Part shown: positions 1 through 64,000 of the stretch, in pieces
Position numbering within the stretch: the stretch's first letter is position 1
Layout of the letters: every line of letters starts with the position of its first letter
Source of the DNA: an archaeon
Lineage (GTDB): Archaea; Nanobdellota; Nanobdellia; Pacearchaeales; GW2011-AR1
Reading direction: 5' to 3'
Length of the DNA: 64,000 nt
NCBI GenBank assembly: GCA_018651925.1
Contig: JABIDC010000009.1
Location: 16,403-80,402, forward strand
Program-made: the position numbers and the translations under genes
The notes under the pieces: model-generated
Seen by the model: the letters and a program-made list of their open reading frames with translations, nothing else
Database searches by the model: none
What the model was told of the DNA's origin: nothing

Positions 1-1
1 C

Positions 2-319
2 GAAATAATTCATGGAGATTTAACAACTTCAAATATGATTTTGTCTAAAAACAAAACCCCAAAAGGAGAAAAATCAGATCCAAAAAAAGCCCAATCAAGC
101 ATTTACTTTATTGACTTCGGATTAGGGTACATTAGTCGTAAATACGAAGACAAAGCAGTTGATTTACATCTATTAAAACAAGCATTAGAAGCAAAACATT
201 TTAAAAATTGGGAAATTCTAATCAAAGAAGTTTTTTCGGGATACAAAAAATCAAAAGATTCATCAATTGTTTTTGAAAGATTAAAAACAGTAGAAAAAAG
301 AGGAAGATATAAACATTAA
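2..319 (+). CDS. bud32: Bud32/PRPK-type kinase of the KEOPS complex, C-terminal part (5' end lies outside the window)
   Basis: The frame is open from base 2. The translation EIIHGDLTTSNMI...IYFIDFGLG carries the kinase catalytic loop (HGDLxxSN) and the DFG motif, and ends EKRGRYKH as archaeal Bud32 proteins do. Confidence 0.75.
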   Translation, partial: EIIHGDLTTSNMILSKNKTPKGEKSDPKKAQSSIYFIDFGLGYISRKYEDKAVDLHLLKQALEAKHFKNWEILIKEVFSGYKKSKDSSIVFERLKTVEKRGRYKH

Positions 320-328
320 AAAATAAAG

Positions 329-411
329 TGCGGAAGAAAGGATTCGAACCCTCGCAAGCATAAGCTACCTGATCCTTAGTCAGGCCCGTTTGACCGCTCC
401 GGCACTCCCGC
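329..411 (-). tRNA. tRNA-Leu, type II with long variable arm; anticodon reads AAG
   Basis: The reverse complement is GCGGGAGTGCCGGAGCGGTCAAACGGGCCTGACTAAGGATCAGGTAGCTTATGCTTGCGAGGGTTCGAATCCTTTCTTCCGCA. The acceptor is GCGGGAG/CTTCCGC, the T-loop is TTCGAAT, and the anticodon stem CCTGA/TCAGG encloses the loop CTAAGGA. No CCA is encoded. Confidence 0.85.
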
Positions 412-456
412 ATAACAAAAGATAATTAATTAGATTTTTAAGTTTTTGGAAAATAA

Positions 457-529
457 TAGCCCCACCCGGATTCGAACCGGGGTCACGGCCTTCAAAGGGC
501 CGCATACTTGACCACTGTACTATGGGGCT
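457..529 (-). tRNA. tRNA-Gln (anticodon UUG)
   Basis: The reverse complement is AGCCCCATAGTACAGTGGTCAAGTATGCGGCCCTTTGAAGGCCGTGACCCCGGTTCGAATCCGGGTGGGGCTA. This gives a clean cloverleaf with anticodon loop CTTTGAA. Confidence 0.9.
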
Positions 530-571
530 ATAAAATAATTCATAATTCAAGATTTATAAGGGTTTTGAAAA

Positions 572-1423
572 TCAATTTTCAAAAACTTCTCTATAAAATA
601 CAGTCCGATTAATATCCTGCTTCTTCGGATTAATCCATTTCATTAATCTCTTAATTTTAACTGGCTTATACTTCTCTCCAATCAACGCTGCAGCAAGCCT
701 CAAATATTCTTCAGCCCCAGCAGACTTTGGTTTATATTTTGTAAAAGGCTTAAACTTAGACAAAGCTTCTAAAACATCCGTGTCATGAGGAACAACAGCC
801 ATAACCGGAACCCCAGAAGTTTTCTCAACATCTTTCAAAGACAATTCAAATTTCTTATTATGCACACGATTCAAAATCAAACCATTAATTTTAGTCCCTC
901 TTTTTTTAGAATGATTAACTGCCTTTATTGTAGTGCTCAAAGTTGGGTGGTCTGGAGTTGTAACAACTAAAATTCCGTCTGAAGCAAGCATTACTCCCAA
1001 GGTTTCATCATTTAATGAAGGAGAAGAATCAATAATTACATAATCATATTTATTTTTCAAAGATTTAATTCTATCTTTCAATTTTAATGGATTAACTTTT
1101 TCCCTAAAAATTAACGAAGCAGGGATTAAATCAAACTCTCCCATTTTTTGAATAGAATCTTTAACCTTAGCTTTCCTTGCCAAAACTTCATGTAATGTAA
1201 CTTCTGGATCAACAATATTCAAATGTAGCCCCAAATTTGGAGCAGATAAATTTCCATCAATTAACAAAACTTTTTTTCCAAAAGTAGCAATCGCAGCACC
1301 TAAAGAAACAACAGTAGAAGTCTTACCCACTCCTCCTTTTAATGAAACTATTCCAATCACTTCTCCCATAATTCTTAAAAGAAAAATCAATTTAAATAAC
1401 TTTTTAACAGATACTTCTTCCAA
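572..1423 (-). CDS. MinD/ParA-family P-loop ATPase
   Basis: It has the deviant Walker A SLKGGVGKTS, then LLIDGNLSAPNLG and IIDSSPS motifs. The likelier start is the internal Met at 1369 (MGEVIGIVSLKGG), which removes the overlap with the upstream gene. Confidence 0.8.
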   Translation of the reverse strand: MEEVSVKKLFKLIFLLRIMGEVIGIVSLKGGVGKTSTVVSLGAAIATFGKKVLLIDGNLSAPNLGLHLNIVDPEVTLHEVLARKAKVKDSIQKMGEFDLIPASLIFREKVNPLKLKDRIKSLKNKYDYVIIDSSPSLNDETLGVMLASDGILVVTTPDHPTLSTTIKAVNHSKKRGTKINGLILNRVHNKKFELSLKDVEKTSGVPVMAVVPHDTDVLEALSKFKPFTKYKPKSAGAEEYLRLAAALIGEKYKPVKIKRLMKWINPKKQDINRTVFYREVFEN

Positions 1424-1970
1424 AATAAAAAAGGACCCGGTCAGAAAACCCCTTCAACCCATGGACATGTTCCAATAAAGTTTGATCGGAAAATCTTTTT
1501 GTGGGAACGTATTCAATTGTTAAATCATCACTTAATTCTCCATTAGCCCTCAAGCCCATTTCATAAGATTTCATTCGCTCAAGATGCCCGGGAAAAGAAA
1601 CAATTGCATAATGTCCATTTTGATCCCAGGGAAAACAATTTCTCATATTTCCTTCAGTATTAACTGCAACAGAATCAACTCCAAAAACCTCTCCAGTTTT
1701 TTCTGTTCGTGCAACCATAAAATCCCAAAGAGGAGAATGAACATCCAAGTGATTCAGGAAGCGAGAATCAACTCCATTTTCCCTTTCACCTAAAAATTCA
1801 TTCAAATCCGTACCAATTCCAGAAACGATATATGGAGCACAAGAATCACAAAAATCTCGATTATATTTTATTGCTGTCCCTACGCGCACAAAATCTTCTG
1901 CAGTAGTCGGCCCAGTAGGAATAATAATCCCATTTACTCTTGTTTCAACATTCTTCATAGAAAAGAACAA
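1404..1970 (-). CDS. Hypothetical protein (188 aa), soluble, no family recognised
   Basis: This is a long ORF with non-repetitive composition, packed tightly in the gene string. I could not recognise any motif. Confidence 0.5.
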   Translation of the reverse strand: MFFSMKNVETRVNGIIIPTGPTTAEDFVRVGTAIKYNRDFCDSCAPYIVSGIGTDLNEFLGERENGVDSRFLNHLDVHSPLWDFMVARTEKTGEVFGVDSVAVNTEGNMRNCFPWDQNGHYAIVSFPGHLERMKSYEMGLRANGELSDDLTIEYVPTKRFSDQTLLEHVHGLKGFSDRVLFYFGRSIC

Positions 1971-2043
1971 ATATATTCATTTATAAAAATAATGATAATT
2001 TAACGATAGCAAACTTTAAAAACGAAAATCACAAACATATAAC

Positions 2044-2463
2044 ATGGCAAAAAAAGCTGAAGAAACAAAAATTGAAGAAAAAGTAGTTAAAACTAAAGTA
2101 GAAAAAAAAGAAACTAAAGCAAAAAAAACTCCTAAAGCAAAAAAACCAACTCAAGCAGAGTATGAAAAAATGGTTTTTGATTTAGCAGAAAAAGGAATGA
2201 CTTCAGAAAAAATTGGAGAATCTTTAAGAAAACAAGGAATCCATCCAAAAGAATTTAAGGGAAAAATTGGAAAGATTCTTGGAGAAAAATATGTTAATCC
2301 AGATTTAAAAAATGTTGAAGAAAAATTAGAAAGAATCAAAACACACTACGAAAACAATAAACAGGATAAAAGAGCAAAAAGAGAAAAAGACAGAATTTTC
2401 TCTCAATTAAGAAATCTTAAGCTTTATTTCAAAATTCCGATTATAAAAAAGAAAAAGAAATAA
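2044..2463 (+). CDS. rps15: 30S ribosomal protein uS15 (S13e/S15P) with Lys-rich N-terminal extension
   Basis: The segments LAEKGMTSEKIGESLRKQGIHP and HYENNKQDKRAKREKDRIFSQLRNLKLYFK match the S13_N plus S15 pattern (lakkGlspSqIG..LRDqyGip; HLe.n.kDk.skr.L...esrirRL.kYyk). Confidence 0.8.
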   Translation: MAKKAEETKIEEKVVKTKVEKKETKAKKTPKAKKPTQAEYEKMVFDLAEKGMTSEKIGESLRKQGIHPKEFKGKIGKILGEKYVNPDLKNVEEKLERIKTHYENNKQDKRAKREKDRIFSQLRNLKLYFKIPIIKKKKK

Positions 2464-2493
2464 TCCTTCATTTTTTTAAACCAGTTTGTTTTT

Positions 2494-3858
2494 GTGCCAT
2501 ATTTTAAAATGGAAGAGGTTAATAGCACACTAAAAGAGAGAATAAAACAAGTTGCAAATAAATTTCTAAAAAATTCCAAAAATCAAGAAATTCAAATAAT
2601 CTCGCACTTTGATACAGACGGAATTACTTCTGCAACAATAATGCTTCAAAGTTTAAAAAAATTAGATCAAAAATTCACATTAAAAATTGTAAAAAGTTTA
2701 GATGAAAAATTTATTCAATCATTAAACAAAGAAAAAATAACCTTATTTCTAGACCTTGCATCAGGAAGTTTAAATCACATAAAGAACGCAGAACTAAAAG
2801 AAGTTTACATCATAGACCACCACGAAATCAGCAGTGAAATTCCAGAAGAAATAAATTTCATAAATCCAGAAATATTTCAAGAAAAACAAAGAATTAGTGG
2901 GGCAGGGCTAACTTATTTATTTTGCAAAGAATTAGATCCAACAAACAAGGAATTTGCTAAGCTAGCAATTCTCGGGATGATTGGAGATTCTCATGAAAAA
3001 GAAATAGACACATTAAATCATGAAATTTTAGACGAAGGAGAAATCATCAGAAAAAAAGGACTCCTAATTTACCCTTCAACAAGACCCCTAAATAGAACAT
3101 TAGAATATTCTTCTTATCCATACATTCCAGAAGTCACTGGTAATATAAAAGGAGTTTTAGAATTGTTGCGGGAAGCGGGATTAAAACCAGAAGATGGAAA
3201 ATATAAAAGCTTAATAGAATTAAATGAAAAAGAAATGGAAAAATTGACAACAGCAGTAATGCTGAGAAGTCCAGATTCAAAAAATAGGGAAATTGTTGGA
3301 AAAATATTTTTAATAAAACTTTTCAATAAATTAGAAGATGCTAGAGAAATTTCTGCAAAAATAAATGCTTGCTCAAGATATGGCGAACCAGAAACTGCAA
3401 TAGGGCTTTGTATGGAAATTCCAAAAGCAAAAAGGAAAGCAGAAAGCATTCATGTAAAACACAGACAATCAATTATCGCAGGATTAAAAACAGCAAAAGA
3501 AATTGAAAAAGTAGAAGGGAAATTATTCACAATAATTAATGCAAAAGAAAAAATAAAAGACACAATCATTGGAACAATTGCAAGCATATTGTCAAATTCC
3601 ACAATGTATGAGGAAGGAACAATAATTACTACAATGGGATACTGTGAAGATAAAATAAAAATTTCTTCAAGAATTGCTGGAAGAAATGGCAGGAACGTCA
3701 GGGAATTATTAAGTAGGATTATTAATGAAATTGGAGGAGAAGTGGGAGGCCACGCAATGGCAGCCGGAGGAATGATTTCTCAAGAAAAAGAAGAAGAATT
3801 TATTCAAAAACTAAAAAAACAACTTGAAATTGAAATGGTTAAAGTTGTTCAAGAATAA
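2494..3858 (+). CDS. RecJ/GAN-like DHH-DHHA1 phosphoesterase (archaeal Cdc45/RecJ homolog)
   Basis: DHH-family motifs are present: HFDTDGITS, IIDHH, GMIGDSH, and the DHHA1 motif GGHAMAAGG near the C-terminus. The ORF track starts at GTG 2494, but ATG 2509 is the more likely start. Confidence 0.75.
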   Translation: MPYFKMEEVNSTLKERIKQVANKFLKNSKNQEIQIISHFDTDGITSATIMLQSLKKLDQKFTLKIVKSLDEKFIQSLNKEKITLFLDLASGSLNHIKNAELKEVYIIDHHEISSEIPEEINFINPEIFQEKQRISGAGLTYLFCKELDPTNKEFAKLAILGMIGDSHEKEIDTLNHEILDEGEIIRKKGLLIYPSTRPLNRTLEYSSYPYIPEVTGNIKGVLELLREAGLKPEDGKYKSLIELNEKEMEKLTTAVMLRSPDSKNREIVGKIFLIKLFNKLEDAREISAKINACSRYGEPETAIGLCMEIPKAKRKAESIHVKHRQSIIAGLKTAKEIEKVEGKLFTIINAKEKIKDTIIGTIASILSNSTMYEEGTIITTMGYCEDKIKISSRIAGRNGRNVRELLSRIINEIGGEVGGHAMAAGGMISQEKEEEFIQKLKKQLEIEMVKVVQE

Positions 3859-3896
3859 AACCGAACTCTTAAAAACCTCTTAATTCTCTATTTTTT

Positions 3897-4604
3897 ATGG
3901 CAAACTTAGAAGTTGGAGACATTGTAATGTGCATCGTTGAAAGAATTGCAGGAACACTTGTTTTTGTAAAAATAGAAGGTCACGGACAAGGTTCAATAAC
4001 TTTAAGTGAAATCGCCCCAGGAAGAATAAGAAATCTAAGAGAATATGTAGTTCCAAATAAAAGAATTATTTGTAAAGTTCTAAGAATTGTTGGAGAAAGA
4101 ATTGATTTATCTTTAAGAAGGGTGACCCCAAAAGAACAAAAAGAAATCCGAGAACAAAATAAGGTTGAAAAGGGATATATTAGTGTTTTAAGAACAATTT
4201 TGAAAGAAAAAGCAAAAGAAATAATCGAAAAAATCCAAAATTCAGAAAAGGTATACGATTTTTTAGAAAGATCAAAAGAAGACAAAAAAGAACTAGAAAA
4301 ATTAGTTGGAAAAGAGGATTCCGAAAAAATTCTTGAAATTTTAACAACCCAAAAACAAAAAGAAGTTTCTTTGAAAAAAGAATTTGAATTAAATGGATCT
4401 TCTTCAAATGGGCTAGAAGTCCTAAAGGAAGTTTTAGAAAAAACAAAGACCACAGAAATAAAATACATCTCAGCAGGAAAATATTTAATCAAATCCACTG
4501 CGGAAAATATTAAGGAAGCAGATAAAAAGATAAAAGAAGAACTAGAATCTATTGAAAAAGAAGCAAAAAAGAAGAATCTTAACTTCAAAATAAGAGAAAA
4601 ATAA
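3897..4604 (+). CDS. eif2a: Translation initiation factor aIF2 alpha subunit (S1 domain plus helical/C-terminal region)
   Basis: The N-terminal S1 fold reads VGDIVMCIVERI...ITLSEIAPGRIRNLREYVVPNKRIICKVLRI..ERIDLSLRRVT. This parallels the e/aIF2-alpha signature (SE.as.wv.nir..vk.gq..v.kVlrvd...g.IDLSlkrV). Confidence 0.6.
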   Translation: MANLEVGDIVMCIVERIAGTLVFVKIEGHGQGSITLSEIAPGRIRNLREYVVPNKRIICKVLRIVGERIDLSLRRVTPKEQKEIREQNKVEKGYISVLRTILKEKAKEIIEKIQNSEKVYDFLERSKEDKKELEKLVGKEDSEKILEILTTQKQKEVSLKKEFELNGSSSNGLEVLKEVLEKTKTTEIKYISAGKYLIKSTAENIKEADKKIKEELESIEKEAKKKNLNFKIREK

Positions 4605-4656
4605 CCCCTTTTTGATTAATCAAAAGCCTTAAATATCCTAATTTTGGAATATTACT

Positions 4657-5064
4657 ATGGAAGATACAAAATTTAATGCAATTGTATTGGGAGTAATTTA
4701 TAATCCTGCAGAGAAAAAAATTCTAATCGGGAGAAGAGAAAATGATAAAGAAATGCCAAATTTAACATGGTGTTTTCCCGGAGGAAGATTATTACCTGGA
4801 GATGAAGTTGATGAAGCCCTAAAGAGAAAGATCAAAGAAAAAACAGGATATAATATTAAAAATCTTGGATCAATTTTTTCAAACATCTACAAAGAGAAAA
4901 AAGATCTTCTTGCAACATATTTCTTAACAGAAGTTTTTACTGGAGAAGAAAAAGTTGGAGGAGACCTTGTAGAATTAAAATGGGTTGACCCAGAAGAACT
5001 TGAAGGATATTTTAACACAACATTCCATTCAAGATTGAAAGAATTTTTAGTTCACCTTAAATGA
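4657..5064 (+). CDS. NUDIX hydrolase
   Basis: A Nudix-box-like segment GGRLLPGDEVDEALKRKIKEKTGY is present. The gene ends in TGA, overlapping the next start as ATGA. Confidence 0.7.
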   Translation: MEDTKFNAIVLGVIYNPAEKKILIGRRENDKEMPNLTWCFPGGRLLPGDEVDEALKRKIKEKTGYNIKNLGSIFSNIYKEKKDLLATYFLTEVFTGEEKVGGDLVELKWVDPEELEGYFNTTFHSRLKEFLVHLK

Positions 5065-5207
5065 AATTAAAGAAATGTCCCAGTTGTAATTCTTATACTT
5101 TAAAAGAAAATTGTAATAAATGTAAAATTAAAACAAAAGAAGCACATTATAAATTCATAAAAATAAAAAATGCTCCTAAATCCACTGCAGAATTTTTCAA
5201 AAAATAA
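5061..5207 (+). CDS. nop10: H/ACA RNP protein Nop10 (48 aa; below the ORF-track length cut-off)
   Basis: The hand translation is MKLKKCPSCNSYTLKENCNKCKIKTKEAHYKFIKIKNAPKSTAEFFKK. It has a CxxC...CxxC zinc ribbon with YTL and a following AH, as in archaeal Nop10. The start overlaps the NUDIX stop (ATGA). Confidence 0.65.
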   Translation: MKLKKCPSCNSYTLKENCNKCKIKTKEAHYKFIKIKNAPKSTAEFFKK

Positions 5208-5211
5208 TTAA

Positions 5212-6408
5212 TTAAATTTTTGCGACACCATATTCTCCATCATACCCTGGATCAACTTTTATCTTTCCTTCTCGATTTTTAATAATTAACTTAATTAATT
5301 CTTTATCAAAATCTTTTTCTAAAAATTCTTTTTCTGAAACATTCAATAAAACATTGAATTCATTTTTAAATTCCAAAATAAATTTATCATAAACTCTCCA
5401 CACAGTTTTTGTATTCATCCCTCTTTTCAAATATAAAGATAAAATCTCATGCAAAGGTAAAATTGTAAAATATTTTTTACCCAAGAAATCATTTTTTACG
5501 CCCAATTCTTCAACCCGAGAATCTACTCCAACAATTAAAGGTTTATGGCATTTTGGACAAATTCCTTTTAACTTAATTGTCTCTTTAGGTGAACAAGAAA
5601 AATCACAATTTCTATGCCCGTCAAAATGATACTTCCCATAGGCAGGATCAACTTCAATTGTTCCAATAAAATCATTCTTTCTAATCTGGGAAATTAATTC
5701 TTTATATGAATCACATTTTTTAAAAATAGTTGCTTCCCTTCCTAATCTCCAAGGCCAAAAAGAATGTGCATCAGAAAAACTAACAATCGATTTTCCTTCT
5801 AAACATTTAACCTTCCAATTCATCGCAGGATCTGAACTAATTCCAGTCTCAATTGCAAAAACTTTCTTAGCCTCTTCTCCAAAACATTCTTCAATAGAAT
5901 CAAACCCAGATTTACTTCCCAACATCCCAAAATGAGGAGTCCAAATGTGTGCAGGAATAACTTCAATATCCTCAGAAATCATTTTCACTTCTCTTGCAAA
6001 TTCAGAAGCAGAAATTTTGAAAATAGGCCGCCCATCATAATCTCTTCTTCCCTTTGTATCCAAATAAGAATTAATTTCCTCTGCAACCTCAATACTTGGG
6101 ATCAATAAAACCACATGAATTCTCCTTCCTCTTTCTTGAGTGTAAATTAAAGAAATCTCTCCCGTAATTATAAATGGAAAATCTCCGTGATAATAAAACC
6201 CCTTCCCATTTGACTTTAATTTTTTTAATTCCTCAATCCAAACCGGATGAGAAAAATCTCCTGTTCCAAGCAAATTAATTCCTTTAACTTTTGCCCACTT
6301 AGCCAAATTTAGAATATCTAAATTTTTACTGCAAGCCCTAGAGTATTTTGAATGAATATGTAAATCAGAAATCATCCAATCTTTTTTTATCATAAAAAAG
6401 AAACACAA
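5212..6408 (-). CDS. endoQ: Endonuclease Q (PHP-domain nuclease with Zn ribbon, COG1379 family)
   Basis: Motifs DLHIHSKYSRACS, LLGTGDFSHPVW, SFSDAHSFWPWRLGRE, DPAYGKYHFDGH, CPKCHKPLIVGVDSRV and the C-terminal DPGYDGEYG are collinear with Pyrococcus EndoQ as I remember it. Confidence 0.7.
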   Translation of the reverse strand: MCFFFMIKKDWMISDLHIHSKYSRACSKNLDILNLAKWAKVKGINLLGTGDFSHPVWIEELKKLKSNGKGFYYHGDFPFIITGEISLIYTQERGRRIHVVLLIPSIEVAEEINSYLDTKGRRDYDGRPIFKISASEFAREVKMISEDIEVIPAHIWTPHFGMLGSKSGFDSIEECFGEEAKKVFAIETGISSDPAMNWKVKCLEGKSIVSFSDAHSFWPWRLGREATIFKKCDSYKELISQIRKNDFIGTIEVDPAYGKYHFDGHRNCDFSCSPKETIKLKGICPKCHKPLIVGVDSRVEELGVKNDFLGKKYFTILPLHEILSLYLKRGMNTKTVWRVYDKFILEFKNEFNVLLNVSEKEFLEKDFDKELIKLIIKNREGKIKVDPGYDGEYGVAKI

Positions 6409-6423
6409 ACACTCTTTTTAAAA

Positions 6424-6834
6424 TTAATTTGACAAAAGAATACTAACCAAATCATCCACCGAATATTCTTTACTTTTCCAAACAATTGTCAACAATTTTT
6501 CTTTTGGTAAATATCCTGAACTAAAAAAGGACTCTTCATTTGAAAAAATAGAATTAATCATTTTTGGCCCATTCATTTTTCTAATTGGAGTCAATAAAGC
6601 ATTTTTCGCCTTAACCCAAAAAATCTTTGTCTTTGAATTATATTTAAATTTCAAAAACTTTTCAAACTCTTTTTTAGAATCTGCATGCATTAATCTCTCT
6701 GCAGAAATATCTCTTTTCAAATCAAGTTCAACTAACAAATTCAAAATCTTCTCAAAATCTTTTTCAGAACAATCTCTAACAAACAAACTTGCTCCATTTA
6801 TCAGATTAAAGCTTTGAATACTTTCAATTATCAT
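6424..6834 (-). CDS. Hypothetical protein (136 aa)
   Basis: This is an ORF in a compact gene string. No motif was recognised. Confidence 0.45.
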   Translation of the reverse strand: MIIESIQSFNLINGASLFVRDCSEKDFEKILNLLVELDLKRDISAERLMHADSKKEFEKFLKFKYNSKTKIFWVKAKNALLTPIRKMNGPKMINSIFSNEESFFSSGYLPKEKLLTIVWKSKEYSVDDLVSILLSN

Positions 6835-6860
6835 AAAAAAACAAAAATTTCTCCCTTTTA

Positions 6861-7412
6861 ATGCTTTTCTATACTGAAAAATCTACAAAACTTTTTAAAC
6901 TAAATGAAATTGAACTTCTTATGGAAAGAACATTAGTTTTAATCAAACCAGATGGGGTAAAAAGAAGTATTTGTGGGGAGATTATTTCTCGTTTTGAAAA
7001 AGTCGGATTAAAAATTGTCGGAATTAAAATGATTCAACCTTCAAAAGAATTCGCAGAAAAACATTATCATGATGTAGAAGAAAGACACGGGAGAAAAGTT
7101 TTAGAAGGACTCTCTGAATACATGGGAATGGGTCCAGTAATTGCAATGGTTCTTGAAGGAGCAAGCGCAATCAAACAAGTAAGAAAAATGGTTGGAAAAA
7201 CAGAACCTCTTACTTCTGAACCAGGAACAATTAGAGGAGACTATACACATCTTTCATATGCAAGAGCAGACGACCCAAACTCTGCAGTAAAAGCACTATA
7301 TAATATAATCCATGCTTCAGCAAATGAACAAGACTCAGAACATGAAATCAATCTATGGTTCTCAGATTCTGAACTCTGGGAATACAAACTTCTTCACGAA
7401 GATTTCTTTTAA
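6861..7412 (+). CDS. ndk: Nucleoside diphosphate kinase
   Basis: Motifs ERTLVLIKPDGV, GPVIAMVLEG, TIRGDY, and NIIHAS with the catalytic His are present. The likely true start is ATG 6921 (MERTLVLIKPDG). Confidence 0.9.
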   Translation: MLFYTEKSTKLFKLNEIELLMERTLVLIKPDGVKRSICGEIISRFEKVGLKIVGIKMIQPSKEFAEKHYHDVEERHGRKVLEGLSEYMGMGPVIAMVLEGASAIKQVRKMVGKTEPLTSEPGTIRGDYTHLSYARADDPNSAVKALYNIIHASANEQDSEHEINLWFSDSELWEYKLLHEDFF

Positions 7413-7452
7413 TTATTTATTAATAAAAAAATTAGAATAACCTTAATTTAAA

Positions 7453-8490
7453 TTAAGCTTTATCAACAATTCCATCTTGAGTTACAAAGAAAACACATTC
7501 ATTATCTGGTAAATTTGGACTATCAATTAATTTTCCAACTCTTGAACCTTGTTTTCCTCTTCTCAAATAAATTCTATAAGTAGAAGCATGTCCAACAATA
7601 TTCCCACCAATTGCAGTTGTTGGGTCTCCAAATAATTGTGCAGGGTTTGCCATAACTTGATTGGTAACAAAAACAGTAATATTATGAGTTTCGGCTAATT
7701 TCATTAAATCATGCATATATCTATTCAATTTTTGTTGCCTATCTGCCAATTGTCCTCTTCCAGAATATTCTGCCCTAAAATGTGCGGTCAGCGAATCAAT
7801 AATCATCAACTTAATTGGCTCACCAGCCTTAATCATCTCTCCAACCTTGTCCAATAAAAGCATTTGATGATCTGAATTAAAAGCTCTTGCAACTAAAATA
7901 TTTTTCAAAACTTTTTCAGGATTCGCTCCTAGACCCTCAGCAATTTGTTTAATTCTGGCAGGCCTAAAAGTTCCTTCTGTATCAATGAAAACTGTTTTTC
8001 CATTTGCTCCCCCTTTTTCAATAGGTAACTGGGTATTCACAGCAAGAGTCAATCCAAGCTGAGTTTTTCCAGAACCAAAAGCCCCAAATGCCTCTGTAAT
8101 AGCACGGGACTCTAATCCTTTTCCCCCAAGAAGTTCATCAAAATTTTTACTTCCAGTTGTAATATAAAAAACATCTGCTCTTTTCTTTGCATATTCCATT
8201 CCATCACTAAAACCTAAATCTAAAATATCTCTTGCAGCAATAATCGCTTTTCTTGCAACAGCAGCACTTACACCGGCGGCATCAGATAAAGCTGCAGGAC
8301 TCATAACCGCAAGAGGCATCAAATCAAAAACTCCCGCACTTTCAAGTTTAGCAGAAACAGCAGGCCCAATTCCAGGCAAATCAGTTAAATCCGGAGCTTT
8401 CTCCACTTTCTTTGTAACTTTCTTTTTTGCCACGGGTTTTAATTCCTCTTCAAGAATTTCTTCATCTTTATTAACAACCATAAAAAACAA
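7453..8490 (-). CDS. radA: DNA repair and recombination protein RadA
   Basis: It has an N-terminal HhH (LTDLPGIGPAVSAKLESAG), Walker A GAFGSGKTQL, Walker B LMIIDSL, and the typical RadA length. Confidence 0.95.
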   Translation of the reverse strand: MFFMVVNKDEEILEEELKPVAKKKVTKKVEKAPDLTDLPGIGPAVSAKLESAGVFDLMPLAVMSPAALSDAAGVSAAVARKAIIAARDILDLGFSDGMEYAKKRADVFYITTGSKNFDELLGGKGLESRAITEAFGAFGSGKTQLGLTLAVNTQLPIEKGGANGKTVFIDTEGTFRPARIKQIAEGLGANPEKVLKNILVARAFNSDHQMLLLDKVGEMIKAGEPIKLMIIDSLTAHFRAEYSGRGQLADRQQKLNRYMHDLMKLAETHNITVFVTNQVMANPAQLFGDPTTAIGGNIVGHASTYRIYLRRGKQGSRVGKLIDSPNLPDNECVFFVTQDGIVDKA

Positions 8491-8534
8491 AAACAGTTTT
8501 CATTTATAAGGATTTGTAGCGTGAGAAATGATAA

Positions 8535-8984
8535 TTACAAAACCTTAAGCAAAAGCAATATTGCAGACAAGAAAACAAAAACCAGAAAGAAAACCATTTC
8601 AGATTTTCCCCCAGTTTTAATAAACCCTTTTGATTTATATTTACTCGGATGAAAGGGCTTAATTCCTTCAATAGTAAAACTATCTGCAAATAAATGTAAA
8701 GAATAGCCCAAGAAAAATCCAAATCCTAAAACAGGCCAAATCAAAATCAAAATAAAAGTTAAAACTAATAAAAAAGTATAACTATGAATTACTCCGCGAT
8801 GCCTTGTAAAAAATTGTAATATTCTGGCAACTTTCCTTCTACCAATTGTTGAAAATCTTGAATCAATGTCTGGCAAAAGAGTTGCAAATAAAGTAATTAA
8901 AACAAAAACCAATTTAGATTCAACACTTGAAATAAAAATTAAAATTGCAAAAACAGAAATTGCAAAATGAGTTCTAAGTAACAT
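8535..8984 (-). CDS. Membrane-bound metal-dependent hydrolase, YdjM/DUF457-like
   Basis: It is a small polytopic protein with MLLRTHFA...LLPDIDS...HRGVIHS motifs typical of that family. Confidence 0.55.
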   Translation of the reverse strand: MLLRTHFAISVFAILIFISSVESKLVFVLITLFATLLPDIDSRFSTIGRRKVARILQFFTRHRGVIHSYTFLLVLTFILILIWPVLGFGFFLGYSLHLFADSFTIEGIKPFHPSKYKSKGFIKTGGKSEMVFFLVFVFLSAILLLLKVL

Positions 8985-9110
8985 GTCAAAAACAACAGTT
9001 AAGAATTTATAAATTTATTTTAAATTTCTCCTTGAAATAAAACGAAAAGTAGAAATTTTTTTCTAAATGAAGATGTTTTAACATCGAAACATTCAGAAAA
9101 ATAGTTTTAA

Positions 9111-10073
9111 CTATTTTTCTAACTTTTGTATTAAAGAATCCAAATTAACTGGTTCAATTGATTCTATTGTAAATTCGGGGGTATTAAAGAAACTGTTCAT
9201 TCTGATATTTCCAGAAAAATTCATTTCTTTTCCTAAAACAGCATTTTTTTGAACAATTAAATTTTCTGCATTATCTAAATCATTAATTCCTAAATCTTCT
9301 AATCTCTCATGGAACATAACTGAACGCATTGTTTCTGTTCCATCATCAAGCACAATGTTCATTAAAGCTCTCTTCTCAGCAGCAACAGTTCCATGGGTTG
9401 CGCATTTGAATCCTTCTTCTTCCTTAATTGCTTTCTTCTTGCATTCAGGACAAACATAAAAAAACTTCGGATCATAAGCAGCCACAATAAAAGCACGAAC
9501 TTTAACAGATTCGCCCACAATGAAATTCTTTATTTCTTTTTCCTTTACAACTTTTTCAGTCATAACATTTTCAAAAACTACATCACTTTTTTTAAATTCT
9601 GAAAAGCTTCCCAAATGAATTTCATTGTCCCTCATACTCCCAGCAATAATTTCAACAGAGGTTCCTTCTTCAATCTCTCCTTTTTCAATTAAAGAAATAT
9701 GATTTGTATCCCATAAAACACATTTAATATTCGAAGTGTCATCTGCTAACATGAAGTTACAAACCTTGCTTGCATCTCCCTTTTTTGTAGTAAAAGAACG
9801 GATAGGAAATAATTTAATAATTCTCCCCACAACATGAACTTTTCTCATTCCAGACAAAAGCTCATCAATTTTCAGTTGTTCATTTTCAAAAGAAATGCCA
9901 AGTTCGGCAGCAACAATTTGTGAAGCCCCTTCCAAACTTATTAGCCCAGAGAGTTTTGCCCTTTTTGCTTCAACTCTTCTTTCGATCTCACTTCTTTCAA
10001 GACCAGAAGATTTTGCAATTTTATCCAAAATTTTTTCGTAATTTCCGTCCATGGAAAACAAAACAGATTTCAC
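9111..10073 (-). CDS. rpa: Replication protein A-like ssDNA-binding protein (OB folds plus Zn ribbon)
   Basis: An OB-fold segment VHVVGRIIKLFPIRSFTTKKGDASKVCNFMLADDTSNIKCVLWD is followed by a second OB interrupted by CPECKKK...CATHG, as in archaeal RPA/RFA. Confidence 0.65.
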   Translation of the reverse strand: MKSVLFSMDGNYEKILDKIAKSSGLERSEIERRVEAKRAKLSGLISLEGASQIVAAELGISFENEQLKIDELLSGMRKVHVVGRIIKLFPIRSFTTKKGDASKVCNFMLADDTSNIKCVLWDTNHISLIEKGEIEEGTSVEIIAGSMRDNEIHLGSFSEFKKSDVVFENVMTEKVVKEKEIKNFIVGESVKVRAFIVAAYDPKFFYVCPECKKKAIKEEEGFKCATHGTVAAEKRALMNIVLDDGTETMRSVMFHERLEDLGINDLDNAENLIVQKNAVLGKEMNFSGNIRMNSFFNTPEFTIESIEPVNLDSLIQKLEK

Positions 10074-10138
10074 TTTATAAGGATTTTGATAAAATTCTAT
10101 CTAATAAACTTTATAAACTAAAATGAATAACTCCTTCT

Positions 10139-10408
10139 ATGGGAACTATGGGCTTAAAAATAAAGGTTATGCCAAATTCACCAGAAGTGGATTTGACAAA
10201 AATCGAAGAAACACTAAAAGAGATAGTTGAATCTAAGGGTGGAAGAAACAGAGAATATATTATTGAACCTGTTGCTTTCGGACTTAATGCAATTATTGCT
10301 TTCTTTGAATGGCCTGAAGAACAAGCACTTGAAGAAGTTGAAGATGAATTCGAAAATGTAGAAAATGTGAATTCAATTCAAATTATTGACATGAGAAAAA
10401 TCGACTAA
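10139..10408 (+). CDS. ef1b: Elongation factor aEF-1 beta
   Basis: The protein is 89 aa. KIKVMPNSPEVDL...EPVAFGLNAIIAFFEWPE...VENVNSIQIIDMRK matches the aEF-1beta pattern. Confidence 0.8.
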   Translation: MGTMGLKIKVMPNSPEVDLTKIEETLKEIVESKGGRNREYIIEPVAFGLNAIIAFFEWPEEQALEEVEDEFENVENVNSIQIIDMRKID

Positions 10409-10440
10409 ATCTTTATAATATCAATAAAATTAACTCTTCC

Positions 10441-11064
10441 ATGCTATCGGATGATGAATTAACAGAAATTAAAAAAAAGTTAATTGACCAAATTAATTCT
10501 AATTTTCCAGAAGATAAAAAAACAGAAGCATTAGAAAAAATAAATTCTGTTCCAGAAGATAAATTCGAAGAATTCTTAATCCAAAATAATTTAATTCAAG
10601 AAGGAGATCAAAAATGCATTTTTTGTTCAATTGTTGAAGGGAAAATGCCCACAAACAAATTTGCAGAAAGCGAACATTCAATTGCAACATTAGACATTAA
10701 TCCTATTTCAAAGGGCCACTCAATAATAATCCCCAAAGTTCATTCAAAAGAAGCTCCAAAAGAAGCATTTGAATTTGCAGAAATAATTAAAGAAAGGATT
10801 CAAAAAACTTTTTCTCCAAAAAAAGTAGATATTTCAACAGCAACAATTTTTGACCATGAAATAATTAATCTTTTACCAATTTATGAAAATGAAACAATGA
10901 ACTCTGAAAAACAAAAAGCCACCCAAGAAGAACTTCAAAAGACCCAAAAAGAGTTAATCAGCTTTAAGGAAGAAGAAATCCCTAAAAAAGAAATTATTGA
11001 AGAACCAAAAGAAGAAAAAATCATTTCTGATAAAACCCATTGGTTGCCAAAAAGAATTCCTTAA
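10441..11064 (+). CDS. HIT-family (histidine triad-like) protein with N- and C-terminal extensions
   Basis: CIFCSIVEGKMPTNKFAESEHSIATLDINPISKGHSIIIPKVH matches the HIT fold. The HxHxHxx triad is degenerate here. Confidence 0.55.
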   Translation: MLSDDELTEIKKKLIDQINSNFPEDKKTEALEKINSVPEDKFEEFLIQNNLIQEGDQKCIFCSIVEGKMPTNKFAESEHSIATLDINPISKGHSIIIPKVHSKEAPKEAFEFAEIIKERIQKTFSPKKVDISTATIFDHEIINLLPIYENETMNSEKQKATQEELQKTQKELISFKEEEIPKKEIIEEPKEEKIISDKTHWLPKRIP

Positions 11065-11075
11065 TTATTCTAAAA

Positions 11076-11924
11076 TCAAAAAAACCAATTGAAAAATTGA
11101 ATAAAATTAAAGAAATAACTAATTGCAAGGAAAACAAAAGAAATTAAAAAAACTGGTGCAAAAGCAATCCCATTACGGATTTCAATAAACTTATGATGTT
11201 TTTTTATTAAGGCTATATCCGCTTTAGTCAAACCATCCCAACTAGATTTTATAATTTTCTTTCCTACACAAAGATTCTTAACTAACCAATCTCCCTCAAT
11301 TAAATTTTTCGTTTTAACCTTGCGAATCATACAATGCTCATCAATTGTTTTAGAGTAAACATAAAGGTAAGGAAGGATAAAAATTAAAACTCCCAGGATG
11401 AAAAGATATGAATCAATTAATCCCAAAATCATAATAACTATTCCGCAAAGATTTCCAAGAACAATTAACAATTTAGATTTAGAAAAAACTTTTGGAAAAC
11501 CTTTTTTAAATTCCTTAGAATATCTTGTTGCCAAGATTATACTTGCAAAAAATCCATAAATTGCCCCAACACATAAAAACAAAAGGAAAAAGAAAATAAA
11601 AAATTTCACATTAATAATAAAATCTCTCGAAAAAGGCAAAATGGCTCCTAGAGCAATCATTAATTTTGCATCTCCTCCTGCGAAAAAATGAGCATAATAC
11701 ATTAAATTACCCAATATAAAAAAAATCCCCAAACCAATTAATCCCTGATAAAATAAGGCAAAGTTAACATCAAAAAAAAGACCATAAAAGAATCTAAAAG
11801 CAATTGCAAAAATCGCAAGAGAAAAAACCAACCAATTAGAAATTTCAGTAGTTTTAAAATCCTGGATAGACGCAAAAACTAAAAACAAAAATGCTAAACC
11901 AACTAAAAAAATAATTTCAAACAT
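11076..11924 (-). CDS. A24-family prepilin/preflagellin peptidase (FlaK/PibD/EppA-like)
   Basis: It is a polytopic membrane protein carrying the two catalytic-Asp contexts ASIQDFKTTEI and FFAGGDAKLMIALG. It is the last gene of the pilus-like cluster. Confidence 0.75.
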   Translation of the reverse strand: MFEIIFLVGLAFLFLVFASIQDFKTTEISNWLVFSLAIFAIAFRFFYGLFFDVNFALFYQGLIGLGIFFILGNLMYYAHFFAGGDAKLMIALGAILPFSRDFIINVKFFIFFFLLFLCVGAIYGFFASIILATRYSKEFKKGFPKVFSKSKLLIVLGNLCGIVIMILGLIDSYLFILGVLIFILPYLYVYSKTIDEHCMIRKVKTKNLIEGDWLVKNLCVGKKIIKSSWDGLTKADIALIKKHHKFIEIRNGIAFAPVFLISFVFLAISYFFNFIQFFNWFF

Positions 11925-11925
11925 T

Positions 11926-12039
11926 CTAAGCTTTCACTTCAGTTCCGCGAAACTTTCCTCCTTTTTTGTAAGGATGTTTCTTCTTCTCTTTACGCTTATC
12001 CTTTCTCTTATTTCTTTTTTCAGAATTCACATTAGCCAT
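11926..12039 (-). CDS. Candidate 37-aa highly basic peptide (not in ORF track)
   Basis: The hand translation is MANVNSEKRNKRKDKRKEKKKHPYKKGGKFRGTEVKA. Its stop lies 1 nt from the peptidase start codon. No homolog was recognised. Confidence 0.3.
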   Translation of the reverse strand: MANVNSEKRNKRKDKRKEKKKHPYKKGGKFRGTEVKA

Positions 12040-12077
12040 TTTTTCTTATCTCCAAAAAGAAAAGCAATTTAAGGAAC

Positions 12078-12419
12078 TTAACACAATCCAGGACAAGGCT
12101 TTATGCCATATTTCTCATATGCTTGTTCAGTAGAAAAAAATTGACAAGTTCCTGCAATTTCTTTCATATTCGCGTCAGGCAAATCATCTGCTTTCAAGGT
12201 TCTATTATAACTACAAAAATCGTAAGTTCTTGAAGTTATACAAGCAGTGTCACAAGCATCAGCAATTGTGTTCACATTATTTGCAGATTTAATCCATGGA
12301 ACAATTTGATCCCATCCGGCAGTAAATCCCGCAATTAAAATTGCTAAAATCAAAACACCTAAAACAATTAAGATAATTGCATTGGTACTAAGACCTTGAC
12401 CTCTCTTATTTTTAATCAT
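12078..12419 (-). CDS. Type IV pilin-like protein (class III signal peptide), Cys-rich globular part
   Basis: The N-terminus MIKNKRGQGLSTNAIILIVLGVLILAILIAG has a basic stretch, then G, then a hydrophobic helix. The C-terminal part contains 7 Cys. Confidence 0.65.
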   Translation of the reverse strand: MIKNKRGQGLSTNAIILIVLGVLILAILIAGFTAGWDQIVPWIKSANNVNTIADACDTACITSRTYDFCSYNRTLKADDLPDANMKEIAGTCQFFSTEQAYEKYGIKPCPGLC

Positions 12420-12450
12420 AAAATAAAAACACTTTAATTATTTATAAACA

Positions 12451-12759
12451 TTACCTTAAAGGATATTCTATAGAAAAAGCTAATTTATCTTCTTGCCAAA
12501 AAAAACTTTTACTTCGAATATCTTCTTGATAAAAAACCTCTTCCCCATTTGAACCAATTTGAGTATCAATACGAGAATTTTTATCTAAAAAATAATTTTC
12601 AACTTGGGAATTTAATTTAGTCATCAAACCAACTCCCACGAAGGAATCCTTAACATAACTTGAACTTGCAAAAAAAGTTAGAAGTGCAAGGGTACAAATA
12701 ACGAAAACCCCGATCACCAAAATTACAATAGATATCTCGCCACGACGATTAAAATTCAT
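12451..12759 (-). CDS. Type IV pilin-like protein (class III signal peptide)
   Basis: The N-terminus is MNFNRRGEISIVILVIGVFVICTLALL. It overlaps the upstream gene by 4 nt. Confidence 0.65.
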   Translation of the reverse strand: MNFNRRGEISIVILVIGVFVICTLALLTFFASSSYVKDSFVGVGLMTKLNSQVENYFLDKNSRIDTQIGSNGEEVFYQEDIRSKSFFWQEDKLAFSIEYPLR

Positions 12760-13019
12760 TTAATTTCCTCCTTTACCCAAGAATCAATTTCATTTTTATT
12801 TTCATCATTTACCAGATAAGCAATTTTTGTTTTTTCATAAAAATAATTGACATTTTCATCCACATCATCAATTAACAAAGATTTGGCACCAGTTTCAATT
12901 TTATTTGCCTTCCCCAAAACTCCTGAAGCATAAACAAAAACAACAAGCAAAATTACAATTATCACCGTCGCCACAACCCAAGTCATTGCATCACTCAACT
13001 GCCCTTTTTTATTTAACAT
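12756..13019 (-). CDS. Type IV pilin-like protein (class III signal peptide)
   Basis: The N-terminus is MLNKKGQLSDAMTWVVATVIIVILLVVFV. It overlaps both neighbouring genes. Confidence 0.6.
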   Translation of the reverse strand: MLNKKGQLSDAMTWVVATVIIVILLVVFVYASGVLGKANKIETGAKSLLIDDVDENVNYFYEKTKIAYLVNDENKNEIDSWVKEEIK

Positions 13020-13518
13020 TTAATTCCTCCTTTCCGATCACGCTAGTAACCTCAATTAAATATTGTTCATTATTCTTTGTAGAATAAAAACGATTCTTAT
13101 CACAGAAAGCTAAAGTCTCATAAGTTTTATCTTCCTGCAAAATACAATTAGAAATAAAATTTAAATTTCCATAGTCAAAAGCAAACAAACTTTTTTTAGA
13201 TAAATCAAAAAATTCTATCTTAACATAATATTCCTCATCTAAAGATTCAACTTGGAAATTTAAAGCACATTCTTCCAGAAAGATTTCAGTAAAATTTTCA
13301 TTAAATTCATCTCCATCAAAAATTTCGGTATTGATTATCCCCCCATAAGAAACACAATCTGCAATTTTTTGAGAAAGCAAATTTGATTCAACTTCTCGAA
13401 CATCATAAGGATGGCCATAAAAAGAATTAACCATTGAATAAATCCCTCCTGCAACTAAAAAAAGAATTACAAACCAATAAACAGACATCAATTTTTCCGC
13501 ACCCCGATTATTTTTCAT
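13009..13518 (-). CDS. Type IV pilin-like protein (class III signal peptide)
   Basis: The N-terminus is MKNNRGAEKLMSVYWFVILFLVAGGIY. It overlaps its neighbours by 11 nt on each side. Confidence 0.55.
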   Translation of the reverse strand: MKNNRGAEKLMSVYWFVILFLVAGGIYSMVNSFYGHPYDVREVESNLLSQKIADCVSYGGIINTEIFDGDEFNENFTEIFLEECALNFQVESLDEEYYVKIEFFDLSKKSLFAFDYGNLNFISNCILQEDKTYETLAFCDKNRFYSTKNNEQYLIEVTSVIGKEELNVK

Positions 13519-13894
13519 TTACAACAAAAACGTATAGCCCCTCCGCTTTATCCTTATAAAAATCAACATCCACTTCATTAAAAAAGGAATAAGAGTATCC
13601 CCCATTTTTACTAAGTTTAATTGTGACGAGATTATTATCTATTCTCATCATTTGTTCCACATTATTTTCTCTAGCCAACTCGATTCCTTTTTCCATATTT
13701 AATTTAATTAAAGCTCCAGGTTTTGCAGAATCAATCAACAATGCAATCTGCTTGGCATAACTTTCTTCTAAAACAATTGCTCCACTTCCTTGCTTTAATA
13801 AAAATAAAGTTAATATTGAAAGAAATATTAAATTCAACATTATAAAAATCAAATTTTCAACTAAAATCTCCCCACGTCTCCCCATAAAAAACAA
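13508..13894 (-). CDS. Type IV pilin-like protein (class III signal peptide)
   Basis: The N-terminus is (MFF)MGRRGEILVENLIFIMLNLIFLSILTLFLL. The likely start is the Met at 13885. Confidence 0.65.
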   Translation of the reverse strand: MFFMGRRGEILVENLIFIMLNLIFLSILTLFLLKQGSGAIVLEESYAKQIALLIDSAKPGALIKLNMEKGIELARENNVEQMMRIDNNLVTIKLSKNGGYSYSFFNEVDVDFYKDKAEGLYVFVVNEK

Positions 13895-13925
13895 AACTAA
13901 AGATAATTAATAAACCTAACTAAAA

Positions 13926-14915
13926 TCAAGAATGAGTAACAATCTCTTCACAATTAAGACTATTAAATTTATCAGAATCAACTTCTAAAATTGTAGGAGC
14001 CATAAACTGATTATCTATTCCTTGGCCTTCTACTTCAATTGCCGCAATCTCCACATCATGTGCATCTGCCCAAATTCCTCCCCCCGTGCTCAAAATCCCT
14101 AAAACAAGAATTCCTGCAACTGCATTCAAACCAGGAGTAAGAACTCCCACCACTCCTCCAACAATAACTCCTCCAACTGCAACCCACTTCCAATTATTTG
14201 TCTCACTTGTAATCCCCATCACCACAAAATATTGTTCCCCAATCTTAATTTTCCCAAAAGTCGCTCCAGTTCCATATTCTTTCAAAGCCTCTTGCCTCAA
14301 AGTATTCAAATCTTTTTCCCCAAAAATATACTCCGAATAAGTCATTTTATTGTTCGACATATTTTTTTTCGACAAATAATCATATAGTTCATCCTTACTA
14401 ATCTCAAAATCAATACCCGGAACTTCACTCAAACTATCATCAAAAACAATTTGGGAACAAATTGAACAATAGTTATTTTTTGTCGCATCTTTTCCCACAT
14501 AATCAATTTTTCCCTCTCCAAACATCCACCAACAATCCGCCATTTCATTTGATAGAATATCATATATTTCTTCTTTGGTTTCAACCTTCTCTACTTTTGG
14601 GGAGGTCATTCCCTCACAAGTTCCATCCTCGGTAATACAAAGATATTTTCGTTGACAATTTAATCTGGCAGCTTCACTCGAAACAATACTTCCCCCCTTC
14701 ATTGCCACGGAATTTCTACAAACCTCTGCATCTGTCTCTTGTCCAAAGTCTAATAGCCCAAAGAAAAAAAGCAAAACCAAAAAGCTGGCAATTGCTATAA
14801 CTAACATTACAATTTGTTGAGTAGTTAATTCTCCACGATTTTTCATTACATTATCCCCATTTTTGTTAACCCAAGGTAAAGCCCATATAAAACAACTCCA
14901 AAAAAGACTATCCAA
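13926..14915 (-). CDS. Large type IV pilin-like protein (class III signal peptide, Cys-rich, C-terminal Gly/Val-rich hydrophobic segment)
   Basis: The internal Met at 14846 gives MKNRGELTTQQIVMLVIAIASFLVLLFFFGLL, which is the probable true start. Multiple Cys pairs are present, and there is a second hydrophobic stretch VAVGGVIVGGVVGVLTPGLNAVAGILVLGILS. Confidence 0.6.
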   Translation of the reverse strand: MDSLFWSCFIWALPWVNKNGDNVMKNRGELTTQQIVMLVIAIASFLVLLFFFGLLDFGQETDAEVCRNSVAMKGGSIVSSEAARLNCQRKYLCITEDGTCEGMTSPKVEKVETKEEIYDILSNEMADCWWMFGEGKIDYVGKDATKNNYCSICSQIVFDDSLSEVPGIDFEISKDELYDYLSKKNMSNNKMTYSEYIFGEKDLNTLRQEALKEYGTGATFGKIKIGEQYFVVMGITSETNNWKWVAVGGVIVGGVVGVLTPGLNAVAGILVLGILSTGGGIWADAHDVEIAAIEVEGQGIDNQFMAPTILEVDSDKFNSLNCEEIVTHS

Positions 14916-14943
14916 GCCACATATTTAATTACCATTTCGATTG

Positions 14944-15462
14944 TCATTTTTCCAAAACAGAAACCTGTCCCCCCTTTTCAGAAATTTCAATACTAGTCAA
15001 TTCTTTTTTTATTTTAATTTCATCAAATTCAATTAAACCATCAACAATTAAACAAACTCCTTTCTTATTACATTCATCTAACTGATTTTTCCAAAACTGA
15101 ACTTTTGGGACATCATCACATAAACAAAGACAACTTTTTCCAGAACAAGAATTCGGACGATCTCTCCGAACAAAAGAAAAAATACTCCATCCTTTCGGAG
15201 TCAAGGCATCAACTTCTCCACCACCCGCTTTCACAACTAGATCAATTTGTTCAGCAGTATTTTGTGCAGCAATAAAACTTTCATCATAAATTTTTGCAAA
15301 ATATAGTGAAGTTAAAAAGAAAACTAAAAAACCAATTGCAATCACAGATAAAATTATTTTCAAAGTTTCATTAACTAAAATTTCCCCTCTCTTTCGATTC
15401 AACCATTCTCTAACGGAAGAATGAGAAATTTTTTTAAAAATTTCTTCTTGATTATTTCTCAT
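14944..15462 (-). CDS. Type IV pilin-like protein (class III signal peptide), Cys-rich
   Basis: NRKRGEILVNETLKIILSVIAIGFLVFFL follows a 22-aa leader. A CSGKSCLCLCDD...CNKKGVC cluster is also present. Confidence 0.55.
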   Translation of the reverse strand: MRNNQEEIFKKISHSSVREWLNRKRGEILVNETLKIILSVIAIGFLVFFLTSLYFAKIYDESFIAAQNTAEQIDLVVKAGGGEVDALTPKGWSIFSFVRRDRPNSCSGKSCLCLCDDVPKVQFWKNQLDECNKKGVCLIVDGLIEFDEIKIKKELTSIEISEKGGQVSVLEK

Positions 15463-15623
15463 TTTAATAAACTCAAAACCAACTCAGTTGAGCCCCCAGT
15501 AAAATTCCTAAAAAAATCCAAAACAGTGTCCTTAAAAAAGAAACCAATTCCAATAATCACCACAACCACCACTAAAATTCCCAAGATAATTTTAATTAAT
15601 TGCCCTATAGCTAACTCTGCCAT
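15459..15623 (-). CDS. Small membrane protein (54 aa; not in ORF track)
   Basis: The hand translation is MAELAIGQLIKIILGILVVVVVIIGIGFFFKDTVLDFFRNFTGGSTELVLSLLK. Its TGA stop overlaps the next gene's ATG (ATGA). Confidence 0.5.
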   Translation of the reverse strand: MAELAIGQLIKIILGILVVVVVIIGIGFFFKDTVLDFFRNFTGGSTELVLSLLK

Positions 15624-15775
15624 TATCTGCCCCTAAATAGATTTTTAATTTGGTCGATTAAAGAAACACCTTCTTCTCTTAGAAAGAAAATAAAAATCAT
15701 CATAATTGCCAAAACAGCAATTCCAATTAAAAGCCACGGCAAATAATCTGCAACAATTCCTTTTTTAGATTTCAT
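15623..15775 (-). CDS. Small membrane protein with pilin-like N-terminus (50 aa; not in ORF track)
   Basis: The hand translation is MKSKKGIVADYLPWLLIGIAVLAIMMIFIFFLREEGVSLIDQIKNLFRGR. Its TAA overlaps the next ATG by 1 nt. Confidence 0.5.
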   Translation of the reverse strand: MKSKKGIVADYLPWLLIGIAVLAIMMIFIFFLREEGVSLIDQIKNLFRGR

Positions 15776-15820
15776 CCACCTCTTTAACATAAAATCAAAT
15801 ACAAAAAAGAATTAATAAAC

Positions 15821-17986
15821 TTAACTAAACATTCCCCCAAGAACTACTGAAGTTAAACCCACAAGTGCAAGAGTAGAAATTAATGCCACTACAAAATAAA
15901 GGACAATCCCAATCTTTAAATTTTTACCAATTTTATTTACCCTTACCAAATCATCCTTTCCCGAATCAATTGTAACCAAAGTTCCAGTTAAAATAAAAAT
16001 TATTTGAATCAAATAAATTCCAACCGCTAATTGCAAGAAATATGGGGGAATCATTGCTAGCACATCAAAAATATTCATAATATTTTCCACTCCTGCAATT
16101 CCAATATCTTGGCCAGCATCTAAAGAAGTTTGCATTTTTCCTAAAATCGAAGTAATCATAACAGATAATCCAACAACGACTCCAGAAAGTAAAGGTGCCA
16201 AAAAAGTCATATTACTTTTCATATCTGAAATTACTTCTGCTAACAAATCATTAAGCCTTACAGAAATCTTATTAATATTTTTAACATACTCCGAAATACT
16301 CATTAAACTCACTGCAGCAATTTTCAATCCTTTTTTAGAAGATTCAAGAAAAATTCTCATTGAAGTCGCAATTAATTGAGAAGGATAATAAATTATTGCT
16401 CCACGATTTTTATCAAAAATTGCTTTCTCTACACTCATTCCCGCATTCCGAATATTAAAATCAATTTTTCTAAAAAAATCCTCAATATTCAATCCGCGAG
16501 AAGACTCTGCAACTTTTCCAAAAACTAATTCCGGAGGAACCCCATTTCCAACACGATTTCCTAATTGGAATAAAGAAGAATTAAATTCCTTTTCTAGATT
16601 TCGGGTTTTCTCTCGCTCAACAATTAAATCTTTAGTTTTAGCATTATATGCAATGATAAAGAAAAAAGCTAACCCCAGAGGGAAAAACATTCCAAGCAAA
16701 GTTGCACCTAACCCAAAAGGCCCAACAGTTTGACCAGCATTATCTATAAATCCGAAAAACATCTCATTCTCTCCCATAAATCCTAAACCAAGTTCCCCAA
16801 AAGAATAATCGCTTTGCAAACCCATTAATTCCGGAATTGGAGTATACCCGAAAATCAGAGGCAAAATTCCTAACAAAAATAATGGAAAACAAATCACAAA
16901 AGCTTTTGTAAATACCGAATTATCTTTGTACTTAGGATACAAAGGATTACGTTCAAGAAGATCAGTTTCCCCATGACCCCCTGGACGAAGAAGTAAAACT
17001 TTGTCTGTTAAATAATAAACAAAAAAAGGAACAATCATATTAAATAAAATAACAACATGAACCCAAGTAACCAATCCTCCCAACATTGAAGATGCAAGAG
17101 GGATCATTGCTAAAGACAATGTTGGCAAAACAACCCCTAACATATAAACATTTGTCAAGGGACTTCTAACAGAATGACTAAACTTAAGCATCTTATCATA
17201 AACTCCATCAAGAACAACCTGTAAAGATTTTTCCAACGTAGCAATTCTCCGATTTTGGTCTGGTTCAAATAAACTTCCTTCAATCAAATGAAAAGCCTCA
17301 ACAAACTCAGAAGAATAGTCTCTCCAAGTTTCCAAATAATTATCTAAACTTTCCTTAATTGTAGAAAATTTTCCAATTTCAACATTATAAAATACTTTTT
17401 TAAAATCCAAACTTAAAGGATACTGTAAATGATCTGAAGCAAAAGCAATTGCTTTTTCTAAATTAGGAGTATGCCTCATATAAACTACAACATACAAAAT
17501 AGCTGGGACCATCTGACTAGAAGCCTTAAGTCTCCAAGAATTAGCAAGTCTCTCTGGATAAGCATTAATAAAATAATACAAGAACATGGATAAAATTAAA
17601 GAAAGAAAGAAAAACAAAAAAGGAAAAGCTCCATTAATAAATAACGCTGCTAAAGAAGCAAACAACCCAATTAAAAAAACCGCTAAAAAACTCATCATCC
17701 CCAATGAAAGGGCTTGCCAAGGTTCTAAGTCCAAATGTGCAATTTCCAAAGATCTCCGAACTTTTACTGCATCTTTTTCAGCAACCTTTATTTTAATTAT
17801 GCTTCCTAAACTTTTACACCATCTTTCATATCTAGAAAGTTCAGAACTCATTTCTCCCCGAAACTTTGAATAATCTTGACTATAATTAGAATCACTCCCT
17901 CCGCCATTCATTTGGCTTTCAATTTTGCCCCCATACTTTTGCAAAACTTCTTCTACAGTCGGTTTTTTATTAGAACCCATATGCAC
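15821..17986 (-). CDS. Polytopic membrane protein (721 aa, about 10 TM), candidate pilus platform protein (FlaJ/TadC/T2SSF-like)
   Basis: The call rests on position between the pilins and the secretion ATPase, and on an architecture of TM pairs separated by two soluble helical regions. The T2SSF assignment is by context, not by a recognised motif. Confidence 0.5.
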   Translation of the reverse strand: MHMGSNKKPTVEEVLQKYGGKIESQMNGGGSDSNYSQDYSKFRGEMSSELSRYERWCKSLGSIIKIKVAEKDAVKVRRSLEIAHLDLEPWQALSLGMMSFLAVFLIGLFASLAALFINGAFPFLFFFLSLILSMFLYYFINAYPERLANSWRLKASSQMVPAILYVVVYMRHTPNLEKAIAFASDHLQYPLSLDFKKVFYNVEIGKFSTIKESLDNYLETWRDYSSEFVEAFHLIEGSLFEPDQNRRIATLEKSLQVVLDGVYDKMLKFSHSVRSPLTNVYMLGVVLPTLSLAMIPLASSMLGGLVTWVHVVILFNMIVPFFVYYLTDKVLLLRPGGHGETDLLERNPLYPKYKDNSVFTKAFVICFPLFLLGILPLIFGYTPIPELMGLQSDYSFGELGLGFMGENEMFFGFIDNAGQTVGPFGLGATLLGMFFPLGLAFFFIIAYNAKTKDLIVEREKTRNLEKEFNSSLFQLGNRVGNGVPPELVFGKVAESSRGLNIEDFFRKIDFNIRNAGMSVEKAIFDKNRGAIIYYPSQLIATSMRIFLESSKKGLKIAAVSLMSISEYVKNINKISVRLNDLLAEVISDMKSNMTFLAPLLSGVVVGLSVMITSILGKMQTSLDAGQDIGIAGVENIMNIFDVLAMIPPYFLQLAVGIYLIQIIFILTGTLVTIDSGKDDLVRVNKIGKNLKIGIVLYFVVALISTLALVGLTSVVLGGMFS

Positions 17987-18029
17987 CTCTATAAAAAATA
18001 GAAAAACTAATTAATAAATCTTTAGAAAA

Positions 18030-21000
18030 TTAATTTTTATCTAAATTACTTTTAAAAGAATTATATTTATTTTTCCTCTCAAAAAAATGAATCAAAAGAA
18101 AAATAATTACAATTAAAATTGCAAAAGAAATTCCAATTAAAAAGTATTTGAAAAAATTATTTTTTTCTCCATTAACCATTCTAGCGATAATTGCAACTTC
18201 CCCTAAAGAATCTACTTCAGAAGAGAAATAAACAAAAATTTCATCACGGCTGATTTCACTTGTTAAATATTCCTTCGAATGAGACAAAGAATATAATGTT
18301 ATATCTGTCGCATTCAATAAATTCACTTCTATCCAAGAAAGAGGAACTTTGAAATACACTTTCCCCCGAACAAATCCAGAATCTGAACTCAAATTAAAAA
18401 TCTCGTAATTAATTATTTCCGAATCTAAGAAATAATCTGATTCATTTAAATCTCCAATTTCGAAGTTAAATCCTGTTCCAACATGCTCAATTTCTGCAGA
18501 ATAAACAGAGCCCCCCTCAAAAGAAAAATTACTTTGAATAGAATCTAGCTCCTCCCCCAAATAAAGATCTCCATCATCTCCAGAATAGGGGGAATCATCT
18601 CCTCCATTAGGACTCCCCGAACCAGGACTATAATCATCTGGAGTATCTCCCTCTGGCTCTGGTTCCCCACAATCTGAATCATTCAAATCAATAAATTCAT
18701 CACAATCATTATCTAAACCATCTTCACAAAGTTCAAAAACTCCTTCCAAAGGAGAACAATCACTCACTTGCGATCCTTCCTCGCAGATTAAAATCCCCTT
18801 ATTTACGCATGACCCGATTCCACAAGTTGTTTCATTTCCAAACCAAGATTCATCAATTCCATCTTCAGTAGATTCATCGCAATCATTATCTAAACCATCA
18901 CAAAGTTCTGGTGAGCCAAGAACTCCTGGAGCACAAGTATCTAATTGAACCCCTGCTTCACAATTAAAAACCCCTATATTTGAGCAAGCCCCAATTCCAC
19001 AATTTGTTTCATTTCCAAACCAAGATTCATCAATTCCATCAGTTGTTTCAGAATCACAATCATTATCTAAATCATCACAAATTTCCTCTTCTCCCGGATT
19101 AATATTTGAATTTTCATCATTACAATCTCCATGTCCAATAAATCCAATCTCTCCACTACATCCTCCCGCCTCCAAATAATATCCATCTTCATCTCCATCT
19201 GTACAGGTAGGAATTGTTTCAGTATCATAATATTTAAAGTCAGAAATAATTTCTTCCCCTGCACCATTAACATAAGAACAAGCCCAATTAAAAGCCCCAT
19301 TCAATCCTCCAATATTAAAAGTTTTAGAAGCAGTAATTCCAGTTAAGCCACATTGAGCAGTAGAATACCTTGCAGGAAAATTATTAACTAAATTTAATGC
19401 ATCCACTCCGCAAGAAGAAACTGGATCAAAGGAAAGATCGTCTGTAATCAAAACTAAATCTGGATAAGTCCAATATCCATCCACCGCAGCATCTATAATT
19501 TGGATATTTTTAGTTCCAGAAGTAGTTGAAACGTAACTTAATCCATTTTCCCAAGTAAATCCTCCGCTTCCATCCCCAAAAATTGGGCTCATATAATTTT
19601 CAATTCCAACTTGCCAAGTCCGATCACTCCCCCCAACATCACTTCTTGCAAAAACTGAATAAGTTCCAGAATCTAAAAATAAATTATAAGTCATATTTGA
19701 GCTTCCATCAGTTCCTTCTTCACTGATTGCATGTCCTAATGCGCTTGCAGTATTTTCAACAAAGACATTATTATCTTCACAAGATTCTAAACCAAAACAA
19801 ACATCCCATTCAGATTCAGAAAAATTAAATTTCTCTGCTTCTAAAAAATAATATTTATTAGATAAAAGTTCCTCTGTTTCCAGGATTTGCTCAACCCCAT
19901 AAGTTTCTTTTACTAAAGAAATACTCTGAATTCCTGTTGGATCCTCAATATCACAAATAAATTCCACAGTAGTTTCTCCCCCAGCACCATCAAAAGGAGA
20001 AGAAGTTATTTCTGGTACACATTGATCATCAAACCCATTACAATTTTCATCGATGGAATTCCCACAATTTAACAAAGGACTTTCAGCTTGTTGGCCAAGA
20101 AAAGGATTACAAGTTTGAGGAACACCGGCAACACAATTTTGAATAGTATTTGTGCAGATCCCTTCTCCACAAGTAGTTTCTCCTAAATATTCGTCAGTGT
20201 TATAATCACAATCATTATCTATTCCATCACAAATTTCCTCGCTTGGAACAATTGCTCCAACACACACACTCCAAATTCCACTCTCGCAAGTTTGTATTCC
20301 TTGTGTACATTGCCCTTCAGAAATTCCACAAGCCCTAGTTTCCCCATTAGTAGAACAACTTCCTCCAGTTCCCAAGGCAAAATTAAAATCAGTTTCTTGG
20401 GTAATTGTATACTCTCCAACTTCTTCAATGGTATTTTCATATTGAACATAAAATAGATGGGGTGTCATGGATGTCCTATTATGAACTCCCGAAGATCTCA
20501 TATCTCCTTCCTCATAATATTCTGTAACAATTAATCTCGCTTCTCCTACAACATTCGTTATTTCGGAAATTGTTTCCGGCAAAGAACTTGTTGAAATTGC
20601 AGTCACAATCGCATTTTCTAAAGGAGTTCCAGAAGCATCAGTAACCCTCACATTCACATACCATTGCTTAGAAAGATCATAAAGAGAAGTGTCTGTACTT
20701 GCGGTAAAAAAGTAAGCATCTTCTTCAAAACCATTCTCAAAATGATTATTTATCAACCTAATTCCAGGAGCTGTTGCACGATAATATCCAAATCTAATTG
20801 CAGATTCTGGCATTGAAGGCGAATAATAGGGATTGTCTACTCTTACAAAAGTATTATTTTCTAACCACTGATTTGCAGAATCTCCATAAAAAGAATTTAT
20901 CCATAATGCCTTATCATTTGTTTCAATATAATTATCTTTGAACAAAGGGTTTCCCTCATTATTATATGCATCTCCTCCAATATAAAATGCAAATACTGGA

Positions 21001-22655
21001 CTATCATCTCCTGCAGAAGTTTTTGTAACATAATATTTATTATTCCAAATCTGATTATTTTCTCCAGCAGCAGAATAAAATATTCCAGTTGTTACAGGCA
21101 TACAATTGTCATAAGCAGTTTCAAAATCTCTCCCTTCAATGTAAAAAGTATTATTTATTACATGATTATCATGGTTTGATCCACTTCCATAATCATTCAT
21201 TCTTATTGCATTCGTTGAATAATCTTCATTAATATATTCAACATTACAAGTAGCAGTTCGAACATAAAAAGTATTGTTTGTTATTTTATACCCATTACCT
21301 GAATAAACTAAAATACCACTTCCTTCAATTGGATCAAAAACATTATTATGGATAACTGGATTTATTGCACCACTATGAATGATCGCATAATGATTTGTTG
21401 ACTGAGCATTATTTCGGATATAATTGTATGAAACATTTGTTCCAACTCCCCCTAAACGAATTACTCCTTGCCCCCCAATCAAAGTATTATTATATAATAG
21501 CCCACTTCCCATAACAACATTTTCTTCAATGCTATTTTCTCTAGCAAAATACCATGGCATACTAACTTCTAAATGATTATTGTAAACATCTCCCCCCGTT
21601 CTTACCGTCCTAGATTGCATCCCTTGAACTCTAACATCCAAATCATGAAATTTTCCCATTGGAGCAGCAGAAGTTCTAAGAGCATAAGAATTTAAATTTT
21701 CATTTCCAATACGAATATTTCCATTCATAACTTCTAAAACTGGACGCCGATAATTATAATCTCCTAAATCTCCAGAATCCCAAGAACCTTGAAAATCTTG
21801 ACCAGGATAATTAACTTCTAATTGGCCCCCATAATTATATGAACTTCCACCAATAACTCCATAATCAGAATTAGGAACAATTCCAGTTCTATCAATATAT
21901 GCATAACCTTGTGTGGTTATTCTCATCTTATATTGCCCAGTATTATTTGCAAGAAATTTACAACCGAAAGATTTTCCCCGAAAAAAGCCCTCAGAAGTTT
22001 CTGAACAAATTAAATTATTATTTGCATCATATACATCAATTGTTAAGTCAGCAGTTTGAGCGCGGCCAAAAGTGGCATAGGCCACATATTCTCTTGGTGC
22101 AATAGGTAAATTAACATAAGAAGATTCTATACTCAGTGCATCTGCAGTATATAAAACAAAGTCCCCATGCATTGGTTGATAATAGGAAGTATTTCTTGCT
22201 TCAACAGTTCCAGAAAGAACATTCCAATTAATAGGATTATTTCCAGACCATAATTCAAAACCATTATTTGAAAGAGTTTGATAATCTGCTCCAGAATAAG
22301 TAAGAGTATATCCATTTAAGTCAATTGTAGTTGTAAATTTCTCTTCAGGTTGACCAACAAAACGTGTTACAATGCAAGATCTATCACAATTTAAATCTCC
22401 AGATAAAATAAAATAATAATCTGCTCCAGAAGTATCATCCAATACATAAACATCCCATTCAGAAAGATACTCGTAATTTGCACCAGATTGCCCAGGAACA
22501 ATTTCTTCACAATTATCAACAGAAATACCTGCACAATTAATGTCTCCGATTGCATATCCCGTGAGATTTCCGAATCCAATATAAGAAAGAAAGAACCCAA
22601 TTAATAAAAGAGCAACAACTGCAAATAAAAAATAACTCTTAATCCCCTCATTCAT
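18030..22655 (-). CDS. Giant (1541 aa) membrane-anchored surface/adhesin-like protein
   Basis: It has an N-terminal signal-anchor and a region of repeated NN(T/V/H)F/NNxY turns typical of parallel beta-helix (PbH1) repeats. A CarboxypepD_reg-like segment (VNVRVTDASGTPLENAIVTA) follows. At least six Cys-rich CDGxDNDCD modules of the MopE-type putative metal-binding kind come next, then an acidic Pro/Gly linker, a PGF-pre-PGF-like segment (VYFKVPLSWIEVN...GEVAIIA) and a C-terminal TM helix. Confidence 0.75.
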   Translation of the reverse strand: MNEGIKSYFLFAVVALLLIGFFLSYIGFGNLTGYAIGDINCAGISVDNCEEIVPGQSGANYEYLSEWDVYVLDDTSGADYYFILSGDLNCDRSCIVTRFVGQPEEKFTTTIDLNGYTLTYSGADYQTLSNNGFELWSGNNPINWNVLSGTVEARNTSYYQPMHGDFVLYTADALSIESSYVNLPIAPREYVAYATFGRAQTADLTIDVYDANNNLICSETSEGFFRGKSFGCKFLANNTGQYKMRITTQGYAYIDRTGIVPNSDYGVIGGSSYNYGGQLEVNYPGQDFQGSWDSGDLGDYNYRRPVLEVMNGNIRIGNENLNSYALRTSAAPMGKFHDLDVRVQGMQSRTVRTGGDVYNNHLEVSMPWYFARENSIEENVVMGSGLLYNNTLIGGQGVIRLGGVGTNVSYNYIRNNAQSTNHYAIIHSGAINPVIHNNVFDPIEGSGILVYSGNGYKITNNTFYVRTATCNVEYINEDYSTNAIRMNDYGSGSNHDNHVINNTFYIEGRDFETAYDNCMPVTTGIFYSAAGENNQIWNNKYYVTKTSAGDDSPVFAFYIGGDAYNNEGNPLFKDNYIETNDKALWINSFYGDSANQWLENNTFVRVDNPYYSPSMPESAIRFGYYRATAPGIRLINNHFENGFEEDAYFFTASTDTSLYDLSKQWYVNVRVTDASGTPLENAIVTAISTSSLPETISEITNVVGEARLIVTEYYEEGDMRSSGVHNRTSMTPHLFYVQYENTIEEVGEYTITQETDFNFALGTGGSCSTNGETRACGISEGQCTQGIQTCESGIWSVCVGAIVPSEEICDGIDNDCDYNTDEYLGETTCGEGICTNTIQNCVAGVPQTCNPFLGQQAESPLLNCGNSIDENCNGFDDQCVPEITSSPFDGAGGETTVEFICDIEDPTGIQSISLVKETYGVEQILETEELLSNKYYFLEAEKFNFSESEWDVCFGLESCEDNNVFVENTASALGHAISEEGTDGSSNMTYNLFLDSGTYSVFARSDVGGSDRTWQVGIENYMSPIFGDGSGGFTWENGLSYVSTTSGTKNIQIIDAAVDGYWTYPDLVLITDDLSFDPVSSCGVDALNLVNNFPARYSTAQCGLTGITASKTFNIGGLNGAFNWACSYVNGAGEEIISDFKYYDTETIPTCTDGDEDGYYLEAGGCSGEIGFIGHGDCNDENSNINPGEEEICDDLDNDCDSETTDGIDESWFGNETNCGIGACSNIGVFNCEAGVQLDTCAPGVLGSPELCDGLDNDCDESTEDGIDESWFGNETTCGIGSCVNKGILICEEGSQVSDCSPLEGVFELCEDGLDNDCDEFIDLNDSDCGEPEPEGDTPDDYSPGSGSPNGGDDSPYSGDDGDLYLGEELDSIQSNFSFEGGSVYSAEIEHVGTGFNFEIGDLNESDYFLDSEIINYEIFNLSSDSGFVRGKVYFKVPLSWIEVNLLNATDITLYSLSHSKEYLTSEISRDEIFVYFSSEVDSLGEVAIIARMVNGEKNNFFKYFLIGISFAILIVIIFLLIHFFERKNKYNSFKSNLDKN
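18660..19100 (-). repeat. Internal tandem duplication (about 180 nt / 60 aa period) encoding CDxLDNDCD...WFGNET.CGIG.C modules inside the giant gene
   Basis: On the plus strand, ccaaaccaagattcatcaattccatc...tcatcacaaa recurs near 18838 and 19018. The protein repeats are ICDDLDNDCDSETTDGIDESWFGNETNCGIGAC and LCDGLDNDCDESTEDGIDESWFGNETTCGIGSC, plus a truncated third copy. The bounds are approximate. Confidence 0.7.
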
Positions 22656-22692
22656 AAAAAAATAATATCTTTTACCTTAATAAAGTTTTATA

Positions 22693-23334
22693 TCACATTC
22701 TTCTTGCTTCATTTTTCTTCTTAGCAAGATAAGAGCCAATCAAAAAAACTAAAATTGCTAGGACAACTATAGAAATTAAAATTAAAAAAGCAATTTTAAC
22801 AGAAGAATAATCTTTTTCCACTGAATTATCCACGATAATTGCAATTTCTCCAAAATAATTTAAAATAGAATTATAATAAACAAATTCTTTGTCCCTTAAA
22901 ACTTCCCAAGTAGGATTTTTCCTTTCATCTAATATCGAAAACAAAACAATTTTTGAAGAATCAATTTTATTCTCCTGGAATCAACTGAGAGGGATTTTAA
23001 AATAAATTCTATTTTCTACAGATTCTCCAAAAGATTCAACTTTAAACAAATCATAAACAAATATTTCTTGAAAAGGATAATTCACTTCTTCTACTCCAGA
23101 AAGATTCAGATCAAAATCCTTTTCTCCAGAAATTTTGATTAAATAAATTGAATTATTTGGAAAACGAAAATCTATTAAAGAAATATTATTTTCTTCTAAA
23201 TTTAAACTTTTTTCAAAAGGAGCCTCAGGACCAAAAATTACCCCTCCTGTGAATGAAAAAGAATTTTTAACAAAGAATAAAATAATACCAATTACCAAAA
23301 ACCCCAAGAGAAAATAAAACTTATTAACTTTCAT
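22693..23334 (-). pseudogene. Small membrane-anchored PGF-pre-PGF-like protein, paralogous to the giant protein's C-terminus, interrupted by one in-frame TGA (22981-22983)
   Basis: ORFs 22981..23334 and 22693..22944 are in the same frame and are separated only by the TGA. The downstream piece has no ATG (the track starts it at TTG). The read-through sequence YFKIPLS*FQEN...GEIAIIV aligns with the giant protein's YFKVPLSWIEVN...GEVAIIA. Confidence 0.65.
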
Positions 23335-23379
23335 ATTGAAAAAAATAATTTAATGTTAATAAAAGTAACCCAAATTCAA

Positions 23380-24390
23380 TTAAAGTTTTGCCACAAGAAT
23401 TTTCAAATTAACTAAACTAATTCCCCCTAAGAAAAGAGAATAAAAATAATAAATTATTCTTTGCAAAAATCCGACTAATAAAGCCAAAGGAGGAGGAACC
23501 CCCATGACAGTATACAGCAAAGTCATAATGCTCTCCACAATCCCCATCCCTCCCGGAACAGGAGAAAGATTACCAATAATTTGACCTAATGTAAAAACAA
23601 TAATAATTGAAAGGAAATTTAAATGGCCCCCAAATGCAAAAAACAAAAAGTATGCCGTGAAAAAATTCCCTGCCCAAAACAAAATTCCAAATAAAACCCC
23701 AATGAAAAAAGTTTTTTTATTCTTCAAAATTTTCTCAAAGGACCCATAAAATGAATGAAATTTAACCCGAAGATAATCAATGAAAATTTCTTCTGTCTCA
23801 AATCTTCTTTTAAGAAATTTCAACCAATAAACTTTTCTAAAAAAAGTTTTCCAATTAGAACGAGACTTTTGAAAAATAATATAAAAAACAATAAAACTGG
23901 ACAAAAATACAAAACAAAGAACTCCAAACAAAATCCACTTTAAACTACTTGGAATCGGCACATAGAAAAAAACAAAACATATTGAAAATAAAACAAACAG
24001 AAATAAGACCAGCATCCGGAAAAAACTATCTGCTATAACTCCTCCAAAAACTTCACTTTTAGATTTACCATATTTTGAAGCGAGATAATGTGCTCGAAAA
24101 GGTTCTCCTCCAACACCCGCGGCAGGAGTAACGGTATTAAAAAATGCCCCTGCCAAAGTAACCTTCATAAAATAAAAAAAATCAAATTTTAAAAAACCTG
24201 CAAAAATATTTTTCCAATTAAAAACCGTTGAAACAAAAGTCAATCCCGTTGCCAAAATAGCTAGAAGAAACCAACCAATTTTAGCTTGAGAAATTAATAA
24301 ATAAACTTCATAAAAATTAATATCCTTTAAAACAAAGAGTAATAAAAAAAAAAGAATTAAAATTCCAAGAACATTTTTTATCTTTCCCAT
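23380..24390 (-). CDS. Polytopic membrane protein, flippase-like / LPG-synthase-TM (UPF0104) family
   Basis: It has about 8 TM helices. The N-terminal pattern (K..l.iliLffll..l..i.f.ev...i..a...wlllai) and the GGEPFR-type loop (GVGGEPFRAHYL) are typical of that family. Confidence 0.55.
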   Translation of the reverse strand: MGKIKNVLGILILFFLLLFVLKDINFYEVYLLISQAKIGWFLLAILATGLTFVSTVFNWKNIFAGFLKFDFFYFMKVTLAGAFFNTVTPAAGVGGEPFRAHYLASKYGKSKSEVFGGVIADSFFRMLVLFLFVLFSICFVFFYVPIPSSLKWILFGVLCFVFLSSFIVFYIIFQKSRSNWKTFFRKVYWLKFLKRRFETEEIFIDYLRVKFHSFYGSFEKILKNKKTFFIGVLFGILFWAGNFFTAYFLFFAFGGHLNFLSIIIVFTLGQIIGNLSPVPGGMGIVESIMTLLYTVMGVPPPLALLVGFLQRIIYYFYSLFLGGISLVNLKILVAKL

Positions 24391-24442
24391 AAAATACCAA
24401 AAATAAAAATCCTTAATAAAGGTTTTCTTATTTTATCTAAAT

Positions 24443-26728
24443 TTAAAACTTTTTAGATTTTATCTTTTCATTCAACCATTTTTGCCACTCGGGGAAAACT
24501 CTTTCGCTAGTAGGAAGCCCAATTTCTTGAATAATATTATCTGAAATCTTATGAAAGGAATCATTTGCAATAACACTAAAACCTGCTTCAAGAATTTTAT
24601 CATTCTTAATTTTTTTAGAAACCTCTACAAGCTCATTTTTTATTTTTGAACGAAGCAAAATATTATCATAAACTGCATCCCAATCTCCTGCCCAACCTTT
24701 TACATTAGCAGCAATATCTTTTATTATTTCACTATCCCCATTAATTAAATCGTCTGTGGGTTCTAGCTCATCTTTCTCCACATTATATTTCATTAAATCA
24801 ACAAAACCTTTTTCTTCCATCGGATCTTCTGTCCAATGCTTTCGAATTTCAGATAATTGTAAAAGTCTTCTCCACGAATGCATTCCATCAGGAGACTTAA
24901 TTGGATTTGCAACAGCAATAATGTCTGTTGCCTTAAAACTGGTTTTAGGAACACCCAAATCATTTACCACCCGATCATAAACCCCATAAGGTGATGCTCC
25001 ATGAATTGTTCCTGCAACAACATTCGCAAGAGCTCCAACACGCATAGCTTCATACAATGCTTTTGCTTCTTCCGAACGAACTTCACCAAGAATCAAAGCA
25101 GAATCTCCTAAACGCAAACTTGTCCTAATTCCATCCTCTGCAGAAACCTCTGCAGTTGTTTTCAATAAAGCAGAACGAACCTTCATCCTTAAAATATCAT
25201 AATTCAAATTTCTTAAGGCAGTAACAGGCAATTCCAATGTATCCTCAATTACAATCACTCTATTCTTAGGGATAATTTCTAACATCAAACTTCCCAACAA
25301 AGAAGTTTTTCCTGAACTTCTAGTCCCAGCAACAAGCATCGTTCTTGCTCCATCAATTAAAAAACTCAATAGTCCTGCAGATAAAGGGTTAACCATTTTA
25401 TTTTTTATAAATAAAGGGAGAGTCCAAGGATCTTCCCTATGTCTTCTGATTGAATAAGCAAGACCATCGGGACTCAAAGGTTCTTGAATAATTGCAACTC
25501 TTGCACTAATCTTCCCAATTTCCAATTGAGTATCTAAAATCGGATTTGCTTCATTCAGCGGCCTACCAGAAATCATTCTAAATTTCGCAGCCCAAGAATC
25601 TGCATCTTCTGCACTAGGTAAAATATTTGTTGAACATTCTCCGTGAATTCCGTGGCGAACAAAAATATTCACTTTTGGAATGGGTGCATTTAATGAAATG
25701 TCCTGAAGATGTTTATCTTGTAACAAAACTTCTAATAATCCAAAACCAATTGTATGCCTAACTAAAATTATTGAAAGATTATTTAATTCCGAATAACTCA
25801 AACGAATACTTTTTGAATTTGCAAGATCCGAAATCAAATCTTTTGAAATATTAAAAAATACTTGTCTAATTCTATCTGTATCGGTAAATTCCTTTGCTTT
25901 TGGTTGGTGTTCCATCAAAGTTCCTCTCGCTAAATTCAAAAGAGAATTAAAATCCTCACTCAAAGAATTCTCAGGAGGACTTAAATGATAAATAAGTTTT
26001 GCTTCATCTTTTTTCTTTAGAATTGTTACTAAAGATTTATCATAATCTTTACCAATTTCATATTGATCAATAATCTCAGAATCTCGAGGCAAATCAAAAA
26101 CTAACCGAGTAAAAGTAAAATTCGGGATTACATCTGGCTTAAAGATCAAACGATAAACTTCCCTGTCTCCCGTGGAATAATCTGAAAGATAAGGCAAAAT
26201 CAAAGAAATCAATTTAGTTTTTTCAAATAAAGAGATTAATTTTTCTAAATAGTAAATATAATTTGCAAAATCAGATTTATTTTCTTCGCCAGCTTTTGTT
26301 GAATCAATTTTTGCTTCAATTAAAAATTTTCTAAGTTCATGATATGCATAGATTGGATCTTTTTTTAATACGCTCAAAAAAGAAAACATTGAATTGTATC
26401 TTTTTGAAAACATTGCTTCATTCGAACTAGCTAATTTTTCATGAGATAAAATCCTCTCTTGTTTTAGCAAAAAAGTGTAAAAATTTGCAACCTCTAAAAG
26501 ATAATTTGTTTCTTTCATATCATAATTATAATTTTTCTGTTGAACAAAAACAATTCTCGAAACATTCTGATTTTCAATTAACAAATCGACAACTCTTTCC
26601 ATAATTTCTGGCATCTCAACTAAACTCGGAATAAAGGGCGCACCTACAAAATTAACATACATCACATCTTCTCCACCTTCTCTCGAAACCTCGTAATCAT
26701 ACAATGGAGCATCCTTCCCAAATTGCAT
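24443..26728 (-). CDS. Type II/IV secretion system ATPase (FlaI/VirB11/GspE family) with long N-terminal extension (761 aa)
   Basis: Motifs include Walker A VAGTRSSGKTSLLGSL, VIVIEDTLELP, the Walker B/His-box region LILGEVRSEEAKALYEAMRVGA...GTIHG, and LQDISLNAP in the upstream region. Confidence 0.85.
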   Translation of the reverse strand: MQFGKDAPLYDYEVSREGGEDVMYVNFVGAPFIPSLVEMPEIMERVVDLLIENQNVSRIVFVQQKNYNYDMKETNYLLEVANFYTFLLKQERILSHEKLASSNEAMFSKRYNSMFSFLSVLKKDPIYAYHELRKFLIEAKIDSTKAGEENKSDFANYIYYLEKLISLFEKTKLISLILPYLSDYSTGDREVYRLIFKPDVIPNFTFTRLVFDLPRDSEIIDQYEIGKDYDKSLVTILKKKDEAKLIYHLSPPENSLSEDFNSLLNLARGTLMEHQPKAKEFTDTDRIRQVFFNISKDLISDLANSKSIRLSYSELNNLSIILVRHTIGFGLLEVLLQDKHLQDISLNAPIPKVNIFVRHGIHGECSTNILPSAEDADSWAAKFRMISGRPLNEANPILDTQLEIGKISARVAIIQEPLSPDGLAYSIRRHREDPWTLPLFIKNKMVNPLSAGLLSFLIDGARTMLVAGTRSSGKTSLLGSLMLEIIPKNRVIVIEDTLELPVTALRNLNYDILRMKVRSALLKTTAEVSAEDGIRTSLRLGDSALILGEVRSEEAKALYEAMRVGALANVVAGTIHGASPYGVYDRVVNDLGVPKTSFKATDIIAVANPIKSPDGMHSWRRLLQLSEIRKHWTEDPMEEKGFVDLMKYNVEKDELEPTDDLINGDSEIIKDIAANVKGWAGDWDAVYDNILLRSKIKNELVEVSKKIKNDKILEAGFSVIANDSFHKISDNIIQEIGLPTSERVFPEWQKWLNEKIKSKKF

Positions 26729-26816
26729 AATAAGAAAAGCCGAATGTAGTTTAAAGGTTTTATTGTGAAAAGTTTCACCCCAAAAACAATTTAAACTATG
26801 CTCCCTTAGAAAAATT

Positions 26817-27158
26817 ATGGTGGATGCATATGCTCAAGATAATTTTTCAGACGTAAATTTTAAAACAAGAGATTTAGAAGAAAAACAAAGAATACAAAAA
26901 GACAGAATAATGATTTTAGAAAAAAATCTCATTGAATTGAAAGAAAAATTTTCCCATGAAAATCTTGAACTTAAAAAAGAATTATTAATTTCCAAACAGA
27001 ATATAGAAAAATTAACAAGATTTTTGGAAACAGCATCGGAAGAGATGGAAAAGTTTGCAAGAAAAGAAGATCTAGAAATACTTACAAAACAAGCAAAAAT
27101 GTTTCAACCATTGGATTTTGTAAGGCGAGAAGAATTAGTTAAATTAAAAAAGAAATAA
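26817..27158 (+). CDS. Coiled-coil protein (113 aa), unknown function
   Basis: It has heptad-like Lys/Glu/Leu-rich composition. It is divergent from the pilus ATPase gene across an 88-bp gap. Confidence 0.5.
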   Translation: MVDAYAQDNFSDVNFKTRDLEEKQRIQKDRIMILEKNLIELKEKFSHENLELKKELLISKQNIEKLTRFLETASEEMEKFARKEDLEILTKQAKMFQPLDFVRREELVKLKKK

Positions 27159-27172
27159 AACAATAAGATAAT

Positions 27173-27769
27173 ATGGGAATTTTAGATCAAGTAACTTCAA
27201 TGAGACAAGAAGGTAAAGAGGAATCAGAAATAATCAGATCTCTCCAAGAACAAGGAGTTTCTCCAAAAGAAATTCAAGATACCTTAAGCCAATCTCAAAT
27301 AAAACAAGCAATTTCTGAACAACCTCCAACCCCTGAAACCCTCCCCCCTTCTCCAAATACTCAAGAATACACTCCTCAACCAGAATCTGCTCCCGAAACC
27401 TATGCTCCTTCTCCTCAAAGCTATTCTGAACCGCAATATGCCGAACAAAGCTATCAACCTCAAACTTATGACGAAACTTCTTATGCTTCTTCTGGAACAG
27501 AATCAATGATGGAAATTGCAGAACAAGTTGCATCTGAAAAAGTAAAAGAAATAAAAACTCAAATTGAAAAAATCATGGAGTTTGCAACGCTGACCAATAC
27601 AAAAATTGAAAATTTACAAGAAAGAATAAAAAGAATTGAAACAACAATGGATAAACTTCAGTTATCTGTTTTAGACAAAGTTGGTTCATATGGAAAAGAT
27701 TTATCTTCAATCAAAAACGAAATGGGAATGATTGAAAATAATTTTTCTAAAATAGTTGGTAAAAAATAA
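27173..27769 (+). CDS. Three-part protein: small N-terminal helical domain, Pro/Gln/Tyr/Ser/Glu-rich linker, C-terminal coiled coil
   Basis: The N-terminus is MGILDQVTSMRQEGKEESEIIRSLQEQGVSPKEIQDTL. The linker is PPTPETLPPSPNTQEYTPQPESAPETYAPSPQSYSEPQYAEQSYQPQTY. A heptad-rich C-terminus follows. Confidence 0.55.
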   Translation: MGILDQVTSMRQEGKEESEIIRSLQEQGVSPKEIQDTLSQSQIKQAISEQPPTPETLPPSPNTQEYTPQPESAPETYAPSPQSYSEPQYAEQSYQPQTYDETSYASSGTESMMEIAEQVASEKVKEIKTQIEKIMEFATLTNTKIENLQERIKRIETTMDKLQLSVLDKVGSYGKDLSSIKNEMGMIENNFSKIVGKK

Positions 27770-27796
27770 AAATTTTTTATTTATTAAAAAATAATT

Positions 27797-28396
27797 TTAT
27801 TTTTTCTTAGGATTTCCAAGAAGAGCTTGTGCTAAAATACTTTTATCATCTTCCTTAGAATCATCTCTCTTTGCACCGCTAACAATTACCCAAATCAAAA
27901 TTCCGATGAAAGCTATGCCCGCAATCCAATTTGCAATATTTTCTCCCCTCCAATAATTTTGGAACCAAACAGAATAAGTCCAAGACCAATTAGTAAAGGA
28001 AGTTGCAATGACTACAAATACTACTGCTATTGAAAAGATCGACAAACCAATCATCCATCCTTTGTTTTTTGGATCAATAAATAATCCTGCAATTATTAAA
28101 ACAGCCAAAACTACCGAGAGTCCAATCCCTAGACGGGGAAATATTTCTGCAAAAAAAGTAGAAAGGACATTAAATTGTAATGCCATTAATCCTACAACCA
28201 ACGAAATAATAACATTCACAACATTATTCTCTTTGAATATTTGAGTTTTAACTAAAATTCCATAAACTAAAGCAAAAAGGAATAAAAAAGGTAAAAGATA
28301 CTGAAAAACTCCTGCCTGTTCCCAACGTGCAATTGTATTTCCAAGAACACCTCCAGAATAACTTGCATAAGCCAAAAATCCAACACCTCCAATCAT
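27797..28396 (-). CDS. Polytopic membrane protein (199 aa), paralog of the upstream gene
   Basis: The N-terminal segment YLLPFLFLFALVYGILVKTQIF...NVIISLVVGLM parallels YPFLLLFFILFAVLEKTKVL...SALVSLIISLI of ORF 28431..28967. Confidence 0.55.
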   Translation of the reverse strand: MIGGVGFLAYASYSGGVLGNTIARWEQAGVFQYLLPFLFLFALVYGILVKTQIFKENNVVNVIISLVVGLMALQFNVLSTFFAEIFPRLGIGLSVVLAVLIIAGLFIDPKNKGWMIGLSIFSIAVVFVVIATSFTNWSWTYSVWFQNYWRGENIANWIAGIAFIGILIWVIVSGAKRDDSKEDDKSILAQALLGNPKKK

Positions 28397-28430
28397 ATCA
28401 ATATTAAATTAAATATCTTTAAATATTTAA

Positions 28431-28967
28431 TCATTTACCTCCAGAACCAGATTTTATTGCCCAGAAAATTGCTCCAGCAACAATGATTACAAACATTGCA
28501 TTTTCCCAAAATGTTCCACTCCAGGAACTAGTAAATAAGAATCCAAATATTGATCCAATAAATCCCCAGATTGCAGAAATAATGGATCCAAGAGGTCCCA
28601 AAAGATTCGCCATTCCGAGAACAACTAAAATAATTATAATTCCTATTGCAATCCCAACACCATTCTTAACTTTTACATTAGTAATCGAGGTATCTCCTCC
28701 AGCAAATCCCCAGATTACAAAAATTACAAAAATCATAACAATCGCAACACTCATGATTAAAACTAAATTTCCAACAATAATTTTCGGCATAACTGCAGAA
28801 ACAAAAATTAAACTAATAATTAATGAAACTAATGCGCTAAGTTGTTGCTTTCCATCTCCCAAAACTTTAGTTTTCTCTAAAACTGCAAATAAAATAAAGA
28901 ACAATAACAAAAAAGGATAAGCAAAATCTGTAAAAAAAGCTCCTTGAAAAAATTCTCCAACTGCCAT
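28431..28967 (-). CDS. Polytopic membrane protein (178 aa), paralog of the downstream gene
   Basis: See the entry for 27797..28396. It lies 4 nt downstream of the PRC-barrel gene. Confidence 0.55.
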   Translation of the reverse strand: MAVGEFFQGAFFTDFAYPFLLLFFILFAVLEKTKVLGDGKQQLSALVSLIISLIFVSAVMPKIIVGNLVLIMSVAIVMIFVIFVIWGFAGGDTSITNVKVKNGVGIAIGIIIILVVLGMANLLGPLGSIISAIWGFIGSIFGFLFTSSWSGTFWENAMFVIIVAGAIFWAIKSGSGGK

Positions 28968-28971
28968 AAAA

Positions 28972-29253
28972 CTACTCTAAGTCTTCTGCTTCAAAATCTT
29001 CCATTCCAGATTCTTGTGTTGGTAAAGCAGCTTTATTTATAATAAAAATATCACTTACAGCTTTGACAAAATGATGTGGAATTATTACTCCGCGTGCTCC
29101 TCCAATTAAAGACATAATTGCACCACCAACTTTTATTCTCCAACCATCAACCTTATTATCACACAAATTAGCTTCTTCAATCTCTCCAAAATAATCTCCA
29201 GAATCTGTATAAACTTTTGTGCCAATAACTTCTGTTACTTTTCTTACTCTCAT
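28972..29253 (-). CDS. PRC-barrel domain protein
   Basis: VIGTKVYTDSGDYFGEIEEANLCDNKVDGWRIKVGG...VIIPHHFVKAVSDIFIIN matches the PRC-barrel pattern (l.G..V....G..lG.v.d...d...g.v..l.v......iPf..v..igd.vi). Confidence 0.65.
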   Translation of the reverse strand: MRVRKVTEVIGTKVYTDSGDYFGEIEEANLCDNKVDGWRIKVGGAIMSLIGGARGVIIPHHFVKAVSDIFIINKAALPTQESGMEDFEAEDLE

Positions 29254-29346
29254 AGGAGAAAATACTAAAACTTATTTAAATACTTTTCCATCATAAAAAA
29301 CACATAATATCAATAAATTTATAACAATAAAATAACTAAAAACACT

Positions 29347-29973
29347 ATGCTCTCCAAAAACGAAATAATTTCAATCCTTGTTGTCACCTTAATTTTAGGT
29401 TTTATACTAAGTTTACTTGAATCAACAGAAGCCTTTCTTTATTCTTCTCTTACCATTTTCGCAGTAATTATGACCAATGTCTTTGCAAAAAAAGTAGCAA
29501 GTTACTATTTAGATTCAGAGATAGAAATTAGAATTTGGGAAATGAAAAGGTTCGGATTTAAACCAAAAAGCTACTGGAAAAAACCAGTTCAAATGGGAGC
29601 ATTCTTACCAGTTATCTTAAAATTCTTGTCTGCTGGAACAATCAGCTGGTTAGCAGTTCTAAGTTTTGATGTAAAGCCAAAAGTTTACAGAGCAACAAAA
29701 AGATATGGAACATATGCATTTTCAGAAATGACAGAACACCACATAGGATTAATTGCAGTTTGGGGAATTTTAGCAAACTTTGTAATTGGAGCAGTTGGTT
29801 ACCTATTAGGTTACACGGAGTTCACAAAACTAAGTATTTACTATGCAGCATTCAACTTAATTCCCTTTTCAGATTTAGATGGAAATAAAATCTTCTTTGG
29901 AAGTCTAATTTGGTGGACATTCCTTATAGCAATTGCAGGAATGGGATTAGTTTACGCTCTTTTAATTATTTAA
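29347..29973 (+). CDS. M50 (site-2 protease)-like membrane protein lacking the HExxH motif
   Basis: The C-terminal FNLIPFSDLDGNKIF matches the M50 NxxPxxxLDG motif. However, the position expected for HExxH reads MTNVFAKKV. Confidence 0.4.
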   Translation: MLSKNEIISILVVTLILGFILSLLESTEAFLYSSLTIFAVIMTNVFAKKVASYYLDSEIEIRIWEMKRFGFKPKSYWKKPVQMGAFLPVILKFLSAGTISWLAVLSFDVKPKVYRATKRYGTYAFSEMTEHHIGLIAVWGILANFVIGAVGYLLGYTEFTKLSIYYAAFNLIPFSDLDGNKIFFGSLIWWTFLIAIAGMGLVYALLII

Positions 29974-29976
29974 TTA

Positions 29977-31671
29977 TTAATACTCAATTTTATTCTTACT
30001 AAATTTTTTAGAACCCATTGCAAAAATAAACGCTGCAAGAAGATAAACTACAAAAATTAAAAAACGATCAAACATCACGTAAAAATTATCTTTTAAGATA
30101 AAAACGTTTTCCAAAAGTCCAACAAGCATCACAAAAGGATTAAGATCAACAAAAAACTTTACTGTAGAAGAAAGAAGCATTGAAGGAGCAATTAAGTTTG
30201 AAAGGATAAAAAATAACATGACCAAAAAAACAGTCAACAAAAGAGACAAACTCTGAGATTTAATCAAATATCCAAAGCCCATTCCAACAAAAATGAAAAA
30301 CGAAGAAGAAACAAAGATTACTAAAAAATATAAGAATGCGAAATCTAAAGAAAGATTCATCCAAAAGAGCCCAATTAAAAATAAAATTACTACTTGGATA
30401 AAAACAAAAAACAAGTTCACAAAATAATCTGCAAAAACAAATGAACCATTCTTCGTTGGAGTAATTGCTTCCCTAAAATAACTCAAACGGTTTGTTTGTT
30501 TCAAAACAAACATGTTTGAAAGGATCAATGAAGTAAAAGTAATGATTATCGCAACAAGTAATGGAAAAGTCCTAGTCATAGCATCATTTCCTAGTGAAGT
30601 TTGTTCTCCTCCAGGAGAAAAATCTACTACAATGGGACTTTGATCAAAATCCTCTGAAAAAAAGCTAAGTTCTTCTAAAGCAAAATCTAATTGGAAAATA
30701 AATGAATCTATTTTTTCAATACTCTCTCCTGTTTGATAAATAGCTTCTTCTAAATCTTCATCTGTTGAAATTAAAAGTTCATTAACTCGATCTAACTTTA
30801 CAATAGTTGAATCAATCAAATCCAAAGCAGAATAAATCTCCGCATAGGAGTCATCAGTTGATTCCAAAAAACTTTCAACATGATTTAAATCAGAAAGAAT
30901 AGAATTTATGATAAGTGAAGCAGCCTCTGCATCTTCAGGATTAAGGCCTCCAACAAAAATATCCTCCAAAGATTCAAGATCATCTTGAATATCTCGAACC
31001 CTTTCCAAAGCATCTTCAGATTCTACTTGATTATTTTGTAATTCCTGCCTTAAAATATTCAATTCGAATTCTCTTTCTTTTAGGGGAATGTAAACAGAAT
31101 CAAAATCATTTTTAACAACCCATAATTCGTTTCTTTTCTCAACCAAAGTATCTCTTTGCAAAATTAATTCTTCTTTGGTATTTCGAAGTTCATTTCTTGC
31201 ATCAACAATTGAAGCATGATAAACATTCATCTTATTTGATATGTCTTCAGAAGATTCCTCAATAAACTGATTTTGGTTTTCTAAAACACTCGACAAAACA
31301 AACTGCTTGGAATAAAACTCAATTACTTTATTATTACTATCCATATAAACATCAATTCCCCTTGTTCCCCCCTTTTCTACAACGACCATGCAAGATGCAA
31401 TTTTTTTATTCTTCATCTCAGACAAACAATGATCAATTTCCTTAAATGTTCTAAGACTTCGGACACTCCCAGTCATAAAATCTGAAATAAAATCTTCAGA
31501 TGAGCCACTCTCATCAACAAATCCGACACGAATATTGTTAACATCAACAGATTTAACCATTATTCCTGCTGAAACAATTAAAATTATTGGACATAAAACC
31601 AATACAAAGAAATAACTCCAATTACGAGAAACTGTTTTCAAATTTTTATTAAAAATACTAAATGATTTCAT
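29977..31671 (-). CDS. ABC-2-type transporter permease with large coiled-coil extracytoplasmic domain (YhgE/Pip-like architecture)
   Basis: It has one N-terminal TM, a loop of about 330 aa that is acidic and heptad-rich, and a C-terminal 5-6 TM bundle. It overlaps the ATPase gene by 14 nt. Confidence 0.6.
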   Translation of the reverse strand: MKSFSIFNKNLKTVSRNWSYFFVLVLCPIILIVSAGIMVKSVDVNNIRVGFVDESGSSEDFISDFMTGSVRSLRTFKEIDHCLSEMKNKKIASCMVVVEKGGTRGIDVYMDSNNKVIEFYSKQFVLSSVLENQNQFIEESSEDISNKMNVYHASIVDARNELRNTKEELILQRDTLVEKRNELWVVKNDFDSVYIPLKEREFELNILRQELQNNQVESEDALERVRDIQDDLESLEDIFVGGLNPEDAEAASLIINSILSDLNHVESFLESTDDSYAEIYSALDLIDSTIVKLDRVNELLISTDEDLEEAIYQTGESIEKIDSFIFQLDFALEELSFFSEDFDQSPIVVDFSPGGEQTSLGNDAMTRTFPLLVAIIITFTSLILSNMFVLKQTNRLSYFREAITPTKNGSFVFADYFVNLFFVFIQVVILFLIGLFWMNLSLDFAFLYFLVIFVSSSFFIFVGMGFGYLIKSQSLSLLLTVFLVMLFFILSNLIAPSMLLSSTVKFFVDLNPFVMLVGLLENVFILKDNFYVMFDRFLIFVVYLLAAFIFAMGSKKFSKNKIEY

Positions 31672-32404
31672 CTGATAAGATTTTCCTGAAGATCTCAGGA
31701 AAGGATTTATTTTTAAAATGTTTTCTATACTCTTTCATAGTTGCCAAAGATGCAATTTTGCCATCTTTTAAAACCCCAATTCTACTGCAATTCTCTTCAA
31801 TTTCTTCCAACAAATGAGAGGTAATAAGAATTGTTGTGCCTTCCTTATTAATTCTACGAATATACTTCCACAAAATATCTCTAAGTAAACCGTCAAGGCC
31901 GACAGTTGGCTCATCCAAAATCAAAAAAGAAGGATCATGAATTAAAGAAACTAAGATGTTCGCTCTTTTTTGCATCCCTCCAGAAAAACTCTTAATTTGA
32001 TACATTTCAAAACCCTCTAAACCAAGAAGCTTAACTAACTCAGAGAACCTTTTCTTAAAAACAGTTTTTTTTATTGAATAAAGTTTTGAAAAATATTCTG
32101 CATTTTCTTCCAGAGTCAATTCTTCAAAAAGCATATCTTTTTGGGCAGCAAAACCAATAGTTTTCCTTAAAAGAGAAGTCTGCTTGAAAACATTCTTATC
32201 CTTAAATAAAATTTCACCAGAAGAAACCTTCTCCATTCCAACTAAAATTCTCAAAAGAGTACTCTTTCCACCACCACTATTTCCAACAAGCCCAAAAATT
32301 TCTCCTTCTTTCAAACTAAAAGAAACTCCAGATAATACCTCTTTTTTACCAAAACTCTTTCTTACCTCTTTAAACTCCAAAAAGCCCATAATATCCTTTT
32401 GCAA
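31658..32404 (-). CDS. ABC transporter ATP-binding protein
   Basis: It has Walker A GNSGGGKST, the signature FSGGMQKRANI, and Walker B LILDEPTVGLD. Confidence 0.9.
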   Translation of the reverse strand: MQKDIMGFLEFKEVRKSFGKKEVLSGVSFSLKEGEIFGLVGNSGGGKSTLLRILVGMEKVSSGEILFKDKNVFKQTSLLRKTIGFAAQKDMLFEELTLEENAEYFSKLYSIKKTVFKKRFSELVKLLGLEGFEMYQIKSFSGGMQKRANILVSLIHDPSFLILDEPTVGLDGLLRDILWKYIRRINKEGTTILITSHLLEEIEENCSRIGVLKDGKIASLATMKEYRKHFKNKSFPEIFRKILSDEII

Positions 32405-32473
32405 AAAGAACTTATAAAGTTTTCAATTAAATCAACATAAAACCTTTTATACTTCTTCAAAGTTATTTCTTTT

Positions 32474-34012
32474 ATGCCACATAAATTTCTAAAAGACATA
32501 ACTCCACGAGAATATCAAGAAAAAATCTATCAAACTTGCATTAAGAAAAACTGTTTAGTAGTATTACCCACTGGGCTTGGAAAAACATTAATTGCATTAA
32601 TGATTGCAATAAAAAGAATGCAAGAATTTCCAGGAGAAAAGGTTTTAATTTTGGCACCAACAAAACCTTTAGCAGAACAACATTTAGTTTCATTCAAAAA
32701 ATACCTTCCAGAACTTTTTGCAGACATCCAATTATTTACTGGTTCAGTTAAAGCTCCAGAAAGAAAAAAAATCTGGAAGACTGCAGACATTATTTTCTCA
32801 ACACCCCAGTGTGTAGCAAATGATTTACGAAAAGAATTATACAAGCTAGATGAAACCTGTTTATTGGTTCAAGATGAAGCTCATCGATGTGTAAAAAATT
32901 ATGATTACAACTACGTTGCTAGACGATATGTTTCTCAAGGGATGAATAAAAGGATAATTGGTTTAACCGCCTCTCCAGGAAGTGAAGAAAAGAAAATTAA
33001 AGAGATCTGTAAAAATTTATCTATTGAAGAAGTTGAGTTAAGAACAAGAGAAAGCCCAGATGTAAAGGAATATCTTCAAGAGCTAGAATTTGAAAAAATA
33101 ATGTTAGAATTCCCTGCAGAATTCCAAGAAATGAAACATGTTCTAAATAAATTGTTTGAAAGATATATAGAAGAACTAAGATATAGGAAAGTGTTATTCG
33201 GACCAAGTTCAAAAATTGGATTAATTAACCTTCAAAAAAAGATTATGGGAACTTTGGCAAGAGGAGGGAAAAATTTTAATTATATGTTGGGGGCGTCTGC
33301 TTGTGCCCAAGCAATAAAACTTCAGCATGCAATGGAACTATTAGAAACCCAAACACTTGGAGGATTCTATAAATATCTAAAAAATTTATTTGATCAAGCT
33401 GCAAAGAAACAAAGCAAAGGAGTTATCAAATTGGTTGCAAAACCAGAATTTAATTTCATTTATAGTTCAGCAACAGAACTATTAGCAAAAAAAAGAGAAC
33501 ACCCCAAGGTAATCAAATTAGTTGAAATAGTAAAAAGAGAAAAAGAAAATAATCCAAATACAAAAATAATTGTTTTTACTCAATTTAGAGATTCCGCGAA
33601 TATTCTTTCAAAAAGATTAAATGAACTTGAAGGGATTGAATCAAAGGTTTTTGTAGGGCAAGCAAAAAAAGAAGGGTCAGGAATGAATCAAAAAGCGCAG
33701 AAAAAGGTAATTGATGAATTTCGAGATGGAGAAATTAATGTTTTATGTGCGACCTGCATTGCAGAAGAAGGATTAGATATCCCCGAAGTAAGTGCGGTAA
33801 TCTTTTATGAACCAGTTCCTTCCGCAATTAGGGCAATTCAAAGAACAGGAAGAACAGCGAGATTAGAAAAAGGAAAATTAATCATGCTGATAACAAAAGG
33901 CACAAGAGATGAATCAAATTATTTTGTTTCTAGAGCAAGAGAAAAAAGCATGAAAACCGCAATTGAAAAAGTTCAAAAAAACATGGGACAAAAAACCCTG
34001 GATATTTACTAA
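32474..34012 (+). CDS. hef: Hef/FANCM-type SF2 helicase (helicase part only)
   Basis: Motifs PREYQEKIY...VVLPTGLGKTLIA (motif I), VQDEAHR (DEAH), the C-terminal VLCATCIAEEGLDIPEVS and QRTGRTAR are present. This matches the COG1111 family organisation. Confidence 0.8.
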   Translation: MPHKFLKDITPREYQEKIYQTCIKKNCLVVLPTGLGKTLIALMIAIKRMQEFPGEKVLILAPTKPLAEQHLVSFKKYLPELFADIQLFTGSVKAPERKKIWKTADIIFSTPQCVANDLRKELYKLDETCLLVQDEAHRCVKNYDYNYVARRYVSQGMNKRIIGLTASPGSEEKKIKEICKNLSIEEVELRTRESPDVKEYLQELEFEKIMLEFPAEFQEMKHVLNKLFERYIEELRYRKVLFGPSSKIGLINLQKKIMGTLARGGKNFNYMLGASACAQAIKLQHAMELLETQTLGGFYKYLKNLFDQAAKKQSKGVIKLVAKPEFNFIYSSATELLAKKREHPKVIKLVEIVKREKENNPNTKIIVFTQFRDSANILSKRLNELEGIESKVFVGQAKKEGSGMNQKAQKKVIDEFRDGEINVLCATCIAEEGLDIPEVSAVIFYEPVPSAIRAIQRTGRTARLEKGKLIMLITKGTRDESNYFVSRAREKSMKTAIEKVQKNMGQKTLDIY

Positions 34013-34064
34013 ATCTATTTTCAATTACATTAATCTTTATTAATGAAAAAAAAGTCAAATAAGA

Positions 34065-35108
34065 ATGGCAAGAATTATTGGAAAAGGATATTCATATGAA
34101 GATGTTTTAATTGTTCCAAAATATAACAAAGTTATTTCTAGAAAAGATGTTTGCATGAAAACCAAAGTTACCCGAAACTATGAAATTGAGATTCCAATTT
34201 TAGTTGCAAATATGGATACCACCTGTGAAGCACCAATGGCGATTGCAATCGGAAAACTAGGAGGCCTAGGAGTTTTGCACCGTTTTAACACAATTGAAAG
34301 TCAATCAAAACAAGTAAAGATGATTAAATCAAAAAAATTAATTGCTGCTGCTGCCTTGGGAGTAAAAGATTACAAAGAAAGATTAGAAGCCCTTTCAAAT
34401 GCAGGAGTAAATATAATTGTTTTAGATATTGCCCATGGACATTCAAAATATGCTGGAAAAACATTAGATTTCATTAAAGAAAATTATCCTCACATAGATG
34501 TAATGGCAGGGAATGTTGCAACAAAAGATGCAGCAGAATATTTTCTCTCAAAAGGGGCAGATGCAATTAAAATTGGGATTGGTCCAGGTTCAATGTGTAC
34601 AACAAGAATTATGACTGGTGCAGGGGTCCCGCAAATTACTGCCATAATGGACGTCTACGAAGGGACTCAAGGAAGAATTCCAATCTGCGCAGACGGGGGA
34701 TTAAAATATCCAGGAGATTTAGTAAAAGCAATTGGGGCAGGTGCAAATACAATTCTTTCTGGTTCAATTTTTGCCGGAACAAAAGAGGCACCAGGAAAAT
34801 TAATTAAAAAAAATGGAAAATTCTATAAAATATATAGGGGGATGGCAAGTTTTGATGCAACATTAAAGAAAAAGAAAATGGATGGTAAAACAAAAAAAGA
34901 AATAATCTCTGTTGAAGGAGAAAAAACATTAATCCCTTACAAAGGACCGATTGAACCAATAATTAAAAAACTTCTCGGAGGCCTAGCTTCTGGAATGACC
35001 TATATCGGAGCAAATAAAATGGAATCTTTTATTGGAAAAGTAGATTTTATAGAAATCTCTAGCGCAGGATATAAAGAAAGCACTGCACACGGGGTTAAAT
35101 CCCAATAA
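34065..35108 (+). CDS. IMP dehydrogenase / GMP reductase family protein without CBS subdomain
   Basis: Motifs [42 protein letters not shown] (catalytic Cys loop) and [10 protein letters not shown] are present. At 347 aa it resembles GuaC or CBS-less GuaB. Confidence 0.75.
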
Positions 35109-35138
35109 ATTTTTATAATAAAATAATTTTACTCATTT

Positions 35139-35825
35139 ATGACAGACTTTCAAAATATTTTCCAAGAAAGAAAAATAATAATTAAAGAAAATCCTAAACC
35201 AAAAATAAAAATCTTTGTAGATTATAGGGAAAAAAATTGTTTTGTTCCAACAAATTTAATTAATTTAAACTTTGAAGTAGAATTCAGAGAACTAAAGGTT
35301 GCAGATTATCTTGTAAATAATATTGCCATTGAAAGAAAATCCATAGAAGACTTTCTCTCTTCAATGAAATCAAATAGACTTTCTCAACAAATTCAAGACC
35401 TACAACAATATGAAAACAAACTCCTAATCATTGAAGGAATCGAAGAACAAGAACTCTACAATGATTATCAAACAACAGGAATTTCTGCAAACGCCATCAG
35501 AGGATTCCTTCTTTCGATAACAATCAAACATAAAATCCCTTTAATCTTTTCAAAAAGCCAAAAAGACACCGCTCAATTTATTTCAGTCTTAGCTAGAAAA
35601 AAAGAAACAGAGTCAAGTTTAAATGTTCGAAAAAAATCTCTTAACAAAAAAGAACAAATGCAATTTATTCTAGAAGGGTTCCCTGGAATCGGGCCAAAAG
35701 CTGCAAAAAAACTTTTAACAGAATTCAAAACGATAAAAGAAATCATGAATTCCTCTCAAGAAGAACTAAAAAAAATAATTGGGAAAAAAGCAGAAATATT
35801 TGAATTAATTAATTGTAGATATTAA
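35139..35825 (+). CDS. XPF/ERCC4-type structure-specific nuclease with C-terminal (HhH)2
   Basis: It carries the ERCC4 signature VDYREK...VADYLV...IERKSIEDF and the C-terminal EGFPGIGPKAAKKLLTEF. This corresponds to the nuclease half of Hef. Confidence 0.8.
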   Translation: MTDFQNIFQERKIIIKENPKPKIKIFVDYREKNCFVPTNLINLNFEVEFRELKVADYLVNNIAIERKSIEDFLSSMKSNRLSQQIQDLQQYENKLLIIEGIEEQELYNDYQTTGISANAIRGFLLSITIKHKIPLIFSKSQKDTAQFISVLARKKETESSLNVRKKSLNKKEQMQFILEGFPGIGPKAAKKLLTEFKTIKEIMNSSQEELKKIIGKKAEIFELINCRY

Positions 35826-37027
35826 AAAATATTTTCAAAAAACCGAACAAACCAATTTTTTATTGGCTTAGTATTACATTCTCCAGCAGAACAACCATAA
35901 AGACACACATGTTCTTCAGTAAGATTATTAAAATCTTCTGAACAATATCTTTCAAAAAGGAGATCTCCATCAAAACAATAATCTTCAACAGAAGGCCCAA
36001 AAGAATAATTCAAAATTCCTTTTACAAAATAATCTTTTCCCCCATCTGAATCAGTACAAAAAAAACTCGAATTTTCTTCTTCCACCATACAAGCCCCATT
36101 TTCGCAAATGTAATTTCCTCCACTACCACCAGGGCAAGTAACTCCAACTTCCTCAACTAAACCCTCGTTACAATAAAACTCGTGTACTCCTCCTTCGTCA
36201 ATACAATAATCTTGTCCTGAAAAAACTCCATTAGAATATGCTTCTCCCCTTTCAAAAACATTCATTCCCCCATCTGAATCATTACAAGAAGTATTTGCTC
36301 CAAAAGATTCATTTGGTTCAATACAAGCCCCATTTTCACATCCAAACTCACAAGGAATGTTAATTATTTCTAAATTATCTCCTTCACAATAAAATTCTCC
36401 GATAAAAGAAGATTCATTATACATAGAAAGGATACATGATTCTGCCTGCATAATTGAATAATCAGGAAAAATTAATCCAGAAGTTCCAGGAATAAATGGC
36501 TCTACCCCCCCGTCTGAATCTACACAAGTTTGATTGAGAATTTCAGAACCCCCTCCACTATGATTTGTGCTAGAAGTATCATTAATTTGTAGACAATAAC
36601 CATTTTCACATCCAAACTCACAAGGAATTTCCACATTTTTTCTTTCATTTCCAGAACAATAACACTCTAGAAGGATTCCTTCTGTATAGATTGTACCATT
36701 ACTAAAATAAATTGTTGAACCGACACAAACATCTTCCATCATGCTTGCCGAACCCCCATTTTCATAAGAAACAGCTTCAATGCAAGATCCAAAAACATAA
36801 GGTTTCACCCCTCCATCTGAATCAGTACAAGTTTGGTTTAGGACAACAGACTCATTAGGCAAAATAATTCCACTAGAACCTCCTCCTCCAGAACTTCCCC
36901 CATCAGACATCTCCTCAACAGCATTTCCACTAATCTTATTAAATAAATCTTCAAAAATATTTGCAGAAACTAAAGAAGGTAAAACTATCAACATTAAAAA
37001 AATTAAAACCAAATTTCCTCTCTTCAT
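35822..37027 (-). CDS. Secreted Cys-rich repeat protein (4 x CxDSDGG modules), many N-x-S/T sequons
   Basis: An N-terminal signal/TM (LVLIFLMLIVLPSLVSA) and a Gly/Ser linker precede four modules of 65-85 aa. Each module reads C(T/V/N)DSDGG...D.C...L.E.YC...C..GC..G.C. The C-terminal tail is KNWFVRFFENIF. Confidence 0.7.
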   Translation of the reverse strand: MKRGNLVLIFLMLIVLPSLVSANIFEDLFNKISGNAVEEMSDGGSSGGGGSSGIILPNESVVLNQTCTDSDGGVKPYVFGSCIEAVSYENGGSASMMEDVCVGSTIYFSNGTIYTEGILLECYCSGNERKNVEIPCEFGCENGYCLQINDTSSTNHSGGGSEILNQTCVDSDGGVEPFIPGTSGLIFPDYSIMQAESCILSMYNESSFIGEFYCEGDNLEIINIPCEFGCENGACIEPNESFGANTSCNDSDGGMNVFERGEAYSNGVFSGQDYCIDEGGVHEFYCNEGLVEEVGVTCPGGSGGNYICENGACMVEEENSSFFCTDSDGGKDYFVKGILNYSFGPSVEDYCFDGDLLFERYCSEDFNNLTEEHVCLYGCSAGECNTKPIKNWFVRFFENIF

Positions 37028-37073
37028 AAAAAAATATTATTTTTAATGTTTATAAAACTATCTTCAAAATAAC

Positions 37074-37877
37074 TCAAAATTTCTCAAGAATCTTTGCTCC
37101 AAGTTTTACTGTCAAGGAACCAACATCTTTTTTTGGATTAATCTCCACCAAATCAATTGCCTTTAAATTTTTCATCTTACTCATCCTATCACATAAATAC
37201 AAAAATTCTTTTGAAGATAACCCTCCTGCTTCAGGACAGCCTGTTCCGGGGGCAAAGGCAGGATCGATAAAATCAATATCAATGGAGAGATATAATTCTT
37301 TTCCACTAGAAAATTCCATAATCGATTCTATTGTTACATTTAAATCTTCCAAAAAACTTTTCATCTCAATTTGTCGAATACCTTTTTCCTTCAAAAAACT
37401 TTTTTCAACATTATCCAAATTTCTTGCACCAATTAAAAGAATATTCTTTGTAGGAAAACCATCATCAATTAATCCTCGAAGCCATTCTTCATGGGTAGGG
37501 AATTCCGGATCCATTGGTTCCATACAATCAGGATGAGCATCAAAAATAATTAAACAAGGTTTCTTCCCAGAATTATCACAATAATCAAAAAAAGCCCTAG
37601 TTAAAGGGTAACTAGCAGAATGGTCTCCTCCAACAAAAGAAACCTTTTTCTCTTTATTTAAAATTTCAAAAGCAAATTCATAAATTTTTTTTGTCGCTTT
37701 ATCCAATTCATCATTATCAAAATCCACTTTTAAAAAATCTTTCTCCAAAATTTTAGAAATTTCTTTTGGAGCAAACTCACAACCTTTTGTCTTATTGAGC
37801 CCATTAACTAAAGGGACACTAACATATTTCATTCGTTCGCCTCCAAATTCAATAGCGGACGAGCTAGGAAGCTGCAT
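37074..37877 (-). CDS. speB: Agmatinase/arginase-family ureohydrolase
   Basis: Mn-binding motifs GGDHSASYP, IIFDAHPD and SIDIDFIDPAFAPGTG are present. The likely start is the internal Met at 37832 (MKYVSVPL). Confidence 0.8.
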   Translation of the reverse strand: MQLPSSSAIEFGGERMKYVSVPLVNGLNKTKGCEFAPKEISKILEKDFLKVDFDNDELDKATKKIYEFAFEILNKEKKVSFVGGDHSASYPLTRAFFDYCDNSGKKPCLIIFDAHPDCMEPMDPEFPTHEEWLRGLIDDGFPTKNILLIGARNLDNVEKSFLKEKGIRQIEMKSFLEDLNVTIESIMEFSSGKELYLSIDIDFIDPAFAPGTGCPEAGGLSSKEFLYLCDRMSKMKNLKAIDLVEINPKKDVGSLTVKLGAKILEKF

Positions 37878-37951
37878 AGCAAATTTCTTGTCTTTGATGA
37901 AAAGAGTTTATGATTTTTCATTAAATAAAAAGAGAAAAAATGTTTTTAAGA

Positions 37952-39199
37952 TTAACTAAACAAATCTTCAAAGAACTTGGTAAACCAATTTCCCCGAGAA
38001 TTACATGCTCCTTCAAAACAACCGTTTTCACAAGCAACATATTTGTAATTCAGGTCATTAGAAAATTCCTCATTTTCAACTTCATCACAATAGTATTCAA
38101 ATAGATAACCTGCATAAGGGCCTTCTTCAATACAATTATCCTCCACCAAAGTTCCCATTCCATCATTTGCAAAACCCTTTATTGGATAATTTAATCCTCC
38201 ATCAGAATCATTGCAAGGGAAAGTTATATCTCCTACTCCCAAAGCAGACTCTGGCAGACACATCCCCCCGAAACAACCATTCAAGCAATCAAAACTAGCA
38301 ATCTTTAAATCTCCCTCAAGACAATAAGTTTCCAATAAAGTATTTTTGTCATAACAAGTATCTGCAATCTCCTTTTCCCCACTAGTAGCCACCCCTGAAA
38401 GATAATAATCTCTTCCTAAATCTGTTTCTGAACACTCCCCCAAATCAATCTCTTCTAATTCTATTGATTGATTTTCCTCTAATGAAACACAAGCCCCTTC
38501 AAAACAACCGTTTTCACAAATCGTAGGAATAACTTCCAAACCACTTAATCCACAAGAACATTCAAATAAAAGAGTCTCATTCAAACACCTGTCCCATCCA
38601 GTAGAAGAATTTTCCCCCTCTGGAAAAATAATTGTTTCTGAACAAGAACCATAAATAAAAGGAGCGTCACCAAAATCACTTTCAGTACAAGTAATATTTT
38701 CTTGAAGAGTATAATTAGTTTGTTCAGCTAAACAAGCTCCTGCAAAACATCCAAATTCACAATCAACTTCAATAGACTCTAAAGAATCTTCTTCACAATA
38801 ACATTCTTTTAAACTGGTTAAATCAGCACTACAAACATCTCCAGTTCCATCTGCATTTCCCCCTTCAGAATAAAAAACCTCTCTTACACAAGTTCCCCTA
38901 ATGAAAAGTTCAATTCCATTATCACTATCTGTGCAAGATTGATTTATCACCGAACGACAATCTTCAGGACAAGAGGTAATTGTTTCTCCTTTTCCACAAA
39001 TCCCATTTCCACAAACAGGCATAACTCCTGGATCTCGGATATCTCCAACATCCAATTCATTAGTAAAAGTATCTTCAAATGTAACCTGCCCGGTCCCAAT
39101 TTTTAAAAAACCCGATTGAATAAGAAAAAAAGCAATAACCACCAAAAATAAAACCAAAAGAGTTATTGTTTGAAATTTTTTCATAAATAAGATTGCCAA
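37952..39199 (-). CDS. Secreted Cys-rich repeat protein, paralog of 35822..37027
   Basis: It has an N-terminal TM, a CGNGICGKGE..CPEDC motif, and four modules (CTDSDNG, CTESDFG, CSETDLG, CNDSDGG) with the same Cys spacing. The C-terminal tail is GNWFTKFFEDLFS. Confidence 0.7.
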   Translation of the reverse strand: MAILFMKKFQTITLLVLFLVVIAFFLIQSGFLKIGTGQVTFEDTFTNELDVGDIRDPGVMPVCGNGICGKGETITSCPEDCRSVINQSCTDSDNGIELFIRGTCVREVFYSEGGNADGTGDVCSADLTSLKECYCEEDSLESIEVDCEFGCFAGACLAEQTNYTLQENITCTESDFGDAPFIYGSCSETIIFPEGENSSTGWDRCLNETLLFECSCGLSGLEVIPTICENGCFEGACVSLEENQSIELEEIDLGECSETDLGRDYYLSGVATSGEKEIADTCYDKNTLLETYCLEGDLKIASFDCLNGCFGGMCLPESALGVGDITFPCNDSDGGLNYPIKGFANDGMGTLVEDNCIEEGPYAGYLFEYYCDEVENEEFSNDLNYKYVACENGCFEGACNSRGNWFTKFFEDLFS

Positions 39200-39219
39200 T
39201 AGAACTTTAAAAATATTAC

Positions 39220-40440
39220 TTAATTATTTTTTGGAATCAATGCAACAAAACTATTTTTTTTAAAAATAGATTTTGCAATATCTTTAACATCCTTTAGTTT
39301 TACCGAAGAAATATTTTTTTCAAAATCATAATACTCCCTAGCATTTCCATTACTTTCAAAATGAAGTAAATTTTCCATTTGACCAACAGAATCTTCCATG
39401 GAAATTTGATGATTCCCAATAATTTGTTCTTTAACTCCCCTTAACTCTTTTTCAGTCAAATTATCTGCAACATCTTTAAATTCCTTTAAAATTAATTTTT
39501 TTACTTTCGCGACATTTTCCTTAGTTGTTCCCACATAAATTAATCCATATGAAAAATCCAAACTAATATCAGATTCTTCTTTAATTCCATAGGCAAGATT
39601 TCTTTTTTCACGAATTTCAGAAAATAACCTTGAAGACATTCCCCCCGCCATAACGATTCCCAAAACTCTTGCCGCATAATTTTTCTTATCCGAAGCTAAA
39701 GGAAGATGATAGGAAAAAACTAAGTTCGCCTGATCCACTCCAGCCCTTTCAAAAATCTTTGTTTCATTTTTTAACTTAATCTCGAAAGAAGGAATTTCTT
39801 TCTTTGGACCTTTAAACTTTTTTTCTGCAAAATCAACTAATTTCTTAAAATCACAATCTCCAACAACACATAAAATCATATTGTTAGGAGAATAAATTTC
39901 ATTAAACTTTGAAGAAATTTTTTTTCTATCAATTTTATTCAAAGTTTTTTCATCTCCAATCATTGATTTCCCAAAAGGATTTTCATAAAGAAATTCGTGG
40001 GCCTTATCTACCACAAAAACATGCGGACTATCTTTCCTCATTTTTATTTCCTCAAAAATAACTTTCCTTTCTTTTTCCAATTCCCTAGAATCAAACAGAG
40101 GGTTTTTTACAATGTCTGACAAAACATCTAAGCCAATTTTCAATTTTCTCGAAGGCATCCTGCACCAATAAGCAGTAATATCTTCTCCTGTAAAGCCGTT
40201 TAATTCCCCTCCATTTTTTTCAATCTCTGCTGCAATTATTTTCGAATTCGGTCTTTTTTCAGTTCCCTTATATAACATATGTTCGATAAAATGGGAAATT
40301 CCTTTTTCTTCCAAAGATTCATTAATCCCTCCATTCTTTACTCCGATGGCAACACTAACAATTGGTAAATTTCTCTTTTCCAAGATCACGGTCATACCGT
40401 TAGATAAAACTTTTCGAAAAAAATTCTTTTTTGGATTCAT
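39220..40440 (-). CDS. M16-family (pitrilysin-like) zinc peptidase
   Basis: It has the inverted zinc motif HFIEHMLYKGT (HxxEH) with the downstream E in ELNGFT. The length is typical of a single-chain M16B protein. Confidence 0.8.
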   Translation of the reverse strand: MNPKKNFFRKVLSNGMTVILEKRNLPIVSVAIGVKNGGINESLEEKGISHFIEHMLYKGTEKRPNSKIIAAEIEKNGGELNGFTGEDITAYWCRMPSRKLKIGLDVLSDIVKNPLFDSRELEKERKVIFEEIKMRKDSPHVFVVDKAHEFLYENPFGKSMIGDEKTLNKIDRKKISSKFNEIYSPNNMILCVVGDCDFKKLVDFAEKKFKGPKKEIPSFEIKLKNETKIFERAGVDQANLVFSYHLPLASDKKNYAARVLGIVMAGGMSSRLFSEIREKRNLAYGIKEESDISLDFSYGLIYVGTTKENVAKVKKLILKEFKDVADNLTEKELRGVKEQIIGNHQISMEDSVGQMENLLHFESNGNAREYYDFEKNISSVKLKDVKDIAKSIFKKNSFVALIPKNN

Positions 40441-40487
40441 AATAAAATAAACAACTAATTACTTTAAAACTTATTCATTACAAATAA

Positions 40488-41270
40488 TTATATCTCTTTC
40501 TTAAAAGAGATATATCTTTCTCCACCAATTTCAAAATCATCAAGAATCTTGAAATTCTCTTCAAGAAAAGTAGTGAGCCAAATTCTTTGAACTTTAAACT
40601 TCGATCTCCTAACCAAACTTTTAGTTGCAAAACTAACAACAACTTTATCCACCAAAGGAGTAATTGCTAAAAGTAATTCTTTTGAATAATTTCTTTTTAA
40701 CATTTCTAATGAATCAAGAGCCTTAAACAAGAAAACAACTGAAGGAGCCTTAGATTTTTTTATTAATTCAACATTTTTTTCTTTTTCAAATAAACTCAAA
40801 GGATACGCGATCCCCGAAATTTTTTCTTTTGTGAAATAATTATTCATCAAACTTACTAGCTGCCCCATCGCTTCAGTGGCAACATAATTGACATTAATTC
40901 CAATTTTTTTAAAATAATCATAACTAAACCCATTAATTCCAGCTCCCAAATCAAAAATTGTCAAAGTTTTATATTCCGAAAGTAATCTTTGATAAACTTC
41001 TTCATAATAAGGCAAGCGTTCTTTTGTAGATAAATGTTTTTTCAAAATCCATTCAGGATCTTTATCTTTTAAATTTAAAATTTTTTGACTAGTAAAAGCA
41101 CTAAACATTTTTCTCAATAAATCCCGAGTAGATTTTATTTTCTCAATCTCAACAGAATCGGAGTAATCAAATCTTGAATAAACAGCCTCAACATCTGCAC
41201 GAGGCAAATCCGAAAATTCCTTTTTACTAATTATCTTTTGATAAACTTCTTCATCCATAAGAATAAACAA
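40488..41270 (-). CDS. SAM-dependent methyltransferase resembling the FmrO family (ArmA/Rmt 16S rRNA G1405-N7 methyltransferases)
   Basis: It is collinear with ArmA as I recall it. IISKKEFSDL matches ILESKKYENL, HLSTKERL matches HSSTNERV, IFDLGAGINGFSY matches ILDFGCGFNPLAL, VVFLFKALDSLE matches VVFLLKMLPVLK, and VVVSFATKSL matches FVISFPIKSL. Confidence 0.5.
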   Translation of the reverse strand: MFILMDEEVYQKIISKKEFSDLPRADVEAVYSRFDYSDSVEIEKIKSTRDLLRKMFSAFTSQKILNLKDKDPEWILKKHLSTKERLPYYEEVYQRLLSEYKTLTIFDLGAGINGFSYDYFKKIGINVNYVATEAMGQLVSLMNNYFTKEKISGIAYPLSLFEKEKNVELIKKSKAPSVVFLFKALDSLEMLKRNYSKELLLAITPLVDKVVVSFATKSLVRRSKFKVQRIWLTTFLEENFKILDDFEIGGERYISFKKEI

Positions 41271-41299
41271 CTATCTGAAATTAAAAAGCTTTGCAGAAC

Positions 41300-41848
41300 C
41301 TAACAAACTCCAAGACGCATAGGTCCCTCAATGCCAGCCTGTGGAATCATACAAACAGGGCAAGGAGCACCGTTACAAGTATGAGAAAATTCTCCATCAA
41401 ATTCTATGTAGCCAGGACCAATTTCTACATACCTTCCAGGATCTTGAATAACTTTAAATCCATCTTCATTCAAATAAACATCATTTCTTAAATCATAACT
41501 TGAAAAATGAACACCGTCAGAACCATCTTGAAAATCAATTGATCCTTTAACGTCCAAGTTTCTTGTAATTTCTGCACTACCTTCAACAAAGAGGGCATTA
41601 GTTCCACCAGGGTGTCCAACACTTAAAACTTGTGAACCCTCTCCTTCAATTCGAAACATCCCTGATTCAACATTAAAAACACCTGGAGTTAATTTGTCTA
41701 CAGAAAGAGAAACAATTTCATTTCCCGTATGACCCATCAAAGCAGGATTTCCTGAGTTAGTTGCATAAACAATTGATCCACTTCCAAGTACAATTAATGC
41801 ACAAAGAATAAAAAAATATTTCTTAGTAATTTCAATTGTCACCCTCAT
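41300..41848 (-). CDS. Secreted hypothetical protein (182 aa) with Cys-rich C-terminus
   Basis: It has a signal peptide KKYFFILCALIVLGSGSIVYA and a C-terminal CNGAPCPVCMIPQAG...GVC. No family was recognised. Confidence 0.5.
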   Translation of the reverse strand: MRVTIEITKKYFFILCALIVLGSGSIVYATNSGNPALMGHTGNEIVSLSVDKLTPGVFNVESGMFRIEGEGSQVLSVGHPGGTNALFVEGSAEITRNLDVKGSIDFQDGSDGVHFSSYDLRNDVYLNEDGFKVIQDPGRYVEIGPGYIEFDGEFSHTCNGAPCPVCMIPQAGIEGPMRLGVC

Positions 41849-41924
41849 CTAAAATAAAACACTTAAGAGTTTAAAAAGGTTCCTGATTCACTAAATTTTT
41901 AAAAGAATTTTAACTAAAGAAAGT

Positions 41925-42836
41925 ATGCCAATCAATATTAACGACCAAGATTATGTTAAAGCAGAAAAAGATTATTACGAAGCAACAACATTAGAAGAAA
42001 AACTTCAAGCAACAAGAAAAATGATTTCTCATGCTCCAGGCCACAAAGGAGCAGAAAATTTAAGACAACAACTAACAACAAGAAGAAAAAAGCTTGAATC
42101 TCAAATAGTAAAAGCAAAAAAAACTGGAAAAGGAACATTCACCGGAGTAAAAAAAGAAGACATGCAAGGGCTCTTGGTGGGAAATACAAATTCCGGAAAA
42201 TCTTCATTGTTGCAACTTTTAACAAACGCAAAATTAAAAATTTCAGAAAACAAATTTACCACAACAAAACCAATGGTGGGAATTATGGAATACCTGAGCG
42301 TGCCAATCCAATTAGTTGAAAATCCTTCAATTGATTCTGAAAATTTTGATAAAGGCCTTCCAAACACCACAGACACAATATTAATTCTCATAACAAAATT
42401 AGAAGAGATAGAAGAGATAAAAAAACAAATTCCAAAGTCAAAAGCAAAACAAATAATTATTTTCAATAAAATAGATGAACTCTCTACAGCTGAAAAAAGA
42501 AAATTAAAAGCAACTCTTCAATCAAAAAAATACAATTTCGTATTAATTTCGACTGTTACTTTAGAAGGAATTGAGAAATTAAAAAAGAAAATTTTTGAAA
42601 GTTTTGATAACCTAAGAATATACACCAAAGAACCCGGAAAACCAAAATCGAAAAAACCAATGATTCTCAAACCAAATTCAAATATCAAAGATGTTGCAGA
42701 AAAAATTCTAAAAGGGCTTTCAAGAAGAATTAAAAAAACAAAAATCTGGGGTCCAAGTTCAAAATTTTCTGGACAAATTGTTGGATTAAACCACAAAGTA
42801 AAAGATTTAGACACAGTAGAATTTACAACTAACTAA
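41925..42836 (+). CDS. DRG/Rbg-type GTP-binding protein with C-terminal TGS domain
   Basis: The G1 motif is GNTNSGKSSLL and the G2 region is FTTTKP. NKID follows, and the C-terminal part LRIYTKEPGK...GLNHKVKDLDTVEF is TGS-like. Confidence 0.7.
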   Translation: MPININDQDYVKAEKDYYEATTLEEKLQATRKMISHAPGHKGAENLRQQLTTRRKKLESQIVKAKKTGKGTFTGVKKEDMQGLLVGNTNSGKSSLLQLLTNAKLKISENKFTTTKPMVGIMEYLSVPIQLVENPSIDSENFDKGLPNTTDTILILITKLEEIEEIKKQIPKSKAKQIIIFNKIDELSTAEKRKLKATLQSKKYNFVLISTVTLEGIEKLKKKIFESFDNLRIYTKEPGKPKSKKPMILKPNSNIKDVAEKILKGLSRRIKKTKIWGPSSKFSGQIVGLNHKVKDLDTVEFTTN

Positions 42837-43837
42837 TAAGCTTCTTCGCTCAATTTTTCTAACTCACCCCGATTCTCTTCAATTAAAGATAGCAACTTAA
42901 TAATTTCTGCAGCAACACCATTCTTTAAATCCAAAGGATGTAATTTTTTAGAAATAAAATCCTCTTCAATTTCTGAATAAGTAGAATATTCTAGATTTCC
43001 CCCAAACTTTTCGGGACGCTCAATAACAAAATTTTCTTTTTTATCTTCTTTTAAGGTCATCACCACATGTTTCAAAAAACTCATTAATCCATTATCTGGA
43101 TCTCCTGCAACACAATCTGCAGAATTAACTTTCTTTTGTACCTTCTTCGAAGAGTCCATTAAATCAATTTTTGTTCCTTCAATTGAGGAAGACATTTTTT
43201 TCCCAATAAGGCCAGGCAACAAAGGATTCATAATTTCAATTCTTTTTTCATATCCTAATTTAGGCAAATATTCTCTTGCTAAAACCATAATCTTTCTTTG
43301 ATCAGTTCCCCCTAGTTGAACATCACATTTCAAATATTCTTCATCAAGAGCCTGCATTAAAGGATAAATTATTCCAGAGAGTTTCGGAGAGTCTCCCATT
43401 TTAACAACTTCAGAAGCGGCTTTTTCCGAGTCATGAACAGATACAAAACTAGAAATTTTAAATAAATCAAGAACATAATCTTTTTCTAATTGAAACTCAC
43501 TTCCTTTTACAAATTCTAACTCTTTTGTGTTTACTCCCATGGCCTGAATCAATAAAGGAATAATTTTTGAATAAAAGACATATCTTTTTTCTAAAACACT
43601 CCAAGGAGTATTATCTAAGGCTGCATGGAGATCTGCCAAAAGAATTTTTACATGAAATCCTGCTTTAAGCAAATCTGCGACTTTTAGTGCCCAAACAAAA
43701 TAACCAACATGAGGTCTTCCAGTGGGAGCAGTCCCAAGATAGGCAACAGGTTTTTTCTTTTTCTTCAAAAGAGTTTTCAAATCTTCTTCACCAATAATCT
43801 CATCGGTATTTCTCTTGATTAATTCAAAGTTATCCAT
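42833..43837 (-). CDS. tyrS: Tyrosyl-tRNA synthetase (archaeal type)
   Basis: It has the class I motifs GRPHVGY (HIGH-like) and KMSSS (KMSKS). KILLADLHAALD is as in archaeal TyrRS, and the length is 334 aa. Confidence 0.85.
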   Translation of the reverse strand: MDNFELIKRNTDEIIGEEDLKTLLKKKKKPVAYLGTAPTGRPHVGYFVWALKVADLLKAGFHVKILLADLHAALDNTPWSVLEKRYVFYSKIIPLLIQAMGVNTKELEFVKGSEFQLEKDYVLDLFKISSFVSVHDSEKAASEVVKMGDSPKLSGIIYPLMQALDEEYLKCDVQLGGTDQRKIMVLAREYLPKLGYEKRIEIMNPLLPGLIGKKMSSSIEGTKIDLMDSSKKVQKKVNSADCVAGDPDNGLMSFLKHVVMTLKEDKKENFVIERPEKFGGNLEYSTYSEIEEDFISKKLHPLDLKNGVAAEIIKLLSLIEENRGELEKLSEEAY

Positions 43838-43966
43838 ATAAAATTACAACCAATTTAATTATTAAATGTTTTGCCCTAAAATTTTCTTCTCAAAAAATCA
43901 AAATTTCCTAAATATTTATCCCAAACAAAAAATAACTCTATTGAAAGAAAAAAGCTAAAAAGATAA

Positions 43967-45148
43967 ATGTTGCTTGAAATTTTTTTATTTTTAATTCTGG
44001 GAATTTTTTTTGGAACAATAACCGGATTAATCCCCGGAATCCACATAAACCTAATAGGGATCATTTTAATTTCAATTTCCACGAAATACCTTTATGTTAA
44101 TCCAATTTATTCTATTGTTTTTATAACTTCAATGAGCATAACCCACACATTCGTAGATTTTATTCCTTCAATTTTTCTTGGATGCCCCGATACAGAAACA
44201 GAACTCTCCATTTTACCGGGCCATAAATTATTAAAAAAAGGACACGGATATGCTGCAGTAATCTTAACAAACAAAGGGAGCATTGCAGCAACAATCCTTT
44301 TTACAGTAATAGCTTTCCCAACTATTTTAATAATTTCAACCCTTTCTCCCCTTATTGAGAAAATAATTCCTTTTATTTTAATTATAATTTCTTTTCTTTT
44401 AATACTAAAGGAAAAACAAAAATCAATTGCATTAGAAATTTTCTTAATCACTGGTATCCTTGGATTGATAATCTTTAATTTAAATATTGAAAATTCTCTT
44501 CTTCCCCTCTTAACAGGGTTATTTGGTTCCCCTCTTTTAATTCAAAGCATAAAGAAGAGAACAATAATCCCGAAACAAAAAATAATAAACCCAAAAATTA
44601 AAATAAAAAAACCAATCTTAGGTTCTCTTCTTGCTTCTCCCTTCTGTAGTTTTTTGCCAGGAATCGGTGCAGGACAAGCAGCAATAATCGGAAACTCGCT
44701 GATAAAAACAAATAGAGATGGATTCTTAATTTTACTTGGAGCAACAAACACTTTTGTAATGTGTTTTTCTTTTCTTTCTCTTTATGCAATAAACAAAACA
44801 AGAACCGGTTCTGCCCTTGCAATAAAAGAATTATCAAACTCCCTTTCTCAAGAACTCTTAATTTTAGTACTTTTAACAATCTTAATCTCAGGGATAATCT
44901 CTTTTTTTCTAACAAAAAAATTAACAAAAATGATTTCTCAAAAAATAACTAATTTTAATTATACAAAAATTTCTATAACCACTCTTTCAATTTTGATTTT
45001 AGTTGTCTTTTTTATTACAAGCCTCAAAGGAGTGTTGATTTTTACTGCAGCAACTTTAATTGGATTATATTCTACAAAATATAAAATAAGAAAAACTAAT
45101 ATGATGGGTTGTTTGTTAATTCCAACAATTTGGATTTACCTTTCTTAA
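43967..45148 (+). CDS. TctA-like / DUF112 polytopic membrane protein
   Basis: It has at least 10 TM helices with GLIPGIHINL and FLPGIGAGQAAIIG motifs typical of the family. Confidence 0.5.
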   Translation: MLLEIFLFLILGIFFGTITGLIPGIHINLIGIILISISTKYLYVNPIYSIVFITSMSITHTFVDFIPSIFLGCPDTETELSILPGHKLLKKGHGYAAVILTNKGSIAATILFTVIAFPTILIISTLSPLIEKIIPFILIIISFLLILKEKQKSIALEIFLITGILGLIIFNLNIENSLLPLLTGLFGSPLLIQSIKKRTIIPKQKIINPKIKIKKPILGSLLASPFCSFLPGIGAGQAAIIGNSLIKTNRDGFLILLGATNTFVMCFSFLSLYAINKTRTGSALAIKELSNSLSQELLILVLLTILISGIISFFLTKKLTKMISQKITNFNYTKISITTLSILILVVFFITSLKGVLIFTAATLIGLYSTKYKIRKTNMMGCLLIPTIWIYLS

Positions 45149-48100
45149 AACCACTTATCAATACTTTCTTGTTTTTCCAACTCTTTTCCAAAAATACTAT
45201 CAATATAACTTTTAATTAGTTCCAAATTCTGCTTCATATAAGGAGACAAATTATAATTCTTAGCCAAGTTTAAAGCGGGTTCCAGATATTTTTTAATTCC
45301 CCCTTCATGAATTGTAAAAATTAATTTTCCCTTACAAAAAGGACAAACCCCTGTTAAAGGAGGGCGCCTGGCAATTTCATTACAAGAAACACATCGAAAT
45401 CCTTGCATGGAAAATTTTCTTAGATTTCCCCTCATGTCTCGAATAAAATGTCTTGAAATAATTAATCTTGCAGTATCTGAAGTGTCTGCAGCCCGAATTC
45501 TCTCAACAAGTTTCATTTGATGTTCAACTTTTTCCTGCATTGTTCCAAGAATTTTATAATTTGAGCACACAACAGCCTCATTAAAATTATCTGTATCATG
45601 AGTAAATCCAACGCCAATAAAAGGATCTCCTTCTTCCTTCAAAATGTGCTTAACAGTGTGAACATTTGCTTTTGAAGAATGCTCCCTTTTTTCTGCTAAA
45701 CGATACATTTCCAAAGGATATTCATTAACATATTCGAAATCCAAAATTTGATCATCAACCTCTCCTGCATCAATTTTTGCATTTAACACTAAAGGGGCAT
45801 CTTGAGTTCCACCACGATGACTAGGTAAAAATTTTCTAGAAAAATTCAAAATCACATCAGACAAAAGCATAATTGCAGCTTCATCCCCATCACAATCTCT
45901 TCGAATTGCAGCATGCATATAAGGGCTTGCCAAAAGCCCCAGAGTATTTGAAAAACCAATAAATCTGCAAACAACCCCCGCACAATTATGGGGAGCCATA
46001 CAAACCCCCATCTGTCCAACTACATCTTCTCTTTTTTTTAAGTTATGAAAACGGGGCAATTTGTAAAATCTTTCCAAGAGGTCATCCACAAAATTACAAA
46101 TATTAAAGAAAACATCATCTGCCCTCTCATCAGGAGTTTCAGGAGAACTAGGAAGCAAAACATCATGGGGCTTTAATTCTAAAATTTGATTATTATCAAT
46201 TAATTCCTCCCCATAAATATCTGTTAAATATCCAAGCTCTTTTAATTTTTCAACACCCACGGAAATTTCTTTAGGCTTAAATGAAACAAGAGGCAATTCG
46301 GTACAATCAAAACGGATAGTCCCATCTTTGTTTACCTGAAGATTATGTTTTGCTCGAAGAATTCCTTTAGATAAATGTTCCATTTGTTTTCCTTCAGAAG
46401 AAGTTCCACGAATTCCTTTTATCAATAAAGGCACATCTGTTTTCTTAAACCCAATTTTCTCTATTGCTTTTTTAAAATAATGATTGATATCCAAATCCTG
46501 AAAACAATATGGAGTTCCTTTTTTCTCACAACCTTCTAATTCTTCATTAAAAGATTTTTCCTTGGATTCATAAAAATAATATTTCTTTTGTGTTTTTTCA
46601 TTGCATTCTTCACAGATTTTGTAAATAGATTCTTTTTTACATTTATCGCAATAATATAAAGGAAATTGTCCTCTAATTTTTCCTGCATCACAAGCAGTTT
46701 GAATACTTCGGAGACGTCCTCCTTCCTTTGCAACAGGAAATAAAACATTCGGACTTCCAGTCAACTTACGAAGTTTTGCTTTTTCTGGGCGCCCCATCCT
46801 CGATCCAATAAAATCTCCAGCCTTATCTTTAATTTCTATTTTCGAAACAGAATTGATCATTTCTAAAATTGTTTCTCCCACATAAAGTTCTTTTTCTCCA
46901 ATAAGAGGCAAATTAATCTCTTCTTCCAAATCAATTCCGAGGTTAAATAACAAAGCACGACTAAGATCTTTTGAAATCACCACATTCTCAATGGTAACTT
47001 CGTGAGGAATTCCCAAAAGTTCTAATGCTCTTTTTCCTAAAATAAATTCTTCTTTTTCGACTTTATTATAGGGTAAAATTAATTTGTCTTCAAATCGAGA
47101 ATGTTTCAACCAATCAACTAATCCAAAAAATTGTTCTTTAGAAATCTCTGTCCAATAAAAAATAAATTTAGGGTAAAGAGGAATTCCGAAAGTTTTACTT
47201 AAGGAGATAGCTTCACCTAAAGAGACCTTTGAATAATCTTCAACTTCTCCTCCTTTTTCTTTTAATTCCAAATTCCACCATTCTTCCACATATCCTGGTT
47301 TAATCAAATCTGCATTACGATTAGCTAGGTCACTAAAAGGAAAAAGCAAGTCCCCCAAATAAATGATTTCTTCTATTTCTTTGTAAAGTTTCCTTGTTTC
47401 AGCAATGTTTTTTACTTGCATCACCGAACCATTTTTTAATTTTACAATTGCAGCTTCAATAGTATCACAAGGAGTCGCAACCATTCCTTTTGTGGGCTTT
47501 TCAATTTTTAATTGAGTTCCAGTTGCAATAAAATCATCTGTTACAGCCATTGTCGCAGGATGAATTGAGGCCGCACTAAATCCAGAAACCCTTGAACGTC
47601 CATAACGAAAACGAAATCCTCCAGACATAGAAGGATGCCCAAAAATAGGACGTCCAGCAACCAAATCTTTAATATATGTTGGAACCCCTCCTCCGGATTT
47701 TCCTTTTTTTCCAGAAGTCATCTTTTCATGTAATTCCAAATAATCTTTGATAAAATCAAAACCCGTTGCAACAACCCCATTAGAACGAGCCATATTGTAA
47801 AGACGAAATCCTTTAGCTGCTTTCTGTGCCAAACCTTCAGCCATAATCAAACAAAACCCACTTCTAAGATTATTTGTATTAACTCTTTCTAAATTTTTAT
47901 AATTTGAAACTTCTAATTTTTCTGAAGGATCCCCTCCAATTTGAATTGGCATATTTTTTGCTAAAAATAATGCTTCTTGTTCCAGAGGCATATATTGCAA
48001 ATTAGTTATTCTCTCATGAAAATCAGACAATTCTGTCCAAACACGTTTAACTTCATCTTCAGTGGGATCATATTTTGCAAAACCAAATTTTTCTCTTAAA

Positions 48101-48615
48101 AAGTCTATTAAAAAAAGAACTATACAACTTGCAGTAGTTCCTGCGCTTCTTATTGGCCCAGAAAAATTTGCAAGAATATATTCCTTCCCATCATTTGTTT
48201 TACAAGCTTCAATTCCAGTATATCCCTCAATCGGACTTGATACAACTCCCAAAGTGGCATAAGCAAATCCTACTCTTATTCCCGCATCCATTGCTTCCAA
48301 AACGCTTGTAAATTTGCAAAATTTTTGATCCGAAACTTCTTCTGCAATTTTGAAAACAACAGTAGTATCTAATTTTCCATACATTTCTTCAAACTCCAAA
48401 ATACGTTCAGCAATTCCGGAATTTAACATCTGAGGATAAATCGTAGAAATCAATCCTACAACTTTTTCCGCCATACTCATAGCAATGGGAATTTCTATTT
48501 TATCTACAGGATCAAGACCAGTAGCTTTTGCCTTTTCAGCCATTGAATAAACAACATCTACCTCTTTCTTCAAGTTTTCAAAATACTCTGTTGTTTGTTT
48601 TGTTAATTTTACCAT
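45145..48615 (-). CDS. dp2: DNA polymerase D (Pol II) large subunit DP2, intein-free
   Basis: The protein is 1156 aa. The N-terminus YFENLKKEVDVVYSMAEKAKATGLDPVDKIEIPIA is typical of DP2, several Zn-finger Cys clusters are present (CDKCKKE...CEEC, CVSCN...CPFCKG), and it lies adjacent to DP1. Confidence 0.92.
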   Translation of the reverse strand: MVKLTKQTTEYFENLKKEVDVVYSMAEKAKATGLDPVDKIEIPIAMSMAEKVVGLISTIYPQMLNSGIAERILEFEEMYGKLDTTVVFKIAEEVSDQKFCKFTSVLEAMDAGIRVGFAYATLGVVSSPIEGYTGIEACKTNDGKEYILANFSGPIRSAGTTASCIVLFLIDFLREKFGFAKYDPTEDEVKRVWTELSDFHERITNLQYMPLEQEALFLAKNMPIQIGGDPSEKLEVSNYKNLERVNTNNLRSGFCLIMAEGLAQKAAKGFRLYNMARSNGVVATGFDFIKDYLELHEKMTSGKKGKSGGGVPTYIKDLVAGRPIFGHPSMSGGFRFRYGRSRVSGFSAASIHPATMAVTDDFIATGTQLKIEKPTKGMVATPCDTIEAAIVKLKNGSVMQVKNIAETRKLYKEIEEIIYLGDLLFPFSDLANRNADLIKPGYVEEWWNLELKEKGGEVEDYSKVSLGEAISLSKTFGIPLYPKFIFYWTEISKEQFFGLVDWLKHSRFEDKLILPYNKVEKEEFILGKRALELLGIPHEVTIENVVISKDLSRALLFNLGIDLEEEINLPLIGEKELYVGETILEMINSVSKIEIKDKAGDFIGSRMGRPEKAKLRKLTGSPNVLFPVAKEGGRLRSIQTACDAGKIRGQFPLYYCDKCKKESIYKICEECNEKTQKKYYFYESKEKSFNEELEGCEKKGTPYCFQDLDINHYFKKAIEKIGFKKTDVPLLIKGIRGTSSEGKQMEHLSKGILRAKHNLQVNKDGTIRFDCTELPLVSFKPKEISVGVEKLKELGYLTDIYGEELIDNNQILELKPHDVLLPSSPETPDERADDVFFNICNFVDDLLERFYKLPRFHNLKKREDVVGQMGVCMAPHNCAGVVCRFIGFSNTLGLLASPYMHAAIRRDCDGDEAAIMLLSDVILNFSRKFLPSHRGGTQDAPLVLNAKIDAGEVDDQILDFEYVNEYPLEMYRLAEKREHSSKANVHTVKHILKEEGDPFIGVGFTHDTDNFNEAVVCSNYKILGTMQEKVEHQMKLVERIRAADTSDTARLIISRHFIRDMRGNLRKFSMQGFRCVSCNEIARRPPLTGVCPFCKGKLIFTIHEGGIKKYLEPALNLAKNYNLSPYMKQNLELIKSYIDSIFGKELEKQESIDKWF

Positions 48616-50195
48616 TATTCAAAATCCAAAATTTTAATTGCCCTTGTTTTAAGATTAAACATAGGAATTTTACAATGATCTGGCTCATTTCCAAATTTTT
48701 CCTGATAAGGAGTTTTAGTTTCCCAAGAAGATGAAGAAATAAGTAAAATATTATTATAATAAACAACTGCACTTTTGTGAGTATGGCCTGCAACAAAAAT
48801 ATCTGGCACTTCCTTAATTATATGGCAATCTTCTTTCCCAGGGAAATATTGGACTGAAGTGTGAGAAGGAGCAAGATGTCTTTGTTTTAATAAAAATTCC
48901 ATAATTCTTTCAGGAGTATTCATAGATTTTTTTAACATTAACTTTGAAACAGTATTAGCATAATAAGGAAATGAAAAACCATGATAACCCAAAACATTAT
49001 ATCCTCCAAACCCAGATTTTGCCCCAATATTAACTGTCGAAGGATTTTCCGTAAAAATTATGTTTTCAATATTATAAAGAGGCCAAGCATATTTCTCATT
49101 CAACAATGGCTGGGGTTCCATTAGCCGAACACAGTCATGATTTCCGGGAGAAAGAATAATCTTTATGTCTTTTCTAACTGTAGATAATATATCTGCCAAT
49201 TCGCTAAATTGTTGTTCCAAATCAACTACAAGCAGATCTTTCTCTTGATTAGGATAATTTCCCACCCCGGTAATCAAATCCCCAATAAAAAAAACATATT
49301 TTATTTTTTCAACTTCTGGAGTATTCGGAACTTTTCCATTCAAATAATCAATAAAAGAAAGGAAATTTTCTTTCATAAAATTTTTACTTCCATAATGTAA
49401 ATCTCCTAAAAATAAAGCATATTCCTCTACAGGAGATTTTTTTCGTTCAAAAAGAACAGAATCCGGAAAAATTACTTCATTACAAAATAAAATTTGATCA
49501 TTTCCCGAACACTTAAACCCCAGAACAGAATCAAGAACAATGTCTTCTGCTTTCTCATATAAATCCTCTTTATTTTTATTAATGAGAATTTTAGTCTTGC
49601 CAGTTAAATCTTCTATCTCCAAAATAATATTCCCATTTTTGGTCACAGATCTTGAAGAAACAATCCCAATCACTGAAATCCCCTGATTATTTTTGGCTAA
49701 TTTATTTAAAGAAACAAGATTTTTTAAATCGGAATGTTCAAGCAAAATGTTCCTCATGGAAACAAAACGATTACGAAAATAAGTAACAAAATCTTTTACT
49801 ACTACTTTTTTATCACTTGCCAAACTTTTAGAAATAATTCTCACGTCATTAAATTCTCTTTCTTTCTTGATTGGAATTAATTGAGTTTCTTTAGTAATTT
49901 CTATGCTAAGCCCTAATTTAATTTTTAACTTTTCTAATTTTCTTTGGTTCTCTTGAGGTAAAATTGAAAAAAAACTATTTACTTGTTCACGATTTTGAAG
50001 AAAAACTTGTTTTGTGATAATGCTATTTGAAGTAGAATGTTTAATTTTCTCTAAAATAAATTTAATAGATTCTATATCTTCAATTTCACTAAATAACCCT
50101 AACATTTCTTTATCTACCAACAAACCCTTCTCTAAACAAAACTTCAATAAATTTTCAGATCCCATCAAATTAATTATATCCCAAAGATTCTTCAA
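48615..50195 (-). CDS. dp1: DNA polymerase D small subunit DP1 (calcineurin-like phosphoesterase/OB)
   Basis: Phosphoesterase motifs GDLHYGS, FFIGDLITGVG, SPGNHD and AGHTH are present. The alternative start Met at 50165 would remove the overlap with orc1. Confidence 0.88.
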   Translation of the reverse strand: MKNLWDIINLMGSENLLKFCLEKGLLVDKEMLGLFSEIEDIESIKFILEKIKHSTSNSIITKQVFLQNREQVNSFFSILPQENQRKLEKLKIKLGLSIEITKETQLIPIKKEREFNDVRIISKSLASDKKVVVKDFVTYFRNRFVSMRNILLEHSDLKNLVSLNKLAKNNQGISVIGIVSSRSVTKNGNIILEIEDLTGKTKILINKNKEDLYEKAEDIVLDSVLGFKCSGNDQILFCNEVIFPDSVLFERKKSPVEEYALFLGDLHYGSKNFMKENFLSFIDYLNGKVPNTPEVEKIKYVFFIGDLITGVGNYPNQEKDLLVVDLEQQFSELADILSTVRKDIKIILSPGNHDCVRLMEPQPLLNEKYAWPLYNIENIIFTENPSTVNIGAKSGFGGYNVLGYHGFSFPYYANTVSKLMLKKSMNTPERIMEFLLKQRHLAPSHTSVQYFPGKEDCHIIKEVPDIFVAGHTHKSAVVYYNNILLISSSSWETKTPYQEKFGNEPDHCKIPMFNLKTRAIKILDFE

Positions 50196-51381
50196 CTATT
50201 TCTTTAGCCTTTGCCAAAATATTAATTGGAATCACAAGTTTAATTTCCCTCATTCTTCCACCCCTTCCTTTTGAAATAACCCTAACATTAATAATTCCCA
50301 ACATATCAAATTCTTGAATTATATCTCCTACTCTTCGTTGAGTTAAAATTTCTGATTTAAGATCTTTACAAACTTCTTGGTAAAAATTATAAACATCCCC
50401 TGTAAACATTGGGTTTTCCTTATTTTTCTCTGAGAGCTTAATAATTGAATATAAAACTAATTGAAATTGTTTTGGTTCAGTCTTAATAACATCTAAAATT
50501 TTATCTCTTTCAATTTTATTATTTGCTTCATCTATATGTTTTAAAGAAACATTTTCAGAAGTATCTCTTTCAGCCAGTTCTCCTGCAATTCTCAAAAGAT
50601 CTAAGGCCCTTCTAGCATCTCCATGTTCTCTTGCAGCATATGCGGCACACTTAGCAATAACTCCTTTTTCCAAAATTCCCTCCTTAAATGCCTCCTCAGA
50701 ACGTTTATTTAAGATGTCTTGGAGTTGAAGAGCATTATAGGGGGGGAAAACAATTTCTTCTTCAGATAAAGAACTTCTAACTCGGGGGTCTAGTTCATCT
50801 AAAAAAGTTAAATTATTACTAATTCCTACCATACAAATTTTAGTTTGAGAAAGTTCAGAATTCAATCTAGTTAAATTATACAAAAAATCATTTGATATTT
50901 TCTTTACTGTTTGATCAATTTCATCCAAAATTAAAACAATTAATTGTTTTTTTTCATCAATCAACTCAATAAATTTACTATAAACCGATTGGGTGGGCAA
51001 CCCCGTTGCAGGAACACTTCCCCCTAATTTCTTAATTAATTCAGCTAAAATACGATATTCAGTATCTGAAACTTTTTTTAATTTACAATTCAAATATTCT
51101 ATCCTTAATTCAAAATCATTCTCTTTCTTATTTCTCTTCAACAATTCTTCTTTAATATATTGAATCGAAAGAGTTTTTCCAGTCCCAGTTTTACCATAAA
51201 GAAAAAGGTTACTTGTTTGTTCTCCTCTTAAAACAGGAGCAAGAATTGAAGCTAGCTGTTTTATTTGATCTGTTCTATGAATGATATTCTCTGGTTTATA
51301 ATTTATTTGTAAAAGAGATTTATCTTTGAAGATTGAATTCTTATCAAAGGAATCAAATATTTCATCTATTTCTAAACTCAT
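50170..51381 (-). CDS. orc1: Orc1/Cdc6 replication initiator
   Basis: It has AAA+ Walker A LYGKTGTGKT, Walker B LDEID, the sensor region GDARRALDLLR, and a C-terminal winged helix. Confidence 0.93.
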   Translation of the reverse strand: MSLEIDEIFDSFDKNSIFKDKSLLQINYKPENIIHRTDQIKQLASILAPVLRGEQTSNLFLYGKTGTGKTLSIQYIKEELLKRNKKENDFELRIEYLNCKLKKVSDTEYRILAELIKKLGGSVPATGLPTQSVYSKFIELIDEKKQLIVLILDEIDQTVKKISNDFLYNLTRLNSELSQTKICMVGISNNLTFLDELDPRVRSSLSEEEIVFPPYNALQLQDILNKRSEEAFKEGILEKGVIAKCAAYAAREHGDARRALDLLRIAGELAERDTSENVSLKHIDEANNKIERDKILDVIKTEPKQFQLVLYSIIKLSEKNKENPMFTGDVYNFYQEVCKDLKSEILTQRRVGDIIQEFDMLGIINVRVISKGRGGRMREIKLVIPINILAKAKEIVEESLGYN

Positions 51382-51410
51382 TTTTTTATATTTTATTTAA
51401 TTAATTAAAT

Positions 51411-51442
51411 CTCTCCCCCACCATCATTTCTCCTGGAGAAGT
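51411..51442 (-). promoter_or_regulatory. ORB-like Orc1-binding element 1
   Basis: The reverse complement reads ACTTCTCCAGGAGAAATGATGGTGGGGGAGAG. This is a dyad (TCTCC-W-GGAGA), then AAAT, then a G-string, resembling the archaeal ORB consensus (TCCAGTGGAAA...GGGGG). Confidence 0.55.
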
Positions 51443-51462
51443 TATATTTATTATTATTTATT
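51436..51462. repeat. Left arm of a perfect 27-bp inverted repeat
   Basis: gagaagttatatttattattatttatt is the exact reverse complement of 51725-51751. Confidence 0.9.
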
Positions 51463-51564
51463 GAATGAAAAAAATGTTTTTATTATATAAAAGATTATGA
51501 CTACTAAAAAAGAATTACTCCTTTATTTCCTATGGAAGATATATTTTTATTTTTTAATTATTTT

Positions 51565-51588
51565 CTACTACTACTACTACTACTACTA
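51565..51588. repeat. (CTA)8 trinucleotide microsatellite
   Basis: The sequence reads directly as ctactactactactactactacta. Confidence 0.95.
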
Positions 51589-51662
51589 TCTATATACTCT
51601 ATAATATAAATTTTATTAAAGAAAAAAAGAACTAGCAAAAATCAAATTTCTTTTAATAAATC

Positions 51663-51686
51663 TTTCCAAACGAAATCAAGGGGGGA
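51663..51686 (+). promoter_or_regulatory. ORB-like Orc1-binding element 2 (inverted relative to element 1)
   Basis: TTTCCAAACGAAATCAAGGGGGGA has a half-dyad, GAAAT and a G6 string. Its orientation is opposite to element 1, across the AT-rich core. Confidence 0.5.
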
Positions 51687-51724
51687 CAGAGTATAAATAA
51701 TAATAATAATAATAAATAATAAAT

Positions 51725-51751
51725 AATAAATAATAATAAATATAACTTCTC
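51725..51751. repeat. Right arm of a perfect 27-bp inverted repeat
   Basis: aataaataataataaatataacttctc is the exact reverse complement of 51436-51462. Confidence 0.9.
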
Positions 51752-51818
51752 TTTAAAATAAAAGATAGTTATCTCTCTTCACAGATAACTTTATAAATTA
51801 TTTTAGTTTAAAAAAAAC

Positions 51819-52079
51819 ATGCAAAGCGAAAAAAACCCTTTTAGTATGATTTTAGGAAAAATGATTGTAACTAAAGAAGGAAAAAGATTAGGTTTTGTAA
51901 AAGACATTACTTTTGAAACAAATTCGGGAGAATTAATTAATTTAGTAGTAAAAGACACAACTTCTTACACTAAAAATCTTAATTTAGAAAGAACTCCTTC
52001 AAAGGAGGTTTTAATTCCCTATAGTGCAATAATTGCAATCGGAGATTTTGTGATTATTTCTGAAGAAGATTTGCTTTAA
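51819..52079 (+). CDS. PRC-barrel domain protein
   Basis: ILGKMIVTKEGKRLGFVKDITFETNSGELINLVV...VLIPYSAIIAIGDFVIIS matches the PRC-barrel pattern. Confidence 0.65.
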   Translation: MQSEKNPFSMILGKMIVTKEGKRLGFVKDITFETNSGELINLVVKDTTSYTKNLNLERTPSKEVLIPYSAIIAIGDFVIISEEDLL

Positions 52080-52129
52080 TTGAATTTAAACATATAAAAA
52101 TTTAAAAAGGAAAATCAAATTAAAATAAA

Positions 52130-52537
52130 ATGAAACTAGTAGGATTTAATTTCAACAAAATAAGTGTAGAGAAATCAAAAGAAAAGAATGAAAAAATAAA
52201 AATCTCTTCAAATATTGAAATAGCTGAAATAAAAGAAGTTGTTTTAAAATTAGTTGATTCAAAAGAAAAAATATTGAATGTCTCTTTTTCTTATTTATTA
52301 AAATATGAGCCAGATTTCGCAAAAGTAGAGTTTGAAGGTTCAATTTTACTTTCTATAGAAGAAAAAATGGCAGAAGAGATATTAAAGAAATGGGAAGATA
52401 AAGAAACAGCACAAGATTTCAAATTAGCTGTACTTAATGTTATCTTCAAAAAATGCAATGTAAAAGCATTACAATTAGAAGAAGAATTGAATCTTCCTTT
52501 CCACATGCCTATGGCGTCATTGAAATCTTCAAAATAA
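52130..52537 (+). CDS. Hypothetical protein (135 aa)
   Basis: This is an ORF with a plausible start. No family was recognised. Confidence 0.45.
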   Translation: MKLVGFNFNKISVEKSKEKNEKIKISSNIEIAEIKEVVLKLVDSKEKILNVSFSYLLKYEPDFAKVEFEGSILLSIEEKMAEEILKKWEDKETAQDFKLAVLNVIFKKCNVKALQLEEELNLPFHMPMASLKSSK

Positions 52538-52809
52538 TCTTTTATTTTAAATCAAATTTAATCATACTAATAAATTAAATTATTTATTTTTTGATTAAAA
52601 CCTTTTTTTTCTTTATTTGAATTTTCGGGGTTTACCAAGAAAATATTTTCTTCTTAGAATTATTCTATTCGGATGGAGGAGAGTCATAATTCTTATCTCT
52701 TTTTAAAATATTTAAAATTTGTGAAGGGGTTTGATCCATAGACAAAAAAAAGTTTTAATCAAAATTCACAATTCAATAATTTTAAAAAAAACAATCTTCT
52801 TATTCTTTT

Positions 52810-53076
52810 ATGAAAATTTCAAAAGAAAAGAGAGAAAAGATTTCCGAACAAATTTTATCTCTTCTTTATTCATTAAATCCTCAAGCAATTTTTACATCAA
52901 ATATCGCAAAAGAGTTGGCAAGAGATGAGGAATTCACAAAATCTCTTCTATTGGATTTAAAAGAAAAAAAATTGATCTTAGAAATCAAAACAAATCCCAA
53001 AGGAATCAATTATCTGAGACGCGCTAGATGGAAATTATCCAAAGCAACATTTGAAGCTTACAAATCATTTGGTTAA
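52810..53076 (+). CDS. Small winged-helix DNA-binding protein (88 aa)
   Basis: ISEQILSLLYSLNPQAIFTSNIAKELARDEEFTKSLLLDLKEKKLILEIK looks like a wHTH (MarR/ArsR-like) fold. The assignment is by pattern only. Confidence 0.45.
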   Translation: MKISKEKREKISEQILSLLYSLNPQAIFTSNIAKELARDEEFTKSLLLDLKEKKLILEIKTNPKGINYLRRARWKLSKATFEAYKSFG

Positions 53077-53129
53077 AATATGTTTTTTATTATATTAAAC
53101 CTTTTATAGTGGGGAGGATTTGGTGATTT

Positions 53130-53894
53130 ATGGATTCCATAAAGGATGCTTTTCTAAAAGTAAAGAAAGATATTGATTTATTAAAGAATGAAAGGGAGTT
53201 TCTTAGGTTAAATTTAGCAGAATTAAAGGATGAAATGGCTTTTCATCGTAAGGAAATTCTCAAAATAAACGAATTTTTAGAAAAATTGAATGAAAAAAAG
53301 GTTTCCACTGGAAACCAAGGGGTTTCGACACTTCGACAGATAAATCCGTCCTATTCGGAGCAAAATTCGACAGATAATTGGGATTTTAAGCCCCTAAATG
53401 CTCAATATCCAACACCTTCCACTGGAAATGAAGGAGTTCCAGCAGACAGACAGACAAACCAACAGACACACAGACAGACAATAAATTATCCTCTTTCGAG
53501 GGAGTTTGATTTAAATAAAAAAAATCCTCCAAAAATAAGCGCTTCCGAACCCCCGGAAAATGGTTTAGAAAATGCTATAGAAATCCTTGATTCATTAGAT
53601 AATTTAAAGAAAGAAATCCGTTTGAAATTTAAACGTTTAACTGAGCAGGAATTGCTTGTTTTTTCTGCAATTTATCAATTTGACGAAGAAAAAGGTTATT
53701 CTAACCATAAATTGCTCTCAAATCGGTTAAATTTAACTGAGAGTTCTATTCGAGACTATGTTAGTCGGTTAATTAAGAAGGGAATTCCCCTTGAAAAATC
53801 AAGGGTGAACAATAAATCTATTCGGCTTTCAATCTCTCCTTCTTTGAAGAGAGTTGCAACCCTTTCCACCATTTTACACCTAAGAGATCTTTAA
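53130..53894 (+). CDS. Coiled-coil plus C-terminal HTH protein, paralog-like of 54092..54715
   Basis: It has an N-terminal heptad region, a linker with duplicated STGN(Q/E)GV and (x-Q-T)n motifs, and a C-terminal LTEQELLVFSAIY...LTESSIRDYVSRLIKKG wHTH-like segment. Confidence 0.55.
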   Translation: MDSIKDAFLKVKKDIDLLKNEREFLRLNLAELKDEMAFHRKEILKINEFLEKLNEKKVSTGNQGVSTLRQINPSYSEQNSTDNWDFKPLNAQYPTPSTGNEGVPADRQTNQQTHRQTINYPLSREFDLNKKNPPKISASEPPENGLENAIEILDSLDNLKKEIRLKFKRLTEQELLVFSAIYQFDEEKGYSNHKLLSNRLNLTESSIRDYVSRLIKKGIPLEKSRVNNKSIRLSISPSLKRVATLSTILHLRDL

Positions 53895-54091
53895 TTTTAA
53901 AAAATGTTTTTCGGTAAAGAGAATAACTTCTTTCTACAATTATTTTTTATTTAATTTTGCCTTTTCTCGTCGGTAAAAGAGGTTATTTTTTCAAAATTCT
54001 TTTTTTAATTCTCTCTTTTTTGTTATTTTTTTCTCTTTTTTTAATTCTCTCTTTTTTAATATTTTTATCAAACTCTCTCTTTTCTCTTTTT

Positions 54092-54715
54092 TTAGTCACT
54101 TTCTTCTGTTTTCTTTTCTTTTTTTGGATCCTTAACTCTCACTTTTGCCTTTTTTAACATTTTTTCCTTGATTTCTTCAGGGATATACACTCTTTTTTTA
54201 CCATTTTTCTCGATTACCTCTTCTAAGAGGGCATCACTTTTCTGTTTTATAGTATTTATTTGCCCTCTAATAGTAGATTTTTCTTTTCCAAGCATTGCAG
54301 CAAGATCATCATAGCTTAATTTTAAATCAGAATTTAATAATACCCACAGAATTGCCCTTTCTGTAATTGAGAATTGGTCTAAATTTGGTGTTTGAATTCC
54401 TGTTTGAACGGCCGTTTGAACACTATAAACGGGCATCTGTTTGTTGGACGAGTGATTGGTTGTTTTAAATGCATTTTTTTGTTTTAAATCTCCCAGAATG
54501 GCAACTATATTTTTTAGGCTTTCAATTTCTTCTTGGTAAGTCGATAAAACCTCTTTAATCTCTTCCATTTCCTTTTTTTGGATATTTTTTTCAGAATCAA
54601 GGTGTTTAATCCACCCGCTAACGCTGTTTATATCTTTCTTGACAGATTCAAAACCAACCTTGGTATCTTCCATCACCTGTTCAACATCTTTTTTTTTCGC
54701 AATCCATCCAAACAT
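54092..54715 (-). CDS. Coiled-coil plus C-terminal HTH protein, paralog-like of 53130..53894
   Basis: It has an N-terminal heptad region, a VQTAVQTGIQT linker, a C-terminal ITERAILWVLL...SYDDLAAMLGKEKSTIRGQINTIKQK HTH segment, and a Lys-rich tail. Confidence 0.55.
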   Translation of the reverse strand: MFGWIAKKKDVEQVMEDTKVGFESVKKDINSVSGWIKHLDSEKNIQKKEMEEIKEVLSTYQEEIESLKNIVAILGDLKQKNAFKTTNHSSNKQMPVYSVQTAVQTGIQTPNLDQFSITERAILWVLLNSDLKLSYDDLAAMLGKEKSTIRGQINTIKQKSDALLEEVIEKNGKKRVYIPEEIKEKMLKKAKVRVKDPKKEKKTEESD

Positions 54716-54748
54716 ATTATTTCTAAGAAAAATCCCTTTAAATACTTT

Positions 54749-54769
54749 CTGTTTTCGTCGGTAAAACAG
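54749..54769. promoter_or_regulatory. Inverted repeat CTGTTTT-N7-AAAACAG around a TCGTCGGTAAAA core, upstream of gene 54092..54715
   Basis: The sequence reads directly as ctgttttcgtcggtaaaacag. On the gene's strand it lies just upstream of a TATA-like TATTTAAAG. The core recurs at 53967-53978, with a partial copy at 53907-53918. Confidence 0.45.
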
Positions 54770-54849
54770 ATTCTTAAAAGAAAAAAAGATGTGTCGAAAA
54801 CATTAAGGCAAACAGCTGTTTATCTATTTTTTTGGAGTAAAACAGCCCG

Positions 54850-54879
54850 TTTAAACAACTTTAAACAACCTTAAACAGG
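54850..54879. repeat. Three tandem 10-bp units TTTAAACAAC / TTTAAACAAC / CTTAAACAGG
   Basis: The units read directly from the sequence. The same TTTAAACAACC unit recurs at 54978-54988, within the 12-bp palindrome TTGTTTAAACAA (54975-54986). Confidence 0.85.
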
Positions 54880-55219
54880 AAGGCCTCCTTTATGTAAAAA
54901 ATACAAGTTGAGTATTGAAAATTCCAAAAAGATATCCTTTTTCAAAAGAATTTCAAAAAGAAATCACAAAACAATTGTTTAAACAACCCTCTTTTCAACC
55001 ACTTGAGATCTATTCTACACAATAATTTTTTGGGATTAACTAAGCTAACCTAAGTGCACAGCATTTCAATTAATTTAATGCAAAATTTCATTTTTCTCGA
55101 AAAAATCCAAAAAATAGCTGTGTAAATCGTTTTTCAAGGGAGAATTTATATACTTAGGGTGCCCTAAATAGACGTGGACTACTTGGTGATAGCCCTAAGT
55201 ATACATAAAAGAGGTAAAA

Positions 55220-55990
55220 ATGGAACAAAATATCCCCCTGGCAGCAATATATGTAAGGGTTTCAACTCAAGAACAAGCCAAAATTGGATTTTCCTTAAAT
55301 GCCCAACAGGAAGCATTAGAAAATTATGCAAAGGCATTAGGTTATAAAATCTATAGGATCTATCGAGATGAAGGAAAGTCCGCAAAAGATATTAAACACA
55401 GGCCAGAAATGGTTGAAATGTTGGGAGATGCTGAGAAGAGAAAATTTTCTGCAATTTTTATCTATAAATTAGATCGTTTTTCTAGAAGTTTAAAGGATTT
55501 AGTATTAACGGTAGATAAATTAAAAGAATGGGAGATTGATTTTGTTTCCCTTCAGGATAAGATTGAGACGGCTTCTGCTAGCGGAAAATTGATGTTCCAT
55601 ATAATTAGTGCATTTGCAGAATTTGAAAGGAATCTTATCGGAGATAGGACCAAATTTGGGATGCAAAGAAAGGCAAAAGAGGGAGGATTTATCACTCGTG
55701 CCCCAAGAGGGTATTCTTTAATTGACAAGAGGCTTGTTCCAAATGAAGAAAAAGAAAATGTGGTAAGGATTTTTCAAGAATTTTTAGATACAGAAATTAG
55801 TTTAACACAATTAGCCAAAAAGAATGGGATGACCACAACTGGAATTAAAAAATTATTATTAAATTCGACTTATCTTGGTAAAGTTAAATTTGCAAGTAAA
55901 GAAACAGAAGGAAATCACCCGCCTCTCTTATCCGAAAGGCTCTTTAATGGGGTTCAGAATAAATTGAGAAATAAAGGATGGGCTGTTTAA
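55220..55990 (+). CDS. Serine recombinase (resolvase catalytic domain plus recombinase domain; no Zn-ribbon/coiled-coil)
   Basis: The catalytic motif is AAIYVRVSTQEQ, with YRDEGKSAKD and LDRFSRS also present. The downstream recombinase-domain segment reads APRGY...LNSTYLGKVKF...GNHPPLLSERLFNGVQ. Confidence 0.85.
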   Translation: MEQNIPLAAIYVRVSTQEQAKIGFSLNAQQEALENYAKALGYKIYRIYRDEGKSAKDIKHRPEMVEMLGDAEKRKFSAIFIYKLDRFSRSLKDLVLTVDKLKEWEIDFVSLQDKIETASASGKLMFHIISAFAEFERNLIGDRTKFGMQRKAKEGGFITRAPRGYSLIDKRLVPNEEKENVVRIFQEFLDTEISLTQLAKKNGMTTTGIKKLLLNSTYLGKVKFASKETEGNHPPLLSERLFNGVQNKLRNKGWAV

Positions 55991-56364
55991 ACAGGACAAA
56001 CACCTTGGGTAAAATATAAAACATTCTCATTTAGACAAGCAAAACAGTCATTGCTGAAGGTTTTTGCACAAGGATAAGAAAGACATCGAATATTATTTGT
56101 ATTGTACCATCCACAGACTGGCTGGTAAATTTCTTTACAATTTTCTGCAAGAACTTGGGAACAATAAACTGGTTTTCCTTTTTTAATACACTTTTCCAAA
56201 TTTTTGTCCCAATTATATCCTGCTTTTAGGCAAGAATCTTCTTTTGAAAGAGGAGTATTAAGAAGAGTTATTGCTCCCACCACAAGGAAAAGCACAAAAA
56301 AAATCAAACTTACTAAAAAGATTTTTTCCTTATTCATCTTTTTCCTCTGGAGTGGAAAAATCAA
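55987..56364 (-). CDS. Secreted Cys-rich protein with Kazal-like motif
   Basis: A signal/TM helix follows the probable start at 56337 (MNKEKIFLVSLIFFVLFLVVG). C..C....PVCG...TFSNDCFAC...C resembles a Kazal inhibitor domain with an insertion. Confidence 0.5.
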   Translation of the reverse strand: MIFPLQRKKMNKEKIFLVSLIFFVLFLVVGAITLLNTPLSKEDSCLKAGYNWDKNLEKCIKKGKPVYCSQVLAENCKEIYQPVCGWYNTNNIRCLSYPCAKTFSNDCFACLNENVLYFTQGVCPV

Positions 56365-56590
56365 CTTTTATTTCCCTCCCTAAAATTTTCTTTTTATTTA
56401 ATTCTGCAATCGCATTTTCAGAGGAATTTTCTTCAGCAAAAGTAACAAATCCAAACCCCTTTGATTTTCCCGTTTTCCTTTCTCGAATCAAGATTGTTTC
56501 AGTTATTTTTCCATACGTCAAAAAAAGATCCTTTAATCCCTCCCGATTTAGTTTAAAGGGTAAATTTCCTACAAATATCTTAGATCCCAT
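56330..56590 (-). CDS. RRM-type RNA-binding protein (86 aa)
   Basis: It carries RNP-2 IFVGNL and RNP-1 KGFGFVTF, and has the length of a single RRM domain. Confidence 0.85.
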   Translation of the reverse strand: MGSKIFVGNLPFKLNREGLKDLFLTYGKITETILIRERKTGKSKGFGFVTFAEENSSENAIAELNKKKILGREIKVDFSTPEEKDE

Positions 56591-56677
56591 ATTCCTTTTA
56601 AGTTAAAATATTATATAAATTTAATCATACCAAATTTTTCTAAAAAGTTATTTAAACAATTTTTAATTCTTTATTTT

Positions 56678-57310
56678 ATGAAAGAGGTAAAAGCATTAAT
56701 TTTTGATATAGGAGGAGTTCTTGCAATAGGTTCAAATTTAAAGAGCGTTGGAAAACATCTCAATACAAAAAGTGTTCATGAATCTGTCGCAAACAAAATC
56801 GGAGTTTCATTAGATCAATATTTTGATGCGTTAGATAGTGCCTATGCAAGATCGATTGAAGGAAAAATTAGTGAAGAAGAATTATTAAATATTCTTTCAA
56901 CGAATTTTCATCTTTCCAAGAAGAAAATTCGTTCTCTTTTTAGTTTTGAATATAAACGGGTGTTTAAACAGAATAAAGAACTTTACCAGTTTGCATTTAA
57001 AAAAAAGAAAGAGGGATATAAAATAGCAATCTTGTCGGACCAGTGGCATCTTTCCTACCTTCCATTAGTTCCAAAAAAATATTCTTCTCGTTTTGATTTA
57101 GTGGTTCTTTCTTGTTTAGAAGGAATGAGAAAGCCAGATCCAAAGATTTATCGGAGGACCCTTCGGAGATTGAAAATTAGCCCAGAAGAATCTTTGTTTA
57201 TTGATAATCAAAAATGGAATATTCTTGCTGCAGAAAAAATTAAAATGAAAACTATCTTGTTTAAGAACAATAAACAGTTGTTTAAACAGTTAAAATTAAT
57301 GGGAATATGA
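56678..57310 (+). CDS. HAD-superfamily hydrolase (subfamily IA-like)
   Basis: Motif I is LIFDIGGVL. The motif II region is IAILSD, and motif III/IV reads MRKPDPKIY...LFIDN. Confidence 0.7.
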   Translation: MKEVKALIFDIGGVLAIGSNLKSVGKHLNTKSVHESVANKIGVSLDQYFDALDSAYARSIEGKISEEELLNILSTNFHLSKKKIRSLFSFEYKRVFKQNKELYQFAFKKKKEGYKIAILSDQWHLSYLPLVPKKYSSRFDLVVLSCLEGMRKPDPKIYRRTLRRLKISPEESLFIDNQKWNILAAEKIKMKTILFKNNKQLFKQLKLMGI

Positions 57311-57831
57311 AGTGCACAAAATGTAATTATGAATCAGAAGAATTAATTTTAAAACAAGGAATGCCCCTCTGTCCCTTTTGTTTATTTTTTTCTCCTTCGG
57401 ATATCATCCTTTTCAAAGAATATGTTGCAGAAAAAGTCAATTTGGAGGAAATAAAATCATTTAGAAAAAATTTTCGCCCCAAAGGAGATCTTCAAAAAGA
57501 AGGGATGTCAAAAAAAGCCAAAGTTGGAAAGGTTATGTCTCGCGCCCCATTTGGGTATGAAATCCAAGAAGGAGAATTAATCCCTGCAGAAAATTTTCGA
57601 GAAGTTGAAGAAATTTTTGAAGATTATTTGAGATTTCCCAATCTTACGCAACTTTCCAAGAAACATGATCTCTCTGTAAATGGACTGAAAAAAGTTTTAA
57701 CAAATTTTACTTATATCGGCAAAATCAAATTCAATAATGAAGTTTTTGAAGGAAATCACAAACCTTTAATTTCCTCCACCTTATTTAATCATGTTCAAAA
57801 TAAAATAGACTTTTTGAAAAAGATTAATTAA
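57307..57831 (+). CDS. Zn-ribbon plus recombinase-domain protein lacking a resolvase catalytic domain
   Basis: The N-terminus is MKCTKCN...CPFC. The C-terminal APFGYEI...FTYIGKIKFNNEVFEGNHKPLISSTLFNHVQNK is paralogous to residues of about 160-250 of the recombinase at 55220. Confidence 0.6.
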   Translation: MKCTKCNYESEELILKQGMPLCPFCLFFSPSDIILFKEYVAEKVNLEEIKSFRKNFRPKGDLQKEGMSKKAKVGKVMSRAPFGYEIQEGELIPAENFREVEEIFEDYLRFPNLTQLSKKHDLSVNGLKKVLTNFTYIGKIKFNNEVFEGNHKPLISSTLFNHVQNKIDFLKKIN

Positions 57832-57855
57832 ATAAATTTTTATTGAAATAAAAAA

Positions 57856-58275
57856 TTATCTCTTAGAAGATTGTCTTTTAGAACGGGCTTTCGAATCCCC
57901 TGGCTTGTATGCTTCTTTGCGTCTCACGTCCGCTACAAGAAGACTTCTATCATATTCAATATAATTTTGTTCTAATTCTTTTGAGCCAGTAAATTCCACT
58001 ATTGCCCTAGCAAGAGCAAGTCTTGCAGCATCAATTTGGCTCTTTTCTCCTCCGCCCCGAACAGAGATTTTAACATCAAATTCTGTTTTACCAATAATTG
58101 CTTTTGCAATTTCTAAAGGTTCTCTTATCCTTAAAACATCAAATGGTTGAATAGATTGGTATTCTTTATCATTGATTGTAATTTTTCCAGTGCCAGCAAT
58201 CAGAGTTGCCTTTGCAACAGCTCTTTTCCTTTTTCCAGAAACAATTATTTTTTTGTATTTATTTTCAATATTCAT
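57856..58275 (-). CDS. rps9: 30S ribosomal protein uS9
   Basis: GKRKRAVAKA, VRGGGEKSQIDAARLALARA and a C-terminal basic tail ending KR are present. It lies adjacent to uL13. Confidence 0.92.
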   Translation of the reverse strand: MNIENKYKKIIVSGKRKRAVAKATLIAGTGKITINDKEYQSIQPFDVLRIREPLEIAKAIIGKTEFDVKISVRGGGEKSQIDAARLALARAIVEFTGSKELEQNYIEYDRSLLVADVRRKEAYKPGDSKARSKRQSSKR

Positions 58276-58276
58276 T

Positions 58277-58669
58277 TTAGTTAAGGAATTCTTTTACTGC
58301 AGAAGATTTCTTTATTTTTTCTACAGCCATTTTAATTATTTTTAAATTTTCAAATTCCTTTGGGGTTCCATTATAACATTTGATTTTTTTGAAAGCAACC
58401 CTTCCTCTTCCTTCTCGATGATCTGGGAGCATTCCTCTAATCGCTCTTTTTACAATTTTTTCAGTTGTCTTATGGTGTTTTGGACCTTTTTGACTATGGC
58501 CATATCTAGATCTTTTTTCCATAAATTCTCTTTCAAGCATTTTCTTATTTCCAGTAATTTGAATTTGATCACAATTAATTACATTAATTTCTTCTCCAAG
58601 CAAAGCTTCTTTTGCAGCGAAACTAGCAAGTCTTCCCAATACAGCATTTTTTCCATCAAGTATTTTCAT
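58277..58669 (-). CDS. rpl13: 50S ribosomal protein uL13
   Basis: ILDGKNAVLGRLASFAAKEALLGEEINVINCDQIQITG is typical of the uL13 N-terminus. Confidence 0.9.
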   Translation of the reverse strand: MKILDGKNAVLGRLASFAAKEALLGEEINVINCDQIQITGNKKMLEREFMEKRSRYGHSQKGPKHHKTTEKIVKRAIRGMLPDHREGRGRVAFKKIKCYNGTPKEFENLKIIKMAVEKIKKSSAVKEFLN

Positions 58670-59037
58670 TTTAAAATTTTAATTCCCTTTCCTTCGGGGT
58701 TTAATTTAATTTCTTCAAGGATTGTATTGAAAGTTCCACCTGATTTTAATATCTTTTCTTTTGCTTGTTCTGAAAAAGAAAAGGCCACAATTTTAATCTT
58801 TGAATTAATTTCTCCGGCAGATAAAATTTTTCCAGGAATTACCACAATTTTTGATTGTTCTGCTTTTTTATCAATTTCTCCTAAATTTAGGCTAATCTTA
58901 TTTTTTCTTGTTCCAGATAAAACACTCGAGATTTTTAACCAAGCTTCATTTTTTTTAGAGAGATTTATTGTTTCAACTAACTCCAAGTTTGTTTTTTTCT
59001 TCACTTGTTTTTGAATTTTTGTTTTTGATTTGACCAT
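58666..59037 (-). CDS. rpl18e: 50S ribosomal protein eL18 (L18e)
   Basis: The call rests on VVIPGKILSAGEI..KIKIVAFSFSEQAKEKILKSGG and on its position between rpoD and uL13, as in the conserved archaeal cluster. Confidence 0.8.
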   Translation of the reverse strand: MVKSKTKIQKQVKKKTNLELVETINLSKKNEAWLKISSVLSGTRKNKISLNLGEIDKKAEQSKIVVIPGKILSAGEINSKIKIVAFSFSEQAKEKILKSGGTFNTILEEIKLNPEGKGIKILK

Positions 59038-59125
59038 TTTATTTTTTCAAGAAGTAAATTTTTACTTCCTGCTTTACGCGATTAACTCGCAGGTATTTTT
59101 TGTAGTAAATTTCTATTTATAAATC

Positions 59126-59845
59126 TTACTTTAATCCTTTTGAAATTTTTGCAAGATCTTTTTTTAACATTTCAATTGAGGAATTAAAAATCTCTTTTTT
59201 GTCCATTTGCCCAAAAGATTCTACTGTAATTGAGAGGTCTCCTGTTGGAGAGATTTTGATAAATTCTTTTCCTAATTGATTAGATTTTTCTTCACAAACT
59301 TCATATAAATCTCCTTCTGAAGGGCTTTCAACAATAATCTTTTTCCCTAAGGATTCTTTTGCTCCTTTTGGACACTCTTCTAAAAGGTTGTTTGGACAGC
59401 TTTTATCAATTAAAACTTCCGATACTTCTCTATAAAAAATTATTCCCGGGGAGTGTTTTGAATGATTAACTCCCTTTCCCATTTTTGCAGTTGCATCAAT
59501 AGAAATTTCTTGTCCTTTTTTCAAAAAAGTTATTGGAATTTTCCCATAAATTATCTTTGCATCTCCTTTAATTTCTTCAGAAAGAAGATATCCTTCTTTT
59601 TTTACTTCTAAATTCAATTTCTTTTCTGTTTTTTCATTAAAAGATTTTTCTGTTTTAAGGGGAAGTAAACCCATTCTATGTGCGATAGTTTCATCGTAAA
59701 GCGCAGAATCATTTTTTGAAATTTCTACTTCTTCAATTGCAAGAGTTGGAATCTCTCCAACATATCTTCTGATTGAATTTGCTAAACTTTCTTCCATTTC
59801 CAATGTAAATGTCAATGTGTTTTCTTTTTCTTGAATTTTTTTCAT
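59126..59845 (-). CDS. rpoD: DNA-directed RNA polymerase subunit D (Rpo3)
   Basis: SLANSIRRYVGEIPTLAIEEVEISKNDSALYDETIAHRMGLLPL is present. The gene follows S13-S4-S11 in the conserved order. Confidence 0.88.
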   Translation of the reverse strand: MKKIQEKENTLTFTLEMEESLANSIRRYVGEIPTLAIEEVEISKNDSALYDETIAHRMGLLPLKTEKSFNEKTEKKLNLEVKKEGYLLSEEIKGDAKIIYGKIPITFLKKGQEISIDATAKMGKGVNHSKHSPGIIFYREVSEVLIDKSCPNNLLEECPKGAKESLGKKIIVESPSEGDLYEVCEEKSNQLGKEFIKISPTGDLSITVESFGQMDKKEIFNSSIEMLKKDLAKISKGLK

Positions 59846-59869
59846 TTTAAAATATAAAAAAGTCGATAT

Positions 59870-60310
59870 TTAAACTCTTCTACCTCTACGGCCTCCTTTT
59901 TTCTTTGGTCCTCCGCGAGGAATTCTTGTTGTATCCAAAATATTCAAAATTTTGAATCCTTCCCTTGTAAGCGATTTTATTAAAGCATTTGCTCCTGGCC
60001 CAGGGGCAGGATTTCCAGTTTTTGCACGAATTCTTACAAAAAGATTTTTTACTCCAACTTCTTTTAGTTCTTCTGAGACTCTTTTGGCAATAAACATTGC
60101 AATTGTAGGATTTGCTTTTAGTCTAGAGTGTTTTGTAACCATCCCTCCAGTAACTTTTGAAATTGTTTTTCCAGACATATCTGTAACATGGACAAGAGTA
60201 TTGTTGAAAGAAGTGTAAATATTCATAACTGCTTCAATTTCCTTCCTTTTCTTTTCTATTTTTGGTTTATCCGCCACAATTTCTTTTGCAATTTCTTTTT
60301 CTTCCATCAT
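59870..60310 (-). CDS. rps11: 30S ribosomal protein uS11
   Basis: NNTLVHVTDMSGKTI and the C-terminal DTTRIPRGGPKKKGGRRGRRV are present. Confidence 0.92.
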   Translation of the reverse strand: MMEEKEIAKEIVADKPKIEKKRKEIEAVMNIYTSFNNTLVHVTDMSGKTISKVTGGMVTKHSRLKANPTIAMFIAKRVSEELKEVGVKNLFVRIRAKTGNPAPGPGANALIKSLTREGFKILNILDTTRIPRGGPKKKGGRRGRRV

Positions 60311-60780
60311 TCTGAATCTCCCTTTACTTTTTTATCTGTTTTCTTTAAAGAAATTTTATTTTCTAATTCTACTGGAACAATATAGGATGGGCTATTTATT
60401 GCTTCTCCATTAACCAATACTTTTTTATGAACAATCAATTGTCTCGAAGAACTGATTGTGTTTGCAAATTTCTTTTCAAATACTACTGTTTGTAATCTTC
60501 TTTTAAGATAATCTCTTTTATCTAACCCTAAAATATCTGCAATAGAATTTACTTCTAATCCAATTTTTTTAAGTCTATCAAATAATTCTTTTTGTTCTTC
60601 TGGTTTTGCAGAAATCAATTTCTTTGCTTTTTCTCTAGCAGATTTAATTTTAGCATCTGCTTTCCAAATTTCTTTTTTATTTTTAAGCCCAAATTCTTTC
60701 TTAATTACTGCTTCTTCATCAATCCTTGTTTTATCAAAAGGCCTTTTTGGTCTTGAATAAATTTTATGTTTTCGTTTCAT
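60307..60780 (-). CDS. rps4: 30S ribosomal protein uS4
   Basis: It has the N-terminal KRKHKIYSRPKRPFDK and the S4 domain RRLQTVVF...ARQLIVHKKVLVNG. Confidence 0.92.
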   Translation of the reverse strand: MKRKHKIYSRPKRPFDKTRIDEEAVIKKEFGLKNKKEIWKADAKIKSAREKAKKLISAKPEEQKELFDRLKKIGLEVNSIADILGLDKRDYLKRRLQTVVFEKKFANTISSSRQLIVHKKVLVNGEAINSPSYIVPVELENKISLKKTDKKVKGDSE

Positions 60781-61250
60781 TGTGTTTTATTTTTCTTTTT
60801 AATTCCTGAACCTTTAGCTCTATTCTTTCTAAAATTGCTTTTTGTTCTTTGCCCTCTCGAAGGAAGGTTTGAAAGGTGTCTAAAACCCCTATAACTCTTA
60901 ATTTTTTTAAGTCGTTTTATGTCAAATTCAGTTTGGAGTTCTAAATCACTTCCTACAAGATGTTTATCTTCTCCTGTTTCAAAATCTTTTCTTCGGTTAA
61001 TCAAATGTTCTGAAACTTGGGGTTTTTTTATAAAAGAGGTTATTGTTTCAACTTCTTCATTAGTTAAAGAACCAATTTTTCTATCTTTAGTGAAACCTAA
61101 TTTTTTACAAACCGCGTTTGCAAAAGTCCAAGAAACCCCTTTTACCTTAGTAAGTCCTGCATAAAGAGACATTTTTCCTTCAATGTCTTTTGAGAGGATT
61201 CTCACTATTCTTGCATTTTCTTCTTTTGTATTTTGATTTGTTTCTACCAT
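60777..61250 (-). CDS. rps13: 30S ribosomal protein uS13
   Basis: IVRILSKDIEGKMSLYAGLTKVKGV and SYRGFRHLSNLPSRGQRTKSN are present. Confidence 0.92.
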   Translation of the reverse strand: MVETNQNTKEENARIVRILSKDIEGKMSLYAGLTKVKGVSWTFANAVCKKLGFTKDRKIGSLTNEEVETITSFIKKPQVSEHLINRRKDFETGEDKHLVGSDLELQTEFDIKRLKKIKSYRGFRHLSNLPSRGQRTKSNFRKNRAKGSGIKKKNKTQ

Positions 61251-61251
61251 T

Positions 61252-61788
61252 TTAATTTATGAATAAATTGTATCTTTCAATATTTGTCAATTCTTGAAGG
61301 ATCCTTTTTTCTACTGCTTTTTCTGGACCAGGAAGATTTTGCACACGATTTTTCATTTCCTCAAAAGATTCGAATTCTTTTTCGTTTCTTTGTTTCAAAA
61401 TTTCTTGCATGTGTTTTTTCCCAATACCGGGCAATAACTCAATTTGATGAATTCTTTTATTTATTGCTGTAGACTTATTGAAGAAATCAATAAACCTTTG
61501 TGTATTTTCTTTGATGAATCCTTTTATAAATTCTTCCAATTGTCTTTTTGCGGGTTCGGTTAGTTTTTCTCGTTGAAGTCTTCCATTAATGTAGTAAATT
61601 TTATCTCTTTTCCCTTCGCCGATATATACTTCTTCTCCTGCAGCAAGTTCAACATCTCTTCTAGGAATTAATTCCAAGAGAGTCAAATTTGTTGAACCTA
61701 TTGCTTGTGCCACTGGCATCATCTTTCTTTCCAAAGGATAACCATTTGGTAAATATTCTAGTATTATTGCATTTTCTTCTTTTGCCAT
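61252..61788 (-). CDS. DUF655-family protein (predicted OB-fold plus HhH nucleic-acid-binding protein, COG1491)
   Basis: EENAIILEYLPNGYP... and IHQIELLPGIGKKHMQEIL are present. It shows the conserved archaeal linkage with rpoF and eL21. Confidence 0.7.
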   Translation of the reverse strand: MAKEENAIILEYLPNGYPLERKMMPVAQAIGSTNLTLLELIPRRDVELAAGEEVYIGEGKRDKIYYINGRLQREKLTEPAKRQLEEFIKGFIKENTQRFIDFFNKSTAINKRIHQIELLPGIGKKHMQEILKQRNEKEFESFEEMKNRVQNLPGPEKAVEKRILQELTNIERYNLFIN

Positions 61789-61793
61789 CTTGT

Positions 61794-62099
61794 TTAAAGG
61801 AATTCTTTAATTGTGTTGATAATCTTAGTTGTTTCATCTTCTTCTAAATTTATATCTATAAATATTTTATTTAATTCTGCTTTATTCTCTGGTAATAAAT
61901 CAATTAGTTTTGAAATATTATCTGATTTAAGTTTAAGAAGGTCTAAATCTTCTAGTTTCTTCCTTAATTCTTTTGCTTTTGAAGAATCTAGTTTGCTAAA
62001 ATTATTTATAAATTCTTTAATTTTTGAATTTTCTTCGTCTGTTGACTGAATATATTCTTTTGCTTCTGCTAAACTTAAGGGGGTTGTATTTTTTATCAT
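61794..62099 (-). CDS. rpoF: RNA polymerase subunit F (Rpo4/Rpb4-like)
   Basis: LSLAEAKEYI...AKELRKKLEDLDLLKLKSDNISKLIDLLPEN matches the Rpb4-family helical pattern. It sits between eL21 and DUF655. Confidence 0.65.
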   Translation of the reverse strand: MIKNTTPLSLAEAKEYIQSTDEENSKIKEFINNFSKLDSSKAKELRKKLEDLDLLKLKSDNISKLIDLLPENKAELNKIFIDINLEEDETTKIINTIKEFL

Positions 62100-62100
62100 T

Positions 62101-62364
62101 TTATTCTTTTGATATCTGTTTTATTTTTTTTAAATGTATTGGGGCAATCAAATAATTCTTTTCTTTTGCATGGTCTTTTATTTTTACTAAATAAGATTTC
62201 CCTCTTTTTTCTCCCACAATTCCAGTTCTTCCTTGAATTACTTTCGGAAATTTAAATTGGATAGATCGTTCTGCTACAACTGCAACACTGTCTCCTTTTT
62301 TTAATTCTTGGAAGTATTTGCTTAGTTGCAATTTACCTCTAGTCCTAATTGGTTTTTTATTCAT
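62101..62364 (-). CDS. rpl21e: 50S ribosomal protein eL21 (L21e)
   Basis: TRGKLQLSKYFQELKKGDSVAV...QGRTGIVGEKRGKSYLVKI...HLKKI is present. Confidence 0.85.
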   Translation of the reverse strand: MNKKPIRTRGKLQLSKYFQELKKGDSVAVVAERSIQFKFPKVIQGRTGIVGEKRGKSYLVKIKDHAKEKNYLIAPIHLKKIKQISKE

Positions 62365-62401
62365 TTTTACTCCTTGTATAAGTAATTTGAGAAATATCTA
62401 T

Positions 62402-62623
62402 TTAAAAATCTATGCTTTTCTTTTCTTCTTCTTGGGAAGAGAAATTTTCTTTACCCAGAGTATTTGTTGAACACAGATCGCCACGATCATTAGCATCCTC
62501 CATATTTTTTACAATTGCATTAAACATTTTCTCTCCCCAAACTCCTTTTCCACAAGAATTGCAGAAATCTATAACACTCTCAGAAGAAATTTCTTTGTTA
62601 CAATAAATACATTTTTTTACCAT
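62402..62623 (-). CDS. Small zinc-ribbon protein (73 aa), function unknown
   Basis: It has the motif CIYCNKE...CNSCGKGVWGEKMF. No confident family was assigned. Confidence 0.45.
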   Translation of the reverse strand: MVKKCIYCNKEISSESVIDFCNSCGKGVWGEKMFNAIVKNMEDANDRGDLCSTNTLGKENFSSQEEEKKSIDF

Positions 62624-62722
62624 GGTACTCTTTTTCTGATTTGTAAAATTTATTTTAGTTTATAAAAATATGTGTAGAATGTTCATCAAAACCTTTAAAA
62701 ACAGAGAATGAACATAATATAT

Positions 62723-62920
62723 ATGATAATTCCAGTTAGATGTTTTTCATGTGGGAAACCAATCGGTCACCTATGGGAAGAATTCAAAAAGCAAGTTGAA
62801 GAAGGAGAGCAACCTAAAAAAGTATTAGATAATCTCGAATTAGAAAGATTTTGTTGTAGGTCGATGTTTTTAGGCCAAACAGATTTAATTGAATTAGTTG
62901 GAGAATTCAAGAAGAGTTAA
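62723..62920 (+). CDS. rpoN: RNA polymerase subunit N (Rpo10)
   Basis: MIIPVRCFSCGKPIGHLWEEF...RFCCRSMFLG is present. The start is placed at the second Met of ORF 62708..62920. Confidence 0.9.
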   Translation: MIIPVRCFSCGKPIGHLWEEFKKQVEEGEQPKKVLDNLELERFCCRSMFLGQTDLIELVGEFKKS

Positions 62921-63173
62921 TTTTCCAACGAGAAACCTTCCCACATTTTTTACATTTTATAATTTTAAAACCTTTTTTGATTTTAACCTTTGAGGCGAGA
63001 TGAGGGGAAAAACATTTGTCACAAAACAATTTTCTTTTTTCCTTCAAAGGAAAATTTATTTTCATTGCAACTTTTTTTACTTTTTGAATTTCCTTTGGAG
63101 ACTTAGAATCAATCTCTTTAAAAAATAAAAGAATCTCTTTTTTTAATCCTTTTTTGTTTAATTTCCACATCAT
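62907..63173 (-). CDS. rnp4: RNase P protein component 4 (Rpr2/Rpp21 family)
   Basis: The C-terminal Zn ribbon FCDKC...KCKKCGKVSRW is preceded by a basic helical region, as in Rpr2. Confidence 0.6.
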   Translation of the reverse strand: MMWKLNKKGLKKEILLFFKEIDSKSPKEIQKVKKVAMKINFPLKEKRKLFCDKCFSPHLASKVKIKKGFKIIKCKKCGKVSRWKINSS

Positions 63174-63218
63174 AGACTAAATGTAATTTTTAACTTTTAA
63201 AAGAATTTGTAAAAAAAA

Positions 63219-63336
63219 GAAAGACAGCTTGAAAGGTTTGCGTCTTGCGGGACACTACCGCCAACAACATAAGGGGCTTAACTTCTGTGTTCGGAAAGAG
63301 AACAGGTGTTTCCCGCCTTACTATGGCCGTCTTCAA
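63219..63336 (-). rRNA. rrf: 5S ribosomal RNA
   Basis: The reverse complement contains GGCCATAGTAAGGCGGGAAACACCTGTTCTCTTTCCGAACACAGAAGTTAAGCCCCTTATG.... Helix I forms as GAAGACGGC/GCTGTCTTTC, and there is a GTGTC-CCGCAA-GACGC hairpin. A T-run follows on the transcribed strand. The ends are accurate to within a few nt. Confidence 0.8.
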
Positions 63337-63396
63337 AATTTTTAGAGGATTCAGGTTTATAAAGCTTTTTATAGCCTTATTTTTTATAAAATGTAT

Positions 63397-63479
63397 GCGG
63401 ATGTGCCGGAGTGGTCAAACGGGACAGACTCAAGATCTGTTGGCTTATGCCTACGAAGGTTCAAATCCTTTCATCCGCA
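63397..63479 (+). tRNA. tRNA-Leu (anticodon CAA), type II
   Basis: The sequence is GCGGATGTGCCGGAGTGGTCAAACGGGACAGACTCAAGATCTGTTGGCTTATGCCTACGAAGGTTCAAATCCTTTCATCCGCA. The anticodon loop is CTCAAGA. Confidence 0.9.
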
Positions 63480-63554
63480 TGAATAGGTGGGTGAATTAAT
63501 AATTTCACAAAAGAAATTCTTTTTTCATCCACATATTATTTCAAACTTTTCCTT

Positions 63555-63661
63555 GCCCAAGTAACTCAGCCTGGATAGAGTGCTTCCCTCCTAAGAAAAA
63601 GTCATCGGCTTTTTATCGCGGAGTTAGGAAGAAGTCGAAGGTTCAAATCCTTCCTTGGGCG
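63555..63661 (+). tRNA. tRNA-Arg (anticodon CCU) with a 32-nt intron at the canonical 37/38 position (about 63594-63625)
   Basis: The acceptor is GCCCAAG/CTTGGGC, the D stem is ACTC/GAGT, and the T arm is GAAGG-TTCAAAT-CCTTC. The anticodon stem CTTCC...GGAAG is interrupted after CTCCTA by agaaaaagtcatcggctttttatcgcggagtt. Confidence 0.85.
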
Positions 63662-63728
63662 TTTAAAATTATTTTTAATTTTCTTTGAACAAAAACTTTA
63701 TTAATGAAAAACTCAAAGTTTGTTATAT

Positions 63729-63799
63729 GCGTTGGTAGTATAGTGGCAGTATAACTGGCTTCCAACCAGTTGACCCGGGTTCGAATCCCGGCCGGCGCA
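63729..63799 (+). tRNA. tRNA-Gly (anticodon UCC)
   Basis: The sequence is GCGTTGGTAGTATAGTGGCAGTATAACTGGCTTCCAACCAGTTGACCCGGGTTCGAATCCCGGCCGGCGCA. The anticodon loop is CTTCCAA. Confidence 0.9.
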
Positions 63800-63811
63800 T
63801 CCAAAAACAAA

Positions 63812-64000
63812 ATGAAATTTAAAGATTTTCACGACAAAAATTATAAGCTTTTGCTTTTAATCCCCGCAAGTTTACTCCTTTTATCAATAATTTATTTGGG
63901 AATTTTTTATTCAAATAACGGAGATATAATGAAAAAAGATATTTCTCTTACTGGGGGAACTTCAATTACTATTTATGGGGAAATTTCTCCAGAGCAAATT
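63812..64000 (+). CDS. Protein-export membrane protein SecF/SecD-like, N-terminal fragment (continues beyond the window)
   Basis: MKFKDFHDKNYKLLLLIPASLLLLSIIYLGIFY...DISLTGGTSITIY shows one TM followed by the GIDFTGGT-like motif of SecD/F. Confidence 0.5.
   Translation, partial: MKFKDFHDKNYKLLLLIPASLLLLSIIYLGIFYSNNGDIMKKDISLTGGTSITIYGEISPEQI

Follow-up and report, generated by a model that had tools for sequence, protein, structure and literature searches.

Background

One of the known systems closest to the one described here is the membrane attachment of E. coli PBP5. In PMC2909392, its last 18 residues are described as an amphipathic helix attaching it to the membrane's outer face, and the C-terminal amphipathic-helix anchor of PBP5/DacA and PBP6 is referred to Pratt 1986 and Phoenix & Pratt 1990. 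The two proteins studied here, A and B, resemble PBP5 and PBP6 in having a Sec export signal, no transmembrane (TM) segment, and a short, aromatic, predicted amphipathic helix at the extreme C-terminus after a β-rich domain. They differ in being archaeal, so they would meet ether-lipid membranes, and the membrane binding of their tails is proposed by analogy. The tails have 12-13 residues instead of 18, stand at a fixed 17-residue spacing from a disulfide Cys, and have no sequence homology to PBP5. Those of B and its homologue P0215 are not basic, whereas PBP5-type tails are.

Two other systems bear comparison. With archaeosortase/PGF-CTERM, A and B share a conserved extreme C-terminal motif on probable surface glycoproteins, and an archaeosortase-family gene is present in this genome. 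To our knowledge, all sorting signals of the archaeosortase type are tripartite, comprising a motif, a TM helix and a basic cluster. However, the A and B tails lack a TM helix, a basic cluster after the motif and a PGF-like signature. Sorting signals usually mark many proteins in one genome, whereas tail genes are few (two here; elsewhere rarely more than one pattern match). The repeated module of A and B recalls EGF-like, TSP type 3, Kazal and TIL modules in its length of ~60 residues with six conserved Cys, its tandem arrays (here up to 26 copies), its shuffling among extracellular architectures and its glycosylated linkers (here predicted), while its acidic residues recall Ca2+-binding repeats. 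Unlike these, it matches no Pfam or NCBIfam model, is not Kazal, is predicted to be a five-stranded β domain, and has a distribution centred on DPANN archaea.

Results

The window, the whole 64,000-nucleotide stretch of DNA analysed, contains the genes of both proteins, and all features given below lie on its minus strand. The two ORFs proposed in the first-pass annotation were confirmed at their coordinates, A with 401 residues and 26 Cys (35822..37027) and B with 415 residues and 32 Cys (37952..39199). The length of B assumes a TTG start; gene callers prefer an ATG five codons later (39184), which gives 410 residues. The proteins are paralogous, as had been suggested, with 32% identity over the full length (E 6e-43). 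Protein A consists of a signal peptide, an N-terminal aromatic helix, a Gly/Ser linker, four modules and a tail. Protein B has an N-terminal hydrophobic anchor or signal, a short motif, a 4-Cys mini-module, four modules and a tail. The Cys numbers are even in both, and all 32 Cys of B are retained in P0215, a 79%-identical homologue. Together with structure prediction, this suggests that A and B are most likely disulfide-rich "beads-on-a-string" proteins of a tiny, uncultured Pacearchaeota/Woesearchaeota-type DPANN archaeon.

Each protein has four C-x-[DE]-[ST]-D-x-G module starts. A profile HMM gave the same number of modules per protein; the independent E-values of the eight range from 5e-9 to 2e-15, and the full-sequence values are 2.3e-51 (A) and 5.1e-42 (B). 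In A, module 1 (residues 67-145, 36593..36829; 3.3e-11) is an 8-Cys variant with a long hairpin insert, outside which the pLDDT was 82-96. It is followed by module 2 (residues 168-235, 36323..36526; 5.9e-12), module 3 (248-313, 36089..36286; 2.4e-13) and module 4 (324-384, 35876..36058; 2.4e-15). The B modules are located at residues 89-156 (38732..38935; 1.4e-10) and 171-237 (38489..38689; 4.6e-9), both with 8 Cys, and at 256-314 (38258..38434; 6.8e-13) and 329-399 (38003..38215; 3.3e-12). The Cys framework was originally called invariant. This holds apart from minor deviations: some modules have I, V or F in place of the L in L-x-E, module 3 of A has C-x9-C rather than C-x3-C, and an extra, co-occurring Cys pair is present in A1, B1 and B2. 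The mini-module of B (CGNGICGKGETITSCPEDC, 38957..39013), which had not been listed before, also occurs in P0215 and in the G001 orthologue (CGDGVCNSWESSLNCPIDC).

The AF2 model of A residues 320-401, covering module 4 and the tail, had a pLDDT of 90.4 and five β strands; the module is a small β domain according to this confident AlphaFold prediction. Ca2+ might be bound by its acidic residues, of which four (D, D, D, E) are conserved. Full-length A reached a pLDDT of 81, yet its pTM was 0.35 and the linkers were disordered, so the modules appear to be independent beads.

The module had been described as matching no named domain, and this was borne out. Neither A, B, 88 single modules nor a 15-module relative matched Pfam-A or NCBIfam at E<=1, and a sequence-profile search of the PDB returned no match. 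An assignment to Kazal was tried and rejected (hhalign probability 0.3%; no Kazal match among the 88 modules). The module occurs in 12,078 representative protein clusters; within the phylum, 82 of 121 genomes encode it, and one protein can hold up to 26 copies. Judged by these searches, the module is a large, real and very widespread undescribed domain family without a database entry. Elsewhere it is combined with proteases, Kazal inhibitors, dockerin and S-layer-like proteins.

Both proteins carry an export signal at the N-terminus, as the first-pass annotation had noted. In A, residues 1-22 (MKRGNLVLIFLMLIVLPSLVSA, 36962..37027) read as a Sec-type signal peptide with a basic n-region, a hydrophobic core and VSA, after which cleavage would occur; helix was predicted for residues 3-21. 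The following aromatic motif (residues 23-34, NIFEDLFNKISG, 36926..36961) has a predicted amphipathic helix at 24-33 with a hydrophobic moment (muH) of 0.55, and is A's own variant of SA|GWFxDFWxKITG, a motif found in many relatives. The hydrophobic segment of B (residues 11-28, TITLLVLFLVVIAFFLIQ, 39116..39169) has no clear AXA site and could be a signal peptide or an uncleaved signal anchor; the N-terminus of the same-genus orthologue is of this type too. Behind it lies a motif (residues 33-49, KIGTGQVTFEDTFTNEL, 39053..39103) in which xTGxV precedes FEDTF, kept in P0215 as KIGTGQVIFEDTFTNEL. The N-terminal copy of the tail motif was absent from the first-pass annotation.

The aromatic C-terminal tails, KNWFVRFFENIF and GNWFTKFFEDLFS, were exactly as claimed, and neither contains a TM helix. 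The tail of A (residues 389-401, IKNWFVRFFENIF, 35825..35863) is a predicted amphipathic helix of 13 residues, ending 17 residues past the last Cys. That of B comprises residues 404-415 (NWFTKFFEDLFS, 37955..37990), with NWFSNLFEDLFS in P0215 and TWFIKFIKRLFS in the same-genus orthologue. At 100 degrees the muH was 0.73 for A and 0.63 for B, placing them at the 99th and 95th percentiles of C-terminal 11-mers in this genome; at 170 degrees it was 0.38 and 0.18. The A tail was helical in both AF2 models, and the predicted helix presents Trp, Phe and Ile on one broad face, its polar face being narrow; it is short (12-13 residues), with a model pLDDT of only 52-70.

The tail is conserved. The homologue with 79% identity keeps it (GNWFSNLFEDLFS), as does the positional orthologue from the same genus (STWFIKFIKRLFS), and it stays in register in distant relatives. 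Compared across a paralogue and orthologues that share about 30% identity, it is conserved more strictly than the adjacent modules, the hydrophobic face remaining constant while the polar face swaps K/N/E/D/R. The A tail aligns position by position with the widespread tail C-x3-G-hhxxhhxWFxNLFG; like A, 21 of 23 more distant tails end 17 residues after the last Cys, with a hydrophobic match at 7 of 8 positions. The terminal LFG or LFS is conserved, and WF[KR]NLFG is identical across many genera. Most related tails are basic; B and P0215 have net charges of 0 and -1. No proteins other than A and B bear the tail in this genome, which is 87% complete. Elsewhere it is portable, occurring behind varied last domains and on module-free proteins (L062, L052). 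About 9% of 214 module proteins bear it, and it is nearly exclusive of an N-terminal lipobox (1/54 vs 18/131). Other family members have a C-terminal TM+KK anchor in its position. An anchor is not obligatory in the family, since about half of the members have no recognisable one.

N-x-S/T sequons number 13 in A and 7 in B. They had been said to concentrate at module junctions, and 8 of 13 and 4 of 7, respectively, indeed lie inside the short inter-module linkers. Of the 8 modules, 5 have a sequon precisely at position -3 relative to the first Cys, an arrangement seen in 3.9% of 1313 family modules. P0215 retains a sequon at each of the seven B positions, although four have changed internally, and the genome encodes AglB (53.6 bits, over cut-off); both strengthen the idea of N-glycosylation. 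A VKOR homologue is also encoded (67.2 bits). From these features, A and B are probably N-glycosylated and disulfide-bonded.

Between the two genes lies one for an arginase-family ureohydrolase, a probable agmatinase (37074..37877; PF00491, E 1.8e-51; TIGR01230, 130 bits, below cut-off), and next to B one for an M16 (insulinase-type) peptidase with an HFIEH motif and no signal peptide (39220..40440; PF00675 and PF05193; 311 relatives found). Both belong to a conserved backbone, the agmatinase gene being conserved in 19 of 26 relatives. The neighbourhood was correctly described, but it is not a functional unit with A and B. In 34 of 50 syntenic loci the M16 and agmatinase genes are immediate neighbours. 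Their junction is a variable slot for the recurrent insertion of variable surface-protein genes, and the link of A and B to both enzymes is positional only.

Discussion

We consider it somewhat better than an even chance that A and B are glycosylated, disulfide-bonded cell-surface proteins held at the membrane by an in-plane amphipathic helix, by analogy with PBP5. Both would be exported by Sec, A through a cleavable signal peptide and B through either a signal peptide or an N-terminal anchor that stays uncleaved. Their Cys pairs would be oxidised extracellularly, where the VKOR homologue may act, and AglB would glycosylate the Asn-x-Ser/Thr sites clustered in the flexible linkers. The product would be a flexible chain of four β modules, each small and rigid and with six or eight cysteines, the protein's last 12-13 residues sitting in the lipid interfacial region and tethering it without spanning the bilayer, as the PBP5 C-terminal helix does. 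The aromatic helix right behind the signal peptide might form a second, weaker membrane contact. Of the roles originally offered for the tail, anchoring fits best and classical enzyme-processed sorting least, because the tail has neither a TM helix nor a basic end. Simple electrostatic binding to anionic lipids is weakened by the B and P0215 tails, which are not basic. The canonical tails are also more sequence-specific than amphipathicity needs, so a protein partner or processing enzyme could recognise them.

Such a partner is central to an alternative that we regard as unlikely, in which the tail and the matching N-terminal motif are docking peptides. The aromatic face would insert into a groove of an S-layer or pilus component, or A and B would form head-to-tail chains or a coat through the N-terminal motif of the next molecule. 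One short motif does recur at both ends, as NIFEDLF after the export signal and RFFENIF in the tail of A, and as VTFEDTF and KFFEDLF in B. The specificity of canonical tails (WFKNLFG) and the non-basic B and P0215 tails are consistent with docking as well. Among 214 relatives, motif and tail co-occur above expectation (odds ratio 6.7, p 0.012), although this is possibly a lineage effect, since lipobox-type relatives have neither. Type IV pilus-like genes adjoin 3-4 of 18 tail-protein loci, but this is explained by the shared synteny of the region. No partner was identified, and the polar face varies freely, even in close orthologues.

Processing by a dedicated enzyme (archaeosortase-like or other), which would remove the tail and link the protein covalently to lipid or wall, seems very improbable. 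The extreme C-terminal place, the fixed spacing and the conserved LFG or LFS would suit it, and the genome has one exosortase/archaeosortase-family ORF (TIGR04178, 36.6 bits, G000:C6:135963-136208). However, the tripartite layout is absent, as the tail lacks a hydrophobic stretch and nothing follows the helix; the TM+KK-ended surface proteins of this genome are likelier clients of that enzyme. No conserved enzyme gene adjoined the tail-protein genes at 18 loci, and across the order the strict tail pattern matched in 59 of 301 genomes, seldom with a second match in the same genome, with 10 of 30 inspected matches being true gene ends. We also find it improbable that the two proteins are released as free, soluble factors, for instance to inhibit proteases, to bind metals or glycans, or to act as toxins on a host or on competitors, with the tail being incidental or related to folding. 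In 42 of 214 relatives an N-terminal Kazal inhibitor domain precedes the module array, and some databases label these 'Kazal-type inhibitor'; a secreted HEMGH metalloprotease-like protein of this genome bears one appended module, and the many relatives without an anchor also fit. Against this, the module itself is not Kazal, the tail shows stricter conservation than the modules next to it, and the N-terminal hydrophobic segment of B appears uncleaved.

As for function, the module array itself most likely acts as a surface spacer or adhesive. The module is shuffled onto varied proteins elsewhere, and the genes occupy a fast-changing insertion slot. Taken together, A and B do not represent a new kind of system; they point to a putative, undescribed type of archaeal anchor and to an undescribed domain family.

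Gene organization and overall architecture

Four closely packed genes occupy 35822-40440 on the minus strand. The first is an M16 peptidase gene (39220-40440), followed after a 20-bp gap by the gene for the Cys-rich protein B (37952-39199), after a further 74 bp by a gene for an arginase-family ureohydrolase, probably an agmatinase (37074-37877), and after 46 bp by the gene for the paralogous protein A (35822-37027), whose stop codon is overlapped by the end of a convergent Hef nuclease gene. A has 401 aa and 26 Cys. B has 32 Cys and 415 aa when it starts at the TTG at 39199, or 410 aa from the ATG at 39184, the start taken by public gene calls. The two proteins shared 32% identity across their full length (E 6e-43), and each contained four C-x-[DE]-[ST]-D-x-G modules. 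All eight were detected by a profile HMM, with independent E-values from 5e-9 to 2e-15. The Cys framework was as the first-pass annotation had described it, with small departures from the stated invariance: the first module of A and the first two of B carried an extra co-occurring Cys pair, and the third module of A had a longer C4-C5 loop. B additionally contained a 4-Cys mini-module, CGNGICGKGETITSCPEDC. Elsewhere in the window, 41300-41848 (minus strand) encodes a protein of 182 aa that starts with a hydrophobic segment and lacks a Pfam match; its gene lies between a methyltransferase gene and a divergent GTPase-like gene.

The AlphaFold2 (AF2) model of full-length A had a pLDDT of 81 and a pTM of 0.35. 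It comprised a signal-peptide helix (residues 3-21), a short helix (24-33, NIFEDLFNKI), a disordered Gly/Ser linker (36-60), four well-modelled β modules with low-confidence linkers between them, and a terminal helix (392-400). As modelled, A is a flexible beads-on-a-string protein.

Identity, fold and spread of the module

The module had not been recognised as a named domain, and the searches bore this out. No Pfam-A or NCBIfam family was found at E<=1 for A, B, 88 single modules or one relative with 15 modules. A profile built from the 88 modules had the consensus CTDSDGGxxYxxKGT...DxC...LxEYYC...CPxGCxxGAC, and a search of PDB sequences with it found nothing (best E 0.88). The six Cys, D9, G11 and E40 were invariant among the 88 modules, while D7, G18, D30 and G63 were at least 90% conserved. 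Four of these residues (D7, D9, D30 and E40) are acidic and might form a metal site like that of Ca2+-binding extracellular repeats; the motif is D-S-D-G-G, not the canonical DxDxDG. AF2 modelling of A residues 320-401 on the 88-module alignment (pLDDT 90.4) predicted five β strands followed by the tail helix. With this module model, Foldseek returned no structural relative from the PDB (best E 1.9, TM<=0.31), and the full-length model also gave no match (best E 0.015 with TM 0.11).

The name "Kazal-type inhibitor" that some homologues bear stems from a genuine Kazal domain, which 42 of 214 relatives have ahead of the module array. This Kazal domain (PF00050/PF07648), recognised by the profile framework C-x-PVCG-x-DG-x-TY-x-N-x-C...C, is a separate N-terminal domain in the homologues. 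Pfam gave no Kazal match at E<=1 on A, B or the 88 single modules, and when the module profile was compared by hhalign with 25 aligned, genuine Kazal domains from the homologues, the probability was 0.3%. By profile comparison, the module is unrelated to Kazal. In Micrarchaeota we also observed an architecture with a lipobox-like N-terminus (..SGC), one genuine Kazal domain and 5-8 modules, without a C-terminal anchor; the lipobox-Kazal-module arrangement occurred in P0004, P0005, P0007, P0009-P0014 and other proteins (42 of the 214 relatives).

The module family is very large. When 1.84 billion representative proteins were searched with the profile, 12,078 matched at E<=1e-3, of which 4,691 reached E<=1e-10 and 863 reached E<=1e-30; single proteins had as many as 26 modules. 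Of 121 genomes sampled from the phylum, 82 encoded the module (72 of 98 genera), and among close relatives the figure was 25 of 61; named matches and neighbours were Pacearchaeota, Woesearchaeota, Nanoarchaeota, Micrarchaeota, Aenigmarchaeota and Altiarchaeales MAGs. Its partners in relatives included Kazal, dockerin, S-layer-like, CARDB, SLH, CBM35 and TSP3 domains. Domain shuffling of this kind is typical for a promiscuous extracellular spacer or binding module. A ninth copy in the source genome (G000) lies outside the window, where it forms the C-terminal end of a secreted HEMGH zinc-metalloprotease-like protein of 554 aa (G000:C2:54138-55802, minus strand). The gene for this protein adjoins those for three paralogous Cys-rich TM-anchored proteins of 419-455 aa.

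Glycosylation and disulfide formation

A carried 13 sequons, or 0.032 per residue, and the genome's 95th percentile was 0.020; B carried seven. The majority lay in the linkers, in agreement with the earlier observation that sequons concentrate at module junctions. In 5 of the 8 modules of A and B, an N-x-S/T lay exactly three residues ahead of the first Cys, as against 3.9% of 1313 family modules. P0215, a homologue that is 79% identical to B and comes from another metagenome, retained all 32 Cys and all seven sequon positions. Four of its sequons were altered internally yet were still sequons (NQS to NQT, NYT to NYS, NIT to NLT, and NSS to NLS). Such retention despite internal change is good, though indirect, evidence that the sites are in use. 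The source genome encodes AglB/STT3 (G000:C6:98968-99906, minus strand, 54 bits) and, directly upstream of the window, a VKOR homologue (G000:C6:15692-16048, plus strand, 67 bits); therefore the machinery for N-glycosylation and extracytoplasmic disulfide formation is present.

The C-terminal tail

If helical, the tails KNWFVRFFENIF and GNWFTKFFEDLFS are strongly amphipathic, with helical hydrophobic moments (μH) of 0.73 and 0.63. Among the C-terminal 11-mers of the genome, 0.63 marked the 95th percentile and 0.74 the 99th, which places the tails of A and B at about the 99th and 95th, respectively. A β-strand reading was rejected, as the moment at 170 degrees was low (0.38 and 0.18). Neither tail had a TM segment or a hydrophobic run of 15 or more residues, and the proteins ended at the amphipathic helix or one residue beyond it, the tails making up the final 12-13 residues.

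The tail was retained in P0215 (as GNWFSNLFEDLFS), in the positional orthologue of B from a genome of the same genus (G001) and, in a canonical form such as GLIQKILNWFKNLFG, in distant relatives; a lack of conservation in orthologs, which by the first-pass annotation would have refuted a sorting signal, was not observed. The G001 orthologue (L002/L138; CAZBAB010000036.1, 423-1400, minus strand) has 312 aa, lies in the order M16, protein, agmatinase, and ends in STWFIKFIKRLFS. An 80-residue Asn-rich linker with about 13 sequons replaces two of its modules, half of the array. Only about 30% identity to A and B is left within the genus, and therefore this surface protein evolves very fast.

We aligned 28 tails on the C-terminal hydrophobic pair and defined the canonical Nanoarchaeota tail as C-x3-G-h-h-x-x-h-h-x-W-F-x-N-L-F-G, a helix of 13 residues that ends 17 residues past the last Cys and is hydrophobic at positions 6, 7, 10, 11, 13, 14, 17 and 18. 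Counted from the last Cys, the hydrophobic core ended after exactly 17 residues in A and in 21 of 23 more distant tails. The tail of A was hydrophobic at seven of the eight canonical positions and retained N16; in B, P0215 and the G001 orthologue the helix was two residues shorter at its N-terminal end. Across the orthologous tails the apolar face was retained and the polar face varied freely (K, R, N, E, D).

Within the 87%-complete source assembly, the tail occurred on A and B only. We rejected a genome-wide sorting tag on this result and on the strict pattern search below. The other Cys-rich exported proteins of the genome end in ordinary TM and Lys-rich anchors. Searched as a DNA pattern in 101 genomes of the family, the tail variant of A and B gave T-rich chance matches only, besides A and B themselves. 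The strict DNA pattern W[FL]xxhFG-stop matched 59 of 301 genomes of the order, with about half as many matches in controls as judged by eye; of the matches inspected, only about one-third were true gene ends, and these all belonged to a single C-terminal domain family. The tail, borne by about 9% of 214 module proteins, is also portable, as it ends proteins lacking the CxDSDGG module (L062, L052). It occurred nearly never with an N-terminal lipobox (1/54 vs 18/131), and other members have a TM anchor at the same place. The canonical tail was also seen to terminate a larger C-terminal domain that is Cys-rich and conserved (..KCYPxGYRKxGxYCS....NFECxSNxCxxGxC[VI]xxG[LF]IxKILNWFKNLFG), found in the loci L045, L050, L052, L054, L056-L058, L061, L062, L065 and L169-L186. 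This larger domain had no Pfam entry.

The N-terminal aromatic motif

Directly after the signal peptide, A carries NIFEDLFNKISG (36926-36961, minus strand), and B carries ..GTGQVTFEDTFTNEL after its N-terminal hydrophobic segment (39053-39103, minus strand); both contain an FE[DN]xF core as in the tails. At this post-signal position, SA|GWFxDFWxKITG is found in many relatives. The motif and the tail co-occurred above expectation (odds ratio 6.7, p 0.012), a result that comes from a crude classifier and has an obvious lineage confound. Among 163 ORFs of the source genome with an N-terminal hydrophobic segment, 8 had the shorter form x[IL]TG[NKQH][AV] after it, vs about 3 expected. The N-terminal motif is a candidate processing site, second anchor or docking element. 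An aromatic helix with x[IL][TS]G[NKQH][AV][VI] was also noted in many exported proteins of the lineage, the full form being SA|GWFxDFWxKITGKA. The motif occurred on contigs C2, C3 and C9 of the source genome, and in relatives at L092, L095, L101, L105, L125, L139 and L167.

Possible roles of the tail

The best-supported reading is that A and B are exported, disulfide-bonded, N-glycosylated surface proteins whose C-terminal amphipathic helix would lie in the membrane interface, tethering the protein without spanning the bilayer. A precedent established by experiment is Escherichia coli PBP5, in which the last 18 residues form such an amphipathic helix, needed for membrane attachment and function (PMC2909392). 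Compared as a functional class, not as a homology family, A and B resemble the PBP5-type anchor in having N-terminal signals, a helix at the extreme C-terminus and no TM segment, and in tails that combine a high μH and an AF2-predicted helix with a low β-periodicity moment. The net charge of the tail was +2 in A, +3 in the G001 orthologue, 0 in B and -1 in P0215, and +1 to +3 in most of the distant tails. Several features count against full confidence in the interfacial tether: the helix is short, the tail of B has no net positive charge, and the canonical tail shows a sequence specificity beyond what amphipathicity by itself would demand. A serious rival is that the tail is a docking peptide, possibly with the N- and C-terminal motifs pairing with each other.

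A classical processed sorting signal of the archaeosortase/exosortase type is unlikely, given that A and B lack the TM helix and basic cluster that should follow the motif. Unlike PGF-CTERM and PEF-CTERM signals, the two proteins have no signature motif succeeded by these elements. In favor of such processing, the source genome does encode one small exosortase/archaeosortase-family ORF (TIGR04178, 183 aa, 36.6 bits; G000:C6:135963-136208, plus strand), which is not linked to the tail genes. PF09721 had no match in the source genome, but the control also missed Haloferax.

An insertion slot between the M16 and agmatinase genes

We examined 80 named loci of Pacearchaeota, Woesearchaeota and Nanoarchaeota with an M16 gene (L089-L168). 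Agmatinase lay downstream of M16 on the same strand in 50 of them. The two genes were adjacent (gap <300 bp) in 34 of the 50, and the gap was occupied by inserted genes in the other 16. Among the filled slots, at least 11 held exported Cys-rich proteins, at least nine held proteins with modules, eight held proteins with the N-terminal motif and three held proteins with tails. G001 had only the B-position gene, with no A-type gene after agmatinase. Since the slot is empty in 34 loci, variously filled in 16, and the A-type gene is absent from G001, genes for variable surface proteins insert repeatedly at the M16/agmatinase junction. In the window this slot is occupied by B, and A represents an additional, species-specific copy. 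The occupants were diverse, mostly exported Cys-rich proteins of 200-1158 aa, and the slot in the window spans 37878-39219.

The first-pass annotation had noted the flanking enzyme genes; the link to them proved to be positional only. We rejected a functional operon with agmatinase and M16 on the frequent direct adjacency of the two genes without a slot gene, the unrelated exported proteins in the 16 filled slots, and the gene content of G001. No recurring enzyme gene was found beside 18 tail-protein genes. Their sole repeated neighbours were type IV pilus-like genes, at 3-4 loci, a proximity accounted for by shared synteny of a conserved chromosomal region that the window also contains. Tail-bearing genes near type IV pilus-like clusters and a Hef helicase gene were observed at L176 (G152:C4) and 2-3 other loci; the corresponding part of the window is 11076-26728. 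The proximity of tail gene, pilus genes and Hef probably reflects one conserved, insertion-prone chromosomal region.

Novelty and significance

Nearly all surface proteins of DPANN archaea, which live attached to other cells, are annotated as "hypothetical". Modular surface proteins that are Cys-rich and carry a peripheral anchor are of a kind already known. The module itself had no counterpart in Pfam, NCBIfam or the PDB, and literature searches on the motif and on DPANN Cys-rich surface proteins yielded no relevant paper; nor did we find a literature description of the tail.

A bolder joint reading, which we consider improbable, would combine a new-fold, Ca2+-stabilised repeat with a two-helix attachment device lacking a TM segment. 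On this speculative view, the CxDSDGG repeat might serve DPANN archaea as Ig, FN3 and cadherin repeats serve other cells. The post-signal SA|GWFxDFWxKITG helix and the C-x3-G-hhxxhhxWFxNLFG helix, 17 residues from the last disulfide, would then form an undescribed Nanoarchaeota attachment device, again a doubtful proposition. In the boldest form, a long shot, the N-terminal segment of B-like proteins would sit in the symbiont membrane and the C-terminal helix would insert into the host membrane across the gap. B-like proteins would in that unlikely case be part of molecular staples holding ectosymbionts to their hosts, and the hyper-variable slot placement could, just as tentatively, represent host-range adaptation.

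One domain definition would give thousands of proteins an annotation, as the module occurs in over 12,000 representative clusters and in about two-thirds of the sampled genomes of the phylum. If the tail is a true lipid-surface anchor, it would be a third mode of holding archaeal surface proteins, besides TM/PGF-CTERM anchors and lipoboxes. The M16/agmatinase slot offers a handle on strain-level surface diversification in the organisms of the source lineage.

Follow-up and report, generated by a model that had tools for sequence, protein, structure and literature searches.

The question raised by this locus is whether the 437-bp intergenic region at positions 51382..51818, which directly adjoins the gene of an Orc1/Cdc6 initiator, is the place where the chromosome of its host begins to replicate. 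The host is a tiny uncultured marine Pacearchaeota archaeon (DPANN) with a genome of ~30% GC, and all positions refer to the window, that is, the whole 64-kb stretch of DNA that was analysed. We predict from the sequence, with a probability of about 85%, that this gap serves the archaeon as its Orc1-dependent chromosomal origin of replication (oriC). The call is founded on the orc1-DP1-DP2 context, the conservation of the origin recognition boxes (ORBs), the inverted pair that two of them form, the least stable duplex of the window, and a change point in strand bias.

The orc1/cdc6 gene (50170..51381, minus strand) encodes a protein of 403 aa recognized by Pfam Cdc6_C, Cdc6_lid and AAA and by NCBIfam TIGR02928 (424.8 bits). 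It has thousands of homologs with 76-83% identity which, where named, belong to Pacearchaeota or Nanoarchaeota. Downstream of it, also on the minus strand, lie the genes for the small subunit of PolD, DP1 (48615-50195; Pfam DNA_pol_E_B and Metallophos), and for the large subunit, DP2 (45145-48615; Pfam PolC_DP2_N, central and cat). The Pfam and TIGR02928 assignments confirm the proposal of the initial annotation that the gap stands upstream of orc1-dp1-dp2 in a Pyrococcus-like gene order. On the other side, the conserved divergent neighbour is a PRC-barrel protein gene (51819..52079, plus strand; Pfam PRC), found beside the gap in 49/49 related loci with enough flank. Its probable promoter, ACAGATAA plus TTTATAAAT (51782..51798, plus strand), is centred ~25 nt before the ATG, and ACAGAAAA occurs ~30 nt ahead of the divergent gene start in most related loci; we assign this function from the position, which is typical for leaderless archaeal genes. 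Rfam and tRNA scans of the gap gave no match, and no RNA run was found to contain the locus.

The gap has 81.7% A+T, compared with 69.1% in the 64-kb window. Its sequence is identical across at least eight independent assemblies; therefore, neither the gap nor the inverted repeat discussed below is an assembly artefact, the same gap having been recovered from different samples and by different assemblers (MEGAHIT, SPAdes, JGI). It should be noted that assemblies often break just upstream of orc1, because of long (AAT)n-type microsatellites in the unwinding region. Every element that had been listed in the gap was found at its position.

To describe the boxes, a 28-nt ORB matrix was built from relatives. 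On the 64-kb window it gave five matches only: three in the gap, here called ORB-a, ORB-b and ORB-c, and two inside a winged-helix gene. All three boxes in the gap consist of a TTCC...GAAAT-type dyad followed by a G-rich tail. A perfectly conserved 'TTCC' and 'GAA' are published features of ORBs, as in TTCCAGTGGAA of Pyrococcus (PMC1904270), and so is the G-string (PMC1868953). In addition, the pattern TTCCNNNGGAAAT has three matches in the window, versus 0.55 expected. ORB-a, CTTCTCCAGGAGAAAT-GATG-GTGGGGGA, is located at 51414..51441 on the minus strand, with its G-string towards orc1 (12.7 bits). It corresponds to the first box of the initial annotation, which had been delimited as 51411-51442 (reverse complement ACTTCTCCAGGAGAAATGATGGTGGGGGAGAG), and its counterpart in the alignment is the ORB that relatives have nearest to orc1, TTTCCAYARGAAAT-nnnn-GTGTGGGG; in the host species it has CTCC in place of the otherwise invariant TTCC half-site. 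ORB-b, ATCTTCCATAGGAAAT-AAAG-GAGTAATT, at 51513..51540 on the minus strand, gave the top score of the window (27.2 bits). The stretch TTCCTATGGAA at 51527-51537 within it had been labelled a 'mini-ORB', a label that we abandon: ORB-b is a complete ORB and, among the three boxes, comes closest to the lineage consensus. ORB-c, TCTTTCCAAACGAAAT-CAAG-GGGGGACA, at 51661..51688 on the plus strand (12.5 bits), is the former second box, delimited as 51663-51686 (TTTCCAAACGAAATCAAGGGGGGA), and is inverted with respect to the other two. Thus two of the three boxes, ORB-a and ORB-c, are weak in the host species against the lineage matrix, at ~12.5 bits, and the 12.7 bits of ORB-a stand against 33.6, the median score of the sites on which the matrix was trained.

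The initial annotation had made its call depend on the conservation of these boxes upstream of orc1, and conserved they are. The comparison set comprised ~80 related loci (species), with sub-counts on 71 or 70 loci, 78 gaps or 57 complete gaps. An equivalent gap of 270-950 bp with the divergent neighbour gene is present in nearly all of the 80 loci. Two direct ORBs were found in 70/71 of them, with a spacing of 96-100 bp; in the host, ORB-a and ORB-b are likewise direct repeats 97-99 bp apart, with both G-tails pointing towards orc1. The inverted ORB-c was present in 42/57 complete gaps by the stricter count, and its homologs from 43 related loci gave the consensus TTTCYATAMGAAAYMAAGGGGTGRGG, with AAAAnTTTCTTTTTAAA ahead. 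ORB-c and its upstream flank (51636-51660) are conserved despite the fact that this orientation was absent from the training of the matrix, and a box identical to ORB-c is present in contig L114. The density of matrix matches was 5.2/kb inside the related gaps and 0.12/kb outside, a 45-fold difference. Furthermore, an unbiased k-mer search of 78 related gaps recovered TTTCCTATGGAAA in 34 and TTTCTTATGGAAA in 30 loci, where less than one was expected, and an anchored alignment delimited a conserved module of ~130 bp. The layout, with two direct ORBs, a TATA-like element and a 'B-box' between them, a spacer and the inverted ORB, is kept in about 70 related species.

Between ORB-a and ORB-b there are thus two non-ORB elements. 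The conserved TATA-like element TTATTATATAAA is located at 51480..51491, and TTATATAAA (with at most one mismatch) was found between the direct ORBs in 63/70 loci; its role could be that of the orc1 promoter or of an origin element. The second, with the invariant motif TTATRACTACTAAAAAAG, is the B-box TTATGACTACTAAAAAAG (51495..51512, plus strand), which abuts ORB-b. It has one exact copy in the window and, with at most two mismatches, is present in 59/70 loci; ACTACTAAA was found in 36/78 related gaps, versus 1.2 expected. We considered a small protein gene starting at 51498 (MTTKKELLLYFLWK; CTA and TTA both encode Leu). This candidate was rejected, and the B-box has no start-codon role, because the 'ATG' is ATA in most relatives; besides, the motif TTTCYTATGGAAA occurs twice with a fixed spacing of 98 bp.

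The TATA-like element also lends itself to an alternative in which the boxes serve the two divergent genes, orc1 and that of the PRC-barrel protein, as operators or promoters, their ligand being a transcription factor or else Orc1 in a purely repressing role, with replication starting elsewhere. The boxes do lie within a divergent promoter region, ORB-a being 0-144 bp from the orc1 ATG across related loci, and some archaea are reported to grow without using their ORB origin (PMC5663688). Nevertheless, we regard this alternative as unlikely, since the boxes fit the ORB consensus of dyad plus G-tail and, as an inverted pair, flank the least stable duplex in the window. Inverted ORBs around unstable DNA are the defining anatomy of the origin in all characterised archaea (PMC1868953, PMC12141716).

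As to the unstable DNA itself, the initial annotation had placed two boxes in inverted orientation around a candidate unwinding core of about 220 bp. The inversion of the second box stands; the first and the middle box, instead, are direct repeats, and the 70 bp between them belong to the conserved module, so that the unwinding element is likely limited to the 120 bp between ORB-b and ORB-c, whose dyads, as a result of the inversion of ORB-c, face one another across this spacer. The candidate duplex-unwinding element (DUE; 51541..51660) has 85% A+T and includes a (CTA)8 run at 51565-51588. Both this run and the (AAT/AAAT)n microsatellite tract beyond ORB-c (51693..51742) had been noted before and were verified by TRF. 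Both least stable 100-nt stretches of the 64-kb window fall in the gap, the second of them at 51535-51634, and no 60-nt stretch of the window is less stable than 51692-51751. In relatives, the interval from ORB-b to ORB-c can be as short as 106 and as long as 664 bp; it does not align, and trinucleotide microsatellites abound in it.

Strand bias was read at four-fold degenerate sites over ~100 kb of the 174.7-kb contig. The maximum-likelihood change point was located at 51,241 (2-lnL interval 50,157-53,564; lnL gain 87.8), which coincides with the locus and speaks against boxes with a promoter function only. The fraction of G+T on the plus strand was 0.388 to the left and 0.515 to the right (49 kb; p = 0.037 versus 0.5). 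To the left of the gap the minus strand is therefore G+T-rich, the polarity expected of a leading strand that leaves the gap; to the right the bias is near zero, with a weak reversal and no clean V. The initial annotation had held that its call would fail without a skew inflection at this locus; a change point with a right side close to zero does not refute it. Coding DNA on the minus strand amounts to 77% on the left and 68% on the right, without a switch in gene orientation, and the large operons of ribosomal proteins to the right run towards the gap. The lack of a classical reversal in skew or gene orientation would fit a start of replication elsewhere; unequal use of the two forks that leave the predicted origin might also account for the strongly one-sided strand bias.

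Returning to the origin reading, the mechanism that we envisage takes Sulfolobus oriC1 and Pyrococcus oriC as its models. The Orc1 encoded next to the gap would bind each box as a monomer with fixed polarity, distort the DNA and load MCM on the A/T-rich spacer within the ORB-b/ORB-c inverted pair. ORB-a would overlap the promoter or 5' region of orc1, and through this box Orc1 probably represses its own gene. The B-box beside ORB-b is probably a site for an accessory factor, in concept like the ucm site and its binding protein UBP in Sulfolobus.

Another aspect to mention is the perfect 27-nt inverted repeat of the gap. Its left arm (51436..51462, plus strand) overlaps the outer half of the ORB-a dyad, and its right arm (51725..51751, minus strand) is situated after ORB-c and before the putative PRC-barrel promoter. 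The arms are 100% complementary and match only these two sites in 64 kb, even with three mismatches (0 expected in 100 shuffles), and under an order-2 Markov null for the gap the longest perfect inverted repeat was at most 14 nt. As reported before, the repeat is thus perfect and real, being present in at least eight assemblies; it is, however, no feature of this origin type, because a comparable repeat was sought in the complete gaps of 57 relatives and none was found, the longest perfect inverted repeat there having a median of 11 and a maximum of 17 nt. Judged from these comparisons, the repeat is a quirk of one species, outside the conserved origin machinery. Since no relative has a similar repeat, it is probably a recent mutational by-product. 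Fifteen of its 27 bases consist of (ATT)n/(AAT)n, and tracts of this kind are naturally complementary; they may have made up a quasi-palindrome that was then lengthened by 12 bp through a template switch or a conversion, the same event overwriting half of the ORB-a dyad. In a relative with 99% identical Orc1, the gap is ~10% diverged and the stretch of the left arm differs at 5 of the 12 non-repeat bases. The contigs of this relative end inside the gap, and a search of public contigs for variants of the arms gave fragments and low-complexity cross-matches only.

Could the repeat instead be a functional part of the origin? In unwound or supercoiled DNA it might form a cruciform, or a hairpin on each strand, bracketing ORB-b, the DUE and ORB-c, and such a structure could regulate firing or bring ORB-a beside the far side. 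The arms are perfect within a gap that evolves as fast as we have just described, they are far beyond chance and invariant across the assemblies, and both single-strand folds, MFE and centroid, contain the stem (z = -2.0); in Haloarcula hispanica, G-rich inverted repeats by the ORBs enhance oriC1 (PMC4010727). Still, we give this idea only a small chance. To its absence from the complete gaps of all 57 relatives, which have perfect repeats of 17 nt at most and of low complexity, and the natural complementarity of its tracts must be added that the repeat degraded the ORB-a consensus, that the same-species copies, all being identical, give no sign of maintenance, and that the low-coverage contig L113 has the left part of the gap without the right arm. 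Far less probable, indeed hardly credible, is that a small non-autonomous mobile element (MITE) inserted by orc1 has the arms as its terminal inverted repeats. They are of the perfect terminal type and enclose 262 bp of A/T-rich DNA, but this interior is the lineage-wide origin core, whose TATA-like element, B-box, ORB-b and ORB-c keep their order across ~70 species; moreover, there is no target-site duplication (the outer flanks are TCCTG and TTTAA) and the arm has no further copies in the window. A MITE or other mobile element was rejected on these grounds. As a mutational by-product, the repeat probably teaches little beyond a mutational process acting at an origin.

The two matrix matches inside the winged-helix gene (53130-53894), at 53300-53327 (18.2 bits) and 53414-53441 (17.0 bits), both on the plus strand, are the sole ones outside the gap in the 64-kb window. 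They encode STGNQGV and STGNEGV, and a (GACA)n-like tract follows. An equivalent site occurs ~1.8-2.5 kb from orc1 in 53 related loci, and its codons are frozen at synonymous positions: Ser is TCC in 53/54 sites, versus 5-11% in the background, and Gly is GGG in 51/54, versus 19-23%. To learn what the winged-helix protein does, it was compared with Pfam, NCBIfam, PHROGs and PDB sequences, which gave generic winged-helix matches only, and a pattern scan of viral contigs for this ORB (ORB-d) plus (GACA)n gave no match. Tentatively, these putative intragenic ORBs, each made up of a dyad, a GGGG tail and a (GACA)n tract, could be true Orc1-binding sites under DNA-level selection, so that a split origin region would control or organise initiation, although we lean towards doubting it. 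If it were true, a protein linker would, across a whole order, owe its peptide S-T-G-N-x-G-V-P-T-D-(RQTD)n to an origin-control element, and the split origin region would comprise the winged-helix gene together with the unique B-box and, perhaps, small winged-helix proteins encoded nearby (winged-helix genes lie at 52810, 53130 and 54092). The features from which this locus could yield new insight are the frozen intragenic ORB and the one-sided skew. A conserved ORB was also sought in orc1, dp1 and dp2 of 76 loci, and none was found; the dp1 of the window has one TTCCCAGGGAAAT at 48835, and a Pyrococcus-like ORB cluster in dp1 was discarded as not conserved among relatives.

In a literature search for 'origin recognition box' with 'DPANN', we found no published description of ORBs in DPANN. 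By its predicted anatomy, then, the locus is an ordinary Orc1/ORB origin, in a lineage for which we found no published one. As DPANN are uncultured or host-dependent growers, a conserved origin defined by sequence is a concrete handle: for work with Orc1 and MCM in vitro it supplies three boxes plus an accessory motif, and it gives an anchor for metagenomic growth-rate (peak-to-trough) estimates.

Among known systems, the gap resembles the haloarchaeal oriC1 of Haloferax volcanii and Haloarcula hispanica (PMC1868953, PMC4010727) in having ORBs with a G-string and GT-rich tails around a DUE. The inverted repeats by the haloarchaeal ORBs, which can modulate activity, are G-rich and conserved within the group (PMC4010727), whereas the 27-bp repeat is A/T-rich, flanks the whole core and is found in one species only.

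With the oriC of Pyrococcus and other Thermococcales (PMC1904270) it shares the gene order oriC-cdc6-dp1-dp2, the ORB core TTCCA-nn-GGAAAT, an inverted ORB pair, A/T-rich regions, and a second set of ORBs inside a nearby coding gene. However, the intragenic cluster of Thermococcales is in dp1, while that of the host lineage is in a lineage-specific winged-helix gene, on the other side and ~1.5-2 kb away; furthermore, the Pacearchaeota gap has no array of many 13-bp mini-ORBs.

The oriC1 of Sulfolobus/Saccharolobus, which works with Orc1-1, presents three ORBs, with ORB2 and ORB3 inverted around the DUE, and a ucm bound by UBP (PMC12141716). In the Pacearchaeota gap, the B-box is found between the direct ORBs and not in the DUE, and is unrelated to the 11-bp ucm; the spacer of the host lineage is variable in length and carries trinucleotide microsatellites, there is a further ORB inside a neighbouring gene, and the origin is here a prediction from sequence. 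In the remaining traits both are alike: each adjoins orc1 and comprises three ORBs, of which two stand in inverted orientation on either side of an A/T-rich spacer of ~120-130 bp, with the polarity of the boxes set by the dyad and the G-rich tail, and one extra conserved motif that is not an ORB.

An Orc1/ORB replication origin is, with a probability of about 0.85, the correct reading of the 437-bp gap at 51382-51818, which supports the origin call of the initial annotation. The gap is flanked by the Orc1/Cdc6 gene (50170-51381, minus strand), with the PolD DP1 and PolD DP2 genes beyond it on the same side, and by a PRC-barrel gene on the opposite side. The host is a marine DPANN archaeon of ~30% GC, since the Orc1 homologs (76-83% identity), where named, all belong to Pacearchaeota or Nanoarchaeota. 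An assembly artefact was ruled out by the gap sequence itself, which is found without a single difference in at least eight independent assemblies. When the sequence was read directly, the elements initially annotated were all in place: box 1 (51411-51442), TTCCTATGGAA (51527-51537), a (CTA)8 run (51565-51588), box 2 (51663-51686) and an (AAT/AAAT)n tract (51693-51742 by TRF).

The gap upstream of orc1 was located in 80 related loci, where it measures 270-950 bp and the neighbour gene is divergent. An unbiased k-mer count over 78 of these gaps returned TTTCCTATGGAAA in 34 loci and TTTCTTATGGAAA in 30 (expected <1), together with ACTACTAAAAAAG, AAAACACC and GAAATCAA. Motif-anchored alignment of the gaps revealed a conserved module that, in the orientation of the window, begins with a C-string and ATTTCCTATGGAAA (ORB-a, our box 1), continues after ~25 nt with CAACGAGAAAAA and TTATTATATAAA, and ends, after 4 variable bases, with TTATRACTACTAAAAAAGAAAAACACC and ATTTCYTATGGAAA (ORB-b, the middle box). 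Read towards orc1, ORB-a and ORB-b each consist of TTTCCAYARGAAAT followed, after a 4-nt spacer, by a G/T-rich tail, which at the sequence level is the published form of the ORB: 'TTCC' and 'GAA' are perfectly conserved in published ORBs, e.g. TTCCAGTGGAA in Pyrococcus (PMC1904270), and their G-string has been described (PMC1868953). Conservation of the boxes upstream of orc1, on which the origin call depended, was borne out, with two direct ORBs in 70 of the 71 loci having enough flank, at a spacing of 96-100 bp (mode 98). Among those 70 loci, a TATA-like element between the two ORBs was found in 63 and the B-box, a non-ORB motif abutting ORB-b, in 59. The B-box (TTATGACTACTAAAAAAG, 51495-51512) is conserved across the order as well as the ORBs are, and has one exact copy only in the 64-kb window. 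Its ATG was considered as a start codon and rejected, most relatives having ATA there.

A 28-nt matrix built from 71 orc1-proximal sites of relatives was used to scan both strands at a threshold of 8 bits. Only five matches exceeded this value in the 64-kb window, three of them being box 1 (12.7 bits), the middle box (27.2 bits) and box 2 (12.5 bits); across loci, the density of matches was 5.2 per kb in gaps vs 0.12 per kb outside. The element initially taken for a mini-ORB is therefore present but has a different rank, being ORB-b, the top-scoring box. Box 2, annotated as ORB-like from the beginning, corresponds to an inverted third ORB (ORB-c) found in 42 of 57 complete gaps, with the consensus TTTCYATAMGAAAYMAAGGGGTGRGG and a conserved upstream flank, and the matrix was never trained on this element. 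One more metagenome contig (L114) shares with the window both its layout and the exact sequence of box 2. In addition, a single TTCCCAGGGAAAT dyad lies inside dp1 (48835-48847); relatives do not preserve it as an ORB, and it is probably due to a protein motif.

The gap contains the two 100-nt stretches with the lowest duplex stability in the entire window (51697-51796 and 51535-51634). Microsatellites (at least 6 copies of 2-4-nt units) reach 0.88 per kb in gaps vs 0.05 per kb outside, and are mostly (AAT)n of up to 28 copies, situated mostly between ORB-b and ORB-c; examples are (AAT)28 in locus L033 and (AAT)18 in L003, and one relative has (TAG)23, with the same unit as the (CTA)8 of the window. 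Because these runs break assembly contigs, 22 of 78 representative Pacearchaeota contigs and 5 of 5 contigs of the closest relatives end within the gap, several of them exactly inside a long (AAT)n-type run. Two short contigs deserve separate mention. L113 (1547 nt, coverage ~1, same species) matches the window as far as the (AAT)n tract, except for (CTA)9 instead of (CTA)8, and continues into unrelated DNA with a reverse-strand ORF and without the right arm of the inverted repeat discussed below, while in L102 (688 nt, coverage ~2) the end of an unrelated ORF is fused to the ~25 nt that precede the PRC-barrel ATG. Chimeric assembly or a structural variant may account for these right-side junctions.

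Strand bias was evaluated at four-fold degenerate sites, in plus-strand expression, over the window and 37 kb rightward on the same 174.7-kb contig. Left of the gap the bias is strong regardless of gene orientation, with GC4 of -0.23 and AT4 of +0.27 for plus-strand genes and GC4 of -0.31 and AT4 of +0.19 for minus-strand genes. All six left bins have a plus-strand G+T fraction of 0.37-0.41; for the six right bins the values are 0.48, 0.56, 0.46, 0.52, 0.53 and 0.54. The maximum-likelihood change point falls at 51,241 (2-lnL interval 50,157-53,564; lnL gain 87.8), ~140 bp from the gap. The locus thus shows a clear step in the skew, but not a textbook V: the minus strand is rich in G+T on the left side, as a leading strand starting at the gap would be, and on the right the bias is only weakly reversed (plus-strand G+T 0.515, p = 0.037). 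Gene orientation shows no switch at the gap, coding DNA being 77% minus-strand on the left and 68% on the right. On the right side, where the bias is near zero, the ribosomal-protein operons of the S13-S4-S11 group (58-62 kb) and the L3...L5e-S5-L30-L15-SecY group (87-100.5 kb), both on the minus strand (window-equivalent coordinates; loci L108, L110, L111), are transcribed towards the predicted origin. It is possible that the asymmetry stems from unequal fork use, or from a right side that was recently rearranged or acquired.

The perfect 27-nt inverted repeat reported initially (51436-51462 / 51725-51751) is also real. Its arm has only two copies in the 64 kb with up to 3 mismatches allowed and none in 100 shuffles, and under a Markov null for the gap the longest inverted repeat never exceeded 14 nt. 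A structural role at the origin, for which the stem present in a predicted single-strand fold (z = -2.0) could speak, seems to us quite improbable; a comparable repeat is absent from the 57 complete gaps of relatives, whose longest perfect ones (median 11, maximum 17 nt) are all of low complexity. The repeat is a species-specific curiosity and no property of this origin type. Of its 27 bases, 15 belong to inherently complementary runs, (ATT)n in the left arm and (AAT)n in the right, and the informative part is GAGAAGTTATAT. In a relative with a 99% identical Orc1, the left arm (GAAAAAAGATAT...) differs from that of the window at five positions, and ORB-a (TTTTCCAAGAGAAAT) is nearer the consensus than that of the window (CTTCTCCAGGAGAAAT). 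Since relatives lack the repeat, more than half of it is inherently complementary and the closest relative has the more canonical ORB-a, the simplest reading would be that the repeat arose recently in this species, where a microsatellite quasi-palindrome may have been lengthened by 12 bp through template switching or conversion, overwriting half of the ORB-a dyad. A MITE was rejected, as its interior would be the conserved origin core, and there are neither target duplications nor further copies in the window.

The remaining two matrix matches (53300-53327 and 53414-53441) lie within a plus-strand gene (53130-53894) for a coiled-coil/winged-helix protein of 254 aa, in whose linker they encode STGNQGV and STGNEGV. 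In 53 related loci an equivalent site was found 1.8-2.5 kb from orc1, with the DNA consensus ATTTCCACTGGAAAT-nnn-GGGGTTCCAACAGAC(AGAC)n: a dyad, a GGGG tail (G-string) and a (GACA)n tract that gives TDRQ in frame. Because its synonymous positions are fixed on rare codons, the site points to selection on DNA. Ser is TCC at 53/54 sites (background 5-11%) and Gly is GGG at 51/54 (19-23%), with Pro CCA in 32/33, Thr ACA in 48/48 and Asp GAC in 50/50. In Thermococcales, a Cdc6-bound ORB cluster lies within dp1 (PMC1904270), a precedent for ORBs in a coding gene; here the ORB-type sites are in the winged-helix gene, and dp1 has no conserved ORB cluster of the Thermococcales kind. The winged-helix family has ~1,900 homologs, all named ones from Nanoarchaeota or Pacearchaeota. 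Furthermore, the order wHTH2 (convergent), wHTH, p88 (small wHTH), p135 (no family), PRC-barrel, gap, orc1, DP1 is shared by at least 48 of the 49 loci whose flanks are long enough, which argues that the 52.1-54.7 kb stretch is core genome and not a mobile island.

Going outward from orc1, the predicted origin comprises ORB-a, which has its G-tail towards orc1 and stops 0-144 bp short of the ATG; a conserved 70-bp module that carries the TATA-like element and the B-box; ORB-b, oriented as ORB-a; an A/T-rich unalignable spacer of 120 bp (106-664 bp in relatives); and the inverted ORB-c, with the probable promoter of the PRC-barrel gene ~100 bp beyond. The unwinding core initially proposed between box 1 and box 2 is narrowed to the 120-bp spacer between ORB-b and ORB-c, the likelier unwinding element. 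From this layout, Orc1 would bind the three ORBs and load MCM onto that spacer, ORB-a, positioned over the promoter or 5' region of orc1, could serve orc1 autoregulation, and the B-box might be the site for an accessory factor. Sulfolobus oriC1 has three ORBs, to each of which a single Orc1-1 monomer binds with a defined polarity; the duplex-unwinding element lies between ORB2 and ORB3, which are inverted relative to each other, and UBP binds an additional motif, the ucm (PMC12141716). This ORB2/ORB3 arrangement is matched by the dyads of ORB-b and ORB-c, which point at each other over the spacer, and the oriC-cdc6-dp1-dp2 context is shared with the Pyrococcus origin (PMC1904270). The origin type is already known, and the window would add another example of it.
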